Positions 1-64,000 of a DNA stretch of 64,000 nt are shown here, in pieces. The stretch's first letter is position 1; every line of letters begins with the position of its first letter. The position numbers were made by a program, and so were the translations under genes. The stretch is from an uncultured virus (IMG/VR IMGVR_UViG_3300021400_004415). Taxonomy: Duplodnaviria; Heunggongvirae; Uroviricota; Caudoviricetes. The notes under the pieces were generated by a model. That model worked only from the letters and a program-made list of their open reading frames with translations. It was not told the DNA's origin and ran no database searches. The DNA is taken from the IMG/VR virus record IMGVR_UViG_3300021400_004415, one strand, 5' to 3'.

Positions 1-415
1 TCACGTAAAGGTTCAATTCGTGGGCTATGAGACCTTTGCAGCCGCTATGGGGCGTTTCCCTTTCGATGTCCTTATCCGCAGCAATACGAGCGGAATAGAC
101 GCCCTTACGGGCATCCCCGTGCGTTCTCCGTTCGAGTTCCGCCCCGAGGAGAAGAAGGTCGGCTTCTTTGAGTTTAATTTGCCGCGTCTCGGCGACCAGA
201 ACCTCACCATGGAACTCTACGGCCGTGAGGGCCTTGCCGAGAGGACGGGCCACACTGCGACGTTCGATCTGTACGCCGACCTGCTCAACCAGGGCGGCCT
301 GACATGGACCGAGAAGAACCTTCCTGATGTGGATATCATCATCGACTACCAGGAGCACACCGTGAATATCAACGTCTGCGCCTGGTCGCATAACGATATC
401 TCCTACGAGTATTAA
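1..415 (+). CDS. FimB/Mfa2-like pilus anchor protein, C-terminal part (5' end probably outside window)
   Basis: Frame is open from the window edge; C-terminal beta-strand 'HTVNINVCAWSHNDISYEY' typical of type V pilins; similar to 436..1197 and 38428..39273. Confidence 0.55.
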   Translation, partial: HVKVQFVGYETFAAAMGRFPFDVLIRSNTSGIDALTGIPVRSPFEFRPEEKKVGFFEFNLPRLGDQNLTMELYGREGLAERTGHTATFDLYADLLNQGGLTWTEKNLPDVDIIIDYQEHTVNINVCAWSHNDISYEY

Positions 416-435
416 ACCGTAAACCAGTGTCAGTC

Positions 436-1197
436 ATGAGTAAGAGATATATCATAGCAGCAGCCTTTTTGGGCGTAGTCCTTTTCGGTGGCCTGTCTTG
501 CAAGAAAGCCCCTGTGGAAGAGAAGGACGCCTTCACCGTGGCACTTTCCTTCAAGGCTTCTCCGACTCTCTCCCAGAGTATCCCTTCGCGTTTCCGCGTG
601 AGTTTCTTCACTGACGGCGTGCAGACAGCCGTAAGGGATATCGAGAGTGTCAAGATTATGAATGAAGGATTCCTTTTCGACGTGGTCCGTGGCACCGAAT
701 TCGAGTTGTCCGCCGTTTACGGCTGGCCTTATGGCACGGAGTGGTACCAGAACGGTTCCATTTCCATTCCGTATGGTTGGATGATGCCCTCCGCCGGAGG
801 CGCTTATATCAAGGAGGCTTTTCCCTCTGACAAAGAGGCTCATATACCCTTCGGGCTGGAGTTCAGGAAACTCTATTACGAGTTCCCTGTCATCATTGAA
901 GGTGAAGAGGGAGTGAAGTACACCGTCTCGTTTGACTGCAAGGTGGCGGGCTTCTCCTGGCCCGAACTGGAGCCCCTTCCGGGACACTATCACTACGAGA
1001 TAGAGATTGACGGCAAGGGACACGACACCGTGCGTATCCCCGTCATTGATGACAATGCGGTGATGGACCTGTCCGTTACCGGACGCGACGCGGACGGGGT
1101 TGTGGTCTACGGGCCGGAGAAGGAGATGTGCCTTGGTTCCGTCGTAAGCGGCAAGGATGGAGAGGTGTTCTCCGTGATTAAGAGGATTGGAAAATAA
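436..1197 (+). CDS. FimB/Mfa2-like lipoprotein
   Basis: Lipoprotein signal (GLSC-KK); within pilin cluster; motif-level similarity to 38428..39273; ATG at 436 preferred to GTG at 427. Confidence 0.5.
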   Translation: MSKRYIIAAAFLGVVLFGGLSCKKAPVEEKDAFTVALSFKASPTLSQSIPSRFRVSFFTDGVQTAVRDIESVKIMNEGFLFDVVRGTEFELSAVYGWPYGTEWYQNGSISIPYGWMMPSAGGAYIKEAFPSDKEAHIPFGLEFRKLYYEFPVIIEGEEGVKYTVSFDCKVAGFSWPELEPLPGHYHYEIEIDGKGHDTVRIPVIDDNAVMDLSVTGRDADGVVVYGPEKEMCLGSVVSGKDGEVFSVIKRIGK

Positions 1198-1215
1198 AAA
1201 AAATAAAACTACGAT

Positions 1216-2340
1216 ATGAAAAGTTATATTAGAACTGTTTTGCTTGCAGCGGCCTTGGTAGCTGCCGCATCGTGTGCGAAACCTCTTTCATCGGTTCCGA
1301 CTCACCGCACCGTGGTCGAGGGTGAGCGTGTCACGCTCTCTTTCTCGGCCTTGGACGGGCTTCGGGCAACCAAGTTGACGGGGGTCTCGGAGGCCAACGA
1401 AACGAATATCGCCAGGTGGGCGGTCTTCGCTTTCGAGGATGCTACCGGCCTGGTGTCGTACGGCACGTCTTCTTCTTCCGCTCCAATCAACATGACTCTT
1501 ATTGCGGAGCATGATTACACTATCTACGCAGTGGTGAATTACCCCACGAGCGGGATCGGGGCTCTTGACCCTTCCGCTATCAGCACTGCTTCCGATCTGA
1601 CGAACAAGGTGTCTTATCTGACCGATAACACTTACAATCGTCTTCTTATGTTCGGCAGCACCACCCTTACCCCTGCCCGGCTTGACTATGATCCGGAGGA
1701 TGCCCCCGGCACTTATACTCCGGAGTCCGTCACTATTAATGTGCAGAGGATGGTCTCGCGTGTCGACGTGGTTAAAGTGGCGGTGGATTTCAGCGCCAAG
1801 CCGCATCTGGCGGCGAAGACATTCACCCTTAAGGGGCTTTATCTGACTAATGTGTATCGTACTGCCCGTTACGGTTCCGATTACGCTTTCTCGGAGCTCA
1901 GTGCCACCAGGACGGCTTGGTATAACACTGGCGGCTGGCATCGCGGCGAGTCCGCCGATGCGGGCATCGACGCACTTGCAAGCAACACCGGCATCAACGT
2001 CGTCATTGACGGTTCTACCCCTTATAACGTGAAGAACTCGTTCTATGCTTATCCTAATGCCACTCCTATCGGGAGCGACACGCACGCTATGGGTTCTTGG
2101 TATTGCCGTTGCACCCGTATCATCATCGAGGCCGATATGGACGGGACGGTGATGTACTATCAGGTCAACGTGCCTTCGATGGAGAGGAACCATATCTATT
2201 CCGTCAGTAACATAGTCATCAAGGGCCTTGGTTCCAAGGATCCTGAGGTGGTGGATTACTATGAGGACGGGGAGAGCGTGTCCTACAGCATTGAGACGAG
2301 CGACTGGGACGGAGATTACAGCGTGACAGAAGAGAGTTAA
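1216..2340 (+). CDS. Type V pilin (fimbrillin-like lipoprotein)
   Basis: Lipobox AASC; putative processing site RATK; 'IYAVVN', 'RMVSRVDV', 'RNHIYSV' and terminal 'DWDGDYSVTEES' strand typical of Bacteroidales pilins. Confidence 0.75.
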   Translation: MKSYIRTVLLAAALVAAASCAKPLSSVPTHRTVVEGERVTLSFSALDGLRATKLTGVSEANETNIARWAVFAFEDATGLVSYGTSSSSAPINMTLIAEHDYTIYAVVNYPTSGIGALDPSAISTASDLTNKVSYLTDNTYNRLLMFGSTTLTPARLDYDPEDAPGTYTPESVTINVQRMVSRVDVVKVAVDFSAKPHLAAKTFTLKGLYLTNVYRTARYGSDYAFSELSATRTAWYNTGGWHRGESADAGIDALASNTGINVVIDGSTPYNVKNSFYAYPNATPIGSDTHAMGSWYCRCTRIIIEADMDGTVMYYQVNVPSMERNHIYSVSNIVIKGLGSKDPEVVDYYEDGESVSYSIETSDWDGDYSVTEES

Positions 2341-2364
2341 TCAATCCAAAAGCCTAATATATCC

Positions 2365-5300
2365 ATGAAATTCAATTCAATCATTTCAACACTGGCGCTC
2401 GGGACTGTTTTCCTGTTCTCCTGTCAGAAGGAGACGGACTACGACCTGCCGGAGCCTCCTGTTCCCGGGGAGAGACTTGAGTTCTCCATTGAGGAAGAGG
2501 ATCCGGAGACCGTGGAGACGAAGTCGATTCTCACCGATGCGTCCATTGAGACCAAGCGGACGGGAGTGACCGTCGGCGTCTATGAGAATGGCGCCCTGGT
2601 GGATAAGACCTATTCCACCTCGTTCTCGGGCATCACGTTTACCTTGCAGAGCGATAAGACGTATAAGCTGTACGCCCTCGTGAACATGGGTGACGTGCAG
2701 TCGCAACTCCCTGCCAGCGAGGCTTCGCTTGCATCGTTTGTCTATACTATCCCCGCCTATACGGGAGCCGGGCAGAGCGTGAATGCCCTTGGCATTCCCA
2801 TGGCGGGGTCCCTTGAATACCAGCCGGGTGTCACCTCCGTGACGGCTATCCCGGTGAAGCGGCTCCTTGCGAAGGTGACGGCCGTCCTGTCCTGCGACTG
2901 GACCGGGGCCAAGATTAAGTCCGCGAAGATATATAACATGAATAAGCAGCTGAGGCCCTTCGGGACATCCGCTGCTTCCGGGGCTTCGGATATGCTCTCT
3001 TTCCAGGAGGTGCAGATGGCGTCCGGTGCTGGGACCAACAGCCTTACTGGCACTTTCTATGTGCCAGAGAACATGCAGGGTACGGTAAGCGGGATTACCG
3101 CTTCCTCCAACAAGGCTGGGGATAAGAACGCTACCGTCGGTGCCAATGCCGCGAAGCTTACTTACCTTGAGGTGGCTATAGAGTCCGAAGGTAAGTATGA
3201 CGGCACGGTGTCTTACCGTTCTTATCTTGGAAACAACTCCACAACGAATTTCGATATCCAGCGTAACTATCGTTATGTCTGGACTATCCATTATAAGAGT
3301 GACACCGTTGACGACTTCAACGATGACTGGAAGCACGACTACGACGGTCTGGAGATTGTCGATTACTCGCTTTCCCTGTCCCCGAACCCGCAGACTATTG
3401 CGACCGGGGCCAACTTTACTTATACGACCACACTGTCGAAGAATATCATCAAGCCCACTCCCTCTTCATCGAGTTCTACTCTCGGTAATTCCGAGGCTAC
3501 ATGGTCTTCAAGTAATACCTCCGTTGCTACCGTGTCCTCTGCGGGCGTGGTGACCGGCGTGGGAGCCGGTACGGCGAACATCACGGCAAAGTACACCCCC
3601 GCAGGCTCCGACCTGTCGGAGAGGACGGCTACTGCCTCCGTTACCGTGCAGTCTATTGCTTATGAGCTTGAACTGAGCGCCACTGGCGCCACTACGGGCC
3701 TCAAGCACAACGAGACCACAAGCCTGAAGGCTATGTACTATAAACTCACCGACGGCGTGCGTGACTCCGGAACGGATGTCACCTCGTTAGCCGTATGGTC
3801 TCATACCGGTGGAAGCAAGTACGGCGTAGCCGCGGGCGTGGTATCCGCCAACGCTACTTCCAGCGCTCCTTCCGTGCAGGGAACCACTAACGTTACTGCG
3901 ACGTATAATGGTCTTGGCTCGATGAACTCCGTTGACGTGGCGTTCGTTGATATCTCCACTGGAACGACTTCGATTTCTCCGGCATCGGCTTTCGGTACGT
4001 ATCTCACACCTGCTAAGTTCACTGCAAGGTTTGTTGGTACGATTAATGGATTTACCACCGAGGACAAGGATGTCACTAACTCCGCTACTTGGAATATCAC
4101 CGGCGCATCTATTTATAGCGTCTCCAATGGTTCCGTGACCGCCGATGCCTCTACAGGCACTCACTCGGTTGCTGGTTCTGCAACGGTGACTGCGACCTAT
4201 GGTGGTTCCACTTCCAGCAGCGCTACGGCAACGTTTACGAATATCGTCGAGAACAGCTTGTCTGTTTCTCCTGCAAGTGGTGCTATCCAGGCTGGTGGCG
4301 CAAGTGTCAACTTGACTGCAAGGTATATTACCAATACCAACGGTTACGAGACGGCTAACACCAATGTTACTTCTTCCGCTACCTGGAGTTCCAACAACTC
4401 TAACGTAACGGTAAGTGCCGGTGTGGTTACAGCCAATTTATCTGCTTCCGGTACTGCAATTATTACTGCTACTTATCTCGGTGAGACTATGACATGCACG
4501 TTGATTATAGGTGCACCTGTCATTGAACATTATCTTGTTGTAACTCCTGCTACTGCAAGTGCAAATGTAGGTGAAAAGATAATTCTTACTGCCAAGTATC
4601 ATACCGTTACTAACGGAGTTGATGATGGAGGCGATAATAAGCCCTTCTCTTGGAGCAAGGTCAGCGGTAGTGCTGGAATTGTAGTTAATAGTAGCGGCGA
4701 AGTATCTGCTACCGCAGGTGGTACAGCTACGATCCAGGCCAGTTACGGCGGTGAGACCGGAACGGCAACCGTGACCTTCACGGATGTTATTACCTATGAT
4801 CTGGAGGTAACCAGTGCGACTAGTTCTGCCAATGTAGGCCAGACTATCGCTATGACTGCGAAGTTCTACACCTTGACCAACGGAACGCGCGACACGGGCA
4901 CTGACGTTACTACAAATTCCAGCACCACATGGAGTCCGACATCCGGCACTATCATGGTAAGTAACTCTGGCTCTACCAAGGGCCAGGTTACTGCCACCGC
5001 CGGAGGCTCGGCTTCCATTGCAGCCAGTTACGCCCATTCATCAGGCACGTATTCGGATTCCAAGACAGTGACGTTCAATAACGTGGACGTGGAGAAGTAC
5101 CGTCTGGTTATCACTCCCTCCACGGCAACCATCAACTGGAACACTACGCAGACCTATACGGTCAACCGCTATACGGACGTCTATCGTAACGGTTCTCTGT
5201 ATACAACCGGAACGACTCCGACTGCCATGTCGGCCTCCAGCTTCGACTGGACCACCGGTAGCGCGTCTATTGCTACCGTAGCCTCCGGCGTGGTGACAGG

Positions 5301-6732
5301 CAAGGGAACCGGCACTACGACTGTGACCGCGACCCTGAAGAGCAGCGTGACGGATTACGCCAAGTATGATAATAAGGTCGTGAACGCCAGTATCAAGGTT
5401 AACGAGGTGAAGACCTATCGTGTCTGGATTGGATGCGAGAGTAATTCTGAACCTTATAATAGTGTCATCAATATCCGTGCAAGGCTATATACTACGACTA
5501 ACGGTGTTGAAGATACCGGTAAGTTTATTGTACCCGATTCATTTAACAAAGTGAGTGGAGGTAGTAATATTACACTTACAAAGACTACTACGATTTCTAG
5601 TCCTTCGACTGCAAGATTGATAAATCCTGCCTTGTCTGTTGAAGCTAATAACAGAGCCACCATTACAGCCACATATAACGGCGTGACAAGTAACGCTGAA
5701 AATATTGAGTTTACTAATGTGACTACGTATGGTTATTCCAGACTGGTTGTTAATGGCGATTCTAATGTCAATGTAGGCGCTCAGACAAGCGAGTACACCG
5801 CAACACTTTACACACAGAAGTATGTGAATGGAGTTGCATCCGGTAGTGCTACAACATCGACGGCATCTTCAGGCATTTCATTTGGTTCTTCAGATCCTTC
5901 TGTAGCAAGCATGATTGGACGTGTGGCTACTGGTTTGTCCGCCGGCACAACTTATATCACTGCTTCTTACACGGGAGCATACGGCACTGTCGAGGCTGTC
6001 GCTCCCGGCGATGCCAAGATGCTTACCGTCGGCAACGTCGAGGAAGACCGTTACAGGATTGAGATTCTCCCGGATGACTCCACAATTAACTGGAATGAGA
6101 CTCAGTCATATACTATAAACAGGTATACCGACCATTACACTAACGGCGTCCGGACAACAACTGGCACGACTCCGACCGTGTTGGCAAATACCAACTTCAC
6201 GTGGGAGAGCTCTAATACCAGTGTAGCGACAGTATCTGCTTCCGGAGTTGCCACAGGCGTCTATCAGGGTACTACCACTATCAAGGCAACGCTCAAGTCT
6301 TCCGTGACGGATTACGCAAAGTATTCAAATACGGTTGTTTCCGCAACGCTTGACGTAATGAATGTCATTACTTACCAGGTTGTCATTACTAAGTCCAATA
6401 AGAGTGCCGTTCCTTCTGGTCTCAGCCTTGCTGTGGGTTACACCCGTAGCCTGAGGGCCTGGTATCAGACCTACACTAACGGAGTATTCACCAACGAGAC
6501 CGAAGTGACTACTACGGCTACCTGGTCTGTGTCACCTACATCCAGGGCATCCGTATCGGCTGGAGCTGTTACGGGTCTCAGTGCCGGCAGTGTAACGATT
6601 ACCGCAACTGCTACCCCTTCTGGTAAACCTACCAAGAGTGGTACTGCGACACTTACTATCGTTGGTGGCGGTTCCGAAGGTTGGGATGACGGCTGGGATG
6701 ATGATGGAGGCGGAGAGATTATCCTTGACTAA
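2365..6732 (+). CDS. Large pilus-associated adhesin: DUF4906-like pilin domain plus multiple Ig-like (Big_2) repeats
   Basis: Lipobox FSC; ETKS site; 'KRLLAKV', 'FYVPENMQG', 'NFDIQRN'; repeated 'WSSSNTSVATVSSAGVVTG' Big_2 motifs; terminal 'GWDDGWDDDGGGEIILD'. Confidence 0.8.
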   Translation: MKFNSIISTLALGTVFLFSCQKETDYDLPEPPVPGERLEFSIEEEDPETVETKSILTDASIETKRTGVTVGVYENGALVDKTYSTSFSGITFTLQSDKTYKLYALVNMGDVQSQLPASEASLASFVYTIPAYTGAGQSVNALGIPMAGSLEYQPGVTSVTAIPVKRLLAKVTAVLSCDWTGAKIKSAKIYNMNKQLRPFGTSAASGASDMLSFQEVQMASGAGTNSLTGTFYVPENMQGTVSGITASSNKAGDKNATVGANAAKLTYLEVAIESEGKYDGTVSYRSYLGNNSTTNFDIQRNYRYVWTIHYKSDTVDDFNDDWKHDYDGLEIVDYSLSLSPNPQTIATGANFTYTTTLSKNIIKPTPSSSSSTLGNSEATWSSSNTSVATVSSAGVVTGVGAGTANITAKYTPAGSDLSERTATASVTVQSIAYELELSATGATTGLKHNETTSLKAMYYKLTDGVRDSGTDVTSLAVWSHTGGSKYGVAAGVVSANATSSAPSVQGTTNVTATYNGLGSMNSVDVAFVDISTGTTSISPASAFGTYLTPAKFTARFVGTINGFTTEDKDVTNSATWNITGASIYSVSNGSVTADASTGTHSVAGSATVTATYGGSTSSSATATFTNIVENSLSVSPASGAIQAGGASVNLTARYITNTNGYETANTNVTSSATWSSNNSNVTVSAGVVTANLSASGTAIITATYLGETMTCTLIIGAPVIEHYLVVTPATASANVGEKIILTAKYHTVTNGVDDGGDNKPFSWSKVSGSAGIVVNSSGEVSATAGGTATIQASYGGETGTATVTFTDVITYDLEVTSATSSANVGQTIAMTAKFYTLTNGTRDTGTDVTTNSSTTWSPTSGTIMVSNSGSTKGQVTATAGGSASIAASYAHSSGTYSDSKTVTFNNVDVEKYRLVITPSTATINWNTTQTYTVNRYTDVYRNGSLYTTGTTPTAMSASSFDWTTGSASIATVASGVVTGKGTGTTTVTATLKSSVTDYAKYDNKVVNASIKVNEVKTYRVWIGCESNSEPYNSVINIRARLYTTTNGVEDTGKFIVPDSFNKVSGGSNITLTKTTTISSPSTARLINPALSVEANNRATITATYNGVTSNAENIEFTNVTTYGYSRLVVNGDSNVNVGAQTSEYTATLYTQKYVNGVASGSATTSTASSGISFGSSDPSVASMIGRVATGLSAGTTYITASYTGAYGTVEAVAPGDAKMLTVGNVEEDRYRIEILPDDSTINWNETQSYTINRYTDHYTNGVRTTTGTTPTVLANTNFTWESSNTSVATVSASGVATGVYQGTTTIKATLKSSVTDYAKYSNTVVSATLDVMNVITYQVVITKSNKSAVPSGLSLAVGYTRSLRAWYQTYTNGVFTNETEVTTTATWSVSPTSRASVSAGAVTGLSAGSVTITATATPSGKPTKSGTATLTIVGGGSEGWDDGWDDDGGGEIILD

Positions 6733-6735
6733 ATG

Positions 6736-6770
6736 AAGAAAGCGGCTTTCGGGCCGCTTTCTTTTGTTTT
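6736..6770 (+). terminator. Rho-independent terminator
   Basis: aagaaagcggc-tttcgg-gccgctttctt followed by a T-rich tract, just after the stop at 6732. Confidence 0.85.
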
Positions 6771-6807
6771 GTTTCGTTATGGGAAAATTGTGTTTGATTT
6801 AAAATAA

Positions 6808-6838
6808 TTTGCGTTCTAATTGAAAATTGTTATCTTTG
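6808..6838 (+). promoter_or_regulatory. Bacteroidetes sigma-A promoter
   Basis: TTTG (6808-6811), 19 nt, TATCTTTG (6831-6838). Confidence 0.7.
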
Positions 6839-6922
6839 CGGTGATAATTATAGTTTGTCCGTAATGGTGGTTAATCCATTAGGTAAAATAAAAGTTAATG
6901 CATTTTTAACACTTAATAACGC

Positions 6923-9900
6923 ATGTATATGAAAAAGTATTTTTTGATTTTTGCTACAGCCTTGGTAGGATTGCTGGTTGGCTGTCAGCGTGAGGTCAAT
7001 GTGGAAGACAGCGTTCCCGTAGGGGAGAGGCTTGTCTTTGGAGACATTGCAGTAAACCTTTCTGGCGAAAGTGAGGATCCGGACACAAAATCCGTTGTAA
7101 CGGTTAATGTGGAGGATTTCACTTGCGCATATCTTTTTGCCTTTGACCATTCAACGAAGGAGATTCTTGCCTATCCGGAAGAAGCTGGTAACCTGGAGGG
7201 TGTAAAGCCCGTGGCAGTGTCCGTAACGGATAAATCTTTCAACTGGGCTCTTCCTGTAAAGAAAGCCATGGATGTATGGGTGTTGGTTAACCCCCCGTCT
7301 GATTTGAAAGAGACTTTGAATGATTTTGTTCAAAATGGAACAGATTTGACCGAGTCGGATCTGAGCGCTTTGAATTTTGAATGTAACAATGCAAGCGAAC
7401 TTCTCAATCTTGAGATTAGTGGAGATAACATGCCGATGTCTGGTATGATGGATAACATTACTCTCGAGGATTTCAATTCATCGCTGAACGTAAAGGTAAA
7501 AAGGCTTTTTGCTAAGTATGATTTAACTCTGGATGTCTCAGAGTGGGTAGCTGAAGGATGGACTGTAAATGCCGCTTATATCGACGGTGCTAAATCTAAT
7601 ACCGAAGTTCCTTATTTTTCTGCGAATTATAAACAGAATGATTCTAATAAGTTGAAGTCTGTAGACTTTTCGAGTAAAGAAGATATTAAGCAACTTAATA
7701 TCCGTGACGCCAATAATAAGTCTGAAACTGTTTCTTATTATTTCCTTGAGAACTGCCAGAACGTTTCCTCTTCTGCATCTAAATGGGATCAGGTCCGTAA
7801 TGAATTAGATTCTGAAATAGAGAATTGTTCTTACTTGAGTATCAATGTTATTGCAACTAAGGATAGTTACGAAAAACGTTGTTTTTCCTACCGCATTTAT
7901 TTGGATTCTACACCAGGTTCTTCAATGAAATCTAAGTTTAACGTTATTCGTAATACTTATCGTAGAATTACGTTAAAGCTTGGTGCTCCTCAGGATGGTT
8001 TCCAATGGGTTAATTCTTCTGACATAGAGGCTATACCAATGATGCAGTTCATTGTTCCTTTTGAGACCTCTTTACAACAGACAGAATTAATATTTGAAAT
8101 AGAGAAGGATGGAGTTCATTCTGATGATATTGAATTCCTTGGGTCGGTGCCACAGGATTATTATGATTATAATACAAGTAACGTAACCAATTTCCCTTAT
8201 AGTGGCTATGTTCAATTACGCGCCAAGACAGGGGTGAGCGGAATATATACTTTAATTGGCAAGGATCGAATAGGTGATGTCTATCATTCGATAAGTGTTA
8301 CAATCGGTGATAATGTCGGTATTTTTTCGGGAGTTGAATGGCTTCAGAAAGCTTATTATACATGCCAATGGTCTGTACTTAATGTTCACGATTTAGTACA
8401 GAATTATTCGAGTTATGAAGATGTTTATTTCAATTTAACAATATATAATACATCTAATAACTTACCTGTAAGTGGAGCAGAATATCGTGATTATATTTCA
8501 ACAAATGGCTCTGCTATGTCTTTTGGCAAAAATACTCCAAAATATAAAGATTATGGATGTCATTTGTTTTATGATAAGCATTCGGGATATCTTTATATTT
8601 ATACGGGTACTAGTGATAAGACTTATGGTAAACTCTCGATTACGGTTAATATTGGAGATGTTAATAATGATGGCGATGATGATTATGTTATTACTAATTA
8701 TGAGTTGCCAGTGTTATTAAAACCCGAGTTACGATTTAGGTGGCAAGATATTGATGGTAATCATGAGGTAATTCCAGCACGTGACGGATGGAAACAGACT
8801 GTTCATCAATATACGCATTCACGAGTCGATTTTACAGTTTGTCTCGTTGATCCAATTACGTATCAACCAATTGGTAGTGGTGATATGTCTGCATTTGAAT
8901 GGGCACCGAGATTCAATCATGGTCATGATTATGAGGATTATATGGATTTAAATATTCGTGACTGGAATGGTTTAGTGAAAGATAGCGAGAATCATTATAT
9001 TACTTGTACTGAATGTAGTTCAGATATCCATATTAAGTACGGATATTTTGCTGCAGTGCATCAGTTTGGTATGATTGAATGCGGCGAAGAAGAAGTCCCT
9101 TATGTTGTTTCCCCTAATGATGATATCGCCCCATATTCTATTGCTAATGGGAATGATATATATATATATTCCGATGATAATGATGCGAGAGATTATGATG
9201 AGAATAGATTTACTACGCTTGGAATAGATATGTTTTCAAGTGTTGAATTTCATCAGAAGGTTTCATTAAGTGAGGGATCTAAATATCGTATGAACGTTCT
9301 TCATGCAAAGTCTCGTAATGGATACGTTGGAGATGCGAGTGATATGGAGCCTTTTGACGAAGCATCTAATAATGAGGAGTTTTATTTGATGCAGGGAATT
9401 ATTAAGTCGTATTTTATTAGAACGGCTAATGAGGTTTCTGCACCAACGGTATCATTAAGCTCAAGCGATTTGAAATATCGTTTAATAAAAATCAAAAATG
9501 GTTTATATCGTTTGGATTTAAAAGTTTCTTCTTATAAGGCGGCAACATTGTATAATTTATCTGCAACCGGTTACGATTCTGATAATCCTACTCCTTTTGA
9601 TTCTGCATCTGGTGATAAGGAAGTAACAATTACTATAAATGGTTCGGGTCCTGGTGCTAGTTATTCTCATACATTAAAGTGTAAAATATTGCATCAACGT
9701 TTTAATGTAAAGTACAGGATGGAAGGTACGACACTTGTTCCAAAAGTGAATTGTCCTTTATTTGAGGTGAGTAGTATTACTGCTAATATAAGGGGCACAT
9801 GGTATCATCATTATTTTAATAATCCCGCCACGGATCCGTCATTACGTTACGAATCGTATGATAAACAATTTCTATATTTAGGCAGTGATTATAATGATTA

Positions 9901-10474
9901 TAGAAAAACTTGTATCCCTAATTTCGAGAAGAAGTTCCATCAAGGTAAAGGTATTGTTGTTTGTAGTCGGAAGACAGATCACACTTTTGCTTGGAACACT
10001 TGGGATGAAGGATATACAGATTTAATTGTCGCCTATCCTGAAGACAAAGCTTTTGTTCCGATAAAACTTGACTTGCGTATTGATGTTAAACTCAAGGAAG
10101 AAGGTTTAAGTTGTAGCCGTTATACTCAGCTTTTCTATGATTATTTTAGGTATACCAATAATACTTTTGTTGAAGAGTTTTATTGGCCAGGCGAAATGGA
10201 GTTTGTTTCCCAGTGTGGTTATACTAATGCAATCGGCATAATTACAGCTATAGCTTTTGAGACTTGGGAGCAGATGGAAGCAAATTATGGACCTATTGTC
10301 AATTACGGATGGTATGTCTTTGGTCAACCACAGAAGGTTCATCCTATGTATTATTCTAGCAATATCGCACGATTCCAGCCTGATGAGTTAATTCCAATTG
10401 AGTTGAAATCTTGGAAAAACGAATTTGTGAATCCGGAAGAAGGTAGCAATTACGATGGCTCTGAGTGGCATTAG
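6923..10474 (+). CDS. DUF4906-like pilin/tip adhesin lipoprotein with long unique C-terminal region
   Basis: Lipobox VGC; DTKS site; 'MPMSG', 'KRLFAKY', 'YFLENCQ', 'FNVIRNTY' parallel the 2365 protein; DVNNDGDDD Ca-binding-like motif. Confidence 0.7.
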   Translation: MYMKKYFLIFATALVGLLVGCQREVNVEDSVPVGERLVFGDIAVNLSGESEDPDTKSVVTVNVEDFTCAYLFAFDHSTKEILAYPEEAGNLEGVKPVAVSVTDKSFNWALPVKKAMDVWVLVNPPSDLKETLNDFVQNGTDLTESDLSALNFECNNASELLNLEISGDNMPMSGMMDNITLEDFNSSLNVKVKRLFAKYDLTLDVSEWVAEGWTVNAAYIDGAKSNTEVPYFSANYKQNDSNKLKSVDFSSKEDIKQLNIRDANNKSETVSYYFLENCQNVSSSASKWDQVRNELDSEIENCSYLSINVIATKDSYEKRCFSYRIYLDSTPGSSMKSKFNVIRNTYRRITLKLGAPQDGFQWVNSSDIEAIPMMQFIVPFETSLQQTELIFEIEKDGVHSDDIEFLGSVPQDYYDYNTSNVTNFPYSGYVQLRAKTGVSGIYTLIGKDRIGDVYHSISVTIGDNVGIFSGVEWLQKAYYTCQWSVLNVHDLVQNYSSYEDVYFNLTIYNTSNNLPVSGAEYRDYISTNGSAMSFGKNTPKYKDYGCHLFYDKHSGYLYIYTGTSDKTYGKLSITVNIGDVNNDGDDDYVITNYELPVLLKPELRFRWQDIDGNHEVIPARDGWKQTVHQYTHSRVDFTVCLVDPITYQPIGSGDMSAFEWAPRFNHGHDYEDYMDLNIRDWNGLVKDSENHYITCTECSSDIHIKYGYFAAVHQFGMIECGEEEVPYVVSPNDDIAPYSIANGNDIYIYSDDNDARDYDENRFTTLGIDMFSSVEFHQKVSLSEGSKYRMNVLHAKSRNGYVGDASDMEPFDEASNNEEFYLMQGIIKSYFIRTANEVSAPTVSLSSSDLKYRLIKIKNGLYRLDLKVSSYKAATLYNLSATGYDSDNPTPFDSASGDKEVTITINGSGPGASYSHTLKCKILHQRFNVKYRMEGTTLVPKVNCPLFEVSSITANIRGTWYHHYFNNPATDPSLRYESYDKQFLYLGSDYNDYRKTCIPNFEKKFHQGKGIVVCSRKTDHTFAWNTWDEGYTDLIVAYPEDKAFVPIKLDLRIDVKLKEEGLSCSRYTQLFYDYFRYTNNTFVEEFYWPGEMEFVSQCGYTNAIGIITAIAFETWEQMEANYGPIVNYGWYVFGQPQKVHPMYYSSNIARFQPDELIPIELKSWKNEFVNPEEGSNYDGSEWH

Positions 10475-10485
10475 TCTTTCTGTTT

Positions 10486-10527
10486 TAAATAATAAAAGAG
10501 GCGATTTTTCGCCTCTTTTATTATTTA
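10486..10527. terminator. Bidirectional terminator between convergent genes
   Basis: Perfect 19-bp inverted repeat taaataataaaagaggcga-tttt-tcgcctcttttattattta. Confidence 0.85.
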
Positions 10528-12648
10528 ATTTAAGATTCTTGCGAATCTTAAAAATGATTCATAGTAATCCGAAGCTGGTATTCCGATAAGTTCTTCTATT
10601 GACAATTCCTTTATATCCGCTGTTGTTATTGCTTGGTTTATGGAACGGAAGTTAGTTGAAAAGATTGTTTTATATTGCATTTCTCTTCCGTTAGCGGTAT
10701 ATTTATCCTGTGTATAGAAACCAGCACAATTGAAACAGCATCTATTATTTAATACAATAGTTTCCTTTAGAGGTTGACTATCTATTTTTATTAATAATTG
10801 TGCCGGGTATTGTTTAGAGGGTTTACTTCCTGATGTAATAGCCCATTCGGTATTTCCGTAAAGAGAATCGTATGCAAATAAGAATAATTTATCTCTTTCT
10901 TCTTCCAAGAGTTTTAATGCATTTTCGCATTCATCAGAGTCTCTGTATGAATTTGGTTTAAAATAAAACTTTTCTCTTGAATCTACCATATATTCCAGAA
11001 AATATATATCGAAGTATTCTATATATTCCCCAATAATGGTTTTTTGACAGAATTGTTCATATGTCTGTTTAAATAGTCGTTCCCACGTTCCGTTATTAAA
11101 ATCTACATCTATGTAAGATAATCCGGTGAAGACAATGGATGGAACCATTTCTTTTTGAGATGCAAATATCCACGGCATTTCTTCTGTATTAATTGTTTTT
11201 GTGTGCTGGTGCACAAGTGTCATTTTTTTATGATGTGACCAGTCGGTAGTTACTCTTGTATCGGCAACTTCCGGAGAGTGTTCAAAGAACGGGTCGCATT
11301 TACCTGCCACTCCGTATTGGTAGCGATATGCATAGTACACTAGTTCCGGACTCACTTCATATTCACAATGTTCGAAATACTGTGTACATCCGGTCACGTC
11401 GAAGGTCTTGAGGTTCTTGTTACCCTTAAGGTCCAGCCAGTAGAGCAGTGGGAGTTCCTTCAGGATGGTGGCATCTACGATGTCGTTGTTCTGGAGGTCC
11501 ACCTTCCAAGCGTTCTTAAAGTACTCCAGTCCCTTGAGGTCTTTGATGCCAGCGCCAGTTGCAATCACCTCCTTGACGGACAAGGCTTCATCGAAGGATA
11601 CTTCACCGTCATGGTCTGTGTCACAGAGCGCTTTCATGGCATTCTTGAAGTTCATGTCGTCGAATACGATGCAGTCTTCCCTGAGAGGCACGGCAGGCAG
11701 GCTCTCCTGCGTTATCTTCACTGCGATGGGGGAGAACACCCTCTTACTTTCGAAGATTGAAATTCGGCCCTTTTTAGGCGCTTCTGTGCGGTTCTCAGAT
11801 GTCGTTGTGACAATGCCGTCGGCAAACGTGAAGAAATCGCCCTCGGTCTCATACTCCAGTACATAATCCGGGATATCGGTATCGACCCTGAAGGAAAGGG
11901 GTGCCGTTGCGCCTTCCTCGCCTCCGAGGGTGATGTCTTCCACCGTGATGTCGAAGTGGTATGTCTTTGCGGTGATGGTATACGTGGTGGAGTTCTCCCC
12001 TCCGTCAGTGACGAAGATGTACGCAACTTCCTTGGCTCCAGGAAGGCTGCTCAGGGAGAACCGGATGACGCCGGTATGGGATTCTTCATCGTATTCCATT
12101 TCCGGTTTAAACCCTTCCGTTTCTTCGCCCACGTTGAAGGAGATGTTTCCGTGACCGAGCTTCGTCACCTTGAAGGGCACTTCGATGGGTTCGGACATGT
12201 AACCGATGAAGGACAGTTCGGTGTCGATATCCAGCGACACTTCCTTCTGGTATTCGAGCCTTGCGGTGACATCATCCTGGAAGACTATCTCGACGGCCGT
12301 AGTGGAGACGTTCACCTTCTTGACGTAATCGTTTTCGATCGTGACGGTTTCATACGCGGTATCGGCGAAAGTGTACGGCTCTGCAAAGAGGACGGTGACG
12401 CCCTCTGCGGCTTCATCTATTCCGTTCACCTCTACCTTATCCTCCGAGGCGGAGAGAAGGATGGTCTCTTCAAGAGGGCGCTGGTACTCCGGTTTCGGAT
12501 CGGGTTTCTTCTGCTCGTTTGAACCTGTATTGGCAGGGATCACGGGCTCCGGCTGTTCTTTCCTCGTACAGGAGGAATAGAAGGGCATAAGGAGAGCCAT
12601 GATAAAGGTGAAGAGGAGAAGGTGTTTTGCTGTGAGCTGCTTATACAT
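10525..12648 (-). CDS. Surface lipoprotein with internalin-like leucine-rich repeats and a degenerate peptidase M64-like C-terminus
   Basis: Lipobox SSC; 'FDDMNFKNAMKALCDTDHDGEVSFDEA..IKDLKGLEYFKN..VDLQNNDI' LRR cap and repeats; 'SIVFTGLSYIDVDFNNGTW..EYIEYFDIY' resembles the M64 N-terminus. Confidence 0.65.
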   Translation of the reverse strand: MYKQLTAKHLLLFTFIMALLMPFYSSCTRKEQPEPVIPANTGSNEQKKPDPKPEYQRPLEETILLSASEDKVEVNGIDEAAEGVTVLFAEPYTFADTAYETVTIENDYVKKVNVSTTAVEIVFQDDVTARLEYQKEVSLDIDTELSFIGYMSEPIEVPFKVTKLGHGNISFNVGEETEGFKPEMEYDEESHTGVIRFSLSSLPGAKEVAYIFVTDGGENSTTYTITAKTYHFDITVEDITLGGEEGATAPLSFRVDTDIPDYVLEYETEGDFFTFADGIVTTTSENRTEAPKKGRISIFESKRVFSPIAVKITQESLPAVPLREDCIVFDDMNFKNAMKALCDTDHDGEVSFDEALSVKEVIATGAGIKDLKGLEYFKNAWKVDLQNNDIVDATILKELPLLYWLDLKGNKNLKTFDVTGCTQYFEHCEYEVSPELVYYAYRYQYGVAGKCDPFFEHSPEVADTRVTTDWSHHKKMTLVHQHTKTINTEEMPWIFASQKEMVPSIVFTGLSYIDVDFNNGTWERLFKQTYEQFCQKTIIGEYIEYFDIYFLEYMVDSREKFYFKPNSYRDSDECENALKLLEEERDKLFLFAYDSLYGNTEWAITSGSKPSKQYPAQLLIKIDSQPLKETIVLNNRCCFNCAGFYTQDKYTANGREMQYKTIFSTNFRSINQAITTADIKELSIEELIGIPASDYYESFLRFARILN

Positions 12649-12910
12649 AGTCGTAGGTTGTTATTCTGTTACCAGTGTTATCGTTGTTAGCGCTGGTAAA
12701 GATAGTTAATTTTTGTGATACTGACGTGACGGGGCTGTTTTATCTGGGGTTGTCACACCAGACGAATTCTACACAGGCCCAAATGAATCTGATGGGGAAG
12801 ATGAAAATCTTCCATGCGAGCTTGATAAGGTAAAATAGGAAAAGCATAGTATCAAAAGTTTTAAAATTATTCTTTATACGCCCGGCTTTCTGCCTGAGGC
12901 TTTCCTTTCA

Positions 12911-13290
12911 GGTGCAGAAAGCGCATACACTCATTGGCGCAAATGCGGGCGGAAGAAAGTGCTTGGGGAGCGAAGCATCCCGAGCAGCTTTGTTCACGCC
13001 CGTGGGAGGGGAAATTAGTGCGGCGACCTTAAGGCGTCGCAACGTACATTTGCGCCGTGCCGTTTGATACGGCACGAGAAGCCGCCAGGGGGACCATGGC
13101 GGCGGGAGGGGATGCGCAACTTTGCACCGTAGAAAGGGAGCCGGGGCAGACAGCTGGGAGGACGGGTGTGTTAGCCCGTGCCGTAAGGCCGGAGGGAGGA
13201 TAGGTTTCCGACGGAAAAGGGGGCGTGCTGTCGCCAGCCGCCCCCTTGACGCGGGATGAAAAACACAACAGAATTTTTGTGTTGATGTAA
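12911..13290. other. GC-rich multi-hairpin non-coding element (copy 1); candidate ssDNA promoter/ssi or structured RNA
   Basis: ggcgcaaatg 12936-12945 pairs with catttgcgcc 13047-13056; cgtgccgt/acggcacg 13056-13076; aagggggcg 13217-13225 pairs with cgccccctt 13239-13247; further hairpins. Confidence 0.55.
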
Positions 13291-13332
13291 TTTTTTTACT
13301 ACTTTTGATGCATATAGCAAGTAAAGGGATAT

Positions 13333-14430
13333 ATGGCATTACGAATTTTTTCATTCTTTTCCGGTTCCGGGTTCCTTGACCTGGGGTTCGAGAAGAATAA
13401 TTTCCGGGTGGATCTCGTCAACGAGTTTTCGCCAGCCTTCCAAGGTGCATACCGTTATGCCCGGAAACGGATGGGAATACCGGAGCCCCGTTTCGGTTAT
13501 TCCCGTGATGTGAATTCGTATCTTACCAGCGAGGGGAAGAAAGAGCTTGCCGGATATGTCGATACCGTTCACCGGGAAGGAGATTTGGTCGGTTTCATCG
13601 GCGGCCCTCCGTGCCCTGATTTCTCCGTGGCGGGGAAACAGAGGGGGAGGGACGGCGACAACGGGAAACTGTCACAGTCCTATGTGGATGTGATTCTCTC
13701 GCAGAAGCCGGACTTCTTCTTGTTTGAGAATGTGAAGGGCCTCTGGAGGACGGCGAAGCATCGTGCTTATTACAACGAACTGAAGGAGTCGCTGGCGCAG
13801 CATTATCTTCTGACCGACCGTCTCTGTAACGCCCTTGAGTTCGGCGCCCCGCAGGATCGTGACAGGATTTTGCTTTTCGGGGTCCGGAAGAGCGTCGCCC
13901 GTCAGCTTCATCTTGACATCGACAGTTTCGACTGGAAGAGTCATACCCTTTACGACCTGAACGACGTGAAGGGGCGTCCGTGGCCTTCCGCTGAGGAGTT
14001 CGGTGTCGGGAGCGACCGCCCGGCTCCGACGGGTATCCCGGAGGAGTTGACGGTACAGCATTGGTTCGAGCGGAACGACGTGCAGCACCTCCCCAATGCG
14101 GAGGATTTTTTCACTCCGAAGGCTGGCCTTGCGCGGATGGAGACGGTTCAGGAAGGGGACGACTCAAGGAAGAGTTACAAGCGCCTTCATCGTTGGCGCT
14201 ACTCGCCGACCGTAGCCTATGGTAATAACGAGGTGCATCTGCATCCGTATCTTGCAAGGAGACTGTCAGTGGCGGAGGCTCTTGCCCTGCAGTCGTTGCC
14301 GGCGGAGTTCGTCCTTCCTCCGGATATGTCGCTTTCCGATAAGTTCAAGACCGTCGGGAACGGCGTCCCGTTCTTGCTTGCCAGCGGCATAGCCCGGACC
14401 ATAAAGGATTTCTTTAACGTGGAGCAATGA
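13333..14430 (+). CDS. dcm: DNA (cytosine-5) methyltransferase of a type II R-M system
   Basis: Motif I FSGSG, motif IV GGPPCPDFS, motif VI ENVKG, motif VIII QDRDR, motif X GNGVP. Confidence 0.95.
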   Translation: MALRIFSFFSGSGFLDLGFEKNNFRVDLVNEFSPAFQGAYRYARKRMGIPEPRFGYSRDVNSYLTSEGKKELAGYVDTVHREGDLVGFIGGPPCPDFSVAGKQRGRDGDNGKLSQSYVDVILSQKPDFFLFENVKGLWRTAKHRAYYNELKESLAQHYLLTDRLCNALEFGAPQDRDRILLFGVRKSVARQLHLDIDSFDWKSHTLYDLNDVKGRPWPSAEEFGVGSDRPAPTGIPEELTVQHWFERNDVQHLPNAEDFFTPKAGLARMETVQEGDDSRKSYKRLHRWRYSPTVAYGNNEVHLHPYLARRLSVAEALALQSLPAEFVLPPDMSLSDKFKTVGNGVPFLLASGIARTIKDFFNVEQ

Positions 14431-15509
14431 GAATTACAGCGCACAATCTTGTGAAAGCCATTTCCTGCCTTTCCAGGAACAGGGAATACAACTACGTCAA
14501 TAGCAAGACGCCGGGCCGTATCCGTATCATCGATGTGACGGAGCCGGATGGGCCGATTGTCATAAGGAGATGGAACCCTAATAAGGGCGAGAGCTTCCAT
14601 ACGGCGAAGAACGAGACCATATCCTCTGAGATGCTCTGGCGGCTTGCCAACGCCATTTCCGAGAACGAGCCGATAAACGTTGACCGTCTCTTCGCGGGTT
14701 CATATAACACGCGGTCTGTCCTTGAGTCCCTTGTGGCCCATACGCCGGAGTTCTATTTCTGCTATCCGGGCCGTATAATGGATAAGGGCGGACAGACCTC
14801 GATAGAGCACGGGCACAAGCATCTTATCTGGACTCCGGACAATCCTCATGAGAACGGGGTGCTTTCCGAAAAGGAAGTGCAGAATATGGCTATTTCCGAG
14901 ATTCCTTCAAAGCAGGTTGTTTATGATGATATCCTCGTGCCGGAGTCGCTGACGACGAACGGACCTCTGGATATCGAGGTGGTGCGCCGTCATACGCAGA
15001 TCCAGATTGCCCTTTACATTATCGGCTTGCAGCTTGGATACCGCACATGGATTGCGCAGAACGACATGGGCATCCAGTATAAGGGCCAGCCTCTCGTGAA
15101 TCAGCCGAATATCATATCCTCCCTGACGGATGACGAGAATGTCGTTTCCCGTTTCCGTGCGGAGTCGGAGGCCAAGCTTATTGATTGCATCTGGTTCCAG
15201 AACGGGCGCTTCATGCCTGCTGTGATGGAGGTGGAGCACACTACAGGGGTTACGTCAGGTCTGACGCGGATGAAGGGGCTTTATGACATGTTGCCGGATT
15301 TCCGGACGAGGTATGTTATCGTCGCTCCGGATGATGACAGGGATATGGTTGTCGAGAAGATCAACCGTCCGCAGTTCCACTGCCTTGATGCCCGGTACTT
15401 CGCTTATTCTGCTGTCGAGGAGCTTTATTATATCTGTACGCACAGGAACCTTCATGGTGTTACGCAGGAGTTCCTGGACTGTTATATGGAGAAAGTTTTG
15501 TATACCTGA
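14427..15509 (+). CDS. Probable type II restriction endonuclease
   Basis: ATGA overlap with the C5-MTase; PD-(D/E)xK-like 'IDCIWF..MEVEHTTGVTSGLTRM'. Confidence 0.75.
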   Translation: MRITAHNLVKAISCLSRNREYNYVNSKTPGRIRIIDVTEPDGPIVIRRWNPNKGESFHTAKNETISSEMLWRLANAISENEPINVDRLFAGSYNTRSVLESLVAHTPEFYFCYPGRIMDKGGQTSIEHGHKHLIWTPDNPHENGVLSEKEVQNMAISEIPSKQVVYDDILVPESLTTNGPLDIEVVRRHTQIQIALYIIGLQLGYRTWIAQNDMGIQYKGQPLVNQPNIISSLTDDENVVSRFRAESEAKLIDCIWFQNGRFMPAVMEVEHTTGVTSGLTRMKGLYDMLPDFRTRYVIVAPDDDRDMVVEKINRPQFHCLDARYFAYSAVEELYYICTHRNLHGVTQEFLDCYMEKVLYT

Positions 15510-15530
15510 GTTTTGTTTGTTTACGACGAA

Positions 15531-15566
15531 AAAGGGGGCTGACGGGATATCCTGTCAGCCCCCTTT
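15531..15566. terminator. Terminator after the R-M operon (possibly bidirectional)
   Basis: aaagggggctgacggga-ta-tcctgtcagcccccttt. Confidence 0.8.
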
Positions 15567-15580
15567 AAGGATTTATATAC

Positions 15581-15634
15581 AAAACAATCTTGGAAGATTG
15601 AAATTCTTTTAAAAAACAATCTTAGAAGATTGAA
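15581..15634. repeat. Two direct copies of a 22-bp palindromic box
   Basis: aaaacaatcttGgaagattgaa (15581-15602) and aaaacaatcttAgaagattgaa (15613-15634); each contains caatctt-NN-aagattg. Confidence 0.85.
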
Positions 15635-15697
15635 CGAAAGGGAAGTTAGCTTCCAGATGAGAACTTACTTCCCTATACTAACTTTCCATTTGACTAT

Positions 15698-16504
15698 TTA
15701 TTTGCCTTGCTTATGATTTTTTTGTTGTTTGGATGCTTCTGCTTTTTTGAATTTTTGATAATTCTGTCGAACTAAATTTTGGCTGTCTGTCAGTGTATGG
15801 ATTTGAAAGTTCTTGAGAATTTTATCTTTGACATCTGTTTTTGACAGTTCTTCCTGCATTTTAGTCTTTATAAAATCCCTAATATCTTTGTTGTCTATAT
15901 CATAAATGGGGTTCATGAGTAGGAAGTTTTCGTCACGCTGATATAAGGATGGAGACATCAGTCGGTTGAGAATGTCCTTTGAATGAATTGTATGTTTGGA
16001 AAAGTCACAAGCGTATTTAATACCGTCATGGAGGTTGTATCCTTCTTTCAGTAAGGAGTATATGTCATAGTAATCCCTGAAGGCTATTCTTTGTGTTATG
16101 ACATAGAGTTTCATTCCCAGTAATTCTTGGAGAGAAGGTGTTTCAATGTTGTTATGTTTCCAAGATGGGGTATATGATGGTACGTTATTCTCTGGACGGA
16201 AGAAAGACAGTTTTACATTCCCTGGTAACATCATTTGGAAATGGTCGTCTCCCATCGGTTCAAATGTGGCGCCTGGAAATTTTTCTTGAATTTCTTTTAC
16301 AATTTGCGCAGATTGTAGTTGCGGACGGTCTTTTCTGGTTCCGATAACTTCGAAATCAAGATCTTCGCTCATTCTGTGTTGTTGTTGAAGAGCTTGTGCG
16401 GTTCCTCCGCATAGAACGAGGGTTTTTATACATTCGAGTTTTGAAACTTCTTCAAACAGGATATATGTGTTTGGAGTGAGCGCTTTTTCAAGAATGTTTT
16501 CCAT
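15698..16504 (-). CDS. abiEii: AbiEii/AbiGii-family nucleotidyltransferase toxin
   Basis: 'LCGGTAQALQQQHRMSEDLDF', 'MKLYVITQR..RDYYDIY'. Confidence 0.9.
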   Translation of the reverse strand: MENILEKALTPNTYILFEEVSKLECIKTLVLCGGTAQALQQQHRMSEDLDFEVIGTRKDRPQLQSAQIVKEIQEKFPGATFEPMGDDHFQMMLPGNVKLSFFRPENNVPSYTPSWKHNNIETPSLQELLGMKLYVITQRIAFRDYYDIYSLLKEGYNLHDGIKYACDFSKHTIHSKDILNRLMSPSLYQRDENFLLMNPIYDIDNKDIRDFIKTKMQEELSKTDVKDKILKNFQIHTLTDSQNLVRQNYQKFKKAEASKQQKNHKQGK

Positions 16505-16793
16505 AACGTTTGAGATAAGAGTCCGGGTTTTTTATATTGAAAAAGTAAAGGGCGAGCAACCAGTTTATTGTGGAATAATATTTCCCCTGAGGAACGAGGT
16601 TTTCACGCCAGTATTTTTTCAACTTTTTCATTCCATACAGTTCAAACAGGATATGCATATCTTCAAACTCAAGATACAGAAGTCCTTTTTCCATCAGGGT
16701 TTCGTCTGATGGAAAAGACTCACTGTTGTTGTAGGACCAAAATGCGCCCTTTTGATTCAGGAGTTTAATGATATGGTTTTTTATATTATCCAT
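16488..16793 (-). CDS. Probable cognate antitoxin of the AbiEii toxin
   Basis: Small gene overlapping the toxin start; 'AFWSY..DETLMEKGL'; ATG at 16793 lies just downstream of TATATTTG (16799-16806), so possibly leaderless. Confidence 0.7.
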   Translation of the reverse strand: MDNIKNHIIKLLNQKGAFWSYNNSESFPSDETLMEKGLLYLEFEDMHILFELYGMKKLKKYWRENLVPQGKYYSTINWLLALYFFNIKNPDSYLKRYGKHS

Positions 16794-16943
16794 TTGTGCA
16801 AATATAATAAAAACTGTCGATAGGGAAAAGGGTATTAGTATCGAGTGGTGCTGTTTATTATAGTCGTTTTTCAAAGGGCGCTATAAACATTTCTACGTAT
16901 AGTAGATATTCCTCATTCTTTTTGTCCGTTTTTCCAAGGATAG

Positions 16944-17363
16944 TTATAATTTCTTTAAATGTCGAATTTTAATTTCTTTTGTATTAAAATAGGAAGTTAT
17001 TGTTATTTCCTTATTTGATATTCGGTTTACAGTGGCATTAATATAGTCTTTATCTGTTCCGTATTTATATTGAAGTGTGTTTGTTGCATCGTTGTAAATA
17101 TATATTCCGGGAGAATATATTCCGGGAGATATTTGATTTGGCTCTGCTGTTTTAATGAAATATCCGTCTGGTTCGAATTTGATTCGATAATAGTTTGTAG
17201 AAACCTCTTGGTATCTTTCTACTATGCCATAAGAACTTACATTTATTATCGATACGATGTTCCATTCTCCAATTAAAGAGAATTGTTCCGGGTCGTTTTT
17301 TGTACATCCTGTTGTAGCAAAGCAAAGGACAGCAGTAATCAGAATTAAAAGAATTCTTTTCAT
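16944..17363 (-). CDS. Lipocalin-like lipoprotein
   Basis: Lipobox TGC; 'LIGEWNIV' GxW motif; in-frame 15-bp tandem duplication at 17100-17129. Confidence 0.6.
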   Translation of the reverse strand: MKRILLILITAVLCFATTGCTKNDPEQFSLIGEWNIVSIINVSSYGIVERYQEVSTNYYRIKFEPDGYFIKTAEPNQISPGIYSPGIYIYNDATNTLQYKYGTDKDYINATVNRISNKEITITSYFNTKEIKIRHLKKL

Positions 17364-17387
17364 AAGTCTTTTTTTGTAACAGAAACT

Positions 17388-17411
17388 TGCCCGCAACGTC
17401 TGTTGCGGGCA
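17388..17411 (-). terminator. Terminator-like hairpin after the OMP gene
   Basis: tgcccgcaac-gtct-gttgcgggca. Confidence 0.6.
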
Positions 17412-17424
17412 TTGTCTCAGTTAA

Positions 17425-18021
17425 TTAGAATTTGTATGCTATACCGGCTCCGGCGTAAACGAATATGAAGTATCCGGCGGATTCATGCCAGTTCCTTTCG
17501 CGTGACAGGACGGCGTTCAGGTCAAGCACGGCGTCCAGTTTATCGGAGAGTTTGAAGGTGTTCCTGAGGCCCGCTCCGGCGACGAAGGCGGCAACGCTCT
17601 TTTCCTTGGCAATGCCGAACATCTCTTGGAACCTGAGGTAGGGCTGTATATGGTAGAAGTCCTTGACGTTATCTTCGTCGATGGTATTGATGATATCCCA
17701 GGCGATGTCGAAAGCTACTCCGGCGCGGAAGAAAGTGTTTTCCGTGAACCAGCCGTCGTTCAGCATGAGCGGCTTGGCCGAACCGAGCTGTACGGAGCCT
17801 CTGATGAGTACCTGCGGGAGGAACTGATAGCCGATGGCGATCTGGCCTCCGGGAGTGAAGCTGGTGAGTTTCTTGGCATCGTAGACAGCATTGGCGCCGA
17901 CAACGCCTTCAACAAAGAGTGGAGAATAGCCGTAAGCCTTTGCTACGTTGACATGCTGGGCGTTTGAGATGGATGCGGCTGCAATGAGCGCAATGAGTGT
18001 GAGTGTGATTTTTTTGAACAT
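17425..18021 (-). CDS. Small outer-membrane beta-barrel protein (OmpA-like barrel)
   Basis: Sec signal peptide, amphipathic strands, C-terminal 'AGAGIAYKF' beta-signal. Confidence 0.75.
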   Translation of the reverse strand: MFKKITLTLIALIAAASISNAQHVNVAKAYGYSPLFVEGVVGANAVYDAKKLTSFTPGGQIAIGYQFLPQVLIRGSVQLGSAKPLMLNDGWFTENTFFRAGVAFDIAWDIINTIDEDNVKDFYHIQPYLRFQEMFGIAKEKSVAAFVAGAGLRNTFKLSDKLDAVLDLNAVLSRERNWHESAGYFIFVYAGAGIAYKF

Positions 18022-18082
18022 AATTATTAATAATTAAGGTTGTTTGATTATCTTAAATAGTTTTGGTTCGTTCTTGTGTTTC

Positions 18083-18478
18083 TCAAAGTTTGATTTCTTT
18101 TTCAATCCTACAAAGACGGAGGGCAAGTTGAAGCTCGTGGATATAGTTCAACTGAATGTTGTTTATTCCGTGCAGGCACCATTTCTTAGTTATGCGGTCG
18201 TACCACATTATGATATCTCTCCACTTTGTCTTGCATTCATGCTTCTCGTATCGGTTGATGTTCTTTCTCGGCGTAGCAATCCCATTATCACCAACTTCTG
18301 TTAGTATAAAACCGTTTCTTTTCAGGATTTCCGTGGTGATAGGAATCTCGGAAATGTCAGTTGGCGCACCTTTTTCTTCGCACTCTGCAATAGATGCAAT
18401 GTCTCTGGCGGTGCACTTGTAGGGATGCCCACGGAAAGCATACCAGTCGCCGATCATCAGTTCTTTACTTGTAATCAT
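18083..18478 (-). CDS. Phage-type hypothetical protein
   Basis: 'ELMIGDW..IPITTEILKRNGF..YIHELQLAL'; shares its C-terminal domain with 19015..19530. Confidence 0.7.
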   Translation of the reverse strand: MITSKELMIGDWYAFRGHPYKCTARDIASIAECEEKGAPTDISEIPITTEILKRNGFILTEVGDNGIATPRKNINRYEKHECKTKWRDIIMWYDRITKKWCLHGINNIQLNYIHELQLALRLCRIEKEIKL

Positions 18479-18490
18479 CTTCTTTATCTT

Positions 18491-18796
18491 TTAAGCTTCT
18501 TCTTTATAGTAGTTCCCGAAATCCACGCCTCTTCTGCTTGTGAATTCGTGTCCACATGTAAGGCAGGTGCATTCAATGCGAATAATATCGCCATATTCGT
18601 TGTTATCTTCACTATGTATCCAAACACCATTACGTACAACGTGTGAGCTTTCAGCTTCGATTACTTCAACAACTCTAATCTCCTTCTCTTTACATTTCGG
18701 ACAGGATAACGATTTTTCTGACAATCGGCGTTCTTTCTCGCGTTTTGTAAGTATGTCACGTTCTGCCATAGATTGAAATATTGCTACTGTGTTCAT
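18491..18796 (-). CDS. Zinc-ribbon hypothetical protein
   Basis: CPKC..CLTCGH; tight operon packing. Confidence 0.65.
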   Translation of the reverse strand: MNTVAIFQSMAERDILTKREKERRLSEKSLSCPKCKEKEIRVVEVIEAESSHVVRNGVWIHSEDNNEYGDIIRIECTCLTCGHEFTSRRGVDFGNYYKEEA

Positions 18797-18868
18797 TCTT
18801 TCTCTTTTAGGCTTTCGCCGGGTTATATTCTTGATTTGGGGTGATGATATCAGACATGCCTGTTTGTG

Positions 18869-19009
18869 TTATTTTGTCTTTTCGATTTTCCTCATCTTCA
18901 GGTAATTCTTAATCACTCTATTGAAATGAGCAAGTGAGCGGAGATCCTGGACGGTTGTCCCGGAAGGCAGTTCGGTAAGTCCTTTTTGTCCGTATAAGTG
19001 GAATTTCAT
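18869..19009 (-). CDS. Small hypothetical protein (46 aa, not in ORF track)
   Basis: MKFHLYGQKGLTELPSGTTVQDLRSLAHFNRVIKNYLKMRKIEKTK; starts 5 nt after the upstream stop. Confidence 0.5.
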   Translation of the reverse strand: MKFHLYGQKGLTELPSGTTVQDLRSLAHFNRVIKNYLKMRKIEKTK

Positions 19010-19014
19010 ATTAC

Positions 19015-19530
19015 TTAGAGTTTTATTTGCTCTTTTATTCCGCATAGCTCGAACAGCATTTGCAGTTCGTAGACATATTGAATGGCTATTGTCATTCCTA
19101 CGGTGGGAAGCACGAAAGCGTTGCTTATTTTAAAGAGTTTCAGGACAGTGTCATACAAGTCGTCCTGTAGGGACCAGCTGAGGGCGTTGCCGTTATCGGG
19201 TTTAAATCCGTTCTTTTCGAGTATGTCTTCCGTAAGGAGGATATGCGGCTTTTTCATCTGTTCGTCCCGCCATTCGGCTCCTGCCTTAACGAGCTCAACG
19301 AGCTCTCCCATTGTCAAGCGGTCTCCCAGAACGGTGCTGTCTTCCATTGAGGGATGTAGTTGTATGACAATCTTCTTTGCTGCAGCGTCAATGTTGGATG
19401 GCAGGGAAGGCCGGGAAAGTAGTTCTACGGCTTTCAGCATTGCCTCCCTGCATCCTTCGAGGTTTTGAATTCCGCTCCCATTATAGTTTGCGTAGCGGTC
19501 AAGCAACGCGATACATTCTTCTTTTGTCAT
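19015..19530 (-). CDS. Phage-type hypothetical protein
   Basis: 'LLTEDILEKNGF..YVYELQ..IKL', paralogous to 18083..18478; start overlaps upstream stop. Confidence 0.7.
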   Translation of the reverse strand: MTKEECIALLDRYANYNGSGIQNLEGCREAMLKAVELLSRPSLPSNIDAAAKKIVIQLHPSMEDSTVLGDRLTMGELVELVKAGAEWRDEQMKKPHILLTEDILEKNGFKPDNGNALSWSLQDDLYDTVLKLFKISNAFVLPTVGMTIAIQYVYELQMLFELCGIKEQIKL

Positions 19531-20069
19531 ATTGTTTTGCTTTTTTCATTAGAAAGGGAGCGCGACCATGCCGGGACGATTATGCCTCGAGCTATATCGT
19601 TATTGAAGACACGGAAGAAACGGTCGCATTCGTCCATGTCCTTCTGCTTTTCAAATTCCGGGACACTATAGAGATACCAGCCTCCGGTTTCCGGGAGTTT
19701 GTTCTTCTGCCAGTACATGTCGGCGGAGTAGATGTCGCGTCCTTCTTTCAGGAGGGCGCGGCTTTCCTCGACGCTGGTTACACTGTCGTACAGGGATTTA
19801 TTCTCGTACTCCCACATCGCCCGGCGTCCCTCGTTGGTAAGGAAATACTTCCACCACATCTCATCTACGTATCTATCTACGACAAAGTCCTTCTTCTTGA
19901 GTTTTCCAAGATAAGAGCCTGCGCAGAGTTTCCCTTTACGAGGAGCGTAGGTTATCAGGTATTCCTGTCCCGGTTCAGTGAAGAAGAGTTTAGCAAAATG
20001 CCCGACGACGATGCCGTCAGGGTATTGCTTAAGGATAGACAGGGCCTTATACTGTTTCGGGGTTAACAT
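19527..20069 (-). CDS. Hypothetical protein with winged-helix-like N-terminus
   Basis: 'LTPKQYKALSIL..LGKLKKKDFV..YFLTNEGR' MarR-like wing pattern. Confidence 0.55.
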   Translation of the reverse strand: MLTPKQYKALSILKQYPDGIVVGHFAKLFFTEPGQEYLITYAPRKGKLCAGSYLGKLKKKDFVVDRYVDEMWWKYFLTNEGRRAMWEYENKSLYDSVTSVEESRALLKEGRDIYSADMYWQKNKLPETGGWYLYSVPEFEKQKDMDECDRFFRVFNNDIARGIIVPAWSRSLSNEKSKTI

Positions 20070-20568
20070 GACAAAAGTGTGAGTCTTCTATTTTTCCCTG
20101 TAATTCCTGCAGTTCTACAATCTGAAAATACATGACGGGGAGGAATGTACTCTCGCTGCCATGCCGTACACGTATGAGGAGCTTGTCGTCCGAGGCGTGT
20201 AGTGACATGATATCCAGGCTTTCATTGCTTCGCTCAGATGTGTCATACATAATCGCATCTACGTATAACATCCTTTCTCCTGAATGGATAGTTATCATCG
20301 GGAACGGATAGATGCCGTCGTCGTTTTTGAAGACGAACCATTCAATGAAAAGAAGGTGTTCCACGTATAGGCGGTCCCTTTTTGAGACGTCGACTCTTTT
20401 TAAGCTTTTTGAGACGTTGACTATTGTCTCCTCGTCTTGCGTTTCCCCCACAAATCCCTCGTTTGTCTCCGGGCGCTTCTTGGGCTTAATGGCCAGCACA
20501 CACAGGGGCGTTATGACACACAGGGTAACCATTGTGAAAATGATGATTGAAACAATAGGAATATTCAT
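20047..20568 (-). CDS. Hypothetical protein with N-terminal membrane anchor
   Basis: Hydrophobic N-terminal helix; operon packing. Confidence 0.6.
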   Translation of the reverse strand: MNIPIVSIIIFTMVTLCVITPLCVLAIKPKKRPETNEGFVGETQDEETIVNVSKSLKRVDVSKRDRLYVEHLLFIEWFVFKNDDGIYPFPMITIHSGERMLYVDAIMYDTSERSNESLDIMSLHASDDKLLIRVRHGSESTFLPVMYFQIVELQELQGKIEDSHFCHVNPETV

Positions 20569-20617
20569 AATGTGCGTTGTTCTATGGTTATATTCTGAGT
20601 ATAAAAGCGGGATTCTT

Positions 20618-21382
20618 CTAATTGGAGACAGGGTCTTCGCAGAGTTTCAGGAACGATTTTTTCCAGTAGACGGATGCGCCTGTTTCTTTGCAGGTGTCAT
20701 TCACGATGTCCGCAAATTGTTTCAGTTGCGTTTTGTCATAGTCCGTTTTACCTGACAGCAACCCGAATTTATATGTATCGCAAGCGCCTTTGCTCTTGCT
20801 GAATACGTCCATGGCCTTCCGGACGTCGATGATAGGCTCGAACGAAGCGAAGGTGCGGAACCCTTCCGCGTGGAGGGATTGCATTGCTTCGAGCCTGTCG
20901 GCGTTGGATGCCACTGTCCGTCCTCTTTCCATTTCATCCATGCCGGTGAGGGTGAATCCGATGCTGACATGATCCTTGATTTGGAGCAGTGCGGACATGA
21001 TGTTTTCATCTTTCAGCCACCAGGCGCATTTGGTTAACAGCTGACAGCGGATATCCATGCCTGCCGCCAGGCTGACGCACATCAGTGTGAGGTCAGTCGT
21101 CTCCGGTAGACAGGGGTCGCTTGAGAACGAGAAGAAGAGGCCGTCGCTGTGGCGGAGTTCGTCAGCGTGCCGGGTCGCTTCCTTGATGAAGGTCTGGAAG
21201 GCGTCTGTCTGGTCGGAGAAGCATTTCTTCAGTTTCGCTTCCTTTCCTCCGGCGACCGTTCCGAGGACTCCTTTCTTGCAGTAGCAGTAGTCACAGTCGT
21301 TGCTGCAGCCCACGAAAAAGTTACAGGCCCATTGTGCGTATTCGCCGGCCTTGCCGACGGGTTTATAGATGCATTTTCCCAT
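20618..21382 (-). CDS. Radical SAM protein (spore photoproduct lyase-like, phage-type)
   Basis: CxxxCxxC 'GCSNDCDYCYC', 'FSFSSDP', 'LLTK', 'ASFEPI'. Confidence 0.85.
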   Translation of the reverse strand: MGKCIYKPVGKAGEYAQWACNFFVGCSNDCDYCYCKKGVLGTVAGGKEAKLKKCFSDQTDAFQTFIKEATRHADELRHSDGLFFSFSSDPCLPETTDLTLMCVSLAAGMDIRCQLLTKCAWWLKDENIMSALLQIKDHVSIGFTLTGMDEMERGRTVASNADRLEAMQSLHAEGFRTFASFEPIIDVRKAMDVFSKSKGACDTYKFGLLSGKTDYDKTQLKQFADIVNDTCKETGASVYWKKSFLKLCEDPVSN

Positions 21383-21383
21383 T

Positions 21384-21566
21384 TTACAACTTGTCTTCAA
21401 TCCATGGTTTCAGTTGTTCGTAATCTTCGGTTCCCTCCGGAACCTCTACAACCTGTTCGTTTACGCCTACGGTATTCTCTGCAAGCAGTTTCTCCTTGCT
21501 TGGATAGAAGTCACTTACGATACAGTTCGTAACGTTGTCGGCGATAAAGTAAATTGCTTTCTTCAT
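21384..21566 (-). CDS. Small hypothetical protein
   Basis: 60-aa ORF filling the gap between co-oriented genes. Confidence 0.55.
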   Translation of the reverse strand: MKKAIYFIADNVTNCIVSDFYPSKEKLLAENTVGVNEQVVEVPEGTEDYEQLKPWIEDKL

Positions 21567-21572
21567 GTTTTT

Positions 21573-22070
21573 TCAGTCTTTGTAAAACACGACGAATATC
21601 GTCTTCTCCTTCGGTGAGAAACGGACGACCGGCTTGGCCGGGAAGATGTCTTCAATGACACCGTACTTGATTTGCTGTTCGTTCCACTTGAAGATGAGTG
21701 TTCCTTGAGGCTTCAGCACTCTCCAGCACTCGTGCAGGCCTTGGGCGAGGTATTCCTTCCAGCCGATTTCCGGAAGCCTCCCGTATTTCTTCGCCAGCCA
21801 GGAGGAGTCCCCGGCGTTGCGTAGGTGCGGCGGGTCGAAGATGACGAGGGGGAACGTCCCGTCCTCGAAGGGGAGTTCCCGGAAGTCCATGAGCATATCG
21901 GGATGGACATGCAGTTCACGGTATCCGCCGGGGCTGCTGGCGTCCTTAAGCCGAGTGTCCGCCTCACGGATGTCACCGAAGAGGACGCGGGGATCTTCCC
22001 GGTCAACGTAGAACATACGCGAGCCGCTGCACGGGTCGAGGATGGGCTTCAATAATTGGGAATTTGCCAT
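21573..22070 (-). CDS. Small class I SAM-dependent (probable DNA adenine) methyltransferase
   Basis: 'ILDPCSGSRMF', 'IFDPPHL', 'RVLKPQGTLIFKWNE'. Confidence 0.85.
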   Translation of the reverse strand: MANSQLLKPILDPCSGSRMFYVDREDPRVLFGDIREADTRLKDASSPGGYRELHVHPDMLMDFRELPFEDGTFPLVIFDPPHLRNAGDSSWLAKKYGRLPEIGWKEYLAQGLHECWRVLKPQGTLIFKWNEQQIKYGVIEDIFPAKPVVRFSPKEKTIFVVFYKD

Positions 22071-22312
22071 TCGTCGTATTCTTCTTTGGTGATACATTCA
22101 ACATCGAACTCATCGGCCTTATAGGTGTCTCCCTCGCAGGCCATCTCTCCCCAGCCGTCTACCTCGAGTGCGTGAGGAATGCCGTTCTCTGGAGAGGGCA
22201 GCATGCCGACCATCTCTTCGATTTCAGCGAAAAGCATCTGACTGCCGGCAGGGGCATCGACGACCTGGCGGCGGTTACGGATTTTGTTGATGATTTTAAA
22301 ATAGCGTCCCAT
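22049..22312 (-). CDS. Hypothetical protein
   Basis: 87-aa ORF overlapping the downstream start. Confidence 0.6.
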   Translation of the reverse strand: MGRYFKIINKIRNRRQVVDAPAGSQMLFAEIEEMVGMLPSPENGIPHALEVDGWGEMACEGDTYKADEFDVECITKEEYDEWQIPNY

Positions 22313-22314
22313 GA

Positions 22315-22578
22315 CTAATCGTCTTTGTGTTTTTTCAGTTTCGCTGTGGCTTCCTTGTCAAGCTGGAGGTTTTCAGGTTTCTCGTAGAAGGTCGTTACAG
22401 TGGTGATGAACTGGTTCCTTATGTCGCGGGTGATCGCGGCCACCCTGACTTTTACGTTTCCGTTTGGAAGCACGTCAAGGACTTCCCCCAGCATCCCGTT
22501 AAGGGGCCCGTGGTTCCTTAGTACCTTGACGGCGCATCCTGTCTCGATGATATCCTGTTTTGAAGGAGTGTTCGGCAT
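22315..22578 (-). CDS. Hypothetical protein with KOW/SH3-like motif
   Basis: 'GCAVKVLRNHGPLNGMLGEVLDV' KOW-like. Confidence 0.55.
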   Translation of the reverse strand: MPNTPSKQDIIETGCAVKVLRNHGPLNGMLGEVLDVLPNGNVKVRVAAITRDIRNQFITTVTTFYEKPENLQLDKEATAKLKKHKDD

Positions 22579-22579
22579 G

Positions 22580-22693
22580 TTATTTTCTTTTTGCGGTTTT
22601 GAAGAGTCTCCAGGGTTTCAGGCTGAGGAGGTAGATTGTCGCCAGAAGCCAGATGAGGATTATGGCGAAAAGGATGATATAGACAGCTTCCAT
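22580..22693 (-). CDS. 37-aa single-transmembrane peptide (not in ORF track)
   Basis: MEAVYIILFAIILIWLLATIYLLSLKPWRLFKTAKRK; fills the gap between neighbouring genes. Confidence 0.6.
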   Translation of the reverse strand: MEAVYIILFAIILIWLLATIYLLSLKPWRLFKTAKRK

Positions 22694-22707
22694 GACAGTG
22701 TATTGGC

Positions 22708-23334
22708 TTAAGATTTAATCGTATTCAGTATTTTCTGCAATTCGTATTTGTTGGATTCAAATGAACATGGTTGTTCAACAATAGTCCAGAAAATATTTTC
22801 AGCATTATCCATTACTTTATAATGAACACAATTGTGATTGTCATCTATATATTCCAAGCCTACGGCAAGGATGGTATATTCATCCAGGATGACGATTGTC
22901 TCGATTATCTTTTTAAGTTGTATTTTGCAATCTTGGAGAACGATTTGAGATTCGATATCTTTTCCTTTTTGCAGGAGTGTGTCTGCAATCTTTTTTCTTA
23001 TGATATCAATATCTTTTGACAACATTTTTTTCCATTTTGAATATGCAAAATGCTGTAATCCCAGAGTGAATATTGCGAGAATAAAAATTCCACTGAGATT
23101 TTTTGATATGGGTGAATCCGCTATAAAGATTCCCCAAATTAGCTGTATTACGAAAGCACAGAATACAAGCGACAGCGATGTGCTTATTTGCCACGCAAAG
23201 AAACTTGGAATATTTTTTTCTTTGATTACTATTGCACCGAAAAAGAGGATGCACGCCATGAACATCATCAGTAATGAGATGATGGTTATAATAATACCTA
23301 TAGTATTGGATACGTTATTTACAAGATTTTCCAT
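22708..23334 (-). CDS. AT-rich membrane protein (3 N-terminal TM segments)
   Basis: Hydrophobic helices; visibly lower GC than neighbours. Confidence 0.65.
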   Translation of the reverse strand: MENLVNNVSNTIGIIITIISLLMMFMACILFFGAIVIKEKNIPSFFAWQISTSLSLVFCAFVIQLIWGIFIADSPISKNLSGIFILAIFTLGLQHFAYSKWKKMLSKDIDIIRKKIADTLLQKGKDIESQIVLQDCKIQLKKIIETIVILDEYTILAVGLEYIDDNHNCVHYKVMDNAENIFWTIVEQPCSFESNKYELQKILNTIKS

Positions 23335-23341
23335 AATTGAT

Positions 23342-23722
23342 TTATCTTTCCCAGTAGTATTGCACGAAATAATCCGATGTATCCCCGATATCCATGATTT
23401 CCTTGTTAGGTCCCACGACGGTAATGTGTCGCGGGTTCTGGATGGATATCATATAGACGTGTCCTTCCTTGGCGACGGTGTCGATGAACTGCTTCACGGT
23501 CATCGTCTTTTGGGGCCTTTGTCTCTGGTAGCCCTTGGACTTCATGTAGTCCGTGATTTCGGTGATATGCGTGAAGTTGACGCTTCCCTGGTTGGCGGCG
23601 TGAGTGACGAGCTCGAAGACGGCTTTCATCCAGGTGATGCCGAAGAAGCCGGCTACGCCCCTGTAGGCGCAGTCCCTGACATGGAGTCCAGCCGGATTGG
23701 GGTTGTAATAGGTAAACATCAC
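23342..23722 (-). CDS. Phage-type hypothetical protein, possible cysteine-peptidase-like fold
   Basis: 'YYNPNP..RDCAYRG..HITVV..DIGD' with C, H, D in papain-like order. Confidence 0.55.
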   Translation of the reverse strand: MMFTYYNPNPAGLHVRDCAYRGVAGFFGITWMKAVFELVTHAANQGSVNFTHITEITDYMKSKGYQRQRPQKTMTVKQFIDTVAKEGHVYMISIQNPRHITVVGPNKEIMDIGDTSDYFVQYYWER

Positions 23723-23895
23723 GCCCTCGCCATTTTTACTTTCCGGCCTTCGGTCGAAGTCAGGTGTACTTTCGTGTCATCCTTCATTATGGCGGTGTAG
23801 CCGAGGATGCGGTTTCTGTCGTCACGGATGGTGATGAGTTTCTTTACGAGCGAGGCGTCGATGAAACCGTCGCTGACAGGTACAAGGTGTTTCAT
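23719..23895 (-). CDS. Small hypothetical protein
   Basis: Likely start MKHLVPV at 23895, 5 nt after the upstream stop; the longer ORF-track version overlaps 23901..24380. Confidence 0.5.
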   Translation of the reverse strand: MKHLVPVSDGFIDASLVKKLITIRDDRNRILGYTAIMKDDTKVHLTSTEGRKVKMARA

Positions 23896-23900
23896 GGTCC

Positions 23901-24380
23901 CTATGCGCTTTTCTGTTTGTAGAACTCTTCTTTCGAAATAACCACGGCCGTCCCCGTGAAGAAACGGGATTTCCCGTTGGGGTCCTTGAACTCCGGCACG
24001 GTGTACTTGAAGTCCCTGTCGGCGACGCCCCATTCGCCATGGTCGTATCCTTCTTTCTCCACCATGCCTACGCAGGCTAGGAAGTAGGTGTTCCCTGTGT
24101 CGTTGTCGGGGATGAACATGAAACATTCGCCGACGGAGGCCGATTCGAGCCTCTTAGTCTGGCGTCCTTCGTATTGCTTTTGGCGGTATTCCTTGAATTC
24201 CTTTCTTTTCTGACGCTCGTAGTTTATTGCTTCGGCGTGAAGGTTCGGATACTTGTTCCACAGGATACTCTCAACGAAACGGGTACGCTCGCTTGGTGAA
24301 AGGTAAGGTTTCTTTTCCTCGCTCCACTTGAGGATGTCGTTGAATTTCTCCGCGTATGGTTTATAGTCTGTCAGTTGCAT
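23901..24380 (-). CDS. Hypothetical protein
   Basis: 159-aa ORF, operon packing. Confidence 0.65.
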   Translation of the reverse strand: MQLTDYKPYAEKFNDILKWSEEKKPYLSPSERTRFVESILWNKYPNLHAEAINYERQKRKEFKEYRQKQYEGRQTKRLESASVGECFMFIPDNDTGNTYFLACVGMVEKEGYDHGEWGVADRDFKYTVPEFKDPNGKSRFFTGTAVVISKEEFYKQKSA

Positions 24381-24381
24381 A

Positions 24382-25251
24382 TCAGAATACGTTGTTTTTG
24401 TTAAGTTTGTCCTTGAACCATTCGGCTATGAGGGTGTCGGGGATGGTCGTGGCCCATAGGTCTTTGTTTTCCCTGTACGTCCTTTCCCACGGCGTCCCCT
24501 TGGCACGCTGCCTGTCGGCGGTTTTGGAGATGCCTTTCTCTGCCACTTTCGTGATTACCTCCTTTATGAGGGCTGCTACCTCAGGACGTTCTCTCTCCAG
24601 TGTGGCGGCGTTCTCTCTCGCCCCCGTCTCCCAGGCGGGAGCCTTGTTATATGCCTTCGGGAAGGCAACGCCGTATTTCCACATCTGGGGATGGTCGTCG
24701 GTCAGGCGTGTCATGCGCTGCGCCAGCGAGCAGCCGTAACAGATGTACATTACCAGCATGACAAGGTTCACGGACGCGGGTCTTCCCTTGGTGAGTTCCC
24801 GGTCGGTCTCGCCCCAGAACCAGGTGACGGCGGACGCGAGGACGGCGGCGTTGATGCCGTTGTCTATGAACCCCTCAGCCGTCCGGGGGAGGGCAAGGGC
24901 CTTCTCCCTCTCGGAGAGGGGTGCGGGCGGAAGGTCGTCTTCCTGCCCGGCCTTTCCCTTGCCGTTGATGGAGGTGACTATATTGAGGCCGTCGACGGCC
25001 CTCTTGCCCTTCTCTATCTCAGACAGGTACTCTTCCGCGGCTATGCCGGAGAGGGAGAGCCGGGAGGCGGCGCCGGGGTGGCGCTGGCGCCTCGGGGCGC
25101 CCTCGTTGTCTTTCTGGAGCCTCCGGGTGATATAGAGCTCGTTGAGTTTCGAGACGAACATCCCGGCGGCCTGCGGTTCATCCGCGGTCGCACCAGTGAG
25201 CCAGTCCATGAGGGCCTCGAAGTTCTGTTTAGTCAGGATATCGTCTGTCAT
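24382..25251 (-). CDS. Protein with C-terminal DUF4065 (SocA/Panacea)-like domain
   Basis: 'LVMLVMYICYG..LTDDHPQMWKYGVAFPKAY..GTPWERTY..IPDTLIAEWF' follows the Panacea pattern (KLxY..AWxYGPV..PW..I). Confidence 0.65.
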   Translation of the reverse strand: MTDDILTKQNFEALMDWLTGATADEPQAAGMFVSKLNELYITRRLQKDNEGAPRRQRHPGAASRLSLSGIAAEEYLSEIEKGKRAVDGLNIVTSINGKGKAGQEDDLPPAPLSEREKALALPRTAEGFIDNGINAAVLASAVTWFWGETDRELTKGRPASVNLVMLVMYICYGCSLAQRMTRLTDDHPQMWKYGVAFPKAYNKAPAWETGARENAATLERERPEVAALIKEVITKVAEKGISKTADRQRAKGTPWERTYRENKDLWATTIPDTLIAEWFKDKLNKNNVF

Positions 25252-25270
25252 TGTCTTGTGGTGTTAATAG

Positions 25271-25302
25271 GAAATAAGCGCGGGCCTTGTCAGACCCGCG
25301 CT
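25271..25302 (-). terminator. Terminator-like hairpin after the SSB-like gene
   Basis: agcgcggg 25277-25284 / cccgcgct 25295-25302; short T run on the minus strand. Confidence 0.55.
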
Positions 25303-25318
25303 CAGTCTTGGCTTCAGC

Positions 25319-25717
25319 CTACCAGTCTTCGCTGGCGTTCTGCTGGAACTCCTGGGGGGCGCCTCCTGCGGGGGCTGCGCCTCCGTTGTCCTTGACCTCG
25401 AACTCGAATTCCTTGAGGTTACCCAGGATGGGTGACTTCTGGTTGATGGCTTCGCCGGAGATGCCGTAGGTCTGGCGGTTGGCCTTGCCGATGTTCGCCT
25501 TGATCATGAAGGCGTTGCCGAACTGGTTGTTCGGGGTGGGCTTAACCTCCACGTCGAGGTTGATGATCTTCGAACCGTCTTCCTTGGTGGAGAAGTAGAT
25601 GGCGGGGTTCTGTTCGCCGACGGGGATGAAGATGCCCTTCATGCCTTCATGGATGATGGTCTTGTGTGTGAGTGCAGTCAGTGCGATGCTGCCGAGGTAA
25701 GTTTTGCGTTTTGCCAT
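25319..25717 (-). CDS. Putative phage-type single-stranded DNA-binding protein
   Basis: Beta-rich core, Gly/Pro linker and acidic-aromatic tail 'NASEDW'; next to exonuclease and annealase. Confidence 0.5.
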   Translation of the reverse strand: MAKRKTYLGSIALTALTHKTIIHEGMKGIFIPVGEQNPAIYFSTKEDGSKIINLDVEVKPTPNNQFGNAFMIKANIGKANRQTYGISGEAINQKSPILGNLKEFEFEVKDNGGAAPAGGAPQEFQQNASEDW

Positions 25718-25769
25718 GATACTTAAAATTTTAAGTGTTGAAATTTTGTTAAATAATGAATATTCGTTA

Positions 25770-25777
25770 CAAAGGTA
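25770..25777 (-). promoter_or_regulatory. Bacteroidetes -7 promoter box
   Basis: TACCTTTG on the minus strand upstream of 25717. Confidence 0.55.
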
Positions 25778-25815
25778 ATGTAATTTAATTAAAACACAAA
25801 TTTTTCTTGTGTTTT

Positions 25816-26838
25816 TTAGAGTACCTTGAAGACTCTTGGGCCCTGTGTGACGGTGTTGTACTTGTCCCAGATGGCCTTGTCGAAGGTCTTCAGCTCGTTC
25901 ACGTCCAGGGTGGAGACGGAGTATTTCTTGTACACCTCCGGTTCTTCCGTCCGGAATTTCTCTTCATCGAAGACGTTTTTCTTGTTATGCCTGTAGGTCA
26001 CCAGCGTTCTTGAGGGCTCTCCGGGTTTCCTGTAGACCAGCGAGGTGCCGTCCGCGATGCGTTCCTTTATCTGCATCGCCACCAGTGACAGTTCCTCTTC
26101 CGTCTCCTTCACTCGCTCAGAGAGTTGTTTGTACTGTTCTATGAGTGAGAGGTCGTTGTCATCCGCCTCGACGCTTTTCAGGGCGTTGCCCTTGGGCCAC
26201 AGGAGGCTCGTGTCCGATTCGGTCATCGGTTCCGGCGGGATGCCCTTCATGAGGTTCTCGAACCAGAAGTAATCCAGTTTCTCCTCGAGTGTCTTGAAGA
26301 AAGCCTCGTTGAACTGTATCCAGGTGTGTCCGAAGCAGAGGTTCGGCATTGAGCTCACCCAGGCCACGGCGGCGGTCTTCTTCTCCATGATACCCATTTG
26401 GTACTGTACCTGGCAGAACCAGTAGAGGGGTATGTTCTCGGGGTCGACGATCTTGTTTGTGGATTTCAGTTCCAGGATGAGCGAGTTCTTTTCGGTTTGT
26501 TCCGTTCCCGGTAGCCAGAAGAGCCTGTCGGGGCTCACCCTCAGGTGCGGTTTCTCGTTGCTTACTGCGAGCCAGTCGCCTGCCGTGGTGGGGTCCACGT
26601 AGCAGCCCGTGACGGCGGCGAAGTACTCTGCCGTGGAGGCTTCGAAGAAGTGTCCGTTGCGCATCGCGTCGGTCTCTTCCGTCGGGGGGATGATTCCCAT
26701 TCTCTGTTGGTAGAGTTTCAGCGGGGTGGTAAAGGGGCTTATCCCCATTACCGTTCCCGCGTCGGAGGAGCCCAGCCCTTTCTTCCTTTCTATGAGCCAG
26801 GCGTCCCTGTCCTTTGGTCTTACTATAGTGTATGACAT
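25816..26838 (-). CDS. YqaJ/lambda-exonuclease family protein
   Basis: 'WLIERKKGLGSSDAG', 'GHFFE', 'SPDRL', 'ILELKST', 'QVQYQM'. Confidence 0.92.
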   Translation of the reverse strand: MSYTIVRPKDRDAWLIERKKGLGSSDAGTVMGISPFTTPLKLYQQRMGIIPPTEETDAMRNGHFFEASTAEYFAAVTGCYVDPTTAGDWLAVSNEKPHLRVSPDRLFWLPGTEQTEKNSLILELKSTNKIVDPENIPLYWFCQVQYQMGIMEKKTAAVAWVSSMPNLCFGHTWIQFNEAFFKTLEEKLDYFWFENLMKGIPPEPMTESDTSLLWPKGNALKSVEADDNDLSLIEQYKQLSERVKETEEELSLVAMQIKERIADGTSLVYRKPGEPSRTLVTYRHNKKNVFDEEKFRTEEPEVYKKYSVSTLDVNELKTFDKAIWDKYNTVTQGPRVFKVL

Positions 26839-26860
26839 GGTCGTTCCTTGTTTTGGGTTA

Positions 26861-27550
26861 TCAAGCGGCCTTGCCTGCCGCCTTGAGGAGGGCCTTGAAG
26901 TCCTCGTCGGAGATGATGTACACCTTGGAGATGCGTTCGCGCAGTTTCTCCGGCGAGTCGGAGGATCCGGCCACCTTGGCTACGTTGGACGCCCAGTTGG
27001 AGCTCTGCGGCGTGAGAGTCTTCTTGGGTTTGTTTTCCGTTGTGGCCGTCGTGCCTGTCGAACTGCCCGCTGCGGTGTACTTGGTGGCGTCGGACTCCCA
27101 GTAGACGTCTGCGCCCACGCCCAGGAGTTTTGCTGCGCTGCCGATGGCGTCGGAGATGGCTTTCTTGTAACTGTCGTCGTCGACGTAGTCCTTGCCTGAG
27201 CCCTCCTTACGCTTGAAGATATTGCCGCCGTTGCCGGGGATGGGGTCGCTCCACTGCCCGGTCTTAGGGTCACGGACGTACAGGTTCAGGTCTACGAAGG
27301 CCACGGTGGTGTCGGCGTTGCCGGCTTCCAGCCACTTGTTCGTGATTTCGATTTTCCAGCCGATGCCGCAGGGTCCGAAGACCTCCGTGAGCGCCTTGAT
27401 GCGCCACATGGGGTTGATGTCGGTCTTGCCGCGCAGGCGTCCTTCGCTGATGGTTTTCTTCGCTTCCTGGGGAACGTTTCTGAGGATGTTGTAGAACTCA
27501 ACGTTCTTTTCAGAGGCGTTGGGTGTCTTCTTGTTGTCTTTTTCTTCCAT
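26861..27550 (-). CDS. Rad52/Sak-like single-strand annealing protein
   Basis: 'INPMWRIKALTEVFGPCGIGW', 'YKKAISDAIGSAAKLLGVGADVY'. Confidence 0.8.
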   Translation of the reverse strand: MEEKDNKKTPNASEKNVEFYNILRNVPQEAKKTISEGRLRGKTDINPMWRIKALTEVFGPCGIGWKIEITNKWLEAGNADTTVAFVDLNLYVRDPKTGQWSDPIPGNGGNIFKRKEGSGKDYVDDDSYKKAISDAIGSAAKLLGVGADVYWESDATKYTAAGSSTGTTATTENKPKKTLTPQSSNWASNVAKVAGSSDSPEKLRERISKVYIISDEDFKALLKAAGKAA

Positions 27551-27552
27551 GG

Positions 27553-27885
27553 TTATGAGAAATTTAGGGTTAATTGCTTTCCTGAGAACAGGTTCCAGAC
27601 ATTCTGTTTGTTGACGAGGTACCAGTTCCCGTTGCGTGTCACAACCCTGTCGTTGACGAACAGGGAGAGGACGGTGTTGATGAGCCTGACGCTCTTCCGG
27701 GTGGCCGGAGTGTTACCGTTAAGGGTGATGGTCTTCGGAAACCTATTCACTTTCATGCAGCAGTCCTCATGGAGGAACACTTCGGTGCAGTCCCCGACGG
27801 TGTTGCACTGCCTGTCAGGGAGTATGATGTTTCCGCAATCCTTGAGGGTGTCTGCGATTTTCTGGTTGAGTGTATTGTTCTTCAT
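27553..27885 (-). CDS. Hypothetical protein
   Basis: 110-aa ORF, 2 nt from the next start. Confidence 0.6.
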   Translation of the reverse strand: MKNNTLNQKIADTLKDCGNIILPDRQCNTVGDCTEVFLHEDCCMKVNRFPKTITLNGNTPATRKSVRLINTVLSLFVNDRVVTRNGNWYLVNKQNVWNLFSGKQLTLNFS

Positions 27886-27939
27886 GTCGTGTTTCTTTTT
27901 TTTCTTTCCTGGGGAGTAATCGTTTCCGGTATCGCCTTT

Positions 27940-28185
27940 TCATTTCGAACTGATGCCGTGGAGGGCCAGCATGAAGCTGACCTTGTTGTCATCTATCTGT
28001 TCACCCTCTTCCTCCGCTTTGAGGATAAGGAGGGTGGTGCAGATATCCACCGCGTCGTTTCTTACGTTCTTGATATAGGGTTTATCCGTCTTGGCGTAGA
28101 TGATATACCTGTCAAGTGTCTTTACCAGCGTGACGGAGAGGTCTATGGCGATATCGAGGATGATTTGTTTTACTGTGCTACCCAT
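27940..28185 (-). CDS. Hypothetical protein
   Basis: 81-aa ORF overlapping the upstream gene. Confidence 0.55.
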   Translation of the reverse strand: MGSTVKQIILDIAIDLSVTLVKTLDRYIIYAKTDKPYIKNVRNDAVDICTTLLILKAEEEGEQIDDNKVSFMLALHGISSK

Positions 28186-28418
28186 AGCCTTCCCTTGGAT
28201 ATCTGTCCGAGGACGAGTTCGGTCTTGTCCTCCAGTTCCTTCCTTGTGACTATGCTTCCTTTGCAGAACGAGGTCACGAGGTACCTGTCTTCTTTCTCTT
28301 TGAGAATGGTCTTGGTGTAGTTGATGCCCGGCGCCACCTTCACTATGAAGTTCTTTTTGCCGGCGTCCACGAGCTGCAGGAGCTCTTTGACGGAGTTGAT
28401 CTTAGTTAGTTTTTTCAT
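28170..28418 (-). CDS. Hypothetical protein, first gene of the minus-strand run
   Basis: Likely start MKKLTKI at 28418 after an A-rich leader; the ORF-track extension runs into the hairpin element. Confidence 0.6.
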   Translation of the reverse strand: MKKLTKINSVKELLQLVDAGKKNFIVKVAPGINYTKTILKEKEDRYLVTSFCKGSIVTRKELEDKTELVLGQISKGRLWVAQ

Positions 28419-28445
28419 GTATTGTTCGTTTTTCAGTTTCAAAAA

Positions 28446-28690
28446 TGTGCGAAAGCGAGTTTGTGCTAAATTGCCGAACCTTTTTCCGCCCCTTACGGGA
28501 TTCTTATCCCGCAAGGGCTCCGGGAAAAGTTTGGCAAATACAAAGCGCAAACGGAACGGAAGGGTAAGGCCGGAAAATTTCGACGCCGCAGGTGTCTTAA
28601 ATTTTACCGACCGTCCCTTCGCGGGAGGGGAAAAAGGGAAACAATCAAAGGAGCGGGGGGATGGGATGTAAACAACAAAAAATATTTTGT
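28446..28690. other. GC-rich multi-hairpin non-coding element (copy 2); candidate ssDNA promoter/ssi
   Basis: ttgccgaac 28471-28479 / gtttggcaa 28529-28537 encloses cccttacgggat / atcccgcaaggg; second long hairpin about 28559-28620; shares 11-mers with the 12.9-kb element. Confidence 0.6.
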
Positions 28691-28705
28691 TTTCTTTGTA
28701 AAAGT

Positions 28706-28735
28706 TTTGTTTTGATTGAAAATTATGTATCTTTG
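28706..28735 (+). promoter_or_regulatory. Bacteroidetes promoter of the tra operon
   Basis: TTTG at 28706-28709 and TATCTTTG at 28728-28735. Confidence 0.65.
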
Positions 28736-28753
28736 CACAAAATTGATTTTGTT

Positions 28754-29041
28754 ATGGCAATGAAAAGAAAGCCCCTTTCGGGGAGTGAACAGATGAAGAA
28801 TAATCTCTACACGAGCATCACCGGTCTGAAGAGCGACGCGGGGAAGAAGGGAACGGACGTGGACGTGGCGTTCATTTTTAACTGTATCGACGAGATAGTA
28901 AGGCGTGAGGGGCGCACCAAGCGTTTCGTCCTCATGAGCCTGCTCAGTTCCGGCCTGCAGAACAGTGAGATTTTCAAGGAGACCTATGAGGATTTCCGTA
29001 AGGAATGGCTTGCGTCGCATCCCGAAGGGTCCAGGGTATGA
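28754..29041 (+). CDS. Small hypothetical protein heading the tra operon (possible DNA-binding)
   Basis: ATG at 28754 just after the promoter; helical 95 aa. Confidence 0.6.
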   Translation: MAMKRKPLSGSEQMKNNLYTSITGLKSDAGKKGTDVDVAFIFNCIDEIVRREGRTKRFVLMSLLSSGLQNSEIFKETYEDFRKEWLASHPEGSRV

Positions 29042-29073
29042 TTAAACCGTATGTCTTTTTAAAATAAAGAATC

Positions 29074-30213
29074 ATGGGAAATTTGTTGATTATCATCTTC
29101 GCCTTTCTGGCGTTCGCATCCATAGGCGTGCTTCTCTGGGTGCTCTTCTCAGCCAAGCGTGCTCCGACCCGGAAGGAGGAACCCGCTCCTAACGTGGCTA
29201 TGATTCGTGTACGCAGTGCCGTTCCCGGCAAGACCGTCGTCGAGATTTATTCTGACGACTTGTATCTTGACGGCCCCGCACCGTTCGACAACGAGTTGGA
29301 TGACCCCATTGCTGACAGGGAGGAGACTCCCATTGAGCGTTGGCGTCGCAATGACCTCTCTCCCGAAGAGAGGGAGGCCCTCGCCGAGGAACTCCGTTCC
29401 CTCGGCTACACCGTCGAGTTCAACAGGGATGGCGCTCCGGAGGAGCCTGCCGAAGAGGGGACGCAGGCCCCGGCTCCGGCGGCATCGGCAATCGACTTCA
29501 ATTTCCCTAAGGACCCGAAGGACCTTCTTGCCATTGTCGACAACATGACCTATCCTGAGGAGGTCCGTAAGGAGGCGAGGCACCGTCTGGATAAGTTCTT
29601 CGAGAGCACCGGCGCCCCCGAGGGGGACGGTGATGGGGAGGACTCCGACGACCATACAGGGGAAGACGGACAGGGGACCGACGGTGAGCCCGCCGAAGGC
29701 GAGTTTGAGGTTGACCCCGTCACCGGTGCACCCGTCTTCCGTAGTGAGGCTCCCGCTGCGGAGCCTGTGCCGGAAGACATCAGGGAGGTGGACGAGTCTT
29801 ATATAGTCACCTTGGATTTCCCCCACGAGGACCATAACGAGTCCGATGATGATCGGGATTCAAGGCTGGCGATTGACCTGATGAAATTCATTGCTCACAG
29901 TTTCCGCAAGGGACTCGTGGATCCGGAACTCGTGGACTTCGCTGAACGCAGGCTTAACCTGAAAGTCAATCACGACTGGACTGAGGAGGAGAAGGCGCGT
30001 GTGGTGTCGAGGAAAGACGAGTTCCACTATCTTGATAACAAGACTATCGAGGAGTTTGATGCTATCGTCAGGGCGAGCGTGGAAGAGAGGGAGGGCAGGG
30101 CCAAGTCGGATGACTCCGCACCGAAGCCCAAGATCGTCAATCTCGGTTTTGACCCCAACGGCGGTAAGAACGACCTTCTCTGGAAGAGGCTTGAATCCCT
30201 CGACCAGTGGTGA
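29074..30213 (+). CDS. Membrane-anchored acidic protein upstream of traE
   Basis: N-terminal TM helix, long D/E/P-rich region; occupies the position of TraB/TraD-type genes of CTns. Confidence 0.6.
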   Translation: MGNLLIIIFAFLAFASIGVLLWVLFSAKRAPTRKEEPAPNVAMIRVRSAVPGKTVVEIYSDDLYLDGPAPFDNELDDPIADREETPIERWRRNDLSPEEREALAEELRSLGYTVEFNRDGAPEEPAEEGTQAPAPAASAIDFNFPKDPKDLLAIVDNMTYPEEVRKEARHRLDKFFESTGAPEGDGDGEDSDDHTGEDGQGTDGEPAEGEFEVDPVTGAPVFRSEAPAAEPVPEDIREVDESYIVTLDFPHEDHNESDDDRDSRLAIDLMKFIAHSFRKGLVDPELVDFAERRLNLKVNHDWTEEEKARVVSRKDEFHYLDNKTIEEFDAIVRASVEEREGRAKSDDSAPKPKIVNLGFDPNGGKNDLLWKRLESLDQW

Positions 30214-30243
30214 TATGAGTTACACTTAATCATTTTTATACTT

Positions 30244-30573
30244 ATGAAAACCAAACTTGCAACATTTTTCAGACGTGCCTCACTTGCGTCAATGAGCGTT
30301 CTCGCTCCTGTACTGGCCTCTGCTCAGGCCAAGGATGCGAAGACTATCCTTGACGGTGCTACCACCCAGCTTAACCAGATGGCCGGAACGGTTATCAACC
30401 TGATTTCCGTTATCGGCGCCTTGGCAGCCGTGGCTATGCTGGCCCCGAACCTGCTAAAGTACCTCAAGGGTGACCCTTCTTCCAATGACGCCCTTATCAA
30501 GGTCGGAGCCGGTATCATAATCTTCGTTATTATCCTGCAGGTCATCCGTATGACGATGCTTAACGGCGCATAG
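30244..30573 (+). CDS. traE: Conjugative pilin-like TraE (DUF4134/VirB2-like)
   Basis: Signal peptide plus two TM helices separated by 'KYLKGDPSS'; synteny with traF/traG. Confidence 0.75.
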   Translation: MKTKLATFFRRASLASMSVLAPVLASAQAKDAKTILDGATTQLNQMAGTVINLISVIGALAAVAMLAPNLLKYLKGDPSSNDALIKVGAGIIIFVIILQVIRMTMLNGA

Positions 30574-30905
30574 TGATGAAGAGGCCCCTGTATCGTTCCC
30601 TTGACGAGCCGTCCGCGTTCTTCGGAATCCGCGGGCGGTTCACTACGTGGTTCGGCATCTATCTCGGAGGGGCACTTTTCGCCGCATTCATGGTCGGCTC
30701 TGCGACGTCCGGTTTTTTCGGATTCCTCGCTTTCTTTGCTTTTGGAGTGGTTGGGTATGGCTTCGTGATGTCGCTCCAGTCAAAATACAGTGACAGGCAG
30801 TTGTCGATGAAGCTTGCTTCGAAGAGGTATGTCCGTTTCATCAAGGTCCCGCCTTTCTCTTTCCGCCACCTGTGGCGTCGGGACAGGTTGGATTCAAAGT
30901 GGTAG
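30573..30905 (+). CDS. traF: TraF (DUF4133/VirB3-like)
   Basis: 'LYRSLDEPSAFFGIRGRF' plus two TM helices, directly before traG. Confidence 0.8.
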   Translation: MMKRPLYRSLDEPSAFFGIRGRFTTWFGIYLGGALFAAFMVGSATSGFFGFLAFFAFGVVGYGFVMSLQSKYSDRQLSMKLASKRYVRFIKVPPFSFRHLWRRDRLDSKW

Positions 30906-30914
30906 TATTGTAAG

Positions 30915-33470
30915 ATGACAGTAAAGGGTTCACGTAAGGATTTGTATGATGTCTTGCCGGTGATGTCGGTCAAGGATGGTTGTATCGTGTCAAGGCGCGG
31001 TGATGTGACTTTCTGCTGGGAGGTTACGTTGCCTCCGGCTTATTCCATTACCGAAGCGGGATACGACGAGATAGTCCACTCCTTTGAGTCCGCCGTCAAG
31101 CTTCTCCCCGCCTGGACCGTCCTGCATAGACAGGATGTCTATTTGCGGAACAAATGGAAAGGCACCTTCGGGAAGGGCTTCCTGTCGGACAGTTTCAACG
31201 CGCATTTCGACGGTAGGAGTTACATGACTCACCGTCAGTTTCTTTTCCTCACTTTCGCGGGGAAACTCTCGGTCTTGCGGTCCAACTCCAGCACGGCGGG
31301 TTTCGGATTCCCGTCGAACCTCCTTGCTTTCCCGAAAGAGTCCGATATCGACCTTATGGCGGCCAAGGCGGCGGAGTTCATCACCGTCGTCCTGGGAAAC
31401 GGTTATATGAAGGCACGTGCCCTGTCGACTGAGGAGATAGAGGGCTTGGGAAGCAAGCCCGGTCTTATCGAGGAGTATCTGTCCCTTGGACGTTGTGACA
31501 ATATCCGTGACGATATCTATGTCGAGCCCGGACGTCTTGAGATTGGAGACAAGAGTCTTCTTGGCTTCAAGATATCCGAGTCGGAACAGTTTCAGGGCAA
31601 TTCCATTTCCAATATCACGAAGGTGGTGGAACTCTCCGGAGAGACTTCGAGTGTTTATCTGTCTTTCGCTTCCGGTATCGGTTCCAGGCTTGACTGTGAG
31701 CATGTCGTTAATCAGTATATCGTCATTCCCGACCAGCAGGAACTCCTGCGCGACCTTGACAAGCGTCGTCGCAAGATGCTGTCAATGTCCAAGGATGCGG
31801 GGAACAATGTTAACTCCAAGCAACTTGAGGATTTCCTGCTGAAGGTCAGGGAATCCACCTTGCTTGTATGTATGTCCCACATGAACCTCCTTGCCTGGTG
31901 TAAGAAAGGTGAAGAGGAGGAGTTGCGGGGTGATGTGTCCAAGGCGTTCGCCGGGATGGATATCGTCGGTTCAAGGCCTCTTGACGACCTGTTTTCTCTT
32001 TTCCTTGCAGGGTGTCCCGGAGGTGCGGCCGAATTGGGTAAGGATAACTACATGACTCAGGAACTGGTGTCGATGCTCTGTATGGGTATTAACGAGTCGT
32101 ATGACGACGGTATGCCCGGAGGTCAGTTCCTCGTCACCGACAGGGTGCGTCATATTCCTGTCCCTATTGACATACAGCTCAGGGCGCAGGCCTTACATCA
32201 CATTGACAACTTCAATGTATTCCTCCTTGGTCCTTCCGGCTCAGGTAAGTCGTTCTTCATGAACTACTTCCTTCGTCAGTGTTATGACAATGGCGAAGCG
32301 GTGTTCATGATTGACAAGGGCGGCTCCTACAGGGGCCTGACGGGTGTCATACACGAACTCTCCGGAGGGAAGGACGGTACCTATATGACCTGGGATATGG
32401 ATAACCCGCCGTCATTCAATCCGTTTGTCGGCTGGGAGGACTGGGTGGACGACCGCGGGCGTCTCCGTCAGGATGCGGATGGCATACAGGCTTTCCTGTC
32501 GGCTATCCAGTTCCTCTGGGAGCCGAAGGGCGGCTGGATAGCCGCTAACTTCGCTATACTGGAGAAGATTGTCACGGAGTTCATCTATATGGCGAAGGCC
32601 AAGGGTATGGTGCATCCTGTGTTCGACGATTTCTATCAGTTCGTTGCCAAGAGCATCATGCCTCGTATCGTTCCTGTCCTGAACGACAGGGGCGAGGTGG
32701 AGAAACTGCCGGAGAATCCCTTCATCGTTGCGTATAACCCCGTCACTCCGGACCAGTTCGACGTGGCCGAGATGCTTCGGGCTTTATCTTCCTTCTCTGC
32801 TGACGGGACGTACGCCTTCTTCCTTAACAACCCTGAGCCGAAGGATCTCGTGTCCGACAGGTTCACCGTCATCGAGGTGGACAAGATTGCGGACGGAGAC
32901 AAGACTTTCTATAGTCTTTGTATCCTGTTCATCATGAACACTTTCAATATCAAGATGCGCTCTACGGGCGGGTTCAAGCGTTTCGGCCTCGACGAGGCCT
33001 GGGCCGCTATCATGAACCCCGTCTTCGAACCGTTCATACTGTCTCTGTGGAAGACCGCCCGTAAGTTCCAGACCTCGGCCATGGTTATCACCCAGGAACT
33101 TGACGATATCCTCAAGTCTCAGGTTATCCGCCAGTCTATTATCGTGAACTCTGATACGAAGATTCTTCTTAACCAGAAGAAGAATGAGAAGAAGTTCGAT
33201 GATCTGGCCGCTGTGTTGGCCCTTACCGGGCATCAGAGGGATATCATTCTCTCTATGGGCAAGGCGCATGACCCGAAGCTGCCGTATTATACCGATGTGT
33301 ATATCGGTATGCTGGATTGTTACGGCGTCTATTCCATTGAGGAGAGTCCGGAAGGCGTTATCTCTTACGAGTCCGATATCGTCAAGAAGGAGAAACTCAT
33401 GCAGCTCGCCCGTGAGAGGGGCAGTATCGTTGTCGCTATAGAGGAACTTGCTAAATCAAAGAAGAAATGA
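30915..33470 (+). CDS. traG: TraG conjugative ATPase (VirB4 family)
   Basis: Walker A GPSGSGKSFF, 'IDKGGSY', Walker B 'LDEAW', 'KTARKF..ITQE'; N-terminal 'SRRGDVT..LHRQD'. Confidence 0.95.
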   Translation: MTVKGSRKDLYDVLPVMSVKDGCIVSRRGDVTFCWEVTLPPAYSITEAGYDEIVHSFESAVKLLPAWTVLHRQDVYLRNKWKGTFGKGFLSDSFNAHFDGRSYMTHRQFLFLTFAGKLSVLRSNSSTAGFGFPSNLLAFPKESDIDLMAAKAAEFITVVLGNGYMKARALSTEEIEGLGSKPGLIEEYLSLGRCDNIRDDIYVEPGRLEIGDKSLLGFKISESEQFQGNSISNITKVVELSGETSSVYLSFASGIGSRLDCEHVVNQYIVIPDQQELLRDLDKRRRKMLSMSKDAGNNVNSKQLEDFLLKVRESTLLVCMSHMNLLAWCKKGEEEELRGDVSKAFAGMDIVGSRPLDDLFSLFLAGCPGGAAELGKDNYMTQELVSMLCMGINESYDDGMPGGQFLVTDRVRHIPVPIDIQLRAQALHHIDNFNVFLLGPSGSGKSFFMNYFLRQCYDNGEAVFMIDKGGSYRGLTGVIHELSGGKDGTYMTWDMDNPPSFNPFVGWEDWVDDRGRLRQDADGIQAFLSAIQFLWEPKGGWIAANFAILEKIVTEFIYMAKAKGMVHPVFDDFYQFVAKSIMPRIVPVLNDRGEVEKLPENPFIVAYNPVTPDQFDVAEMLRALSSFSADGTYAFFLNNPEPKDLVSDRFTVIEVDKIADGDKTFYSLCILFIMNTFNIKMRSTGGFKRFGLDEAWAAIMNPVFEPFILSLWKTARKFQTSAMVITQELDDILKSQVIRQSIIVNSDTKILLNQKKNEKKFDDLAAVLALTGHQRDIILSMGKAHDPKLPYYTDVYIGMLDCYGVYSIEESPEGVISYESDIVKKEKLMQLARERGSIVVAIEELAKSKKK

Positions 33471-34477
33471 AAAAGTTAGTCAAATATATTCTTGCGGGCG
33501 TTCTCTCTGTCGGGTTTTTGCTTTGCCCCGGCAGGGAGGATGTCCATGCGCAGATACCCGTGACCGATGCGGCATCTATCGCGGAGAGGGCTACGCAGTT
33601 CGGGCAGCAGGTACTCCAGTGGTTTGAGGAAAACCAGAACGCCTGGGAAGGCCTCATGCATCAGGAGAAGCAGACTGCATGGCTCGACCAGATCTGCGGC
33701 GAGGGAGCCGTGAAGAAACTCACCGAGTATATCCGTAATTCAGAGGAGATGCTTTATATGGTTGAGTCTGTGAACTCCACCTTGGAGTCTTATTCCACCT
33801 ATTTGAAGTATATCGGTGAGAATATGAGTGACCTTGATCCGTCAGTGACAGCGCAGATGATGCGCCGGACCGGTTATCTTGTTGACAACGTGTCAAGGTC
33901 TTATAAGAGGGCGCAGGAGATATTGGGTGACAAGAGTCTTGATTATTATCAGAAGAAACAGCAGCTTGCTCAGGAGGCTGCGGCGGCCGCTGCGGCGGCC
34001 GATAGGCTTAAGAGAGAGACCACGAGCGTTTTTGATTCTGTCAACGAGACCCGTTCCATGACGGCATCTATGCTTGCCCTTAGTGGGGCCGCTACGCCTG
34101 AGAACATAAGGAAAGCGATGTCTTTCTATGGCACATATGGAATGAGCCCCGGCGCAAAGGATTACAATGCTTTCTTCGGAGATGGTTCCGGGGAACTTGT
34201 CGAGGTTAAGGAAGGAACAATCTCTGCAAGGGATGTTCTCGAAAGTTCGGATTTATCGAAGCTGCGGTCTGGATATGGCAATGTGTTTTATATCATATCT
34301 ATTCTTCTTGCATTACTGATGGCAGGTTTGTCTGTCATCGTCCTTATCAAGTGGAATCGTGGTGAGTATGGTGCCGGAGATTATGGCGAGAGGGGTTTCT
34401 TTTCTATTATGATTGCAATCATTGTCGCTTCGTTCATTTTGTCAATTCTTTCTGCTTACGTGGGGACTAAGTTATGA
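33467..34477 (+). CDS. TraI/VirB5-like protein with extra C-terminal two-TM pilin-like domain
   Basis: Signal peptide then 'AQIPVTD'; lies between traG and traJ; C-terminal TM-'KWNRGE'-TM. Confidence 0.6.
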   Translation: MKKLVKYILAGVLSVGFLLCPGREDVHAQIPVTDAASIAERATQFGQQVLQWFEENQNAWEGLMHQEKQTAWLDQICGEGAVKKLTEYIRNSEEMLYMVESVNSTLESYSTYLKYIGENMSDLDPSVTAQMMRRTGYLVDNVSRSYKRAQEILGDKSLDYYQKKQQLAQEAAAAAAAADRLKRETTSVFDSVNETRSMTASMLALSGAATPENIRKAMSFYGTYGMSPGAKDYNAFFGDGSGELVEVKEGTISARDVLESSDLSKLRSGYGNVFYIISILLALLMAGLSVIVLIKWNRGEYGAGDYGERGFFSIMIAIIVASFILSILSAYVGTKL

Positions 34478-35550
34478 TGATACTCAGTTCAAATTCCGTT
34501 ATCAACACCCTTGACGGTCTTAGGGGAGCTGTGGTGGCAAGTAAGCTTGCCGCTTTCTCGGCTCTCGCGGCGACTCTTGCCGCGGTCTTTGCCGGTATCG
34601 TTCTTTTGCGTCTTGCGCATGACTACGTGTCCGGACAGGGCCTTACGTTCTGGGAGCTCGTAAGACCGTTTGTGCTTTTCCTCCTGGTGGCTCGGTTCAA
34701 TACTTTTGTCGCGGATCCTCTTCACAGGGTTGTGAATATCTTTTCTGCCGGTATTGAGAGACAGGCTGACAAGGGCTTTGGCGATTACGCCGGGAAAGTG
34801 TCAACGTTCTTGGCGAATTCAATTTCCCAGACAAAAACGGAAGTGGGAAGGCATCTGGGTGGCGGTTCTACTTCTTCCGCGTCTCAGGCTGACGGGGTTT
34901 CTGGTAGTTCCAATAGCTCCGGTTCTTCAATCGGTCAGTGGTTTAGTGATAGGGCAAGAGACGTTGGAAATTATGCGCTTGAAAAGGTTAAGGCTTTCTT
35001 TGATTGGATAGGTAGGGGTGTAGCGGATTTCGTTACGACGATATCTAATATGTGCGGCTTTGGTCTTAATTCATCGGATATCGAGCAACATCCTTTTTTG
35101 ATGATATTGGGCCTTTTGTTGACAGGTGCAATGAAACTTGTCCTTTTTGCACAGCAGTGTCAGTGTTATGTGCTCCTAACCATACTGACTCTTCTTGGTC
35201 CTTTTGCCTTTGCTTTGTCTATTTTCCAGCCGTACAGGACTTCTGCAACCTCCTGGATTGCAAGATATATTTCCATTTCTCTCTGGATTCCGATAGGGCA
35301 GATAGTGATGTTTGTTTCATATAAACTTCTCGACATGGTGGCTGGCATGGAGTTGTCTGCCGGTGCAACGGAACCGCTTCTTACGGTTTGTGCAATCATT
35401 GTCTCCATAATGTGTATCAGGCAGGTACCTACGATGACCAGTTACGTTGTTGAGTCAGCAGGCAGCGGCGGGGCAGAGAACGGAACGGGTATCGGTGATG
35501 GCATGAATGCGCTGAAGGCTGCTGGAGCAAAGGCGCTTGGTAGAAGGTAG
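34474..35550 (+). CDS. traJ: TraJ (VirB6-like) membrane protein
   Basis: 'LVRPF', 'ILTLLGPFAFALSIF..WIARYISISLWIPI', 'QVPTMTSYVVESAG'. Confidence 0.9.
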   Translation: MMILSSNSVINTLDGLRGAVVASKLAAFSALAATLAAVFAGIVLLRLAHDYVSGQGLTFWELVRPFVLFLLVARFNTFVADPLHRVVNIFSAGIERQADKGFGDYAGKVSTFLANSISQTKTEVGRHLGGGSTSSASQADGVSGSSNSSGSSIGQWFSDRARDVGNYALEKVKAFFDWIGRGVADFVTTISNMCGFGLNSSDIEQHPFLMILGLLLTGAMKLVLFAQQCQCYVLLTILTLLGPFAFALSIFQPYRTSATSWIARYISISLWIPIGQIVMFVSYKLLDMVAGMELSAGATEPLLTVCAIIVSIMCIRQVPTMTSYVVESAGSGGAENGTGIGDGMNALKAAGAKALGRR

Positions 35551-35575
35551 TTATTGATTTAAAGAGTTTTGATAT

Positions 35576-36214
35576 ATGGGTAGTTTCAATAATCTTGTAG
35601 GTTACTTCGGTACGATTGAGCAGTCTTTCCGGAAGCTCCGTTTCTTCACTATCGCCGCTTATGGCATAGCTGCCGTGGTGGCTATCGGCTCACTTGTGTA
35701 TGCGTCGCTTTACGTTGCATCACACAATGACAATATCTATGTCGTGGATAACTCCAGCGGTGTAGCCCTGGCGGCCACCAAGGGCTCCGAGGTGGACCGT
35801 CCGCATGAGGTGGAACTTCATTTGACGGAGTTTCATCGTCTGATGTTCAATTTGCCGCCGTCACGGGCTGCTATTGATATTCAGATGGAATCGGCCTATA
35901 ATCTTTGTGACCGTTCGGCATTTGAGTATTACAACAACCTTGATGAAGCGGGGTTCTATCAGAAGCTCGAAGAGGCTAACGCCGTCCAGTGGCTCGTGAT
36001 GGATTCCCTGAAAATAGATATGAATTCATATCCATATAAGGAAATGTACTTCGGTAAGAAGTATATCCAGCGCCAGAGCCGTATCACGAAATTTGATTTC
36101 GTGTCAACCGGGCAGGTGGTTGATGTCGGACGTTCATCATCTAACCCTCATGGGCTTCTCCTTGAGAAGTTCCGTGTTATCAAGGACGAAAGGATGGAAT
36201 CAATATCGCGTTAG
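35576..36214 (+). CDS. traK: TraK (VirB8-like)
   Basis: 'IYVVD', 'FHRLMFNLPP', 'DSLKIDMNSYPY', 'RSSSNPHGLLLE'. Confidence 0.92.
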   Translation: MGSFNNLVGYFGTIEQSFRKLRFFTIAAYGIAAVVAIGSLVYASLYVASHNDNIYVVDNSSGVALAATKGSEVDRPHEVELHLTEFHRLMFNLPPSRAAIDIQMESAYNLCDRSAFEYYNNLDEAGFYQKLEEANAVQWLVMDSLKIDMNSYPYKEMYFGKKYIQRQSRITKFDFVSTGQVVDVGRSSSNPHGLLLEKFRVIKDERMESISR

Positions 36215-36218
36215 TGCT

Positions 36219-36368
36219 ATGTTTGACAAGTTAATGGAATTCTTCGGAAAGCTGGACTCCGATAAGGACAGGCTTTTCCCTAATATAGCCCGGTTCTTGG
36301 GCTGGCTCTGTATCGCGTTTGCGATTGTCTTTGCTATTATCACTTACAAGCAGTTCATGTCGATGTAA
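36219..36368 (+). CDS. Small TraL-like membrane protein
   Basis: 49 aa with one TM helix, between traK and traM. Confidence 0.5.
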   Translation: MFDKLMEFFGKLDSDKDRLFPNIARFLGWLCIAFAIVFAIITYKQFMSM

Positions 36369-36387
36369 TCAAAAAGGAGGAATTGTT

Positions 36388-37563
36388 ATGGCTTTACAGT
36401 TGGACGATAAACGGAAGAAGACGGTCATTGTTTTGGCCGTGATACTCGGTCTGTCACTCTTTCTTTTGTTCCTTGTATGGATGATGACTTCATCCAATGG
36501 ACAGAAGGAGGCGGCTTCCGCCGACAGCGGGAATGTCATTTCCGAGGTCCCGGATGGAGAAGGAACGGAAAGGGCTTCCTCGAAGGAGATTATCTACAAG
36601 TCCCAGCGTGAGAACAGTTCCGCTATCGAGGACTACTGGGCCGCTCTGGAAGGAAGGGCCGTGGAGGAGGAGAGCGTCGATGACGTCTTCTCCGACAATA
36701 CCCCTTCCGATAAGAACGCGGGCCACGGCGCTCCTTCGACTCAATCCTATACGACCGAAGGTCTGTTGAACAGTCTTGGCGGCTCTTCTTCGTCCGGTAA
36801 GTCCGAAGCGCAGCTTCGTTACGAGGACCGTGTCCGTCGTCAGGCTGAGGCCCAGGCGAAAGCCGACGCGGAGGCGGAGCGTCTGCGTGCCGAGTTGCTG
36901 GCCCGCCAGGGCGGAGCCACTGCACCGGTCGCCGCTCCCGAAGCCGCAGTACCCGCTTCCGCTCCGGAGGAAGAGGAACCGGACACGATAACCCTTGAGA
37001 GGGTACAGGTAAGGAGGACGGGGTCGGTGTCCACCCTTGATGACGGCTTCGTGAGTTCAAGTCTTGCGGGTATCTCCTCCTTGGAGGCTGCCGATGATAT
37101 CTATTCTGCGGAGGAACAGTATCCGTTCAAGTGTATGTTCACTCGTGACGAGAAGATAAAGACCGGGGACAGGGTGTCCGTGCGTCTTCTTGAAGACATG
37201 GTTATAGACGGACAGTTGGTTCCGAAGAATACTCATCTGCAGGCGACCTGCTCCATTGGTAAGCGTCTTGACCTCAATGTCTCTTCATTGGATATTGGAG
37301 GGAAGCTGATAAGCTTTGATTACGATGCCTATGACAATGACGGCGCGAAGGGGCTTTATTTCCCCGATACAGGTAATAGTGTTGGCGAGCAGGCGAGGAA
37401 CCTCGCATCTGAGGCGGTTATGTCACGCGCTTCTTCTGGTGCCGGAAGGGTTGCCCAGGATGTGATTCAGCTTGGACGTGTGGTCGTGAACGGCAAGGGA
37501 AAGGACATGAGTGTCAGTGTCCCTGCCGGGTATCAGTTCTATCTTGTTAAAAAAGTTCGTTAA
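36388..37563 (+). CDS. traM: TraM (VirB10-like)
   Basis: N-terminal TM; 'GDRVSVRLLEDM..VPKNTHL', 'AYDNDGAKGLYFP', 'AGYQFYLV'; aggagg before ATG 36388. Confidence 0.92.
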   Translation: MALQLDDKRKKTVIVLAVILGLSLFLLFLVWMMTSSNGQKEAASADSGNVISEVPDGEGTERASSKEIIYKSQRENSSAIEDYWAALEGRAVEEESVDDVFSDNTPSDKNAGHGAPSTQSYTTEGLLNSLGGSSSSGKSEAQLRYEDRVRRQAEAQAKADAEAERLRAELLARQGGATAPVAAPEAAVPASAPEEEEPDTITLERVQVRRTGSVSTLDDGFVSSSLAGISSLEAADDIYSAEEQYPFKCMFTRDEKIKTGDRVSVRLLEDMVIDGQLVPKNTHLQATCSIGKRLDLNVSSLDIGGKLISFDYDAYDNDGAKGLYFPDTGNSVGEQARNLASEAVMSRASSGAGRVAQDVIQLGRVVVNGKGKDMSVSVPAGYQFYLVKKVR

Positions 37564-37566
37564 AAT

Positions 37567-38412
37567 ATGAAAAAGATTGTTTTGATATTGTTCTTCAGCC
37601 TCTTCGGGGCTTTCGTGTGCAGCGCACAGCGTGATACCCTGTACGTGTCCGCCGATTATACTTCTCACGTGATTTTCTCTTCGGATCTGACTTATGCCGA
37701 CCTCTCCAACAGTCGGTTTGTCATAGCCAGGATCATCGAGAAGAATAAGAACCTGCTGGCTTTGAAGGCCCGCGAGCCTTTCTCGGGTTCATGCAGCGTA
37801 TCCGCGCTGGAGTCCAGTGGGACGATGCATACTTTCATCGTCGTTTACAAGCAAAAGCCCTCCGACCTTGTGGTTGACATGCGTGAGAGGCGTCTTCCGG
37901 GTGACGTCGGCATGGGTGGTATCACTGTTCCCGGAAGCCGCTCCGCAGAGAACGTCTCCACTTGGAAGACGGGCTCTGCCCCGCTGCTGGAGGATGTCTA
38001 TACCTATCCCCAGAGGCTTTTTCACATAGGGGAGAGGGATTATGATATTGAGGTGCTCTGCGAGGATATCTTCACGTATTCCGATATCACGTACATTATC
38101 CTGTCGTTGAATAACCGTTCCGGTATCTCCTACACGATGAACGACGCTTCTTTCGTGAGGGAGAACCGTAAGCGTGTCGGGAAGCGCAGCATTGCCAACG
38201 AGGGTCCTGTGTTCATTCGTTCCCGTTACGGTTCCCTGTCCGCGGGACCTGGCGAGTACACCAGGATAGTGTACTCTTTCGATAAGATGTCTTTCTATAA
38301 GAACCAAGTTCTGAGGGTGTATTTCTACGAGGAAGGCGGACAGCGTAACCTCGTTCTTAACATCAGTGCTAACGATATTAATAAAGCGCGTTCTGCGGTG
38401 CGTGCAAAGTAG
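37567..38412 (+). CDS. traN: TraN (DUF4138/VirB9-like)
   Basis: 'TSHVIFSSDLTYADLS', 'NLLALKA', 'LNNRSGISY', 'YEEGGQRNL'. Confidence 0.9.
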   Translation: MKKIVLILFFSLFGAFVCSAQRDTLYVSADYTSHVIFSSDLTYADLSNSRFVIARIIEKNKNLLALKAREPFSGSCSVSALESSGTMHTFIVVYKQKPSDLVVDMRERRLPGDVGMGGITVPGSRSAENVSTWKTGSAPLLEDVYTYPQRLFHIGERDYDIEVLCEDIFTYSDITYIILSLNNRSGISYTMNDASFVRENRKRVGKRSIANEGPVFIRSRYGSLSAGPGEYTRIVYSFDKMSFYKNQVLRVYFYEEGGQRNLVLNISANDINKARSAVRAK

Positions 38413-38427
38413 GATGGAGGTCGGACT

Positions 38428-39273
38428 ATGCGTAAGATGGATTTCTGTTTTAAACGTCTTTTATCGGCCTTTCTGCTGATGCTCGTAATGAGTGTCAGCG
38501 GATGCCGGAACAGGATTCTTGAGGACCGGGTTAATTGCAACGCTACGGTGTGTCTCCGCACGCCGGAGTCGGAGCCTATTGCGGAGGGACTGGCAAAGTC
38601 CGTCTATCTTCGGATTTTCGATGATGGGTTCATCGGGGAGAGTTCATCCGTTTCTCCGGAAGCCCTTAATAAGGGTATCCTTTTCATGCGTCCGAAAGGA
38701 AGTGAATTAAGGTGGTCCACATTGATGAACTGGCCGGGGGATGAACACTATTGGCACGGAAGGAGTCTTGTCGTGCCGGAAGGGAAGGATTTCCCGAAAG
38801 CTTACGGTGATTACTTCGTATCTGAATTGACCGAGGAGGATTACCAGGAATGTATCGTAGAGATGCAGCCGCTATTCAGTATCATTAAGGTATCCGTTTT
38901 CGGTGAACCAGACATGAAGGTTGTATTCCAGAGTGACTTCGGAGGATACAGTGATCCGGAGCTTGAGGTGGTTAAAGGGAACTTTATCCGTAAATACAGT
39001 ATGTCGGGAGATGGAGAGTTCACCGTTCCGAATGTTTTTCTTTATGATACGGTTGTAAAGTTTGAGGGGAAGTCGAGTACTTACGTCTTTGATTTGGCTG
39101 AGTATTTCAAGAACGAAGGGTTTACCGGAAACATATTGGATGATTCTCCGATTTGTTTTAACTTTGTTTTGAAAGACGGCCGTTTCGTGAGTTATACTTT
39201 TACTTGTCAGTCGCAAGAGTGGTTTTGGGGGAGTGACGAGGTTGATAATGACACGGATGTTATCATGAAGTGA
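38428..39273 (+). CDS. FimB/Mfa2-like lipoprotein at the end of the tra operon
   Basis: Lipobox SGC followed by 'ILEDRVNC'; motif similarity to 436..1197 and 1..415. Confidence 0.6.
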   Translation: MRKMDFCFKRLLSAFLLMLVMSVSGCRNRILEDRVNCNATVCLRTPESEPIAEGLAKSVYLRIFDDGFIGESSSVSPEALNKGILFMRPKGSELRWSTLMNWPGDEHYWHGRSLVVPEGKDFPKAYGDYFVSELTEEDYQECIVEMQPLFSIIKVSVFGEPDMKVVFQSDFGGYSDPELEVVKGNFIRKYSMSGDGEFTVPNVFLYDTVVKFEGKSSTYVFDLAEYFKNEGFTGNILDDSPICFNFVLKDGRFVSYTFTCQSQEWFWGSDEVDNDTDVIMK

Positions 39274-39286
39274 AAACTGAATTATT

Positions 39287-39865
39287 TTGATGCTTGCAGT
39301 TTATGCATATTGGGATACCCTTCCTGATGGTAATCATACCAGGAGGGGTACTTTGTTATGTAGCGGAGACGATGATGCCGTTATCGGTAATGTCGTTCTC
39401 AAGAACCCCGGAAGTGCCTTCCCGTTGGATGGGGAAGGTGATTCCCTTTTCGGGAGGAAGGACGGGATGCTCCAGTTCAATCCTGATGCGACCATGTACG
39501 CGATAGCGGACCTTTTTCAGATGGACAAGCGCCCGGGAACGGTGCGTCTGTATAATCTGATGGATTTCCGTGACATCAATCCCGATAGGGCGTTGGCGTC
39601 GGAAAGCCTTTCGGAAGACAATATTGCCGAAGACATTCTTTCCGGTCCGTCCGTACCGACTTATATCGGTTGGGGGGAGCTGTGGAAACAGCCCCTGTTG
39701 TCATCGAAAGCTGAACGGATTTTCCGTGCAGCCCTTCCTAATTCTGCATATCTTGATGCAGAGATGGAAAGGAACGCATTCATTCATCCTTTGTATCTTA
39801 TGAGGTATGGTTTCAATCAAGAGAGGTGCGTTTCTCTTATCAAGGCTTTTCGGGCTTGCCTTTAA
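39287..39865 (+). CDS. DUF1643-like protein
   Basis: 'VLKNPGSA', 'LYNL', 'IGWG', 'HPLY' motifs. Confidence 0.55.
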   Translation: MMLAVYAYWDTLPDGNHTRRGTLLCSGDDDAVIGNVVLKNPGSAFPLDGEGDSLFGRKDGMLQFNPDATMYAIADLFQMDKRPGTVRLYNLMDFRDINPDRALASESLSEDNIAEDILSGPSVPTYIGWGELWKQPLLSSKAERIFRAALPNSAYLDAEMERNAFIHPLYLMRYGFNQERCVSLIKAFRACL

Positions 39866-39885
39866 TGAAGTTTATAAAAAGGATC

Positions 39886-39913
39886 CAGGCCGCTTCACAG
39901 CGGCCTGTTTTTT
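39886..39913. terminator. Terminator hairpin
   Basis: caggccgct-tcac-agcggcctg-tttttt; A-run on the other side. Confidence 0.8.
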
Positions 39914-39966
39914 ACTAAGTTATATAATGCAAATGCAATATTTGTATCAAAGGTAGCGTTTTTCTT

Positions 39967-40230
39967 TTAAACGTGCAATATTTTGATTCCTTTTTCTTCG
40001 AGTATCTTTATTGTTTCTGGTAGTTCTTTTTCGTCCAGCGGCGTGTTTTCTGGGTAAAGGATTTCTTCTGCGGTGGCGAGGGCCACGGTAACCAGGTCTT
40101 CGCGGAAACAGGAGATGGTGTTTATTCTTTCGCCGGTCTGGATGAATTTCTTCATTGTGTATTCGTCGGTGAGATTGATAAGCTCCACAAGCTTATTCAG
40201 AATGGTGTCCGGGTATTCTTCCAGTTTCAT
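39967..40230 (-). CDS. Small hypothetical protein divergent from the XRE regulator
   Basis: Likely start MKLEEYP at 40230. Confidence 0.5.
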   Translation of the reverse strand: MKLEEYPDTILNKLVELINLTDEYTMKKFIQTGERINTISCFREDLVTVALATAEEILYPENTPLDEKELPETIKILEEKGIKILHV

Positions 40231-40338
40231 TGTTTGCGTTTTGCATATCCGGCAAAATATACTTAGATTTGCATCGGATTTAGTGCTATTATAGTGGTTG
40301 TTATTGCAAATATGCAATATTTATTTCATAAATGCAAC

Positions 40339-40788
40339 ATGAATAAGCGTTTTTTTGAATACTTGCGTGTAAAGAAAGTCTCCCAGAGGAGTCTTTCGAA
40401 ATTGACAGGCATAGCGCCTTCCGTCATATCGCGTTTTTGCTCGGGTAACAGCATATCGTCGGATAAGCTTCAGCGTCTGGTGCAGGTGTGTGAAGACCTG
40501 TCTTTGGAATGGTTATTCTATGGTAGTGGCGAGATGATTAAGACTCACGGGGATACTATTACATACAATACAGGTAGGTATGCCGGATCTGATGTCGTCC
40601 AGGATGGTGGTGTAATGGTTAAAGGTTCGAAGCATGTATCCGTCTCCCCTGGTGGGGAGGTTTCTCCTGATTGCAAGGCGAAGGATGATATCATTGCCGA
40701 GAGGGACAGGACCATATCGGAGAGGGACGCCGTCATTGCAAAGAAGGATGCGTACATCCTTGAACTTTTGAACACCTTTAAAAAGTAA
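40339..40788 (+). CDS. XRE/CI-like helix-turn-helix regulator
   Basis: 'VSQRSLSKLTGIAPSVISRF', 'LSLEWLFYGSGEM', C-terminal coiled coil. Confidence 0.85.
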   Translation: MNKRFFEYLRVKKVSQRSLSKLTGIAPSVISRFCSGNSISSDKLQRLVQVCEDLSLEWLFYGSGEMIKTHGDTITYNTGRYAGSDVVQDGGVMVKGSKHVSVSPGGEVSPDCKAKDDIIAERDRTISERDAVIAKKDAYILELLNTFKK

Positions 40789-40794
40789 TGGGCT

Positions 40795-41160
40795 ATGAAA
40801 AGAAGAATTACGTCTGACTCGATTGTTTATCCGAGGTATCTGGATTATAAGGTTTCTCCTGACGAGGATGGAATAAGGGAAAAGTTTCAGGAGGTGTATA
40901 AGGACCGCATAGAGGAACTGTTCAAGGAGTTCCTTGAGGACGAGGCCTTAGCCCGGATGGCGGAGGATTATCCGGAGCTGAAGAAGGAGGTGCTTCATAG
41001 CCGACTCTCCGAACGTGTCAAGCATTGTCTCGACAGGCTCGGTGTTAAAACGGTGTCTGATATGGTTCGTTTTTCCTCGGACGAGTTTAAGGTGATGCGT
41101 AATTTTGGCAAGGGCTCCCTTGAGGAAGTTAACTCCTTTGTCAGGAAAATCGGTTTATAA
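40795..41160 (+). CDS. Stand-alone RNA polymerase alpha-CTD-like protein
   Basis: 'LSERVKHCLDRLGVKTVSDMV..MRNFGKGSLEEV' matches alpha-CTD (LSVRxxNCL..RNFGxKSLxE). Confidence 0.8.
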   Translation: MKRRITSDSIVYPRYLDYKVSPDEDGIREKFQEVYKDRIEELFKEFLEDEALARMAEDYPELKKEVLHSRLSERVKHCLDRLGVKTVSDMVRFSSDEFKVMRNFGKGSLEEVNSFVRKIGL

Positions 41161-41170
41161 GTTTCGGTTA

Positions 41171-42361
41171 TTATAGAATAAGGAGTTTTGCGGCCTCTTT
41201 GCGCTGTTGCCCGGTGTATCCTTCCAGGTAGTGCCGGGTGGTTTGTATGTTCGAGTGTCCCAGGGCCTCTGAGATAAATTCCACTGGAATTCCTTTTTGG
41301 AGCAGTCGTGTTGCGAAGGCGTGCCGGGCGAGGTTCGTGGTGACCTTCTCCCGAATATGGAGTGTTTCGCAGGCACGGCCAAGGTACTTGTTGATGGTCT
41401 TTGTCGTCTGTTTTATTGCCTTGAATTCTTCTTCGGAGTTCTCCCTGTATGGCTCCAAGACGGGGATGATATGCCTTTTCCCTCCGGCAAGGTGGTTCAG
41501 GGCTTCCGCGAGTTGGGGGAGGAGTGGAATACGTATGAGTTTCTTAAAGGAAGATACCTCGGTCTTCTTTCTGTAGTAGATGATTTCGTTGCTGGAGATA
41601 TTCTCATGCCGTAGGCGTAGGAGGTCGCCGATATTTATACCGTTGCCGTAGTACAGGCATCGGAAGTACTGGAGGTAGTGGAACTCTTTTTCTGGAAGTT
41701 CGTTGCATGTTGCGTTGAGAAGCCGCCGGAGGGATTCTTCGCTGATGTTCAGTTCTTTCCTTCCTCCGGACGGAACTTTTACTTTCTTCATGGGATTATC
41801 CCTTAGAAGGTGCCGCTCGACGGCTTTTCCAAGGATGGAACTAAGGTTCCTTGCCCGTATGGAGATTGTTGTAGGGCTGTTGTGTTTCACGTCCCGGAGC
41901 CATGCGACATAGCTCTTACAGAAGGAGGTGTCGCATCTGCTGAACCTGACGGGCGTCCCGGTGAAGGCGTCGAGGGTTTTCGCAGTAAGTTCGTACAGGT
42001 CGGCCGTATTGTGTTTCCCTTCGGTCCTGTAGTTGTCGGACAATTCTCTTGCGAAGGCTTGAACGCTTGTCCGTTTTCCTCCCTTCAGAAGGTCTTTCAG
42101 GAGGGCCAGGGAGAAGTCACCTTCGGACACGAGGTTTCTGATGCAGTCGCAGGTCTTTTCCCATTCGACGGTGAGAGGGTGGCTCTCCGGCGGACAGTCG
42201 GAGTACTTGCGCCATTCAGCCAGCGACACTTCGCAGCGCGTGGAGACGGTGAAAAATTCCCCCTGGAAGGTTATCTTGATGAACGGGGCGTAGTTTCCGT
42301 TCATGAGGGATTTCTTGGGGAGGTACATGTGAATGGTTACCTGTCCGATTTTCTTTCTCAT
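41171..42361 (-). CDS. int: Tyrosine integrase (Bacteroidetes type, with SAM-like domain)
   Basis: 'YYRKKT', 'TTNLARHAFATRL', 'LGHSNIQTTRHY'; box I reads 'GINIGDLLRL'. Confidence 0.92.
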   Translation of the reverse strand: MRKKIGQVTIHMYLPKKSLMNGNYAPFIKITFQGEFFTVSTRCEVSLAEWRKYSDCPPESHPLTVEWEKTCDCIRNLVSEGDFSLALLKDLLKGGKRTSVQAFARELSDNYRTEGKHNTADLYELTAKTLDAFTGTPVRFSRCDTSFCKSYVAWLRDVKHNSPTTISIRARNLSSILGKAVERHLLRDNPMKKVKVPSGGRKELNISEESLRRLLNATCNELPEKEFHYLQYFRCLYYGNGINIGDLLRLRHENISSNEIIYYRKKTEVSSFKKLIRIPLLPQLAEALNHLAGGKRHIIPVLEPYRENSEEEFKAIKQTTKTINKYLGRACETLHIREKVTTNLARHAFATRLLQKGIPVEFISEALGHSNIQTTRHYLEGYTGQQRKEAAKLLIL

Positions 42362-42630
42362 TTTTCGAGTGAAAAGTGTTCGAGTACTTGTGTCAGGTTG
42401 AAGAAGACCTTCCTCTGTGAAGGTCGGAGGGTAGTCAGAACATTTCTTGATTCAAGGTTAAAGAGGGTTTGTTTCGTTATGCGGAGTCCGCGTCTCTCGA
42501 GTTCCTCTTTCACCTTGTCTCCTGATACCCATACGGCTTTCTTGGATTGTCCGGGTAGTGTATGGGAAAAGGTGAAGGAAGGAAAGACAGGTATGAATTC
42601 TCCGTCTGTGTCAAGTGGAATCGTATACAT
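42358..42630 (-). CDS. Excisionase-like small HTH protein
   Basis: ATGA overlap with int; 'ITKQTLFNLESRNVL..RKVFFNLTQV'. Confidence 0.6.
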   Translation of the reverse strand: MYTIPLDTDGEFIPVFPSFTFSHTLPGQSKKAVWVSGDKVKEELERRGLRITKQTLFNLESRNVLTTLRPSQRKVFFNLTQVLEHFSLEK

Positions 42631-42848
42631 GGTGCGTTTGCGTTTTAAAGTTCACACAAAAATACAAATAAAAACAAAGAAAACAAAAGAAAATTTTGTT
42701 ATTTGATATATTTGTTATATCAAAAAGCATTAGTTTATAGGTATTTACGCACGATTTTCAGAATTGCTTTTTTCGGAGGCTATGAAAAACGACGGAAAAA
42801 GCTCGAAAATCGGCCAAAAAATGTAGAAAACAGCGTTTTTTAGGGAAT

Positions 42849-42887
42849 AAAAAAACAGTCAGGATGAGTTTAAATCTTTCCTAACTG
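42849..42887 (-). terminator. Terminator downstream of the tRNA fragment
   Basis: Minus strand cagttagga..tcctgactg-ttttttt. Confidence 0.6.
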
Positions 42888-42912
42888 CTTGATATCTAAT
42901 ATTTTATCGGAG

Positions 42913-42954
42913 TGGGCGGTACTGGATTCGAACCAGTGACCCCCTGCTTGTAAG
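42913..42954 (-). mobile_element. att core: 3' half of tRNA-Val(TAC), in attP configuration
   Basis: Minus strand CTTACAA-GCAGG-GGGTC-ACTGG-TTCGAAT-CCAGT-ACCGCCC-A gives anticodon loop, T-arm and acceptor 3' strand; 5' half absent. Confidence 0.88.
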
Positions 42955-43089
42955 ATATCAACGCTTATCCGGTTAGGTCAAAGATTTTGTTTATTTTGAG
43001 TTTTTTCTTTTTTAAAAGGTAGTTTTCTTATTTAAACGAAGTAAATTTTAATTGTTTCGTTTAAAATGATTTTGTTTCCTTTGATTAAA

Positions 43090-43641
43090 TTAGACACTGT
43101 TTTCGGTGTTTTCAGTGATTCGGAATTCCAGGTTTACGCCGTATGCTTCCTTTATCTTTATAATATAAGATATTAATATGTCGTCGGTGTTGAACCATGC
43201 GAAGACAGCTCCCTGGGTGACACCGATTTTCTCTGCAAGTGCGTATTGGGAGTCTCCCTGGCTTGTGATGAAGTCCTTGATGAAGTCAAGGTCCCGCTTG
43301 TTTTCTTTTTTCTTTACTATATGGGGGAGGGTGACTATGTAGTTATCCTCTTCGGTATTCTTTTCTTTGGGTATGTAGCGGATTTCCAGTTTGTATCCGT
43401 TGCTCTCGATAAGGCGTTTCGCCTTTGAGAGTTTCATGTCGTCCCTTTTGAGCTGGATCCGCAGGGACTGTGGCGGCTGGCCGGTGGGTTTGCAGAGAGC
43501 CTCGGTGTTCAGGCCGACGGCCTTCATGAAGTCAAGCAGGAAACGAAGGTTTATTCCCGGGTATTGATACCACTTGCTTTGCACCCTTTTCTTCGGCCCG
43601 TTTTCCACTACCGTGACGTCGTTTGTCGGGTTGTTTTGCAT
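43090..43641 (-). CDS. Tandem HTH (Cro/CI-like) regulator
   Basis: Two similar halves: 'NLRFLLDFM..QLKRDDMKLS' and 'DLDFIKDFI..SQYALAEKIGVTQGAVFAWFNTDDILIS'. Confidence 0.75.
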   Translation of the reverse strand: MQNNPTNDVTVVENGPKKRVQSKWYQYPGINLRFLLDFMKAVGLNTEALCKPTGQPPQSLRIQLKRDDMKLSKAKRLIESNGYKLEIRYIPKEKNTEEDNYIVTLPHIVKKKENKRDLDFIKDFITSQGDSQYALAEKIGVTQGAVFAWFNTDDILISYIIKIKEAYGVNLEFRITENTENSV

Positions 43642-43945
43642 GGCTTTGAAAAAAATGTAAAAAATTTTTTGCAAACTATTGCATAATTAAAAAAAATTCG
43701 TTTCCTTTGCATCAGGAATTGTTGCGAATGACTTGAAAACGTTTTGTTCAATGTCCGCAATAGCGCGTTCGATGCAAATATACGTTTTTTTGTGTTGAAA
43801 TGCAAGAGGGCCGTTACCGGCCACCTACTATAAATGATTTGATAGTGCGCCCTGTACGGGCGACCGAAAACAGAGACTTTTGAAAGCGCTCCCTTGCTGG
43901 AGACCTAAAACAGATTTTAAGAGTAACACCAAAGCGGTTTACAAG

Positions 43946-44947
43946 ATGGCGGACGCCAGAACATATCAGAATCTAATCACCCCGGTGACTTCGGTACTTG
44001 CCTTTTTCGGTAAGTCTACTGAACATCGGGGTTATATGTATTTCTCCCCGTTCCATGACGAGACCAGCCCTTCGATGCACGTGAAGGTCAACGCCGACGG
44101 CACATGGGTCTGGGCTGATTTCAGCATGTCCGCATCCAATGGCAATCCGCTTGGCGGCGGTTGCCTGGATCTTGTCAAGGAACTTGCTTCAAGGGATGCC
44201 CGTTACAGCGAGCGTAAGCCTGTTGATATTCTTCGTGAGATTGCGGGTGCTACACCCTCTGAGGTCTACTCTTCCCGTTCCATTCGTTCCCGCGTCTCTT
44301 CCGAGACCGGGGCTGTTGTTGACAGCGTGAATGAAGGGGTTGTCCGCAGGTCTCTTCTTTCTTATGGCGTCTTCAAGCGCTGCATCCCTGAGTCCCTGCT
44401 TAACCGTTACTGCAGCGAGGTGTCTTATCACCCTGTGGCGAAGCCCGGAAGGAGCTTCTACGCCATCGGTTTTCGTAACGATGCTGACGGTTGGGTGATT
44501 CGTAGCGCTGGCAAGCGCGGCAAGCTCAATGTCGGTCACGCATGTGTGACTACGCTGGATAAAAACGGCGCCCACGTCAAGGGCGGCTCACCTTCTTCAT
44601 CGTCATTATACCTTTTCGAGGGCTTCATGGATTTTCTTTCCTTCCTTGCCTGGTGCGGTTACACCGTTCCCGGCGTGGACGCCGTTATCCTTCATTCGAC
44701 TTCCCTGGTCGGCATGGCTAAGGACTGGGTCCAGCAGCACGGCGAGGTGCGTTGTTTCTTTGACAACGATAAGGCCGGCACGGTTGCGACCGAGATTGTG
44801 CGTGGTTGGTGCGAGGAGAAGGATATCCGCTTTATGGACGGAAGGACGGCTTATAAGGAGCACAATGATATCAATGAGGCTTGGCAGGCCGTATGTGCCG
44901 TCAGCCGTGATGAACAGATGCACAGGACACTTAAACGTAGTAAATGA
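43946..44947 (+). CDS. Toprim DNA primase (TraP-like)
   Basis: 'MYFSPFHDETSPS', 'AIGFRND', 'LFEGFMDFLS', 'FDNDKAG', 'DINE'. Confidence 0.88.
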   Translation: MADARTYQNLITPVTSVLAFFGKSTEHRGYMYFSPFHDETSPSMHVKVNADGTWVWADFSMSASNGNPLGGGCLDLVKELASRDARYSERKPVDILREIAGATPSEVYSSRSIRSRVSSETGAVVDSVNEGVVRRSLLSYGVFKRCIPESLLNRYCSEVSYHPVAKPGRSFYAIGFRNDADGWVIRSAGKRGKLNVGHACVTTLDKNGAHVKGGSPSSSSLYLFEGFMDFLSFLAWCGYTVPGVDAVILHSTSLVGMAKDWVQQHGEVRCFFDNDKAGTVATEIVRGWCEEKDIRFMDGRTAYKEHNDINEAWQAVCAVSRDEQMHRTLKRSK

Positions 44948-45016
44948 CAGCCTTGTGGCGATTGGATAGAAAATATTTATTAACACAATTTATTAACCTT
45001 TTAATTTTTTACAGCT

Positions 45017-45853
45017 ATGGCTAAAGAAAACGAAAACACCCAGCTTGATGCTCAAATCGTTGAGCGTCTGAACAACCTCGATTGGGACGCCCTGAAGTCC
45101 GCCACCGGTATCACCCGTGCACAGGTCGAGGCCAACCCCGTTGTTGCCCGTCAGCTTGCTTACGGCAGCATGACCGATCTCGTCTACGGTCACACCGATG
45201 ACATTTCCGGTGCTTACTCCCTGCGTGCCATGCCCGGCGAAGAAGGCAAGCCCGGCAAGATCAAGGCTTACACCATTGAGCCTGAGAAGAAGAAGGGTCA
45301 GACCCTGTTCCTTTACGGTTCCCCGATTTACTCGGAGAAGGCAATCGCCAACCTCTTCGAGCGTACCAACATCAAGACCCTCGACAAGGACGGCAAGGAG
45401 ATCACCGTTAATATCCGTGCGAACGCCAACGCCGGTATCCAGGTGGCTGTAGCCGACCCTGAGACCAAGGAGAAGAAGTACTACCTCGTGTCTATCCACG
45501 AGCCCACCAACCGTATCATCGGCGTACCCGTGGAGGCCGTCGAGAAGATGCTGGCAAATGCCAAGGTCTACGGCGTGGAGCTCTCTGAGGAGCAGAAGAA
45601 ATCCCTTGTCAAGGGTGACGCCGTCCTCGTGAGCGGTTGCGTCAACAAGGAAGGTGAGACCTTCTCCGCCTGCGTCCAGTTCGATGCTGCAAAGCGCACC
45701 CTCGTGAACGCCAATCCTGCATGGCTCCGCCAGGCTCAGCGTGCTGGTGTTGACACCGGCATCAAGCCCCGTTCCGCCAAGAAGGAGGCTCCCGAACAGA
45801 AGGTCGAACCCAAGAAAGAGGGCAAGAAGACCGGCAGGAAGATGAGTCGTTAA
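45017..45853 (+). CDS. DUF4099/DUF3945-like conjugative element protein
   Basis: 'LDWDALKSATGITR', 'LVSIHEPTNRI', 'GVELSEEQKKSLVKG', 'FSACVQFDAAKR'. Confidence 0.75.
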   Translation: MAKENENTQLDAQIVERLNNLDWDALKSATGITRAQVEANPVVARQLAYGSMTDLVYGHTDDISGAYSLRAMPGEEGKPGKIKAYTIEPEKKKGQTLFLYGSPIYSEKAIANLFERTNIKTLDKDGKEITVNIRANANAGIQVAVADPETKEKKYYLVSIHEPTNRIIGVPVEAVEKMLANAKVYGVELSEEQKKSLVKGDAVLVSGCVNKEGETFSACVQFDAAKRTLVNANPAWLRQAQRAGVDTGIKPRSAKKEAPEQKVEPKKEGKKTGRKMSR

Positions 45854-45877
45854 TCACCGTCTTCAGGTCGAGCGAGC

Positions 45878-45908
45878 ACGGGAGGGGACAGTCTCCCCTC
45901 CCGTTTTT
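45878..45908 (+). terminator. Rho-independent terminator
   Basis: acgggagggga-cagtc-tcccctcccgt-tttt. Confidence 0.75.
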
Positions 45909-45933
45909 AAAACCTTTTAATCCCTCCTGACTT

Positions 45934-47091
45934 ATGAAACAGAACGAGACCAGCTCTTACGAGCGTCTGTGTAACCGTATGGCGGAGCTTTTCGTCGAGC
46001 GCTTTTCCTCTATCGTGGACGGCAACTGTCGTTCCATTATCGAGAATGTCTTTCCGCATCAGAATATGGATGGCGTCGTTTTCGGCGGCTCCAATGCTCT
46101 TACTACGGCCATGGTTGCATCGGGTCGCGGTTACGGTATCCCCGTGTGGTTTACTATGAACCGTGGCAACGAGATTGGCGTGAGTGTCAAGGCTGGTGAG
46201 CGCAGTGTCCCTATTGTCAACTATAATACTTCTTTCTATGAGAAGGAGACGGGGAAGCGTGTTTCTGATATGTCTCAGGAGGATTACGACAGACTCACTG
46301 ACGAAGAGAAGAATAAGTACGAGAAACGCCGTTACCTTCGTTATTATCCTGAGTTCAACATAACCCAGACGGACTTCGCGGAGGTTTACCCTGAGGAGTA
46401 TTCCCGTCTGGTGGAGTTCTTCGGTTACGATGTCCGTACCAAGGCGGATTTCGACATGTTGGATAAGCTGGTGAAGGAGGATAACTGGCTTTGCCCTATT
46501 GTGGAGAGCGCTGAGGTTGGGACGGCCGTTTACTCGGAGTCGTCCGATATCATCCGTATCCCTGCGAAGGCAAGGTTCGTTGACGAGCATGATTATTATA
46601 GTTCCCTGCTTCACGCCATGGCACGGGCGACGGGGAGCGAGATGCGTCTTGACCGGGTCGGCAGCCGTAAGGCTGTCATTGACTCGTTGCCCGGAGCGAT
46701 GGGTGCACAGTGTGCCGAGGCGTTGGTCTGTGAACTGGCTGCCGCCACTGCCGGAGCTGCTATCGGGTTCTCTCCGGACCTGAGTGACAGCAGTGCCCGG
46801 TTCCTTAAGTCCTGGATAGGTTACATCCAGGCGGAGCCTTCAGTCATCTATATGCTGGTGACTGAGGCGTCCAGGTCCGCTGATATGATGCTTGACGGCA
46901 TCGGTATCAAGCGCGAGAAGGGTCTTAACCTGACGGAGATTCTCTCCGACGTGGATAAGGCTGTGGAGGCTCGTAAGAAGCACGAGGAGAGGAAACAGAA
47001 GGGTGCGAAGACCTCCCACGGGAACAAGCGTTTCAAGGGCGTGAAAGCCTCTGGCGCTTCCCGTAAGATCAAGGGTTCGAAATCAATTTAG
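45934..47091 (+). CDS. ardC: ArdC-like ssDNA-binding/antirestriction protein with degenerate zincin domain
   Basis: 'FGGSNAL', 'PVWFTMNR..VKAGERSVPI', 'YPEFNITQTD', 'AVYSESSDIIRIP'; HExxH replaced by HAMAR. Confidence 0.85.
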   Translation: MKQNETSSYERLCNRMAELFVERFSSIVDGNCRSIIENVFPHQNMDGVVFGGSNALTTAMVASGRGYGIPVWFTMNRGNEIGVSVKAGERSVPIVNYNTSFYEKETGKRVSDMSQEDYDRLTDEEKNKYEKRRYLRYYPEFNITQTDFAEVYPEEYSRLVEFFGYDVRTKADFDMLDKLVKEDNWLCPIVESAEVGTAVYSESSDIIRIPAKARFVDEHDYYSSLLHAMARATGSEMRLDRVGSRKAVIDSLPGAMGAQCAEALVCELAAATAGAAIGFSPDLSDSSARFLKSWIGYIQAEPSVIYMLVTEASRSADMMLDGIGIKREKGLNLTEILSDVDKAVEARKKHEERKQKGAKTSHGNKRFKGVKASGASRKIKGSKSI

Positions 47092-47124
47092 TTCATTTAT
47101 GGACGTAATCAATATGAGGTAGTT

Positions 47125-48708
47125 ATGGCAAACGATAATTCATACGTTCCTTCCCCGGCGGATGTCTCTTCCGTCAAGGAAACCGCCTTGGTGAAGGCTT
47201 TCGCCGAGTCTCTTGGCGAGCTTTTCTTTGAAGACTCTATCCGCCACATAGGCGGACGTCCGGCGTTTTCCGCCCCGGACTGGAAGGAACTGTCATCTGT
47301 TGACAGGGGTTTCTTCTATGACAAGGCCCTCTTTTGGGCCAAGTACCTTGAGCAGCGTTTCGGCCTTGATGCTATTTTGGGCGGTGATGATATCCGTCCG
47401 GATTACCTCGAAGAGGATGTGGCCCGTCAGGTCCACGAGAAGAAAGCGTCCCGGCTTGTGGCTGAAGGGTGGGTGCTGGGGCCGACGACCGACTCGGAGA
47501 AGAAGACGTCCCCCACGTTGGTTTACTATGACGATCTCCCGTTCGGGGAAGTCCTTGAGTGTCGCCGTATAGGAGGCATTGTGAATGCAGGACTCAATAA
47601 CTTCGTTGAAGAGTACCAAAAGGGCATCGACACTGTTGACGAGCTCATTGACAGCAAGGGCAAGCGGTTCAATATCGGTTACGGTATGGCTGTCGAGGCC
47701 CTGTCCGATGTCCGTTCCCGTCTGGAGAGCGGTATTGGTTGGAAGAGCTCTTCCCGTCATTATAACTTCACCGGAGTATCCGGCTTTTATCCTAAGTTCT
47801 CCCGTGGCAGCGTGTCTATCATGCACGGTGACAAGACCGGCCTGCGGTTTTATCCCAAGGCTGATGGGAGTGTCGGTATGGATGTCCTTTCCGACGCTTT
47901 CTCGGCGTATCGTGACATGAGTCCTCTCAATGTCATCTGTGACCTCAGGGACGGGCGTTACTGCCTGGACGGCGCCAACCTGGATCTCCTTCGCAAGGAA
48001 ACCCACCAGGGACACGAGGTTATCTACGGGCTCCGTTATGGTGAGAGCGCGGCTTTCTGTATCCCGCAGGGTGATGATAGCAAGGAGGATTTGGCCCTGA
48101 TGCGCGGTCTTACCGAGCGTGAGAAGAACATACGCATTGTCGATGCAAGTGTCTTCTCCCAGGCTATCGAGAAGTGGATGGAGCAGACGATAGGCGGCGG
48201 TTTTGAGCCCGCCCAGACTCCGAAGATCATGCATTATCTCTTTGATGGTGAGCATGTCTATTCCGAGAGGGAGAAGTCCCTTGATATGGTTCGTACCGTT
48301 TCTCCGGAGGTAGCCTCCGACTGGAAGCTCATCGATGCTCTCCTTGAGGGTGGCGAGAGCCTCCGGTACGAGTTCCAGTCCACTTGTGGTATTGATTCCG
48401 GCAGGAAGTTCAAGTTCGCAGATGCCCTCTACCCTTCACCTCTTGTTAGCGAGGAAGCTCTTTTCCTGTGTTCCAAGAATGGTGCGCAGCAACACGGTTT
48501 CCTTACCGCAGTGAAGGGTGAGGTTTGTATGTATAAGAGTATGGACGGATTTCTTCAGGGTAGCGAGAAACCCATGAAGGTATTCCCTTCGGTCAAGGAC
48601 GGTCTCGATTACTTCCGCTCCATTGTGATGCGTAAGGAGAATATCATGCAGGGACGTAGTGAGGTGAGCCGTTACAACAAACAGAAAGGTATTGGTATTA
48701 ACAAGTAA
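47125..48708 (+). CDS. RyR-domain-containing protein
   Basis: 'VARQVHEKKASRLVAEGWVLGPTTDSEKKTSPTLVYYDDLP' resembles the RyR repeat (HExW..GWxYG..D..KxHPxLVPYxxL). Confidence 0.7.
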   Translation: MANDNSYVPSPADVSSVKETALVKAFAESLGELFFEDSIRHIGGRPAFSAPDWKELSSVDRGFFYDKALFWAKYLEQRFGLDAILGGDDIRPDYLEEDVARQVHEKKASRLVAEGWVLGPTTDSEKKTSPTLVYYDDLPFGEVLECRRIGGIVNAGLNNFVEEYQKGIDTVDELIDSKGKRFNIGYGMAVEALSDVRSRLESGIGWKSSSRHYNFTGVSGFYPKFSRGSVSIMHGDKTGLRFYPKADGSVGMDVLSDAFSAYRDMSPLNVICDLRDGRYCLDGANLDLLRKETHQGHEVIYGLRYGESAAFCIPQGDDSKEDLALMRGLTEREKNIRIVDASVFSQAIEKWMEQTIGGGFEPAQTPKIMHYLFDGEHVYSEREKSLDMVRTVSPEVASDWKLIDALLEGGESLRYEFQSTCGIDSGRKFKFADALYPSPLVSEEALFLCSKNGAQQHGFLTAVKGEVCMYKSMDGFLQGSEKPMKVFPSVKDGLDYFRSIVMRKENIMQGRSEVSRYNKQKGIGINK

Positions 48709-48719
48709 TATATAGCATT

Positions 48720-51539
48720 ATGATAGGACTGATTTCCGGCGATATCATCGCTTCCCCGTATAACAGTGTTCCTACTGCTGATTATTCAAGTATCTTCTTC
48801 CCGTTGTTCACTGCTGCGGAACACGTCAGCGTTGACATGGAGAAGCGCCGTTCTTCCGTCAGGAGTTACGAGCCCAAGATGACGACTAACAGTGCCGTAG
48901 CCCTTGCGGCTACGGAGTGGTTCCTTCACTCCGATAAGGAAGGAGAGTCGTTCCGTGATTTCCTTGGTGACCGGAACGTTTCTTCCGCACGTCTGCTGTC
49001 CGTTTGTGGCCCTATTGTGCGTCTGTCCGGAAGCGAGGCGGAGGCACGCGGCCTTGTGGGGCGTGTCTTCGCTGAGATGAAGCCTGACGGTTCTGCCGAA
49101 CAGGAAGCCGACATGCTCACCTCCCTTATGTGGCGCTTGAAGCAGAACAAGGGATTCAGCCGTGCTGACCTTGGTTCGTTCCTTGAGGAAGCCGGCTTCC
49201 CAGGCATCTATTCGGCGTCGCTCATCCGTCCTTTCCTTGAAGGGACGGTTACGTTCGGTGAGACGCCCGGACACCTTGTGCCGGGTGACGGTAAGAAAAG
49301 TGCCGACCCCGCGGCTTACATAGTCGCTGCCGCCGTGGCTCTTGCGTCCGGCGAGTCCTGGGAAGAATGTGTTCGTCGCGCCACGGCCATGGGCGGTGAC
49401 GCCTCCCTGACGGCTTCCCTCACCGGCGCCCTGGCGGAGTTCCGTTACGGTGGTGTCCCCGATGTCATATCCGTCCGCGCCAAGGATTACCTTGACGACA
49501 CGCAGAGGGAGACTCTTAACGCCGCCGACAGGCGGGCCGTGTCTACCTCCGTGGGTGAAGGCACGTCTATTGACGAGTTGAACGGCCGTCAGGTCGATGT
49601 CATCCGTATGCCGGGTATGCAGTCGGTCTTTGCCGTGGAGCCCGGGGACGTGGAGATGATAGAGGCTATCGAAGCTTCACAACTCTCCATGGGTAATAAC
49701 TACAGGGTCGTTTCTCCGAAGGAGTTCCGTTCTGTTTATGAGGAGATGTCGCGGCAGCTTGATGCCGACGGCAAGGTTCTTTCGGGCGTATATGTGGAGA
49801 ATCATCGTCCGGAGATCCGGAGCCTTTGGCTCCAGGATGGCAAGCTGCGTTCCAGCAGCACCCGTGACGGTGTCCGCGTCGTATCGAAGGTCAGCCAGCC
49901 TCTTCCTTCGAAGGCTGTTCGCCAGCGTGTCTTCTCGGAGTTCCAGCAGTTCAAGGCGGAGGTGGAGAGGATTAGGACTGAACTTGAGAAGTCCGTCGAG
50001 TACAACCCGGCGGAATACGGCGGCAGGCACCTCTCTTTCCCCTCTGCACGTTATCCGGTAGTGTATGACTCTTATGTTGAGATTTACGAGAACGGTATCT
50101 GCAGGGGCCGCTGCGGCCTTAACGCTGATGGTCTGTTCTCGGTGTTCACTAACTCTCCTGAGTACACTTTCCATGGTGAAGGGATAGAGGGAGTGCTTAA
50201 CACGAGGGAGTTCTTCACCAAGGGAATGAATATGAAGCAATGCCTTGCAGCGCTGAATTTCTTCATTCTTGATATCGGTCTTTCTCCTGATGAGGAAGAG
50301 GCCAAGCACCTCAAGGATAACGACGAGGAGGCAATCGCAATTCGTAAGAAGTACGGTTCTAATTACGATGCCGTCCTGAAGGATATGGGTGTGTACTTTA
50401 CCCGCAAGGAGGCCGAGGATGAGAGAAGGGCTCACCCCGAGGACACGGCGGAGATTAAGCTTCTTCCCGAAGCCGTAACCCCTGCGGTGGCTACCCTGTC
50501 TCCGGAGGAGAAGGCCGCACGTGAGGCACGGCGGGCGGCCAGCGAGGCGGATTACGCATCGCGGGGAGTCACCGACCTGGTTACGCTCAGGGACTCCGAG
50601 GCTCATAAGGGTTCCGTGTTCACTATCGGACACTCCAACATGGAGATTGATGATTTTATCAAGAACCTCAAGCGTCATGGTATCGAGGTGCTTTGTGACG
50701 TGCGTTCGTTCCGTCAGTCACGATTTGCGCCGCAGTTCAATGAGGCGGCGTTGGAGAAGGCCCTTGCTGCGGCCGGCATAGAATACGAGGTGTTTGACAG
50801 TCTTGGCGGCCAGCAGAAGGGTTCCACCAGCAGGGTGTTGACCTATGACGAGGTCGTGAAGAAGTCCGCATTCAAGAATGATATTGACGTCTTACGTAGC
50901 AATGCCCGTAAGGGCCTCCGTTTCGCTCTCATGTGTAGTGAGGGTGATGCACTGGAGTGTCATCGTATGCTCCTTATCGGTCGCGCACTGGCTCATCCGG
51001 AGTACTCGCATCCTCAGGAGACCGCGAAGGAATTGGCAAAGCTTGAGAAGCTCCAGGAAGCGGTTGCCGTTGCTGAGAAGGCTGCTACTCCTTACCAGGA
51101 GCGCAAGACCCGCAAGGAACTTCGTGAGCAGCTGGAGAAGATTGACAAGAGCCTGGTCGAAAAGAGGAACGAACTGGAGAAGCGTATCAAGAATCTTCAT
51201 CATGACAACCTCATGGCTATCGAAGATGCTCATAAAAAGCTGGATTCATTCAATGAATCAAGGAAGTATACTCCTGTTGATGTGGAGCATATCGCCCGGA
51301 GGGGGTATGTCGTTTCCCAGGAAAGGCTCGAAACCGACCTTCAGGAGCGTTACGAGCTCGTCTATAAGGACGCTGTATCTAAACTGAAGGATACTGACAA
51401 GAAGCCTTCGTTGCTGGAGTTCGCTTTCAGCGCTGCCGAGGAGTCCATACGTGATAAGCAGTCTGCAAAGAAACAGGTGCGCCGCAGGCTGGCCGAGACG
51501 TCCAAGAAAAAGGCTTACAGAAAGGGATTTAAAAAGTAG
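48720..51539 (+). CDS. Fusion: degenerate ADP-ribosylglycohydrolase (DraG/ARH) + unknown middle region + DUF488
   Basis: 'MIGLISGDIIASPY', 'SWEECVRRATAMGGDASLTASLTGALAEFRYGGVP'; DUF488 motifs 'FTIGHSN', 'DVRS', 'LGG', 'LMCSEGDALECHR', 'VEHI'. Confidence 0.8.
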   Translation: MIGLISGDIIASPYNSVPTADYSSIFFPLFTAAEHVSVDMEKRRSSVRSYEPKMTTNSAVALAATEWFLHSDKEGESFRDFLGDRNVSSARLLSVCGPIVRLSGSEAEARGLVGRVFAEMKPDGSAEQEADMLTSLMWRLKQNKGFSRADLGSFLEEAGFPGIYSASLIRPFLEGTVTFGETPGHLVPGDGKKSADPAAYIVAAAVALASGESWEECVRRATAMGGDASLTASLTGALAEFRYGGVPDVISVRAKDYLDDTQRETLNAADRRAVSTSVGEGTSIDELNGRQVDVIRMPGMQSVFAVEPGDVEMIEAIEASQLSMGNNYRVVSPKEFRSVYEEMSRQLDADGKVLSGVYVENHRPEIRSLWLQDGKLRSSSTRDGVRVVSKVSQPLPSKAVRQRVFSEFQQFKAEVERIRTELEKSVEYNPAEYGGRHLSFPSARYPVVYDSYVEIYENGICRGRCGLNADGLFSVFTNSPEYTFHGEGIEGVLNTREFFTKGMNMKQCLAALNFFILDIGLSPDEEEAKHLKDNDEEAIAIRKKYGSNYDAVLKDMGVYFTRKEAEDERRAHPEDTAEIKLLPEAVTPAVATLSPEEKAAREARRAASEADYASRGVTDLVTLRDSEAHKGSVFTIGHSNMEIDDFIKNLKRHGIEVLCDVRSFRQSRFAPQFNEAALEKALAAAGIEYEVFDSLGGQQKGSTSRVLTYDEVVKKSAFKNDIDVLRSNARKGLRFALMCSEGDALECHRMLLIGRALAHPEYSHPQETAKELAKLEKLQEAVAVAEKAATPYQERKTRKELREQLEKIDKSLVEKRNELEKRIKNLHHDNLMAIEDAHKKLDSFNESRKYTPVDVEHIARRGYVVSQERLETDLQERYELVYKDAVSKLKDTDKKPSLLEFAFSAAEESIRDKQSAKKQVRRRLAETSKKKAYRKGFKK

Positions 51540-51621
51540 CTTTGTTATAGAACACGACATTCATAACAATGCTCAGGGAAAAGATAAAACTATTGGTCGC
51601 AAACGCTAAAACTTGATTGAT

Positions 51622-52914
51622 ATGACACTGATGACATCAGCAATCGTTGGACTTGGTCTTGCTATTGCAAATACCACTCTCAGAAGCGGGGTTTTGAAGA
51701 AGACAGGTGGTCGGTTTGGTTGGAGGAATTTTCTTTCCGCCCTTCCTGTTTTCATTGCGCCTTTCATGGCTGGTTTCAGCTTTGCTGGTATTGTTGCCAC
51801 TGCGCTTTTTGCGATGCCTCTTATTATAAACTCTGTTTCTTCCATCAGGAAGATAAACAAGGTACGCAAGGATAAGCGCGGGGAGAAGGTGAACGCCTAT
51901 GAAGAGGCGTCGAAAGCCGTCAAGGCGAAAGAGAAGAGCATTGAGAAGGCTGAGAAGCGGGGAGAGATATTGAATAATCTCAAAGGCCTTAAAATCTTCT
52001 CTGTCGCGGCCTTGTCCGGAGTCCTGGGCTGGGCTATTTCTAAGAACAGCGCACGGCTTGCCGATATGAAGAATTCCATTCAGGATTTGTACCTGCAGAA
52101 AGGTGCACGTGAACTGGCCCTGAAAAACATCAAGTCGGTAGGGGAGAAGTTTATCTCTGTCAGCGAGGTCACTCTTCCCGATGGAAGTAAGCGTTATGAG
52201 GTCGGTAGGGACCTCAAGCCGGCGCAGGTGGCGGAGATAAAGGAATACCTTTCTTCGAAGCTCGGAGTAGATGTCGATGACCCCAAGTATTTTGCCGTGT
52301 GCGGCTTGAATAATAACGATCTGGGCTTCAAGTATGGTGCAGACCGTGTCGCAATGTATTATGACAGGAAAGAGGCTTCTTTAAAGTCTGTTGGTGCTCC
52401 TGTGGATGAAATGGTTTTGACTTACGGCAAAGGTAAAAACGCCAGTGAGATGTCCGTTGTTGATTATGTCAATAAGGCTAATGAGTCAATGAAATCCAAG
52501 GGTCTTCAAAATTACAAGGAGGTTGCTGAAAACGGTTTCCTCGGTGGTCTTCACATGTGTGTCCTTGGCAACAGCGCCGTGGCCCTTTCCATGAACGATG
52601 TCGTGCTTGCTCACGCTGTGGCTGGCAATGACGGCCGTATCAGGTTGCAGGGTAATGTCGGTATGCAGGGGTCTGGCGCACAGAAGCGCCTTGTGTCGAA
52701 GATCAGCGGGTTGCTCAAGAGTGCTGGCACCATGCAGGAGTGGTGCGATATAGCCAAGGGTATCATCCTGCAGCCGGAGAATATCAAGGCCCTGAATAAC
52801 GGTTTGCTTGACAAGAAGAATGAGATTACTTCTTTCAAGGCCCGGAAGAATATTTTGAAAAATATCATCAACGCCCCGAAAAAGAACCTTAAGACACTTG
52901 GAAGGGCCCTTTAA
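51622..52914 (+). CDS. Hypothetical membrane protein with basic tail
   Basis: Several N-terminal hydrophobic helices; long ORF in the co-oriented cluster. Confidence 0.7.
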   Translation: MTLMTSAIVGLGLAIANTTLRSGVLKKTGGRFGWRNFLSALPVFIAPFMAGFSFAGIVATALFAMPLIINSVSSIRKINKVRKDKRGEKVNAYEEASKAVKAKEKSIEKAEKRGEILNNLKGLKIFSVAALSGVLGWAISKNSARLADMKNSIQDLYLQKGARELALKNIKSVGEKFISVSEVTLPDGSKRYEVGRDLKPAQVAEIKEYLSSKLGVDVDDPKYFAVCGLNNNDLGFKYGADRVAMYYDRKEASLKSVGAPVDEMVLTYGKGKNASEMSVVDYVNKANESMKSKGLQNYKEVAENGFLGGLHMCVLGNSAVALSMNDVVLAHAVAGNDGRIRLQGNVGMQGSGAQKRLVSKISGLLKSAGTMQEWCDIAKGIILQPENIKALNNGLLDKKNEITSFKARKNILKNIINAPKKNLKTLGRAL

Positions 52915-52926
52915 AATTGTTTTATT

Positions 52927-54354
52927 ATGATTGAGAAGTTTACCTTACGGTTTCCTGATTCCTCTCTTAATGGAGAGGGTCCTAACAACCTCCTTTACAG
53001 GGCATCCGGTCTTCTCCGGGCCTTCATGGATCCGGATAACATTGGCGAATCCGGTGTACCGATAGATTATGTAATGAACGAACTTGATTATCATGGTGAC
53101 CGGAGTGGGGTTCGGGACTTGGAATCGTCGGTCATTGATGACATTGTGGTTGGTAGGAACACTATTACTTTCACTGTGAAAGATAACTATTCTGGATTTA
53201 ATATCCCCCAGTATCTTGCTGATAAATTAAAAGTAGGCTTAGGTTATAGTTATACGGTGTTATTTGATGATGGGCTGAAAGATGATCGTGGATATCGTTA
53301 TGTCGAGCCGGTGCATTTTTTCCCAAATGTTTGGGGAAACCGTGGTTCTGATGGCCTGAGAGCCATTATCCGCAAGCCGGAATACGAATTCCTTGTATCA
53401 CTTGATGACCTGTGCAGGACAGGAAAGGTCCGTAGAGATACAGTCATGGAAAGCGTGTCTTCGGCGGAAGCCGTGTATGAGGTTTATGGTAATAAGCCTG
53501 AGCCGCTTTTGACGTTATCTATAATGGAGGAATCAGACAAGGGTTTCCTTGTTTATATCAAGGAAAGCGGTGATTCTTCAATTTTGCAGCCACTCTTTGT
53601 TGGAAACAATACTTTCTTTGAATCTAAGGGTTCTTTGGATGAAGAACATGATATTCTTGTTGGTCCTTGTCCGGTGCTTGATGGTGAACTTGTCCTTCAG
53701 AGGATAACGGATTGTGCTACTCAGTCAAAAGATGCCAGTTTCAAGGTTGATAAGTTCGGTAGGGAAATCGGCTCAGTGAGTTTGTCCGAAATATCTTCGA
53801 AGATTAAGCCTTCAGAACTTTTTGAGAACATCTCTTATTTTGATGCAATGGAGACAGCCCGTGAGGTTGGATTGATGCTTGAAAAAGCGGAAGGGGAGCA
53901 GGAGCATTATTCGGCTACATTGAGTGATATCTTTTGTCAACAGCTTGAAAAGCGTATGAAGGACAGGATTGACGGACAGTGTCGTTTAGCTCGGTTTGAT
54001 GAGTTTGTTTCTCCGGAGGTTAAACGTGCTGCTTCGTATGAAATGGCATTTTTGAAAGGTATTGAAGGCTTATCTGGTATCAAGAGGGATTCTTCTCTTA
54101 AGGGGAGTCATGTTGCGTCGGTTGACGGGTATGATGTTGTCGTCAAAAGGCATCCGGACGGTAGTCATTTCGTTTCGCTTGTGAAAGATGGCCATGGCGT
54201 TGGTTTTCTAAACGCTGTCCAGGAGGGCGAGATTCCTGCCGAGGAGATTGTCTCCAAGGCGTATCAGAAAGCTGTGAAAAGGGATAAGGCTTTGAAGAAG
54301 TTCGAGAGTTTTAAGTCGAAGATTGGTTTGGGAAGTAAGCATTTGAAAAGATAA
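52927..54354 (+). CDS. Hypothetical protein with basic tail
   Basis: 475-aa ORF; C-terminal motif shared with 47125..48708. Confidence 0.75.
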   Translation: MIEKFTLRFPDSSLNGEGPNNLLYRASGLLRAFMDPDNIGESGVPIDYVMNELDYHGDRSGVRDLESSVIDDIVVGRNTITFTVKDNYSGFNIPQYLADKLKVGLGYSYTVLFDDGLKDDRGYRYVEPVHFFPNVWGNRGSDGLRAIIRKPEYEFLVSLDDLCRTGKVRRDTVMESVSSAEAVYEVYGNKPEPLLTLSIMEESDKGFLVYIKESGDSSILQPLFVGNNTFFESKGSLDEEHDILVGPCPVLDGELVLQRITDCATQSKDASFKVDKFGREIGSVSLSEISSKIKPSELFENISYFDAMETAREVGLMLEKAEGEQEHYSATLSDIFCQQLEKRMKDRIDGQCRLARFDEFVSPEVKRAASYEMAFLKGIEGLSGIKRDSSLKGSHVASVDGYDVVVKRHPDGSHFVSLVKDGHGVGFLNAVQEGEIPAEEIVSKAYQKAVKRDKALKKFESFKSKIGLGSKHLKR

Positions 54355-54357
54355 GAC

Positions 54358-55008
54358 ATGGATGATTATCAATACGAAGAGTCTCAGCGCATAGCGTCTG
54401 AACTTCAAAATGAGGATATTCCGAGTTCCGTATTAACTCTTGCAAAATACGGTTCTTATGGGGAACATTTTCTGAATTCCATAGCCAAACTTTTCCATGC
54501 TCGTGAGGTCAGTGAAAATAAAGCTGCAACTGGGATGAAGCAATGGGATAAACTGACTGACGAAGAAGAGGTCCCATATATTAAAGAAGCGGTCAATTGG
54601 GCTGATTATTTTGAGGCGTGTAGCGGGATGTCCATTGATTCAGCCCTTAAGTGTCTTGATAATGGTGAGCCTGGTTTATGTGACAGTTTTGCTAAATTCA
54701 TGGTAGAGGAAAAGGGTTATTCTGAAGAACAGGTTTCTGATTTTATTTCAACAATGTCAGTGTATCGTTTTGATGCGCTGATGTGTTACGATGAAAAAAG
54801 TCCTTTGAAATTATCCGAAGACAGCAAGGCGCTTATTTCGTCAGACATTGACAGGCTTTTTGAGTTAGGTAAAGAAAGACAGTCTATTAAGGTTAGATTT
54901 AGTGCGGATATGGCGAATAACCCGAAGAAAAAATCTGCACTTGATATGTATAAGCATTTCTTAGGACTGAAGAACCGAGGCAAACGTAAGGGGAATATCC
55001 CCAGCTGA
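54358..55008 (+). CDS. Hypothetical protein, partial paralog of the N-terminus of 47125..48708
   Basis: 'FLNSIAKLF..QWDKLTDEEEVPYIKEAVNWADYFE' versus 'FAESLGELF..DWKELSSVDRGFFYDKALFWAKYLE'. Confidence 0.7.
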   Translation: MDDYQYEESQRIASELQNEDIPSSVLTLAKYGSYGEHFLNSIAKLFHAREVSENKAATGMKQWDKLTDEEEVPYIKEAVNWADYFEACSGMSIDSALKCLDNGEPGLCDSFAKFMVEEKGYSEEQVSDFISTMSVYRFDALMCYDEKSPLKLSEDSKALISSDIDRLFELGKERQSIKVRFSADMANNPKKKSALDMYKHFLGLKNRGKRKGNIPS

Positions 55009-55041
55009 TTTCCGTAATTTTAATATCTTATTTACGATTAA

Positions 55042-55062
55042 AGGCGGCCTTTTGGGCCGCCT
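55042..55062. terminator. Hairpin between convergent operons
   Basis: aggcggcc-ttttg-ggccgcct. Confidence 0.65.
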
Positions 55063-55080
55063 GCTGAGGTATGTGGTTTA

Positions 55081-55968
55081 TCATAACTCAAAACAATATC
55101 CTTCCTGCTCATAACAGCAGTGATGGCGGTGGATGGATTCGAGAAGGGCTGAAAGCTCCTTCGAGGATGTATTTCCATAACCGGCATCAATCTGGTCTTT
55201 ATATAGGTTTCTGTTGACTGACTGCCCGCTTAGGCGGGTTTCATAGTCAGGAGGCAGGAGCGCCCGAACTTTATCCCCCATGCGGCTCTTATACATGGAT
55301 TCGTAAATACTTACGCCGCAGAGGTCCAGATCTGGGAAATACAGCACGTTATTTTGCGTCTGCTCCAGAAATTTCATGACATCTTCCGTATAGGGATATC
55401 GTTTGAGTATGAAGCAGTGTGACGCTTCGTAGTCGGTAAGTCCTACATGGTTTAACCAGTTATGATTGAAGAACAGACGGGAGTTTTCCACCATGATGAT
55501 TGTCCACTTTGGCGGCAGTTGAAGTCCTCTTCCGTCATCTGTTATCATGAGTCCCGTCTGGGGAGTTATCGTGAAAATCGCGTCATGGTTCACAACCTTT
55601 ATATTGGAAGCCGGTATGATGGCAAAGCCGCTCTCAGAGGGCCCGGTGGAGCCCTCCTTGGAGTTCCCGCAGGCACGCACTTTCTCTTCCCTTGTATATC
55701 TTTCTCCGCTTGCAAGGCGCAAGGCATCGTCAAGGCTCTGGAGGAAGTTCGACTGTCGGGCGCACTCCTGGAGGAACCGGTTGGTATCAATGACGGAGTA
55801 GTAAAGTCTTGATCGGCGGCGGGTCGTCACTACGGCCCCGCTGGTGATAAGCCTGCTTATGAGGTCCTGGCTCTCCAGGGAGGAGAACCGGCCGGAGGGC
55901 AGGGTCTCCCCGTCACGGAGAGCGATAAGTAGGGCTACGGTGCCCCGTCTGTAAGTATTATCATTCAT
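55081..55968 (-). CDS. jetD: Wadjet JetD/MksG-like Toprim nuclease
   Basis: 'IIMVEN' Toprim glutamate, 'YFPDLDLCG' DxD, terminal 'EQEG'; overlaps the SMC gene. Confidence 0.75.
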   Translation of the reverse strand: MNDNTYRRGTVALLIALRDGETLPSGRFSSLESQDLISRLITSGAVVTTRRRSRLYYSVIDTNRFLQECARQSNFLQSLDDALRLASGERYTREEKVRACGNSKEGSTGPSESGFAIIPASNIKVVNHDAIFTITPQTGLMITDDGRGLQLPPKWTIIMVENSRLFFNHNWLNHVGLTDYEASHCFILKRYPYTEDVMKFLEQTQNNVLYFPDLDLCGVSIYESMYKSRMGDKVRALLPPDYETRLSGQSVNRNLYKDQIDAGYGNTSSKELSALLESIHRHHCCYEQEGYCFEL

Positions 55969-58900
55969 ATTCTTCCTCCTTTCGCTGGTATTCCGCGTCA
56001 AGCTCGATGAAGTGATTCTTCGTACCGCCGTTGGGGTTGTCTTCCGTCCAGGTGTTATAGGAGTAGTCTACGCCCCAATGGGTGTGGTGCTGACCGCAGA
56101 ATATCATCCTGATATGGGCTTGCTCTGCGAAGTAGGTTAGGGCCTTGAGGTTATGCGTCGAGATATCGTTCATCTCGTCGATAGGGATGGGTAGGTAGAC
56201 GTTCTTATTACCACCGGCATTGGCTACGAGATGCATCAGCGTCATGTTAATCATGGCCTTACAGAGGATGGCCGTAGACCTTGAACCGACGTTATTGAAT
56301 CGCATCATGTTACGGTGCACGTTGCCGTTCTCCGTAACGGACAGCTTCACGTCGAACATCTCTTCCAGGGGGATGGATTCCTGATGGTAGGACTCCAGTA
56401 GGTTATGCAGCCGTTCAAGGTAATCCAACGCCTGCTTGTTGACGTTCTCTGCATCTGAACTGATGAAGAGGTTCTCGTTGCCGATGATAGAGCCGTTGGT
56501 CTTCCAGAAATCTGTCATTTCCCGGAAGAGGATCATGATATCCACGGTCGCTTGTTCGTCGATGGATATCTCTATATTCTGGCAGACGTCAGTGTTGTTG
56601 TATTTCTTAAGGAAGGCGTTGGCTTTCCTGCAGCAGGTCATCAGCAGGGAGATATTCTCTTCCACAGGCACCATATCCTGCATCACACCGGCGAACTCGC
56701 CGAGCCAGACCTTCTCGTTGGTGCGGATATGGTTCTCAAGGACGGTCTCTCCGGACGAGGTCTCCTGCAGGAGGTCCCTGAGCCTATCGCTGACGGCGAT
56801 GAAGTCATCGAGGGATGACAGGCTGTCCCCGTAGCCTATACCAAGGGCGAAGGTATCGACGCCCTGGTGGAGCATGCCTTCAGCATATAGTCCCCTCACG
56901 AGGCCGGGGATGGCCTTCTCCAGCTCTTCTATGCGGCGGCTGGCGAGGTTGTAGTCGTTGATGATATTCGAGATTGAGGAATCGGTCGTTATCGCCTTCA
57001 CCTCTTCTATGGCAGTAGCGATAGAAGGGTGACTCTTGATAAAGCCGTTTCCGGCACCAATCTCAGTCTGCAGCTCACTTATAGTGCTGTCAATAGTCTT
57101 TATCTTGGAGTTGATATCTTCAACGGAATGGTTTTTCTCCTGACTGAGCTTGGCACGTTCACCGGAGTTAGTAGAGATGGTCTTGTTGATTTGAGAGATG
57201 GCCGTCTTGGTATCGCCTTCTTTGGAGAGGTAATCCTCATAATCGGAAATGATTTTAGGATAGTTATCCAGCTCTTCAAGGACGTGCTTTGCGGATTCCA
57301 GTTCTTCGTTGATTTCAGCGATAAGCTGCTCAGTGTTCTTATCATTGCCACGGAGCTTCCTATAGTAGGCTTTCGTCTCTTCAATCTTCTGCTCCAGCTC
57401 ACTCTTAAGGTCTATAACTTTCTTGTTACGGTTCTTATTGACCTCTTTTATCTGGTTGTCGAGCTTTTCCGTCCGGGTCCGTTCTTCCTCTTCGAGGGTT
57501 TTAATCTCTTCATGCTTACGCTTCTCAAGGAACGCTTTACGGTCGCGTTTTGCCGTGTAATCGGCAATGGCGGCCTTCTCTCTTTCGGAAAGCTGTTTAT
57601 CCGGCAGTCCGGAGGGAATCCTTTCAGACCTTACCTTGGTGATAACGCCGATAAGCGTCTCACCAAAAGTGTCGCCGGACTTGGAGGAGAGCAGACCGTC
57701 AGAGACGTCTGTGAGCGTCCCGGCGGCGGTGTTCTCCCGAACGGAGCCTATGACAAGGTCAAAGGTGTCATCAAGGAGCCCCTCTTCCTCGAAGAGCTTT
57801 TCATAGCGCAGTTCCACTTCTTCCTTCTTTCCTTTGTAGGTGCTGTTAAGCTGCGCAATTTCCTTGTTAATCTCCTGGACCTTGTTGTTACGTTCATTGT
57901 CAATGAGTGTCTGCTGTTTGCGGTAGGAGTTGCGGATATCCTCAATGGCACGGTTTTCCTCACTGGCCTCGAATTCGTCAAGCTGCTTTTCAAGGCGGGT
58001 TTTGTCCGCTTCCCAGATCGAACGGTTGCAGGCCCACTTGTATACGTTATCGATGTTGTCGCATTCAGCGTAGGTCTTCTTCCTTGCGTTAATGTTATTC
58101 ATTCTTTCCTGGATAGCACCCTGTTCTATGCGGAGCTTGTCAAGCTTGGCTTCGTATTCCTTATCCTTGAGCTCCCAGGCTTTGGTGATTTTAGTGCTGT
58201 TCTCTTCGAGCCCGGTCTTCTCCTCTGTTAGGTCGTTGACCTTTTTGTTGGCAGCGTTCATGGCGTAGGATATGAGGCCAGGGATGGATTGCAGTCCCGC
58301 CTTTTCCCTGCTGAGCTGGTCAATTGGCTCAAAGACCTTCTCCGCGTAGCGTTCAAGCTGAGATTTGCCGTCTTTCCCCTTTATAGTCGCAAGCTCGATA
58401 TCATGCTTTCTCTGGATGAAGTCCGATAGGTTCTTACGGTGGGGAAGGAGGTTGATGCTCGTCTTACCGCTCTGCGTCTCGGCGACGACGGCGCTGACAA
58501 GGCTCTCCTTGAGAGCCGTCTGGGAGAGCGGCTTGTTCTTCAGTATGACGGACATCAGCGGACGGAGGGTGTCCTTCTTGGATTCCTTGGTCCCGCTTAG
58601 TTTGGAAGCCGTGGTCTGCTTCATGATGGAGTAGTCCTTCGAGTAGGCGTCATCGACGCCAAGGAGCATACGGTTAAAGGACGTACGGTTGTAGGTTGCT
58701 CTCGCAAAGCAGGAGTTGCCTTCAATGCGTTTGATGTTTTCTTCCAGCTCGGCGTATGAGATGACAGAGATGTTTTTCTCCTCGTCGGTGTACAGCCAGT
58801 CTTCTTTGAAGGTGGCATTAACGATGGAGAACGAGAGCTCCTGGTACCTGTTCTTTGACAGGATGGCGGTGTATTCCGCTCCGAAATCGTTCTCTATGAC

Positions 58901-59131
58901 GTAGAAGATGAAGGAGTTCGGCTGTTTGAAGTAGTAGTCCGCGAATATCTCCTTATCGTCCCCCAGGCCGAGAAGGTCGTTATCCACGAGATAAGGGAAG
59001 ATGAAGGCCGTCAGGAGGGTGGATTTACCTGAGCCTGATCCTCCGGCTATGTCTATATGGCCGTCATGCGTCACTTCCGCGTAAGGGAAGGCTCCGCTTT
59101 GGAAAAGAATGCTTCGTTTTATGCTTGCCAT
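55961..59131 (-). CDS. jetC: SMC-like ATPase JetC/MksB
   Basis: Walker A GGSGSGKST, 'YYFKQPNSFIFY', long coiled coils, 'NVGSRST' signature region, Walker B 'IPIDE'. Confidence 0.85.
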   Translation of the reverse strand: MASIKRSILFQSGAFPYAEVTHDGHIDIAGGSGSGKSTLLTAFIFPYLVDNDLLGLGDDKEIFADYYFKQPNSFIFYVIENDFGAEYTAILSKNRYQELSFSIVNATFKEDWLYTDEEKNISVISYAELEENIKRIEGNSCFARATYNRTSFNRMLLGVDDAYSKDYSIMKQTTASKLSGTKESKKDTLRPLMSVILKNKPLSQTALKESLVSAVVAETQSGKTSINLLPHRKNLSDFIQRKHDIELATIKGKDGKSQLERYAEKVFEPIDQLSREKAGLQSIPGLISYAMNAANKKVNDLTEEKTGLEENSTKITKAWELKDKEYEAKLDKLRIEQGAIQERMNNINARKKTYAECDNIDNVYKWACNRSIWEADKTRLEKQLDEFEASEENRAIEDIRNSYRKQQTLIDNERNNKVQEINKEIAQLNSTYKGKKEEVELRYEKLFEEEGLLDDTFDLVIGSVRENTAAGTLTDVSDGLLSSKSGDTFGETLIGVITKVRSERIPSGLPDKQLSEREKAAIADYTAKRDRKAFLEKRKHEEIKTLEEEERTRTEKLDNQIKEVNKNRNKKVIDLKSELEQKIEETKAYYRKLRGNDKNTEQLIAEINEELESAKHVLEELDNYPKIISDYEDYLSKEGDTKTAISQINKTISTNSGERAKLSQEKNHSVEDINSKIKTIDSTISELQTEIGAGNGFIKSHPSIATAIEEVKAITTDSSISNIINDYNLASRRIEELEKAIPGLVRGLYAEGMLHQGVDTFALGIGYGDSLSSLDDFIAVSDRLRDLLQETSSGETVLENHIRTNEKVWLGEFAGVMQDMVPVEENISLLMTCCRKANAFLKKYNNTDVCQNIEISIDEQATVDIMILFREMTDFWKTNGSIIGNENLFISSDAENVNKQALDYLERLHNLLESYHQESIPLEEMFDVKLSVTENGNVHRNMMRFNNVGSRSTAILCKAMINMTLMHLVANAGGNKNVYLPIPIDEMNDISTHNLKALTYFAEQAHIRMIFCGQHHTHWGVDYSYNTWTEDNPNGGTKNHFIELDAEYQRKEEEYE

Positions 59132-59142
59132 ACGGTTATTCG

Positions 59143-59880
59143 TTAATCATTATACTCTTTATTGATATCATTCTCCGGCAGGTCCGGACTGATGTCCGGA
59201 TCGAAGTAGTACGGAGGTTCGTCGTAGTACGTGAGTTCCATGTCCTCTGCGGGCTTTTCCTCTTCAAGGGTCGGTTCTCCTTCGTCCACGGGGGCGGTTT
59301 CGTTGCTAAGGTTGTATTTGGCGTACTCGCCGTAGAGCTGGGCCCTGAGGACGTATTCTTTCAGGTAACGGAAGGAAGATGTCACGATGACTGTACTCAT
59401 GTCATCGTTAGCGCAGATGAATCCTTCAGTCTGGACCTTCCTAATGAAAAACTGTACTCGTGATGATAGCGAGTCGTCCTGGGACGGCCAGAGTAGCATC
59501 TTGATGTCGTCGTTCTCGTCACAGAAGCTGAGGAAGTCATGGAACTTGAACTGTGAGCCGGGCTCCAGTGTTGGACGGAACTTGTTCAAGACGCGGAGCA
59601 TCTTGATATAGTCACCGTAGTTGTTTCTCAGGATACTTTCTATCTGGGCGCCAAGGCGGGGTTCACTGAGGAAGTAATACCCATCCCCGGCCTCCAGGGA
59701 GTAGCCAAGCTGAGCAAAGTAGGCATGGTATGCCTCGAAATGCTCCTCAATCTTAGCGTACCAGTTCTTCTCCCGGTGGTTGAAGGTCTCCTGATTGATG
59801 AAGGCATTCGACTTCAGGCGTTTCCATATATCCTTGAGATAAGGAAGGGCCGGTACTGTGTATGTGCTATTTTCTTCCAT
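59143..59880 (-). CDS. jetB: JetB/MksE-like KITE subunit
   Basis: 'YHAYFAQLGYSLEAGDGYYFLS', 'VTSSFRYL'; directly upstream of the SMC gene. Confidence 0.7.
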   Translation of the reverse strand: MEENSTYTVPALPYLKDIWKRLKSNAFINQETFNHREKNWYAKIEEHFEAYHAYFAQLGYSLEAGDGYYFLSEPRLGAQIESILRNNYGDYIKMLRVLNKFRPTLEPGSQFKFHDFLSFCDENDDIKMLLWPSQDDSLSSRVQFFIRKVQTEGFICANDDMSTVIVTSSFRYLKEYVLRAQLYGEYAKYNLSNETAPVDEGEPTLEEEKPAEDMELTYYDEPPYYFDPDISPDLPENDINKEYND

Positions 59881-61174
59881 TTGCGTCGTTCTTTTTAAGA
59901 TATACTTTACGGACGTTGTAGACGCCGTCTGTGTCTTCGTAGGTCAGGAACTCATCCTTGGATACGTTGAGCCTCCTGCGGTACTGGTTAAGGGCTTCCA
60001 GGAAAGATATCATCTTTTCTGGCATGGTTAGTTCCTTCCGGTATCCGGTGTATGCCAGTGCAAAGTCTGAGAGCGGCATTTCGCCGCCGGACTCGCGGTA
60101 TGCCTCGAACATCGTCCTTACGTCCTGCAGGAAGTAGTTGAGCGCTGACACCGGTGGCGAGTGGTGCAGCTCCTTGCGGGAGACCGGTACGGCGGTTTGT
60201 ATGGGTTGACCCGTTTCAGGGTTGATACCTGCAAGGGCCCGTGCATAACTGTCCTTGATAGGCTCCGCCGGGAAGTCCGTCACCAGGGACAGTTTAAGGT
60301 CACGTATCTTTGCTACGGGAACGGGGCTGCGCTTGAGTACCGTCTTGGCGTTACTGAAACTGAATAGTTGGCCGTTAAGGTACAGGTTGCAAATCTGCTC
60401 AATCTTACGGGCGGGCTTGTCAATCTTCTCCACTCGTCCGAGGTAATCCCTCAGGTGCCGTAGGACGATACTGCGTTTCGTGTGGAAAAATGATGCCAGG
60501 TTCCTCTCAAAGCCCATGATAGCTGGGCGGAGGAGCATGGCGTCTTGGGTGGATTCTGAGCCGAGCTGACTGAGCTGGTCCCGCAGGTACGGGAGGATAC
60601 CAACGATGTTCCCGTTCTTTGTGTTGCCGTTGACTTCATCGTCAAGGCGCTCCAGGTAAGACAGGTGGTCCTTGAGCTTCTGGACCTTGATTTCAAGGTC
60701 GGAAATGGTCATGTAGGTATCGCGGATCTCGAAGTCAAGGTTTTCCAACGTTACGCGGATATTCTTGAGCATACGCCGTAGCTCAAGGCGGATAGTGTTG
60801 GCGAAGCGAACCTTGTCATCATCAGAGGAGGTATCTTTCAGGTATCTGATGTTTTGGAAGAGGTTTTCCTTGTTACCGACGATAGTCTGCACGTTTACCT
60901 CTCCGCCTGTTCCGACAATGCGTTCAACGAAGTCTATGACTACCAGTTCAAGGCACCATTTGCCTTCATCGTAATCAATGAACCCTGCCCGCTTGAGCTC
61001 TGCCAGACGTTGCGGCGAGCCCTGGGCCCGCTTTTTCTCCGGCAGACGGTCAATGGGATTAGCAAGCCCACCGTCCTTATGATGTGCGTACAGTAAACGG
61101 ATAACCTCCGTGTTCTGTGAGAACAGCTCGAGTTTATCCTTTACGGTTACAAGTGTGGAATCGTTAATCGCCAT
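59867..61174 (-). CDS. jetA: JetA/MksF-like kleisin subunit
   Basis: N-terminal winged-helix-like region plus helical bundle; first gene of the four-gene SMC operon. Confidence 0.6.
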   Translation of the reverse strand: MAINDSTLVTVKDKLELFSQNTEVIRLLYAHHKDGGLANPIDRLPEKKRAQGSPQRLAELKRAGFIDYDEGKWCLELVVIDFVERIVGTGGEVNVQTIVGNKENLFQNIRYLKDTSSDDDKVRFANTIRLELRRMLKNIRVTLENLDFEIRDTYMTISDLEIKVQKLKDHLSYLERLDDEVNGNTKNGNIVGILPYLRDQLSQLGSESTQDAMLLRPAIMGFERNLASFFHTKRSIVLRHLRDYLGRVEKIDKPARKIEQICNLYLNGQLFSFSNAKTVLKRSPVPVAKIRDLKLSLVTDFPAEPIKDSYARALAGINPETGQPIQTAVPVSRKELHHSPPVSALNYFLQDVRTMFEAYRESGGEMPLSDFALAYTGYRKELTMPEKMISFLEALNQYRRRLNVSKDEFLTYEDTDGVYNVRKVYLKKNDANGRK

Positions 61175-61207
61175 ATATGTGTTTTATTTTATATATTTTA
61201 CATTTTA

Positions 61208-61215
61208 CAAATGTA
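61208..61215 (-). promoter_or_regulatory. Bacteroidetes -7 box for the jet-like operon
   Basis: TACATTTG on the minus strand, 33 nt upstream of the ATG at 61174. Confidence 0.55.
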
Positions 61216-61227
61216 ACAAAATTTATC

Positions 61228-61641
61228 CTACACGCCTCCAAGGTTCTTCATCTGTTCTTTAATGTAGGATATCTGGGTTACCAGATCTTTTGTAAGGTGT
61301 CGGATAGTTTCATACATGGTGTCAATCCTGTCATACAGGATGTTATAGTCTTCCATGTGGGCTTTGATTATCCTGTTGGAAGCCGTGGCGGTGAGTTTGT
61401 TGATGTCTTCCCTCTGGCTGACGAAGGCGTTCTCCGCACGGCTTCTGATGGCCTTTGCAACGACATTCATCTCTCCGAGTCGGGACATGTAAGCGTCGAG
61501 CTTACATAGTCTTTCTGTCATCGAGTTCGGGTCTTGTAGGTTGCAGGGCTCATCCATGAAAGCCTGGATGATATTTGCTTCGTCGTGAAGTGCCTGGATG
61601 GAATTGTTGTCACTCTTGAATACGTTTTGAAGGTTTTCCAT
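61228..61641 (-). CDS. Helical hypothetical protein
   Basis: TAATG overlap with the recD2 stop; coiled-coil character. Confidence 0.65.
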   Translation of the reverse strand: MENLQNVFKSDNNSIQALHDEANIIQAFMDEPCNLQDPNSMTERLCKLDAYMSRLGEMNVVAKAIRSRAENAFVSQREDINKLTATASNRIIKAHMEDYNILYDRIDTMYETIRHLTKDLVTQISYIKEQMKNLGGV

Positions 61642-63827
61642 TATGCTTCTGAGGTTTGTATTAGTAAATCAAACAGTTGTGTTTTTCTCTTTGCGGAGTC
61701 TATCTGGGATGCGGCGCATCTGACGGCCTTGGCCTGTCCGATAAGGAGGAAGTATTTCTTTGCACGGGTGATGGCCGTGTAAAGGAGGTTCCTCTTCAGG
61801 AGTATGAACTGGCTTATATGAAGCGGCATGATGACGACCGGGTACTCTGAGCCCTGGCTCTTGTGCACGGTCGTGGCGTAAGCCAGGTCCAGTTCATTGA
61901 GATCCTGTGCGTTGTAGTTGATTTTCCCGATGTCTTCGCCGTAGTCCACGGAGAGGACGGGTGGGTTGTCTTCGTCGTAGTCTTCGCTTTCAGGATCCTG
62001 GGGGAGGGGGAGCGCCACTTTCCCGATATCCCCGTTGAAAACTCCTTTGTCGTAGTTGTTTTTCATCTGCATCACGCGGTCACCGAGACGGTATTCTTTT
62101 GAAGGCAGTCGTGCAAGCACCTTTCCCTCGGGGTTGATGGCCGCCTGCAGGGCTTTATTAAGCTGTATGGTTCCGACGGGGTCCCAGTCTCGCTTCATCG
62201 GAGCAAGTACCTGGAATTCCACCCCGCGTTTATTGCAATAGACTGCCTTTGATACCACCTCTTCCGCCACGTCTTTCGCTTCATCGAGCGAGATGAAGGC
62301 GAACTCCTTGGAGTCCTTGGGTGAACGGAGGAGGGGTGTGCGTCCGTGGTTGACGTCATGGGCGGCCATGACTATCTGTGACCCTTCCGCCTGTCGGTAG
62401 ACTTTCGTGAGCGCCGCGACGCTGTTGCCGAAGAAGTGTATCATGTCGTTGAGCACGTTTCCTGCGCCGACGCTTGGCAGCTGGTCCGGATCACCAACGA
62501 AGACAAGTTTCATTCTGTCCGGAACGGCTTTCAAGAGGCTTCGCATCAGCATGGTGTCAATCATCGAGCATTCGTCCACTATGAGGACGTCACCTGTCAG
62601 GGGATTGTCTTCGTTGCGCTGGAACCCTTCGCGGTTGAACTCCAACAGGCGGTGTATTGTCTTGCAGGTTCGTCCGGATACCTCTGTGACCCTCTTGGCG
62701 GCGCGTCCTGTGGGAGCTGCCAGGAGGAGTTTATAGCCAATGCTTTCGAAGGTACGGATGATGGCGTTGGTGGTCGCCGTCTTACCCGTACCGGGACCTC
62801 CGGTGAGGATGGTGACGCTTTGGCGTAAAGCCTTCCGGATAGCGTCCGTCTGTTCGTCGGAGTAATGCATACCTGTGAGTCTGTACAGGGCTTCCGGATC
62901 CGGTTCGGCTCCGGGTATCTTGAGTCCTTTCTTGTTGACGGCGAGAAGGCGTTTGGCTATGGTCTGCTCTGCGTAGTAGTACTTTGGCAGGGCGGCGCGT
63001 CCGTCATCGGTGACTATGGCTTCCGTGACGGTCGGGTCGTTAAGGGAACGGGTGACAGTTTCTTCATCCTGGAGGTTGATATACTTATCGGACATCACCA
63101 GGTGGACGAGTTTGTCTGCCTCGAGATAGGTGTGTCCTTCGTTGGCGGCGTCCTCTAGGGCGGCGTTGATGGCGGAGCCGATGCGGAAGGGACTGTCCTC
63201 CGGCAGTCCGAGTTTCAGTGCCACTTCGTCCGCTTTCTTGAATCCCACGCCCTTGATATCGTCGGCAAGGCGGTAGGGGTTTTCCTCCAGCCTTGCGACG
63301 GAGTCGTCGCCCCAGGTCTTGTAGATTTTCGTTGCGAGGCCGTTCGTCAGGTCGTAGCGCTTGAGCCAGACCATAATGGAACGGATGGCCCTTTGGCTAC
63401 GGACGGCCTCGATGATGTTGCGGACACGTTTTTTGCCGATGTTCGGCACTTCCATTAACCTTTCCGGCTCGTTATCCAGCACGTCGAGGGTTTCTTCGCC
63501 GAAGGTGTCGACGATGGAACGGGCGAGGACGGGCCCGATTTTTTTGATGAGGCCGCTGGCGAGGTACTTGTATATGCCTTCTATGTCGCTGGGGCGTCTT
63601 TCAATCATCGAGGAGACTTCGAAGCAGGGGCCATACTTATTCTTGATAAGGGTTCCTGTGAAGTCATACTTCTTTCCCGTGCAGACGCCCGGCATGATTC
63701 CTTTCATGGAGAGCGGCGCCACGGTGCCGTCGGATTTGACGGCATCGGTCCGGATGACGCACCAGTTGTTGACCGGGTTTTTGTATGTGATTCCGAGGAT
63801 GGTGGCTGTTATAGTTCTTGTCTGCAT
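61641..63827 (-). CDS. recD2: RecD2 (SF1B) helicase
   Basis: HhH 'IKKIGPVLA', 'ENPYRL', Walker A TGGPGTGKT, 'APTGRAAK', 'VDECSM', 'GDPDQLPSVG', 'HKSQGSEY', 'YTAITRAK'. Confidence 0.95.
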   Translation of the reverse strand: MQTRTITATILGITYKNPVNNWCVIRTDAVKSDGTVAPLSMKGIMPGVCTGKKYDFTGTLIKNKYGPCFEVSSMIERRPSDIEGIYKYLASGLIKKIGPVLARSIVDTFGEETLDVLDNEPERLMEVPNIGKKRVRNIIEAVRSQRAIRSIMVWLKRYDLTNGLATKIYKTWGDDSVARLEENPYRLADDIKGVGFKKADEVALKLGLPEDSPFRIGSAINAALEDAANEGHTYLEADKLVHLVMSDKYINLQDEETVTRSLNDPTVTEAIVTDDGRAALPKYYYAEQTIAKRLLAVNKKGLKIPGAEPDPEALYRLTGMHYSDEQTDAIRKALRQSVTILTGGPGTGKTATTNAIIRTFESIGYKLLLAAPTGRAAKRVTEVSGRTCKTIHRLLEFNREGFQRNEDNPLTGDVLIVDECSMIDTMLMRSLLKAVPDRMKLVFVGDPDQLPSVGAGNVLNDMIHFFGNSVAALTKVYRQAEGSQIVMAAHDVNHGRTPLLRSPKDSKEFAFISLDEAKDVAEEVVSKAVYCNKRGVEFQVLAPMKRDWDPVGTIQLNKALQAAINPEGKVLARLPSKEYRLGDRVMQMKNNYDKGVFNGDIGKVALPLPQDPESEDYDEDNPPVLSVDYGEDIGKINYNAQDLNELDLAYATTVHKSQGSEYPVVIMPLHISQFILLKRNLLYTAITRAKKYFLLIGQAKAVRCAASQIDSAKRKTQLFDLLIQTSEA

Positions 63828-64000
63828 TAGCTGATGTTGCTGAATATTCTCTGTCGGTAGATTTTTGCGAGTTCCTTTATCTTGTTGTAGACGTCGTCTT
63901 GCATCTTGCCGGATTTCTCGTGTGCGAGGAACCATGCTATCGCGTCAACGAAGAAGTATATTGGTTCATACTCGTCGTTATTGAAGGCGTCCACCATGAC
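63827..64000 (-). CDS. C-terminal fragment of the gene upstream of recD2
   Basis: Open frame from the window end ('..KELAKIYRQRIFSNIS*'); TAA overlaps the recD2 ATG. Confidence 0.55.
   Translation of the reverse strand, partial: VMVDAFNNDEYEPIYFFVDAIAWFLAHEKSGKMQDDVYNKIKELAKIYRQRIFSNIS

Follow-up and report, generated by a model that had tools for sequence, protein, structure and literature searches.

An eight-gene array with basic C-terminal tails in a Bacteroidales-type element: candidate protein cargo of conjugation

The effectors of the Agrobacterium VirB/VirD4 system carry positively charged C-terminal translocation signals, and a relaxase must pass the type IV system. Conjugative type IV secretion systems (T4SSs) of Proteobacteria send plasmid-encoded proteins to recipients, with signals that are in some cases C-terminal and positively charged; in the F system they are heterogeneous and may be C-terminal or internal (PMC8406263, PMC11288057). 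Transfer of primases into recipients has been stated for TraC1 and SogL (PMC5512222, PMC8406263), and delivery together with DNA has been proposed for ArdC, MPTase and Toprim proteins (PMC5512222). Our search of the literature returned no report of protein translocation by a T4SS of the Bacteroidota type. Gene flow among the Bacteroidales of the gut is driven by conjugative elements, whose type IV cargo besides DNA is the subject here.

We analyzed a window of 64,000 nucleotides (the whole stretch of DNA considered here), in which eight consecutive genes, g1 to g8, occupy positions 43946-55008 of the plus strand. The conjugation machine encoded at 30.2-38.4 kb of the window is of the Bacteroidota type (TraG P-loop, TraJ, TraK, TraM and TraN/DUF4138), whereas no relaxase module is included in the window. 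In our best reading the array is carried by a large conjugative or mobilizable element of the gut Bacteroidales type, and we infer that array and tra genes belong to one element. C-terminal charge was scored as net20, the number of Lys and Arg minus the number of Asp and Glu among the last 20 residues. The features of the region are as follows.

43090..43674, minus strand: gene for a helix-turn-helix (HTH) regulator that diverges from the array (Pfam HTH_3, E 1.2e-5; net20 -2)
43675..43945, plus strand: intergenic region 5' of g1, with a more stable single-stranded DNA (ssDNA) fold than shuffled sequences
43946..44947, plus strand: g1, Toprim-type primase-like protein, 333 aa (tail 44885-44944, net20 +3)
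45017..45853, plus strand: g2, DUF3945 protein, 278 aa (tail 45791-45850, net20 +5)
45880..45908, plus strand: between g2 and g3, a G+C-rich hairpin with a T run after it, by direct reading like a terminator or attenuator
45934..47091, plus strand: g3, ArdC-like protein, 385 aa (tail 47029-47088, net20 +7)
47125..48708, plus strand: g4, RyR-repeat-domain protein, 527 aa (tail 48646-48705, net20 +4)
48720..51539, plus strand: g5, protein of 939 aa (tail 51477-51536, net20 +9)
51613..52914, plus strand: g6, protein of 433 aa with N-terminal hydrophobic segments (tail 52852-52911, net20 +5)
52927..54354, plus strand: g7, protein of 475 aa of no known family (tail 54292-54351, net20 +6)
54358..55008, plus strand: g8, protein of 216 aa of no known family (tail 54946-55005, net20 +6)
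55043..55061, no strand assigned: G+C-rich hairpin between g8 and a convergent jetD-like gene, by direct reading

All eight open reading frames (ORFs) and the C-terminal strings first quoted for them were verified in the sequence. The ATG at 43946 was taken as the start of g1, in agreement with a 333-aa homologue in L025, a diverged syntenic metagenome locus with 29-74% identity to the array. L025 also has a look-alike of the HTH gene at the equivalent position (5241-5771, minus strand), the C-terminal strings of the two being similar by eye, unaligned. The hairpin at 45880-45908 was not among the results of a consensus scan.

A first-pass annotation had claimed that all eight proteins are rich in Lys and Arg (K/R) at their C-termini, and this was confirmed: the net20 values of g1 to g8 are 3, 5, 7, 4, 9, 5, 6 and 6 (mean 5.6), g1 being the weakest with +3 over the last 20 and +1 over the last 30 residues. 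The tails also stand well above background, with means of 0.27 for the 51 remaining ORFs of the window (sd 2.9) and 0.30 for 300 ORFs (120 aa or longer) taken from 400 kb of a same-genus genome, G007 (sd 2.65). A net20 of at least +3 is found in a share of 0.197 of the G007 ORFs, so that eight out of eight would be expected at ~2e-6. A chance origin of the tails is excluded by the comparison with the other window ORFs (Mann-Whitney p = 1.2e-5) and by resampling, where none of 200,000 draws of eight ORFs reached the mean of the array.

An explanation of the tails as a by-product, be it of A-rich gene ends needed by the start of the following gene in tight operons, of a general habit of mobile elements or of chance, could draw on three tight junctions in the array (gaps of 11, 12 and 3 bases) and on codon usage, with more A at third positions and a larger share of AAA among Lys codons in tails than in bodies. 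However, at the other four junctions 33-80 bases separate the genes, and g8 is not followed by a gene that its end could serve. Lys and Arg account for 53 of 160 codons in the tails versus 442 of 3426 in the bodies, and CGN is used for 11 of the 17 tail Arg codons, which places the bias at the amino-acid level rather than in A-rich DNA alone. In G007, genes with a co-directional gene at most 20 bases on (n = 100) have a mean net20 of -0.04, as compared with 0.50 and 0.39 for the others (p 0.93). The other proteins of the window and 578 ORFs neighboring relaxases in the survey described below are near background (7% of the 578 at net20 of at least +5). Overlap with the start of the next gene does not account for the tails; the gap comparison, the resampling and the codon usage together largely refute a by-product origin, which we regard as highly improbable.

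The tails are kept in relatives. All 11 plus-strand proteins of the L025 array end basic, and net20 ranges from +2 to +9 across the eight array and 11 L025 proteins despite their unrelated domains. In 16 of 16 homologue comparisons a net20 of +2 to +7 is retained, with tail identity mostly not above body identity, and it is thus charge that is conserved rather than sequence. The low-complexity K/E/G tail of g2, for example, is 37% identical to that of its L025 homologue and contains indels, yet still carries +5, the bodies being 76% identical; g7 and its homologue P0060 share 34% of their body residues and 70% of the last 30. In a leave-one-out profile analysis of 19 tails, 15 outscored background tails, and only g8 and the tail m8 clearly beat their own shuffles. 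Because most tails fail against their shuffles, we find no positional motif beyond composition.

The bodies, in turn, are as unrelated as had been claimed, with Toprim, DUF3945, ArdC-N plus MPTase, RyR and DUF488 domains among the members. A Toprim catalytic domain is present in g1 (Pfam Toprim_2, E 1.6e-9, 38.4 bits versus a cut-off of 22.1), which also matches the dnaG domain weakly. As to a CHC2-type zinc finger N-terminal to Toprim, Pfam detects no zinc-ribbon family in g1 but does detect one in two of the surveyed Toprim primases. The L025 homologue of g1 is 71% identical and has the identical end, TLKRSK. g2 belongs to DUF3945 (Pfam E 2e-9), a family that resembles a topoisomerase C-terminal repeat. 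In g3, an ssDNA-binding ArdC-N domain (ArdcN, E 7.7e-10) precedes a zincin domain, MPTase-PolyVal (E 9.8e-17), and each match exceeds its cut-off. Six homologues of g3 (47-76% identity) share the tail form ..KG[VI]K.S....K.K[GS]KS[ILF] with a net20 of +5 to +7; the AF2 model of g3 is poor (pLDDT 48). g4 matches the Pfam RyR family (E 3.8e-7) and, by profile, RyR repeat structures (top 6uhi_A, E 4e-21), and its four homologues have a net20 of +2 to +4.

The largest protein, g5, consists of a weakly ADP-ribosylglycohydrolase-like N-terminal part, a DUF488 domain at residues 643-753 (Pfam E 7e-18) and a charged helical C-terminal part. The ADP_ribosyl_GH match is under the curated cut-off (E 1.2e-5, 25.6 versus 26.2 bits) and covers residues 202-244 only; a sequence search with the N-terminal part yielded no solved relative. 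Both families recur in its 1025-aa homologue from L025 (ADP_ribosyl_GH at 21.9 bits), whose net20 is +6. With its two families, g5 is the only two-domain protein of the array apart from g3. g6, for which Pfam, NCBIfam and PHROG searches gave no match, looks like a membrane protein from its sequence, and its L025 homologue (41% identity) has a net20 of +4. The early statement that none of the eight has a Sec or lipoprotein signal holds for all of them, but has to be qualified for g6 with its long, membrane-like N-terminal hydrophobic stretches. Hydrophobic N-terminal segments and a weak MFS_4 match are also found in the L025 gene at 8077-8832.

The AF2 model of g7 (pLDDT 71, pTM 0.62) has a single long helix at residues 438-466 and lower confidence for the final nine residues; structure comparison of the model suggests only a generic ferredoxin-like N-terminal domain (Z 6.4, rmsd 2.5, 76 aligned). 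No match was obtained for g8 in Pfam, NCBIfam or PHROG, and its residues 38-91 show a weak similarity (hhalign probability 57%) to the g4 family, in the N-terminal part of the latter. Among 5.8 billion proteins searched, we found four homologue clusters for g4, two for g7 and six for g3; as had been claimed, g4 to g8 are not standard CTn genes.

The relaxase in the nearest genome, G001, ends in ...LKSGRTNKRRTIYKKKY (net20 +7), and relatives at 45-47% identity have a net20 of +8 and +3. The longest contigs recorded for members of its 90% cluster measure 54,939 and 132,908 bases, and the same figures are found for g1, g3, g4, g5, g7, g8 and their variants. By these equal figures, two other assemblies each have a contig that holds both the relaxase and the array, so the relaxase appears to be linked to the array, as judged from the figures and not from contig sequence. 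The G001 contigs carry the relaxase and a coupling protein, which is cut off at the contig end, and G001 has a second VirB4-like gene. We surveyed 40 relaxase loci in 301 genomes of the same order, with families assigned from protein bodies only. The relaxases have a mean net20 of +6.35, and 30 of 40 reach at least +5, versus 5% of background. Among their neighbors, a net20 of at least +3 is found in six of seven DUF3945 proteins, five of six DUF6371/Zn-ribbon proteins, four of seven Toprim primases and two of four topoisomerases III; the end of the sole ArdC in the 40 loci is not basic.

We tentatively favor, at slightly less than an even chance, an array of split, polyvalent-protein-like establishment and anti-defence proteins that use a relaxase-like basic C-terminal recruitment signal. 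The co-directional set (primase, DUF3945, ArdC-N plus MPTase and the novel members) comprises proteins that each end in a flexible K/R-rich tail like that of the element's own relaxase. This tail would act as a translocation signal and may be read by the coupling protein, and the sequences suggest, without proving it, that all eight proteins accompany the DNA into the recipient. There they may prime replication, bind or shield single-stranded DNA, and weaken defences before genes of the element can be expressed. The interpretation proposed at first is partly supported: members such as the Toprim primase, DUF3945, ArdC-N plus MPTase and the weak ADP-ribosylglycohydrolase match with DUF488 look like establishment or anti-restriction functions. 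Two of the outcomes named as refuting it, tails at background level and homologues without tails, did not occur, and the tails of the relaxases lend it indirect support.

Several DNA-binding proteins of the element have no basic tail: the integrase (+1), the Xis-like protein (+1), the HTH regulator, a C5 methylase (0), a RecD2-like helicase (0) and, as read directly, the RHH Mob and SSB-like proteins adjoining the relaxase. These proteins need not travel, which supports a signal, and their ends argue against tails that are non-specific nucleic-acid-binding extensions. In this second explanation, the incoming strand would serve for early expression of the array in the recipient, as in leading regions, and the tails would grip ssDNA or the nucleoid, with no protein passing through the T4SS. 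The tail is also found on members without evident DNA function (the hydrolase-like g5, the apparently membrane-anchored g6 and the ferredoxin-like g7), and placement of the array in a leading region is putative. Yet every family that bears the tail across the order (relaxase, Toprim primase, topoisomerase III and DUF3945) consists of DNA enzymes or DNA-binding proteins, so the tail could be a DNA-binding extension, and conservation of charge only suits electrostatic DNA binding no less than it suits a signal. The eight co-oriented genes, ArdC included, resemble leading-region islands that have their genes on the T strand (PMC11541004). The region at 43675-43945 folds as ssDNA with a minimum free energy of -41.6 kcal/mol versus -28.5 +/- 3.7 for 200 shuffles (z -3.5); it is at most a candidate for a single-strand promoter of the Frpo/ssi type. 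We consider DNA-binding extensions the main alternative, possible if on balance unlikely.

Further observations count against a recruitment signal, among them the lack of a positional motif and the second VirB4-like gene of G001. With its membrane-like appearance, g6 does not fit easily as a T4SS substrate; basic ends (+8, +9) also occur on some coupling proteins of small mobilizable elements, which are not substrates; and the ends of ArdC proteins, both in the survey and in the small mobilizable elements, are not basic. A parallel in favor of a signal comes from small elements of this kind in three other genomes: a different C-terminal motif is common to their relaxase, integrase and ArdC and to a small protein of acidic character, and is present in eight of 10 proteins versus none of 300 background tails, with R.[DE]E[LI]..[ILV]R.[KQ][ND] common to relaxase, ArdC and integrase. 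It is conceivable, though we think it doubtful, that the K/R-rich tail is a general ticket to the Bacteroidales coupling protein for relaxases, primases, DUF3945 and, in the present lineage, an array of eight to 11 cargo proteins, that other lineages mark their co-transferred sets with other shared C-terminal motifs, and that the injected set can be read from sequence across gut Bacteroidota.

Short polybasic ends are a common means of binding acidic lipids. The tails might accordingly direct their proteins, within the donor, to the transfer apparatus or the anionic inner membrane, where they would be assembly or processing helpers that are not exported. The hydrophobic N-terminal segments of g6 and of the L025 gene at 8077-8832 would fit such a role, and the seven surveyed CTn-type coupling proteins of ~670 aa all have acidic ends (net20 -1 to -4), which would attract basic tails in the donor. 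These seven are mutually homologous, however, and amount to about one observation; over 12 loci, the anticorrelation between coupling-protein and relaxase tail charge is not significant (Spearman -0.40, p 0.20). Moreover, it is the recipient, rather than the donor membrane, that needs anti-restriction and primase functions, and we judge a donor-side role improbable.

Should the basic tail serve as a recruitment signal, it would be a sequence-readable mark of proteins co-transferred with the DNA (primase, anti-restriction protein and the new anti-defence candidates g4 to g8), offer a handle on protein delivery in Bacteroidota, and account for the recurrence of a relaxase-like end on proteins of such elements that are otherwise unrelated. 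If it only binds DNA, the array would still be a compact source of candidate establishment genes.

We compared the array to the described systems. The T4SS substrates of F, pKM101 and RP4 also have a net-positive unstructured C-terminus on unrelated proteins encoded alongside a T4SS, and include DNA-metabolism and anti-stress proteins that aid the incoming element (PMC11288057, PMC8406263). Unlike in these proteobacterial systems, the machine here is of the Bacteroidota type, and unlike in the F system, every array gene has the same kind of tail. g1 is Toprim primase-like, as are SogL (ColIb-P9/R64) and TraC1 (RP4), and g3 has its counterpart in ArdC of IncW/IncN plasmids, the sequences being only distantly related in both cases. 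The leading-region anti-defence islands (Samuel et al. 2024, PMC11541004), in whose main text a word search did not find 'Bacteroid', likewise form a co-oriented anti-restriction-type run, here with eight of eight genes on the plus strand; they are described as transcribed early from the incoming strand, not as a case of protein transfer. With the polyvalent proteins (Iyer et al. 2017, PMC5512222) the array shares ArdC-N with MPTase, a Toprim primase and the T4SS context; RyR, DUF3945, DUF488 and ADP-ribosylglycohydrolase were absent from the main text of that paper in a word search. Our reading of the array also shares the logic proposed for polyvalent proteins, namely that proteins are delivered with the DNA at entry; these combine 2 to 15 domains in one polypeptide, whereas the array consists of eight separate ORFs, each with its own tail (PMC5512222).

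We compared the C-terminal ends of the eight array proteins (g1 to g8, encoded consecutively on the plus strand at 43946-55008) with those of other proteins of the window and of its relatives. The K/R-rich strings quoted for these ends in the first-pass annotation are all present in the sequence. Expressed as net20, the number of Lys and Arg minus Asp and Glu residues over the last 20 positions, the charges of g1 to g8 are 3, 5, 7, 4, 9, 5, 6 and 6 (mean 5.6), g1 having the weakest tail. The mean over the remaining 51 ORFs of the window is 0.27 (sd 2.9; Mann-Whitney p = 1.2e-5), which bears out the claim that the array tails are more basic than their surroundings. Among 300 ORFs drawn from a 400-kb portion of a genome of the same genus (G007), net20 averages 0.30 (sd 2.65), with 19.7% of the ORFs at +3 or above and 5% at +5 or above. 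In 200,000 random draws of eight of these ORFs, the array mean was never reached.

That the tails are a by-product seems to us scarcely credible. An origin from overlap with the start region of the next gene was rejected on gene packing in the same-genus genome and on codon use. Genes are closely packed at three junctions of the array (gaps of 11, 12 and 3 bases); the remaining gaps range from 33 to 80 bases, and g8 itself lacks a downstream gene. In G007, ORFs with a co-directional ORF at most 20 bases downstream have a mean net20 of -0.04 (n = 100) versus 0.50 and 0.39 in the remaining ORF classes (p = 0.93). Lys and Arg codons make up 53/160 of the tail codons of g1 to g8 versus 442/3426 in the bodies, and 11 of the 17 Arg codons in the tails are CGN. 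The tail bias has therefore been selected at the protein level.

Base composition varies along the array. In g1 to g5, A occupies just 4-8% of third codon positions (about 55% G+C), and in g7 and g8, T occupies 42% (about 46% G+C); this mixed composition suggests that the distal genes were acquired from a different source. The 11-mer AACCTTTTAAT has exactly two copies in the window (44995-45005 and 45911-45921, plus strand), about 12 bases ahead of the g2 and g3 start codons, and five matches versus 1.2 expected when one mismatch is allowed. Promoter and terminator scans gave counts not above those of shuffles.

The bodies of the eight proteins have the following Pfam assignments.

Pfam families of the array proteins
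g1: Toprim_2
g2: DUF3945
g3: ArdC-N and MPTase-PolyVal
g4: RyR repeat
g5: DUF488, with a sub-threshold ADP-ribosylglycohydrolase match
g6, g7, g8: no Pfam family

g1 likely primes complementary-strand synthesis, and g3 is a predicted ArdC-type anti-restriction protein, its structure model being too poor for use. The g2 family is typical of these elements and weakly similar to a topoisomerase C-terminal repeat. The RyR repeat domain of g4 resembles small bacterial 'putative ryanodine receptor' structures, and g5 may strip ADP-ribose marks, although its family match is sub-threshold. PHROGs gave no match for g6 to g8, and Atlas assigned no function to g6 or g7 (scores at most 0.78, models at pLDDT 0.44-0.47). 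A separate g7 model (pLDDT 71) has a long C-terminal helix (438-466) followed by a flexible basic end; Foldseek returned nothing for it at E <= 0.001, and VIA-align just a generic ferredoxin-like N-terminal domain (Z <= 6.4). The earlier statement that the array proteins have no signal peptide holds, but long hydrophobic stretches open g6, which is probably anchored in the membrane. That the tails serve localisation to the membrane or the transfer apparatus, without export, we consider improbable.

A DNA search of 401 genomes of the order matched the array in the nearest genome (G001) alone, which is incomplete and carries an identical piece of it; the other seven matches span 30-54 bases. No related array emerged when species genomes were scanned for patterns of g5 and of the g4 and g2 alignments. 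One metagenome scan yielded an identical locus (L024) and a diverged syntenic one (L025), and a search of 5.8 billion proteins, which reaches solely relatives with common short exact words, yielded 4 homologue clusters for g4, 6 for g3 and 2 for g7. As far as these sequence collections go, the array is rare.

The diverged locus encodes syntenic homologues of g1 to g7 (29-74% identity) plus four additional genes, and all 11 of its plus strand array proteins have a basic end (net20 +2 to +7). The same range was found in 16 of 16 homologue comparisons. Identity over the last 30 residues mostly did not exceed that of the body; it did so for g7 with its homologue P0060 (70% versus 34%), g4 with P0005 (60% versus 49%) and g3 with its L025 counterpart (70% versus 62%); the g3 tail pattern is still recognisable at 47% identity. 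A MAFFT alignment of 19 tails (8 from the window, 11 from L025) hinted at a K.Y.[RS]F[VI]-like core, and in a leave-one-out profile at most 2% of the 300 G007 tails scored equally high for 15 of the 19. A positional motif was rejected, since the profile did not rise above its own shuffles save for g8, m8 and marginally g2 and g4; we therefore claim composition and no motif. A post-hoc rule (K/R beside Gly in the last 8 residues and at least four K/R in the last 14) selects 5/8 window tails, 5/11 L025 tails, 23/40 relaxases from the survey below, 39/578 other ORFs around them and 15/300 background tails, and mostly measures charge again. Overall, what the tails of the compared proteins have in common is their composition and where they are placed; they share no positional motif.

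No relaxase was found within the window. The nearest genome has one PF03432 match, whose gene leaves contig C90 and resumes on C105 (16-base exact overlap), in a mob module with ParA-like, RHH Mob-like, SSB-like and NrdD-like genes and a coupling protein whose sequence stops at the contig end. A full-length natural record of the relaxase (P0154) ends in ...LKSGRTNKRRTIYKKKY, with a net20 of +7. In this mob module (L059, 628-3015, plus strand), a 795-aa ORF, labelled anaerobic ribonucleotide-reductase-like from its translation, lies between the relaxase and coupling protein genes. A search with the C-terminal half of the relaxase returned 91 representatives; among the 80 of at least 370 aa, 34% have a net20 of +5 or above versus 5% of the background (p = 0.003).

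We then surveyed 40 relaxase loci (±10 kb; L094-L133), taken from the PF03432 matches that 43 genomes, among 301 from the order, contain. Their relaxase ORFs, including one 118-aa mis-assignment at L120, average +6.35, with 30/40 at +5 or above; a typical end is a K/R run followed by Gly, a hydrophobic residue, any residue and Leu or Met. The 578 other ORFs around them are near background (mean 0.68, 7% at +5 or above). Families were assigned after removal of the last 30 residues.

Tail charge (net20) of neighbour families at the surveyed relaxase loci
DUF3945, n = 7: 6, 6, 6, 5, 3, 3, 2
DUF6371/Zn-ribbon, n = 6: 6, 5, 5, 4, 4, 0
Toprim primases, n = 7: 6, 5, 4, 4, -1, -1, -2
Topoisomerase III, n = 4: 6, 5, 2, 2
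ArdC, n = 1: +1
Coupling proteins, n = 13: +9 to -5

The relaxase-like end thus recurs on element primase and DUF3945 homologues across the order, and in the lineage of the window it reaches all genes of the array. Regulators (such as sigma factors and AraC or cNMP-binding proteins) make up most of the other basic-tailed neighbours; two more are coupling proteins, and several belong to other Pfam families or to none. Plain DNA-binding tails would offer another account, in which an island that enters early is expressed in the recipient (compare PMC11541004); we think this somewhat less likely than a signal, for which the element's other DNA-binding proteins, which have no such tail, argue. Seven coupling proteins of about 670 aa that adjoin such relaxases, all mutual homologues, have acidic ends (-1 to -4); an anticorrelation between coupling protein and relaxase tail charge, as charge complementarity would give, was not significant.

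The array lies among transfer, integration and defence genes.

Other genes of the window
30915-33470, plus strand, TraG P-loop/VirB4-type
34474-35550, plus strand, TraJ-like
35576-36214, plus strand, TraK
36319-37563, plus strand, TraM
37567-38412, plus strand, TraN/DUF4138
41171-42361, minus strand, tyrosine integrase
between integrase and HTH gene, small Xis-like ORF
43090-43674, minus strand, HTH gene, followed by the array
55081-61174, minus strand, diverged Wadjet/Mks-like four-gene set, directly 3' of the array
61641-63935, RecD2-type helicase, after the Wadjet/Mks-like set
13333-14430, C5 methylase of a type II restriction-modification pair
14427-15509, restriction enzyme of this pair (PADLOC REase_II, E = 2e-116)
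15698-16504, minus strand, AbiEii-type gene

The transfer genes are of the Bacteroidota type. The Wadjet/Mks-like set comprises an MksE match, a weak JetD match, a 1056-aa DUF3584/JetC-like protein and a 435-aa protein without a family. The restriction-modification pair and the AbiEii-type gene represent defence functions carried by the element or lying beside it. A run of small minus strand genes at 16.9-28 kb, including a YqaJ-type exonuclease (25816-26838) and a radical-SAM-like gene, looks like a phage or recombination module within the same island. A search for att sites turned up no convincing direct repeats and no tRNA.

For the relaxase cluster, exact-sequence look-ups returned members whose longest contig measures 54,939 or 132,908 bases. 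A longest contig of 54,939 is also listed for g1, g3, g4, g5, g7, g8 and the JetB-like and ParA-like proteins, and one of 132,908 for variant forms of g5, g7, g8, TraG, integrase, methylase and a large adhesin-like protein. From these matching lengths we infer that the relaxase module lies on common contigs with the array in two further assemblies. The gap at 42361-43946 separates exact proteins whose longest contig in another assembly is 86,209 (left side) from those with 54,939 (right side); TraG and the integrase, as exact sequences, give 86,209, not 54,939. The left flank of the array in L025 (4583-6054) holds an alpha-2-macroglobulin-type chromosomal gene and no integrase, and G001 has a second VirB4-like gene. 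Because of these three observations, the array, the Wadjet-like genes and the mob module may form a mobilizable element beside the tra-bearing one, rather than one unit with it.

Different C-terminal marks were found on three small mobilizable elements around distant ArdC homologues, each with coupling protein, relaxase, ArdC and integrase genes, and on a co-directional array in genome G136.

Elements with other shared C-terminal ends
L049, 8124-11769, minus strand, small mobilizable element
L050, 3568-12348, plus strand, small mobilizable element
L048, 10071-16863, minus strand, small mobilizable element
L046, 6954-19759, and L047, 646-2334, plus strand, G136 array (G136:C1, about 402-417 kb)

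In the small elements, an R.[DE]E[LI]..[ILV]R.[KQ][ND] end is common to the relaxase, ArdC, integrase and a small acidic protein (8/10 proteins versus 0/300 background tails), and within one element ArdC and integrase align best, locally, over precisely this stretch. The G136 array encodes Toprim, ArdC-MPTase-MutS_I and ArdC-MPTase proteins, a glucosaminidase+M23 cell-wall hydrolase and proteins without assigned function, with a VirB4 gene and a coupling protein at most 60 kb away. Seven of its 13 proteins have a final R and four a final RR (background 8.7% and 1.3%), several ends reading ..TH.G..RR. We treat both sets as leads that would fit co-travelling proteins sharing an end with their relaxase.

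A function of the basic tail as a recruitment or translocation signal is plausible, and we hold it tentatively. Otherwise unrelated, the array proteins have only the tail in common; the tail is also found on the relaxase, the one protein that the coupling protein must recognise, and it is kept as charge. A literature search largely confined to freely accessible journals found no report of basic tails at the C-termini of relaxases from Bacteroides, nor of proteins being transferred by Bacteroidota-type systems. The signal reading also draws on proteobacterial precedent: positively charged C-terminal signals are established for proteobacterial systems (PMC11288057, PMC8406263), and primases and other plasmid proteins are transferred by them (PMC5512222, PMC8406263, PMC11288057).
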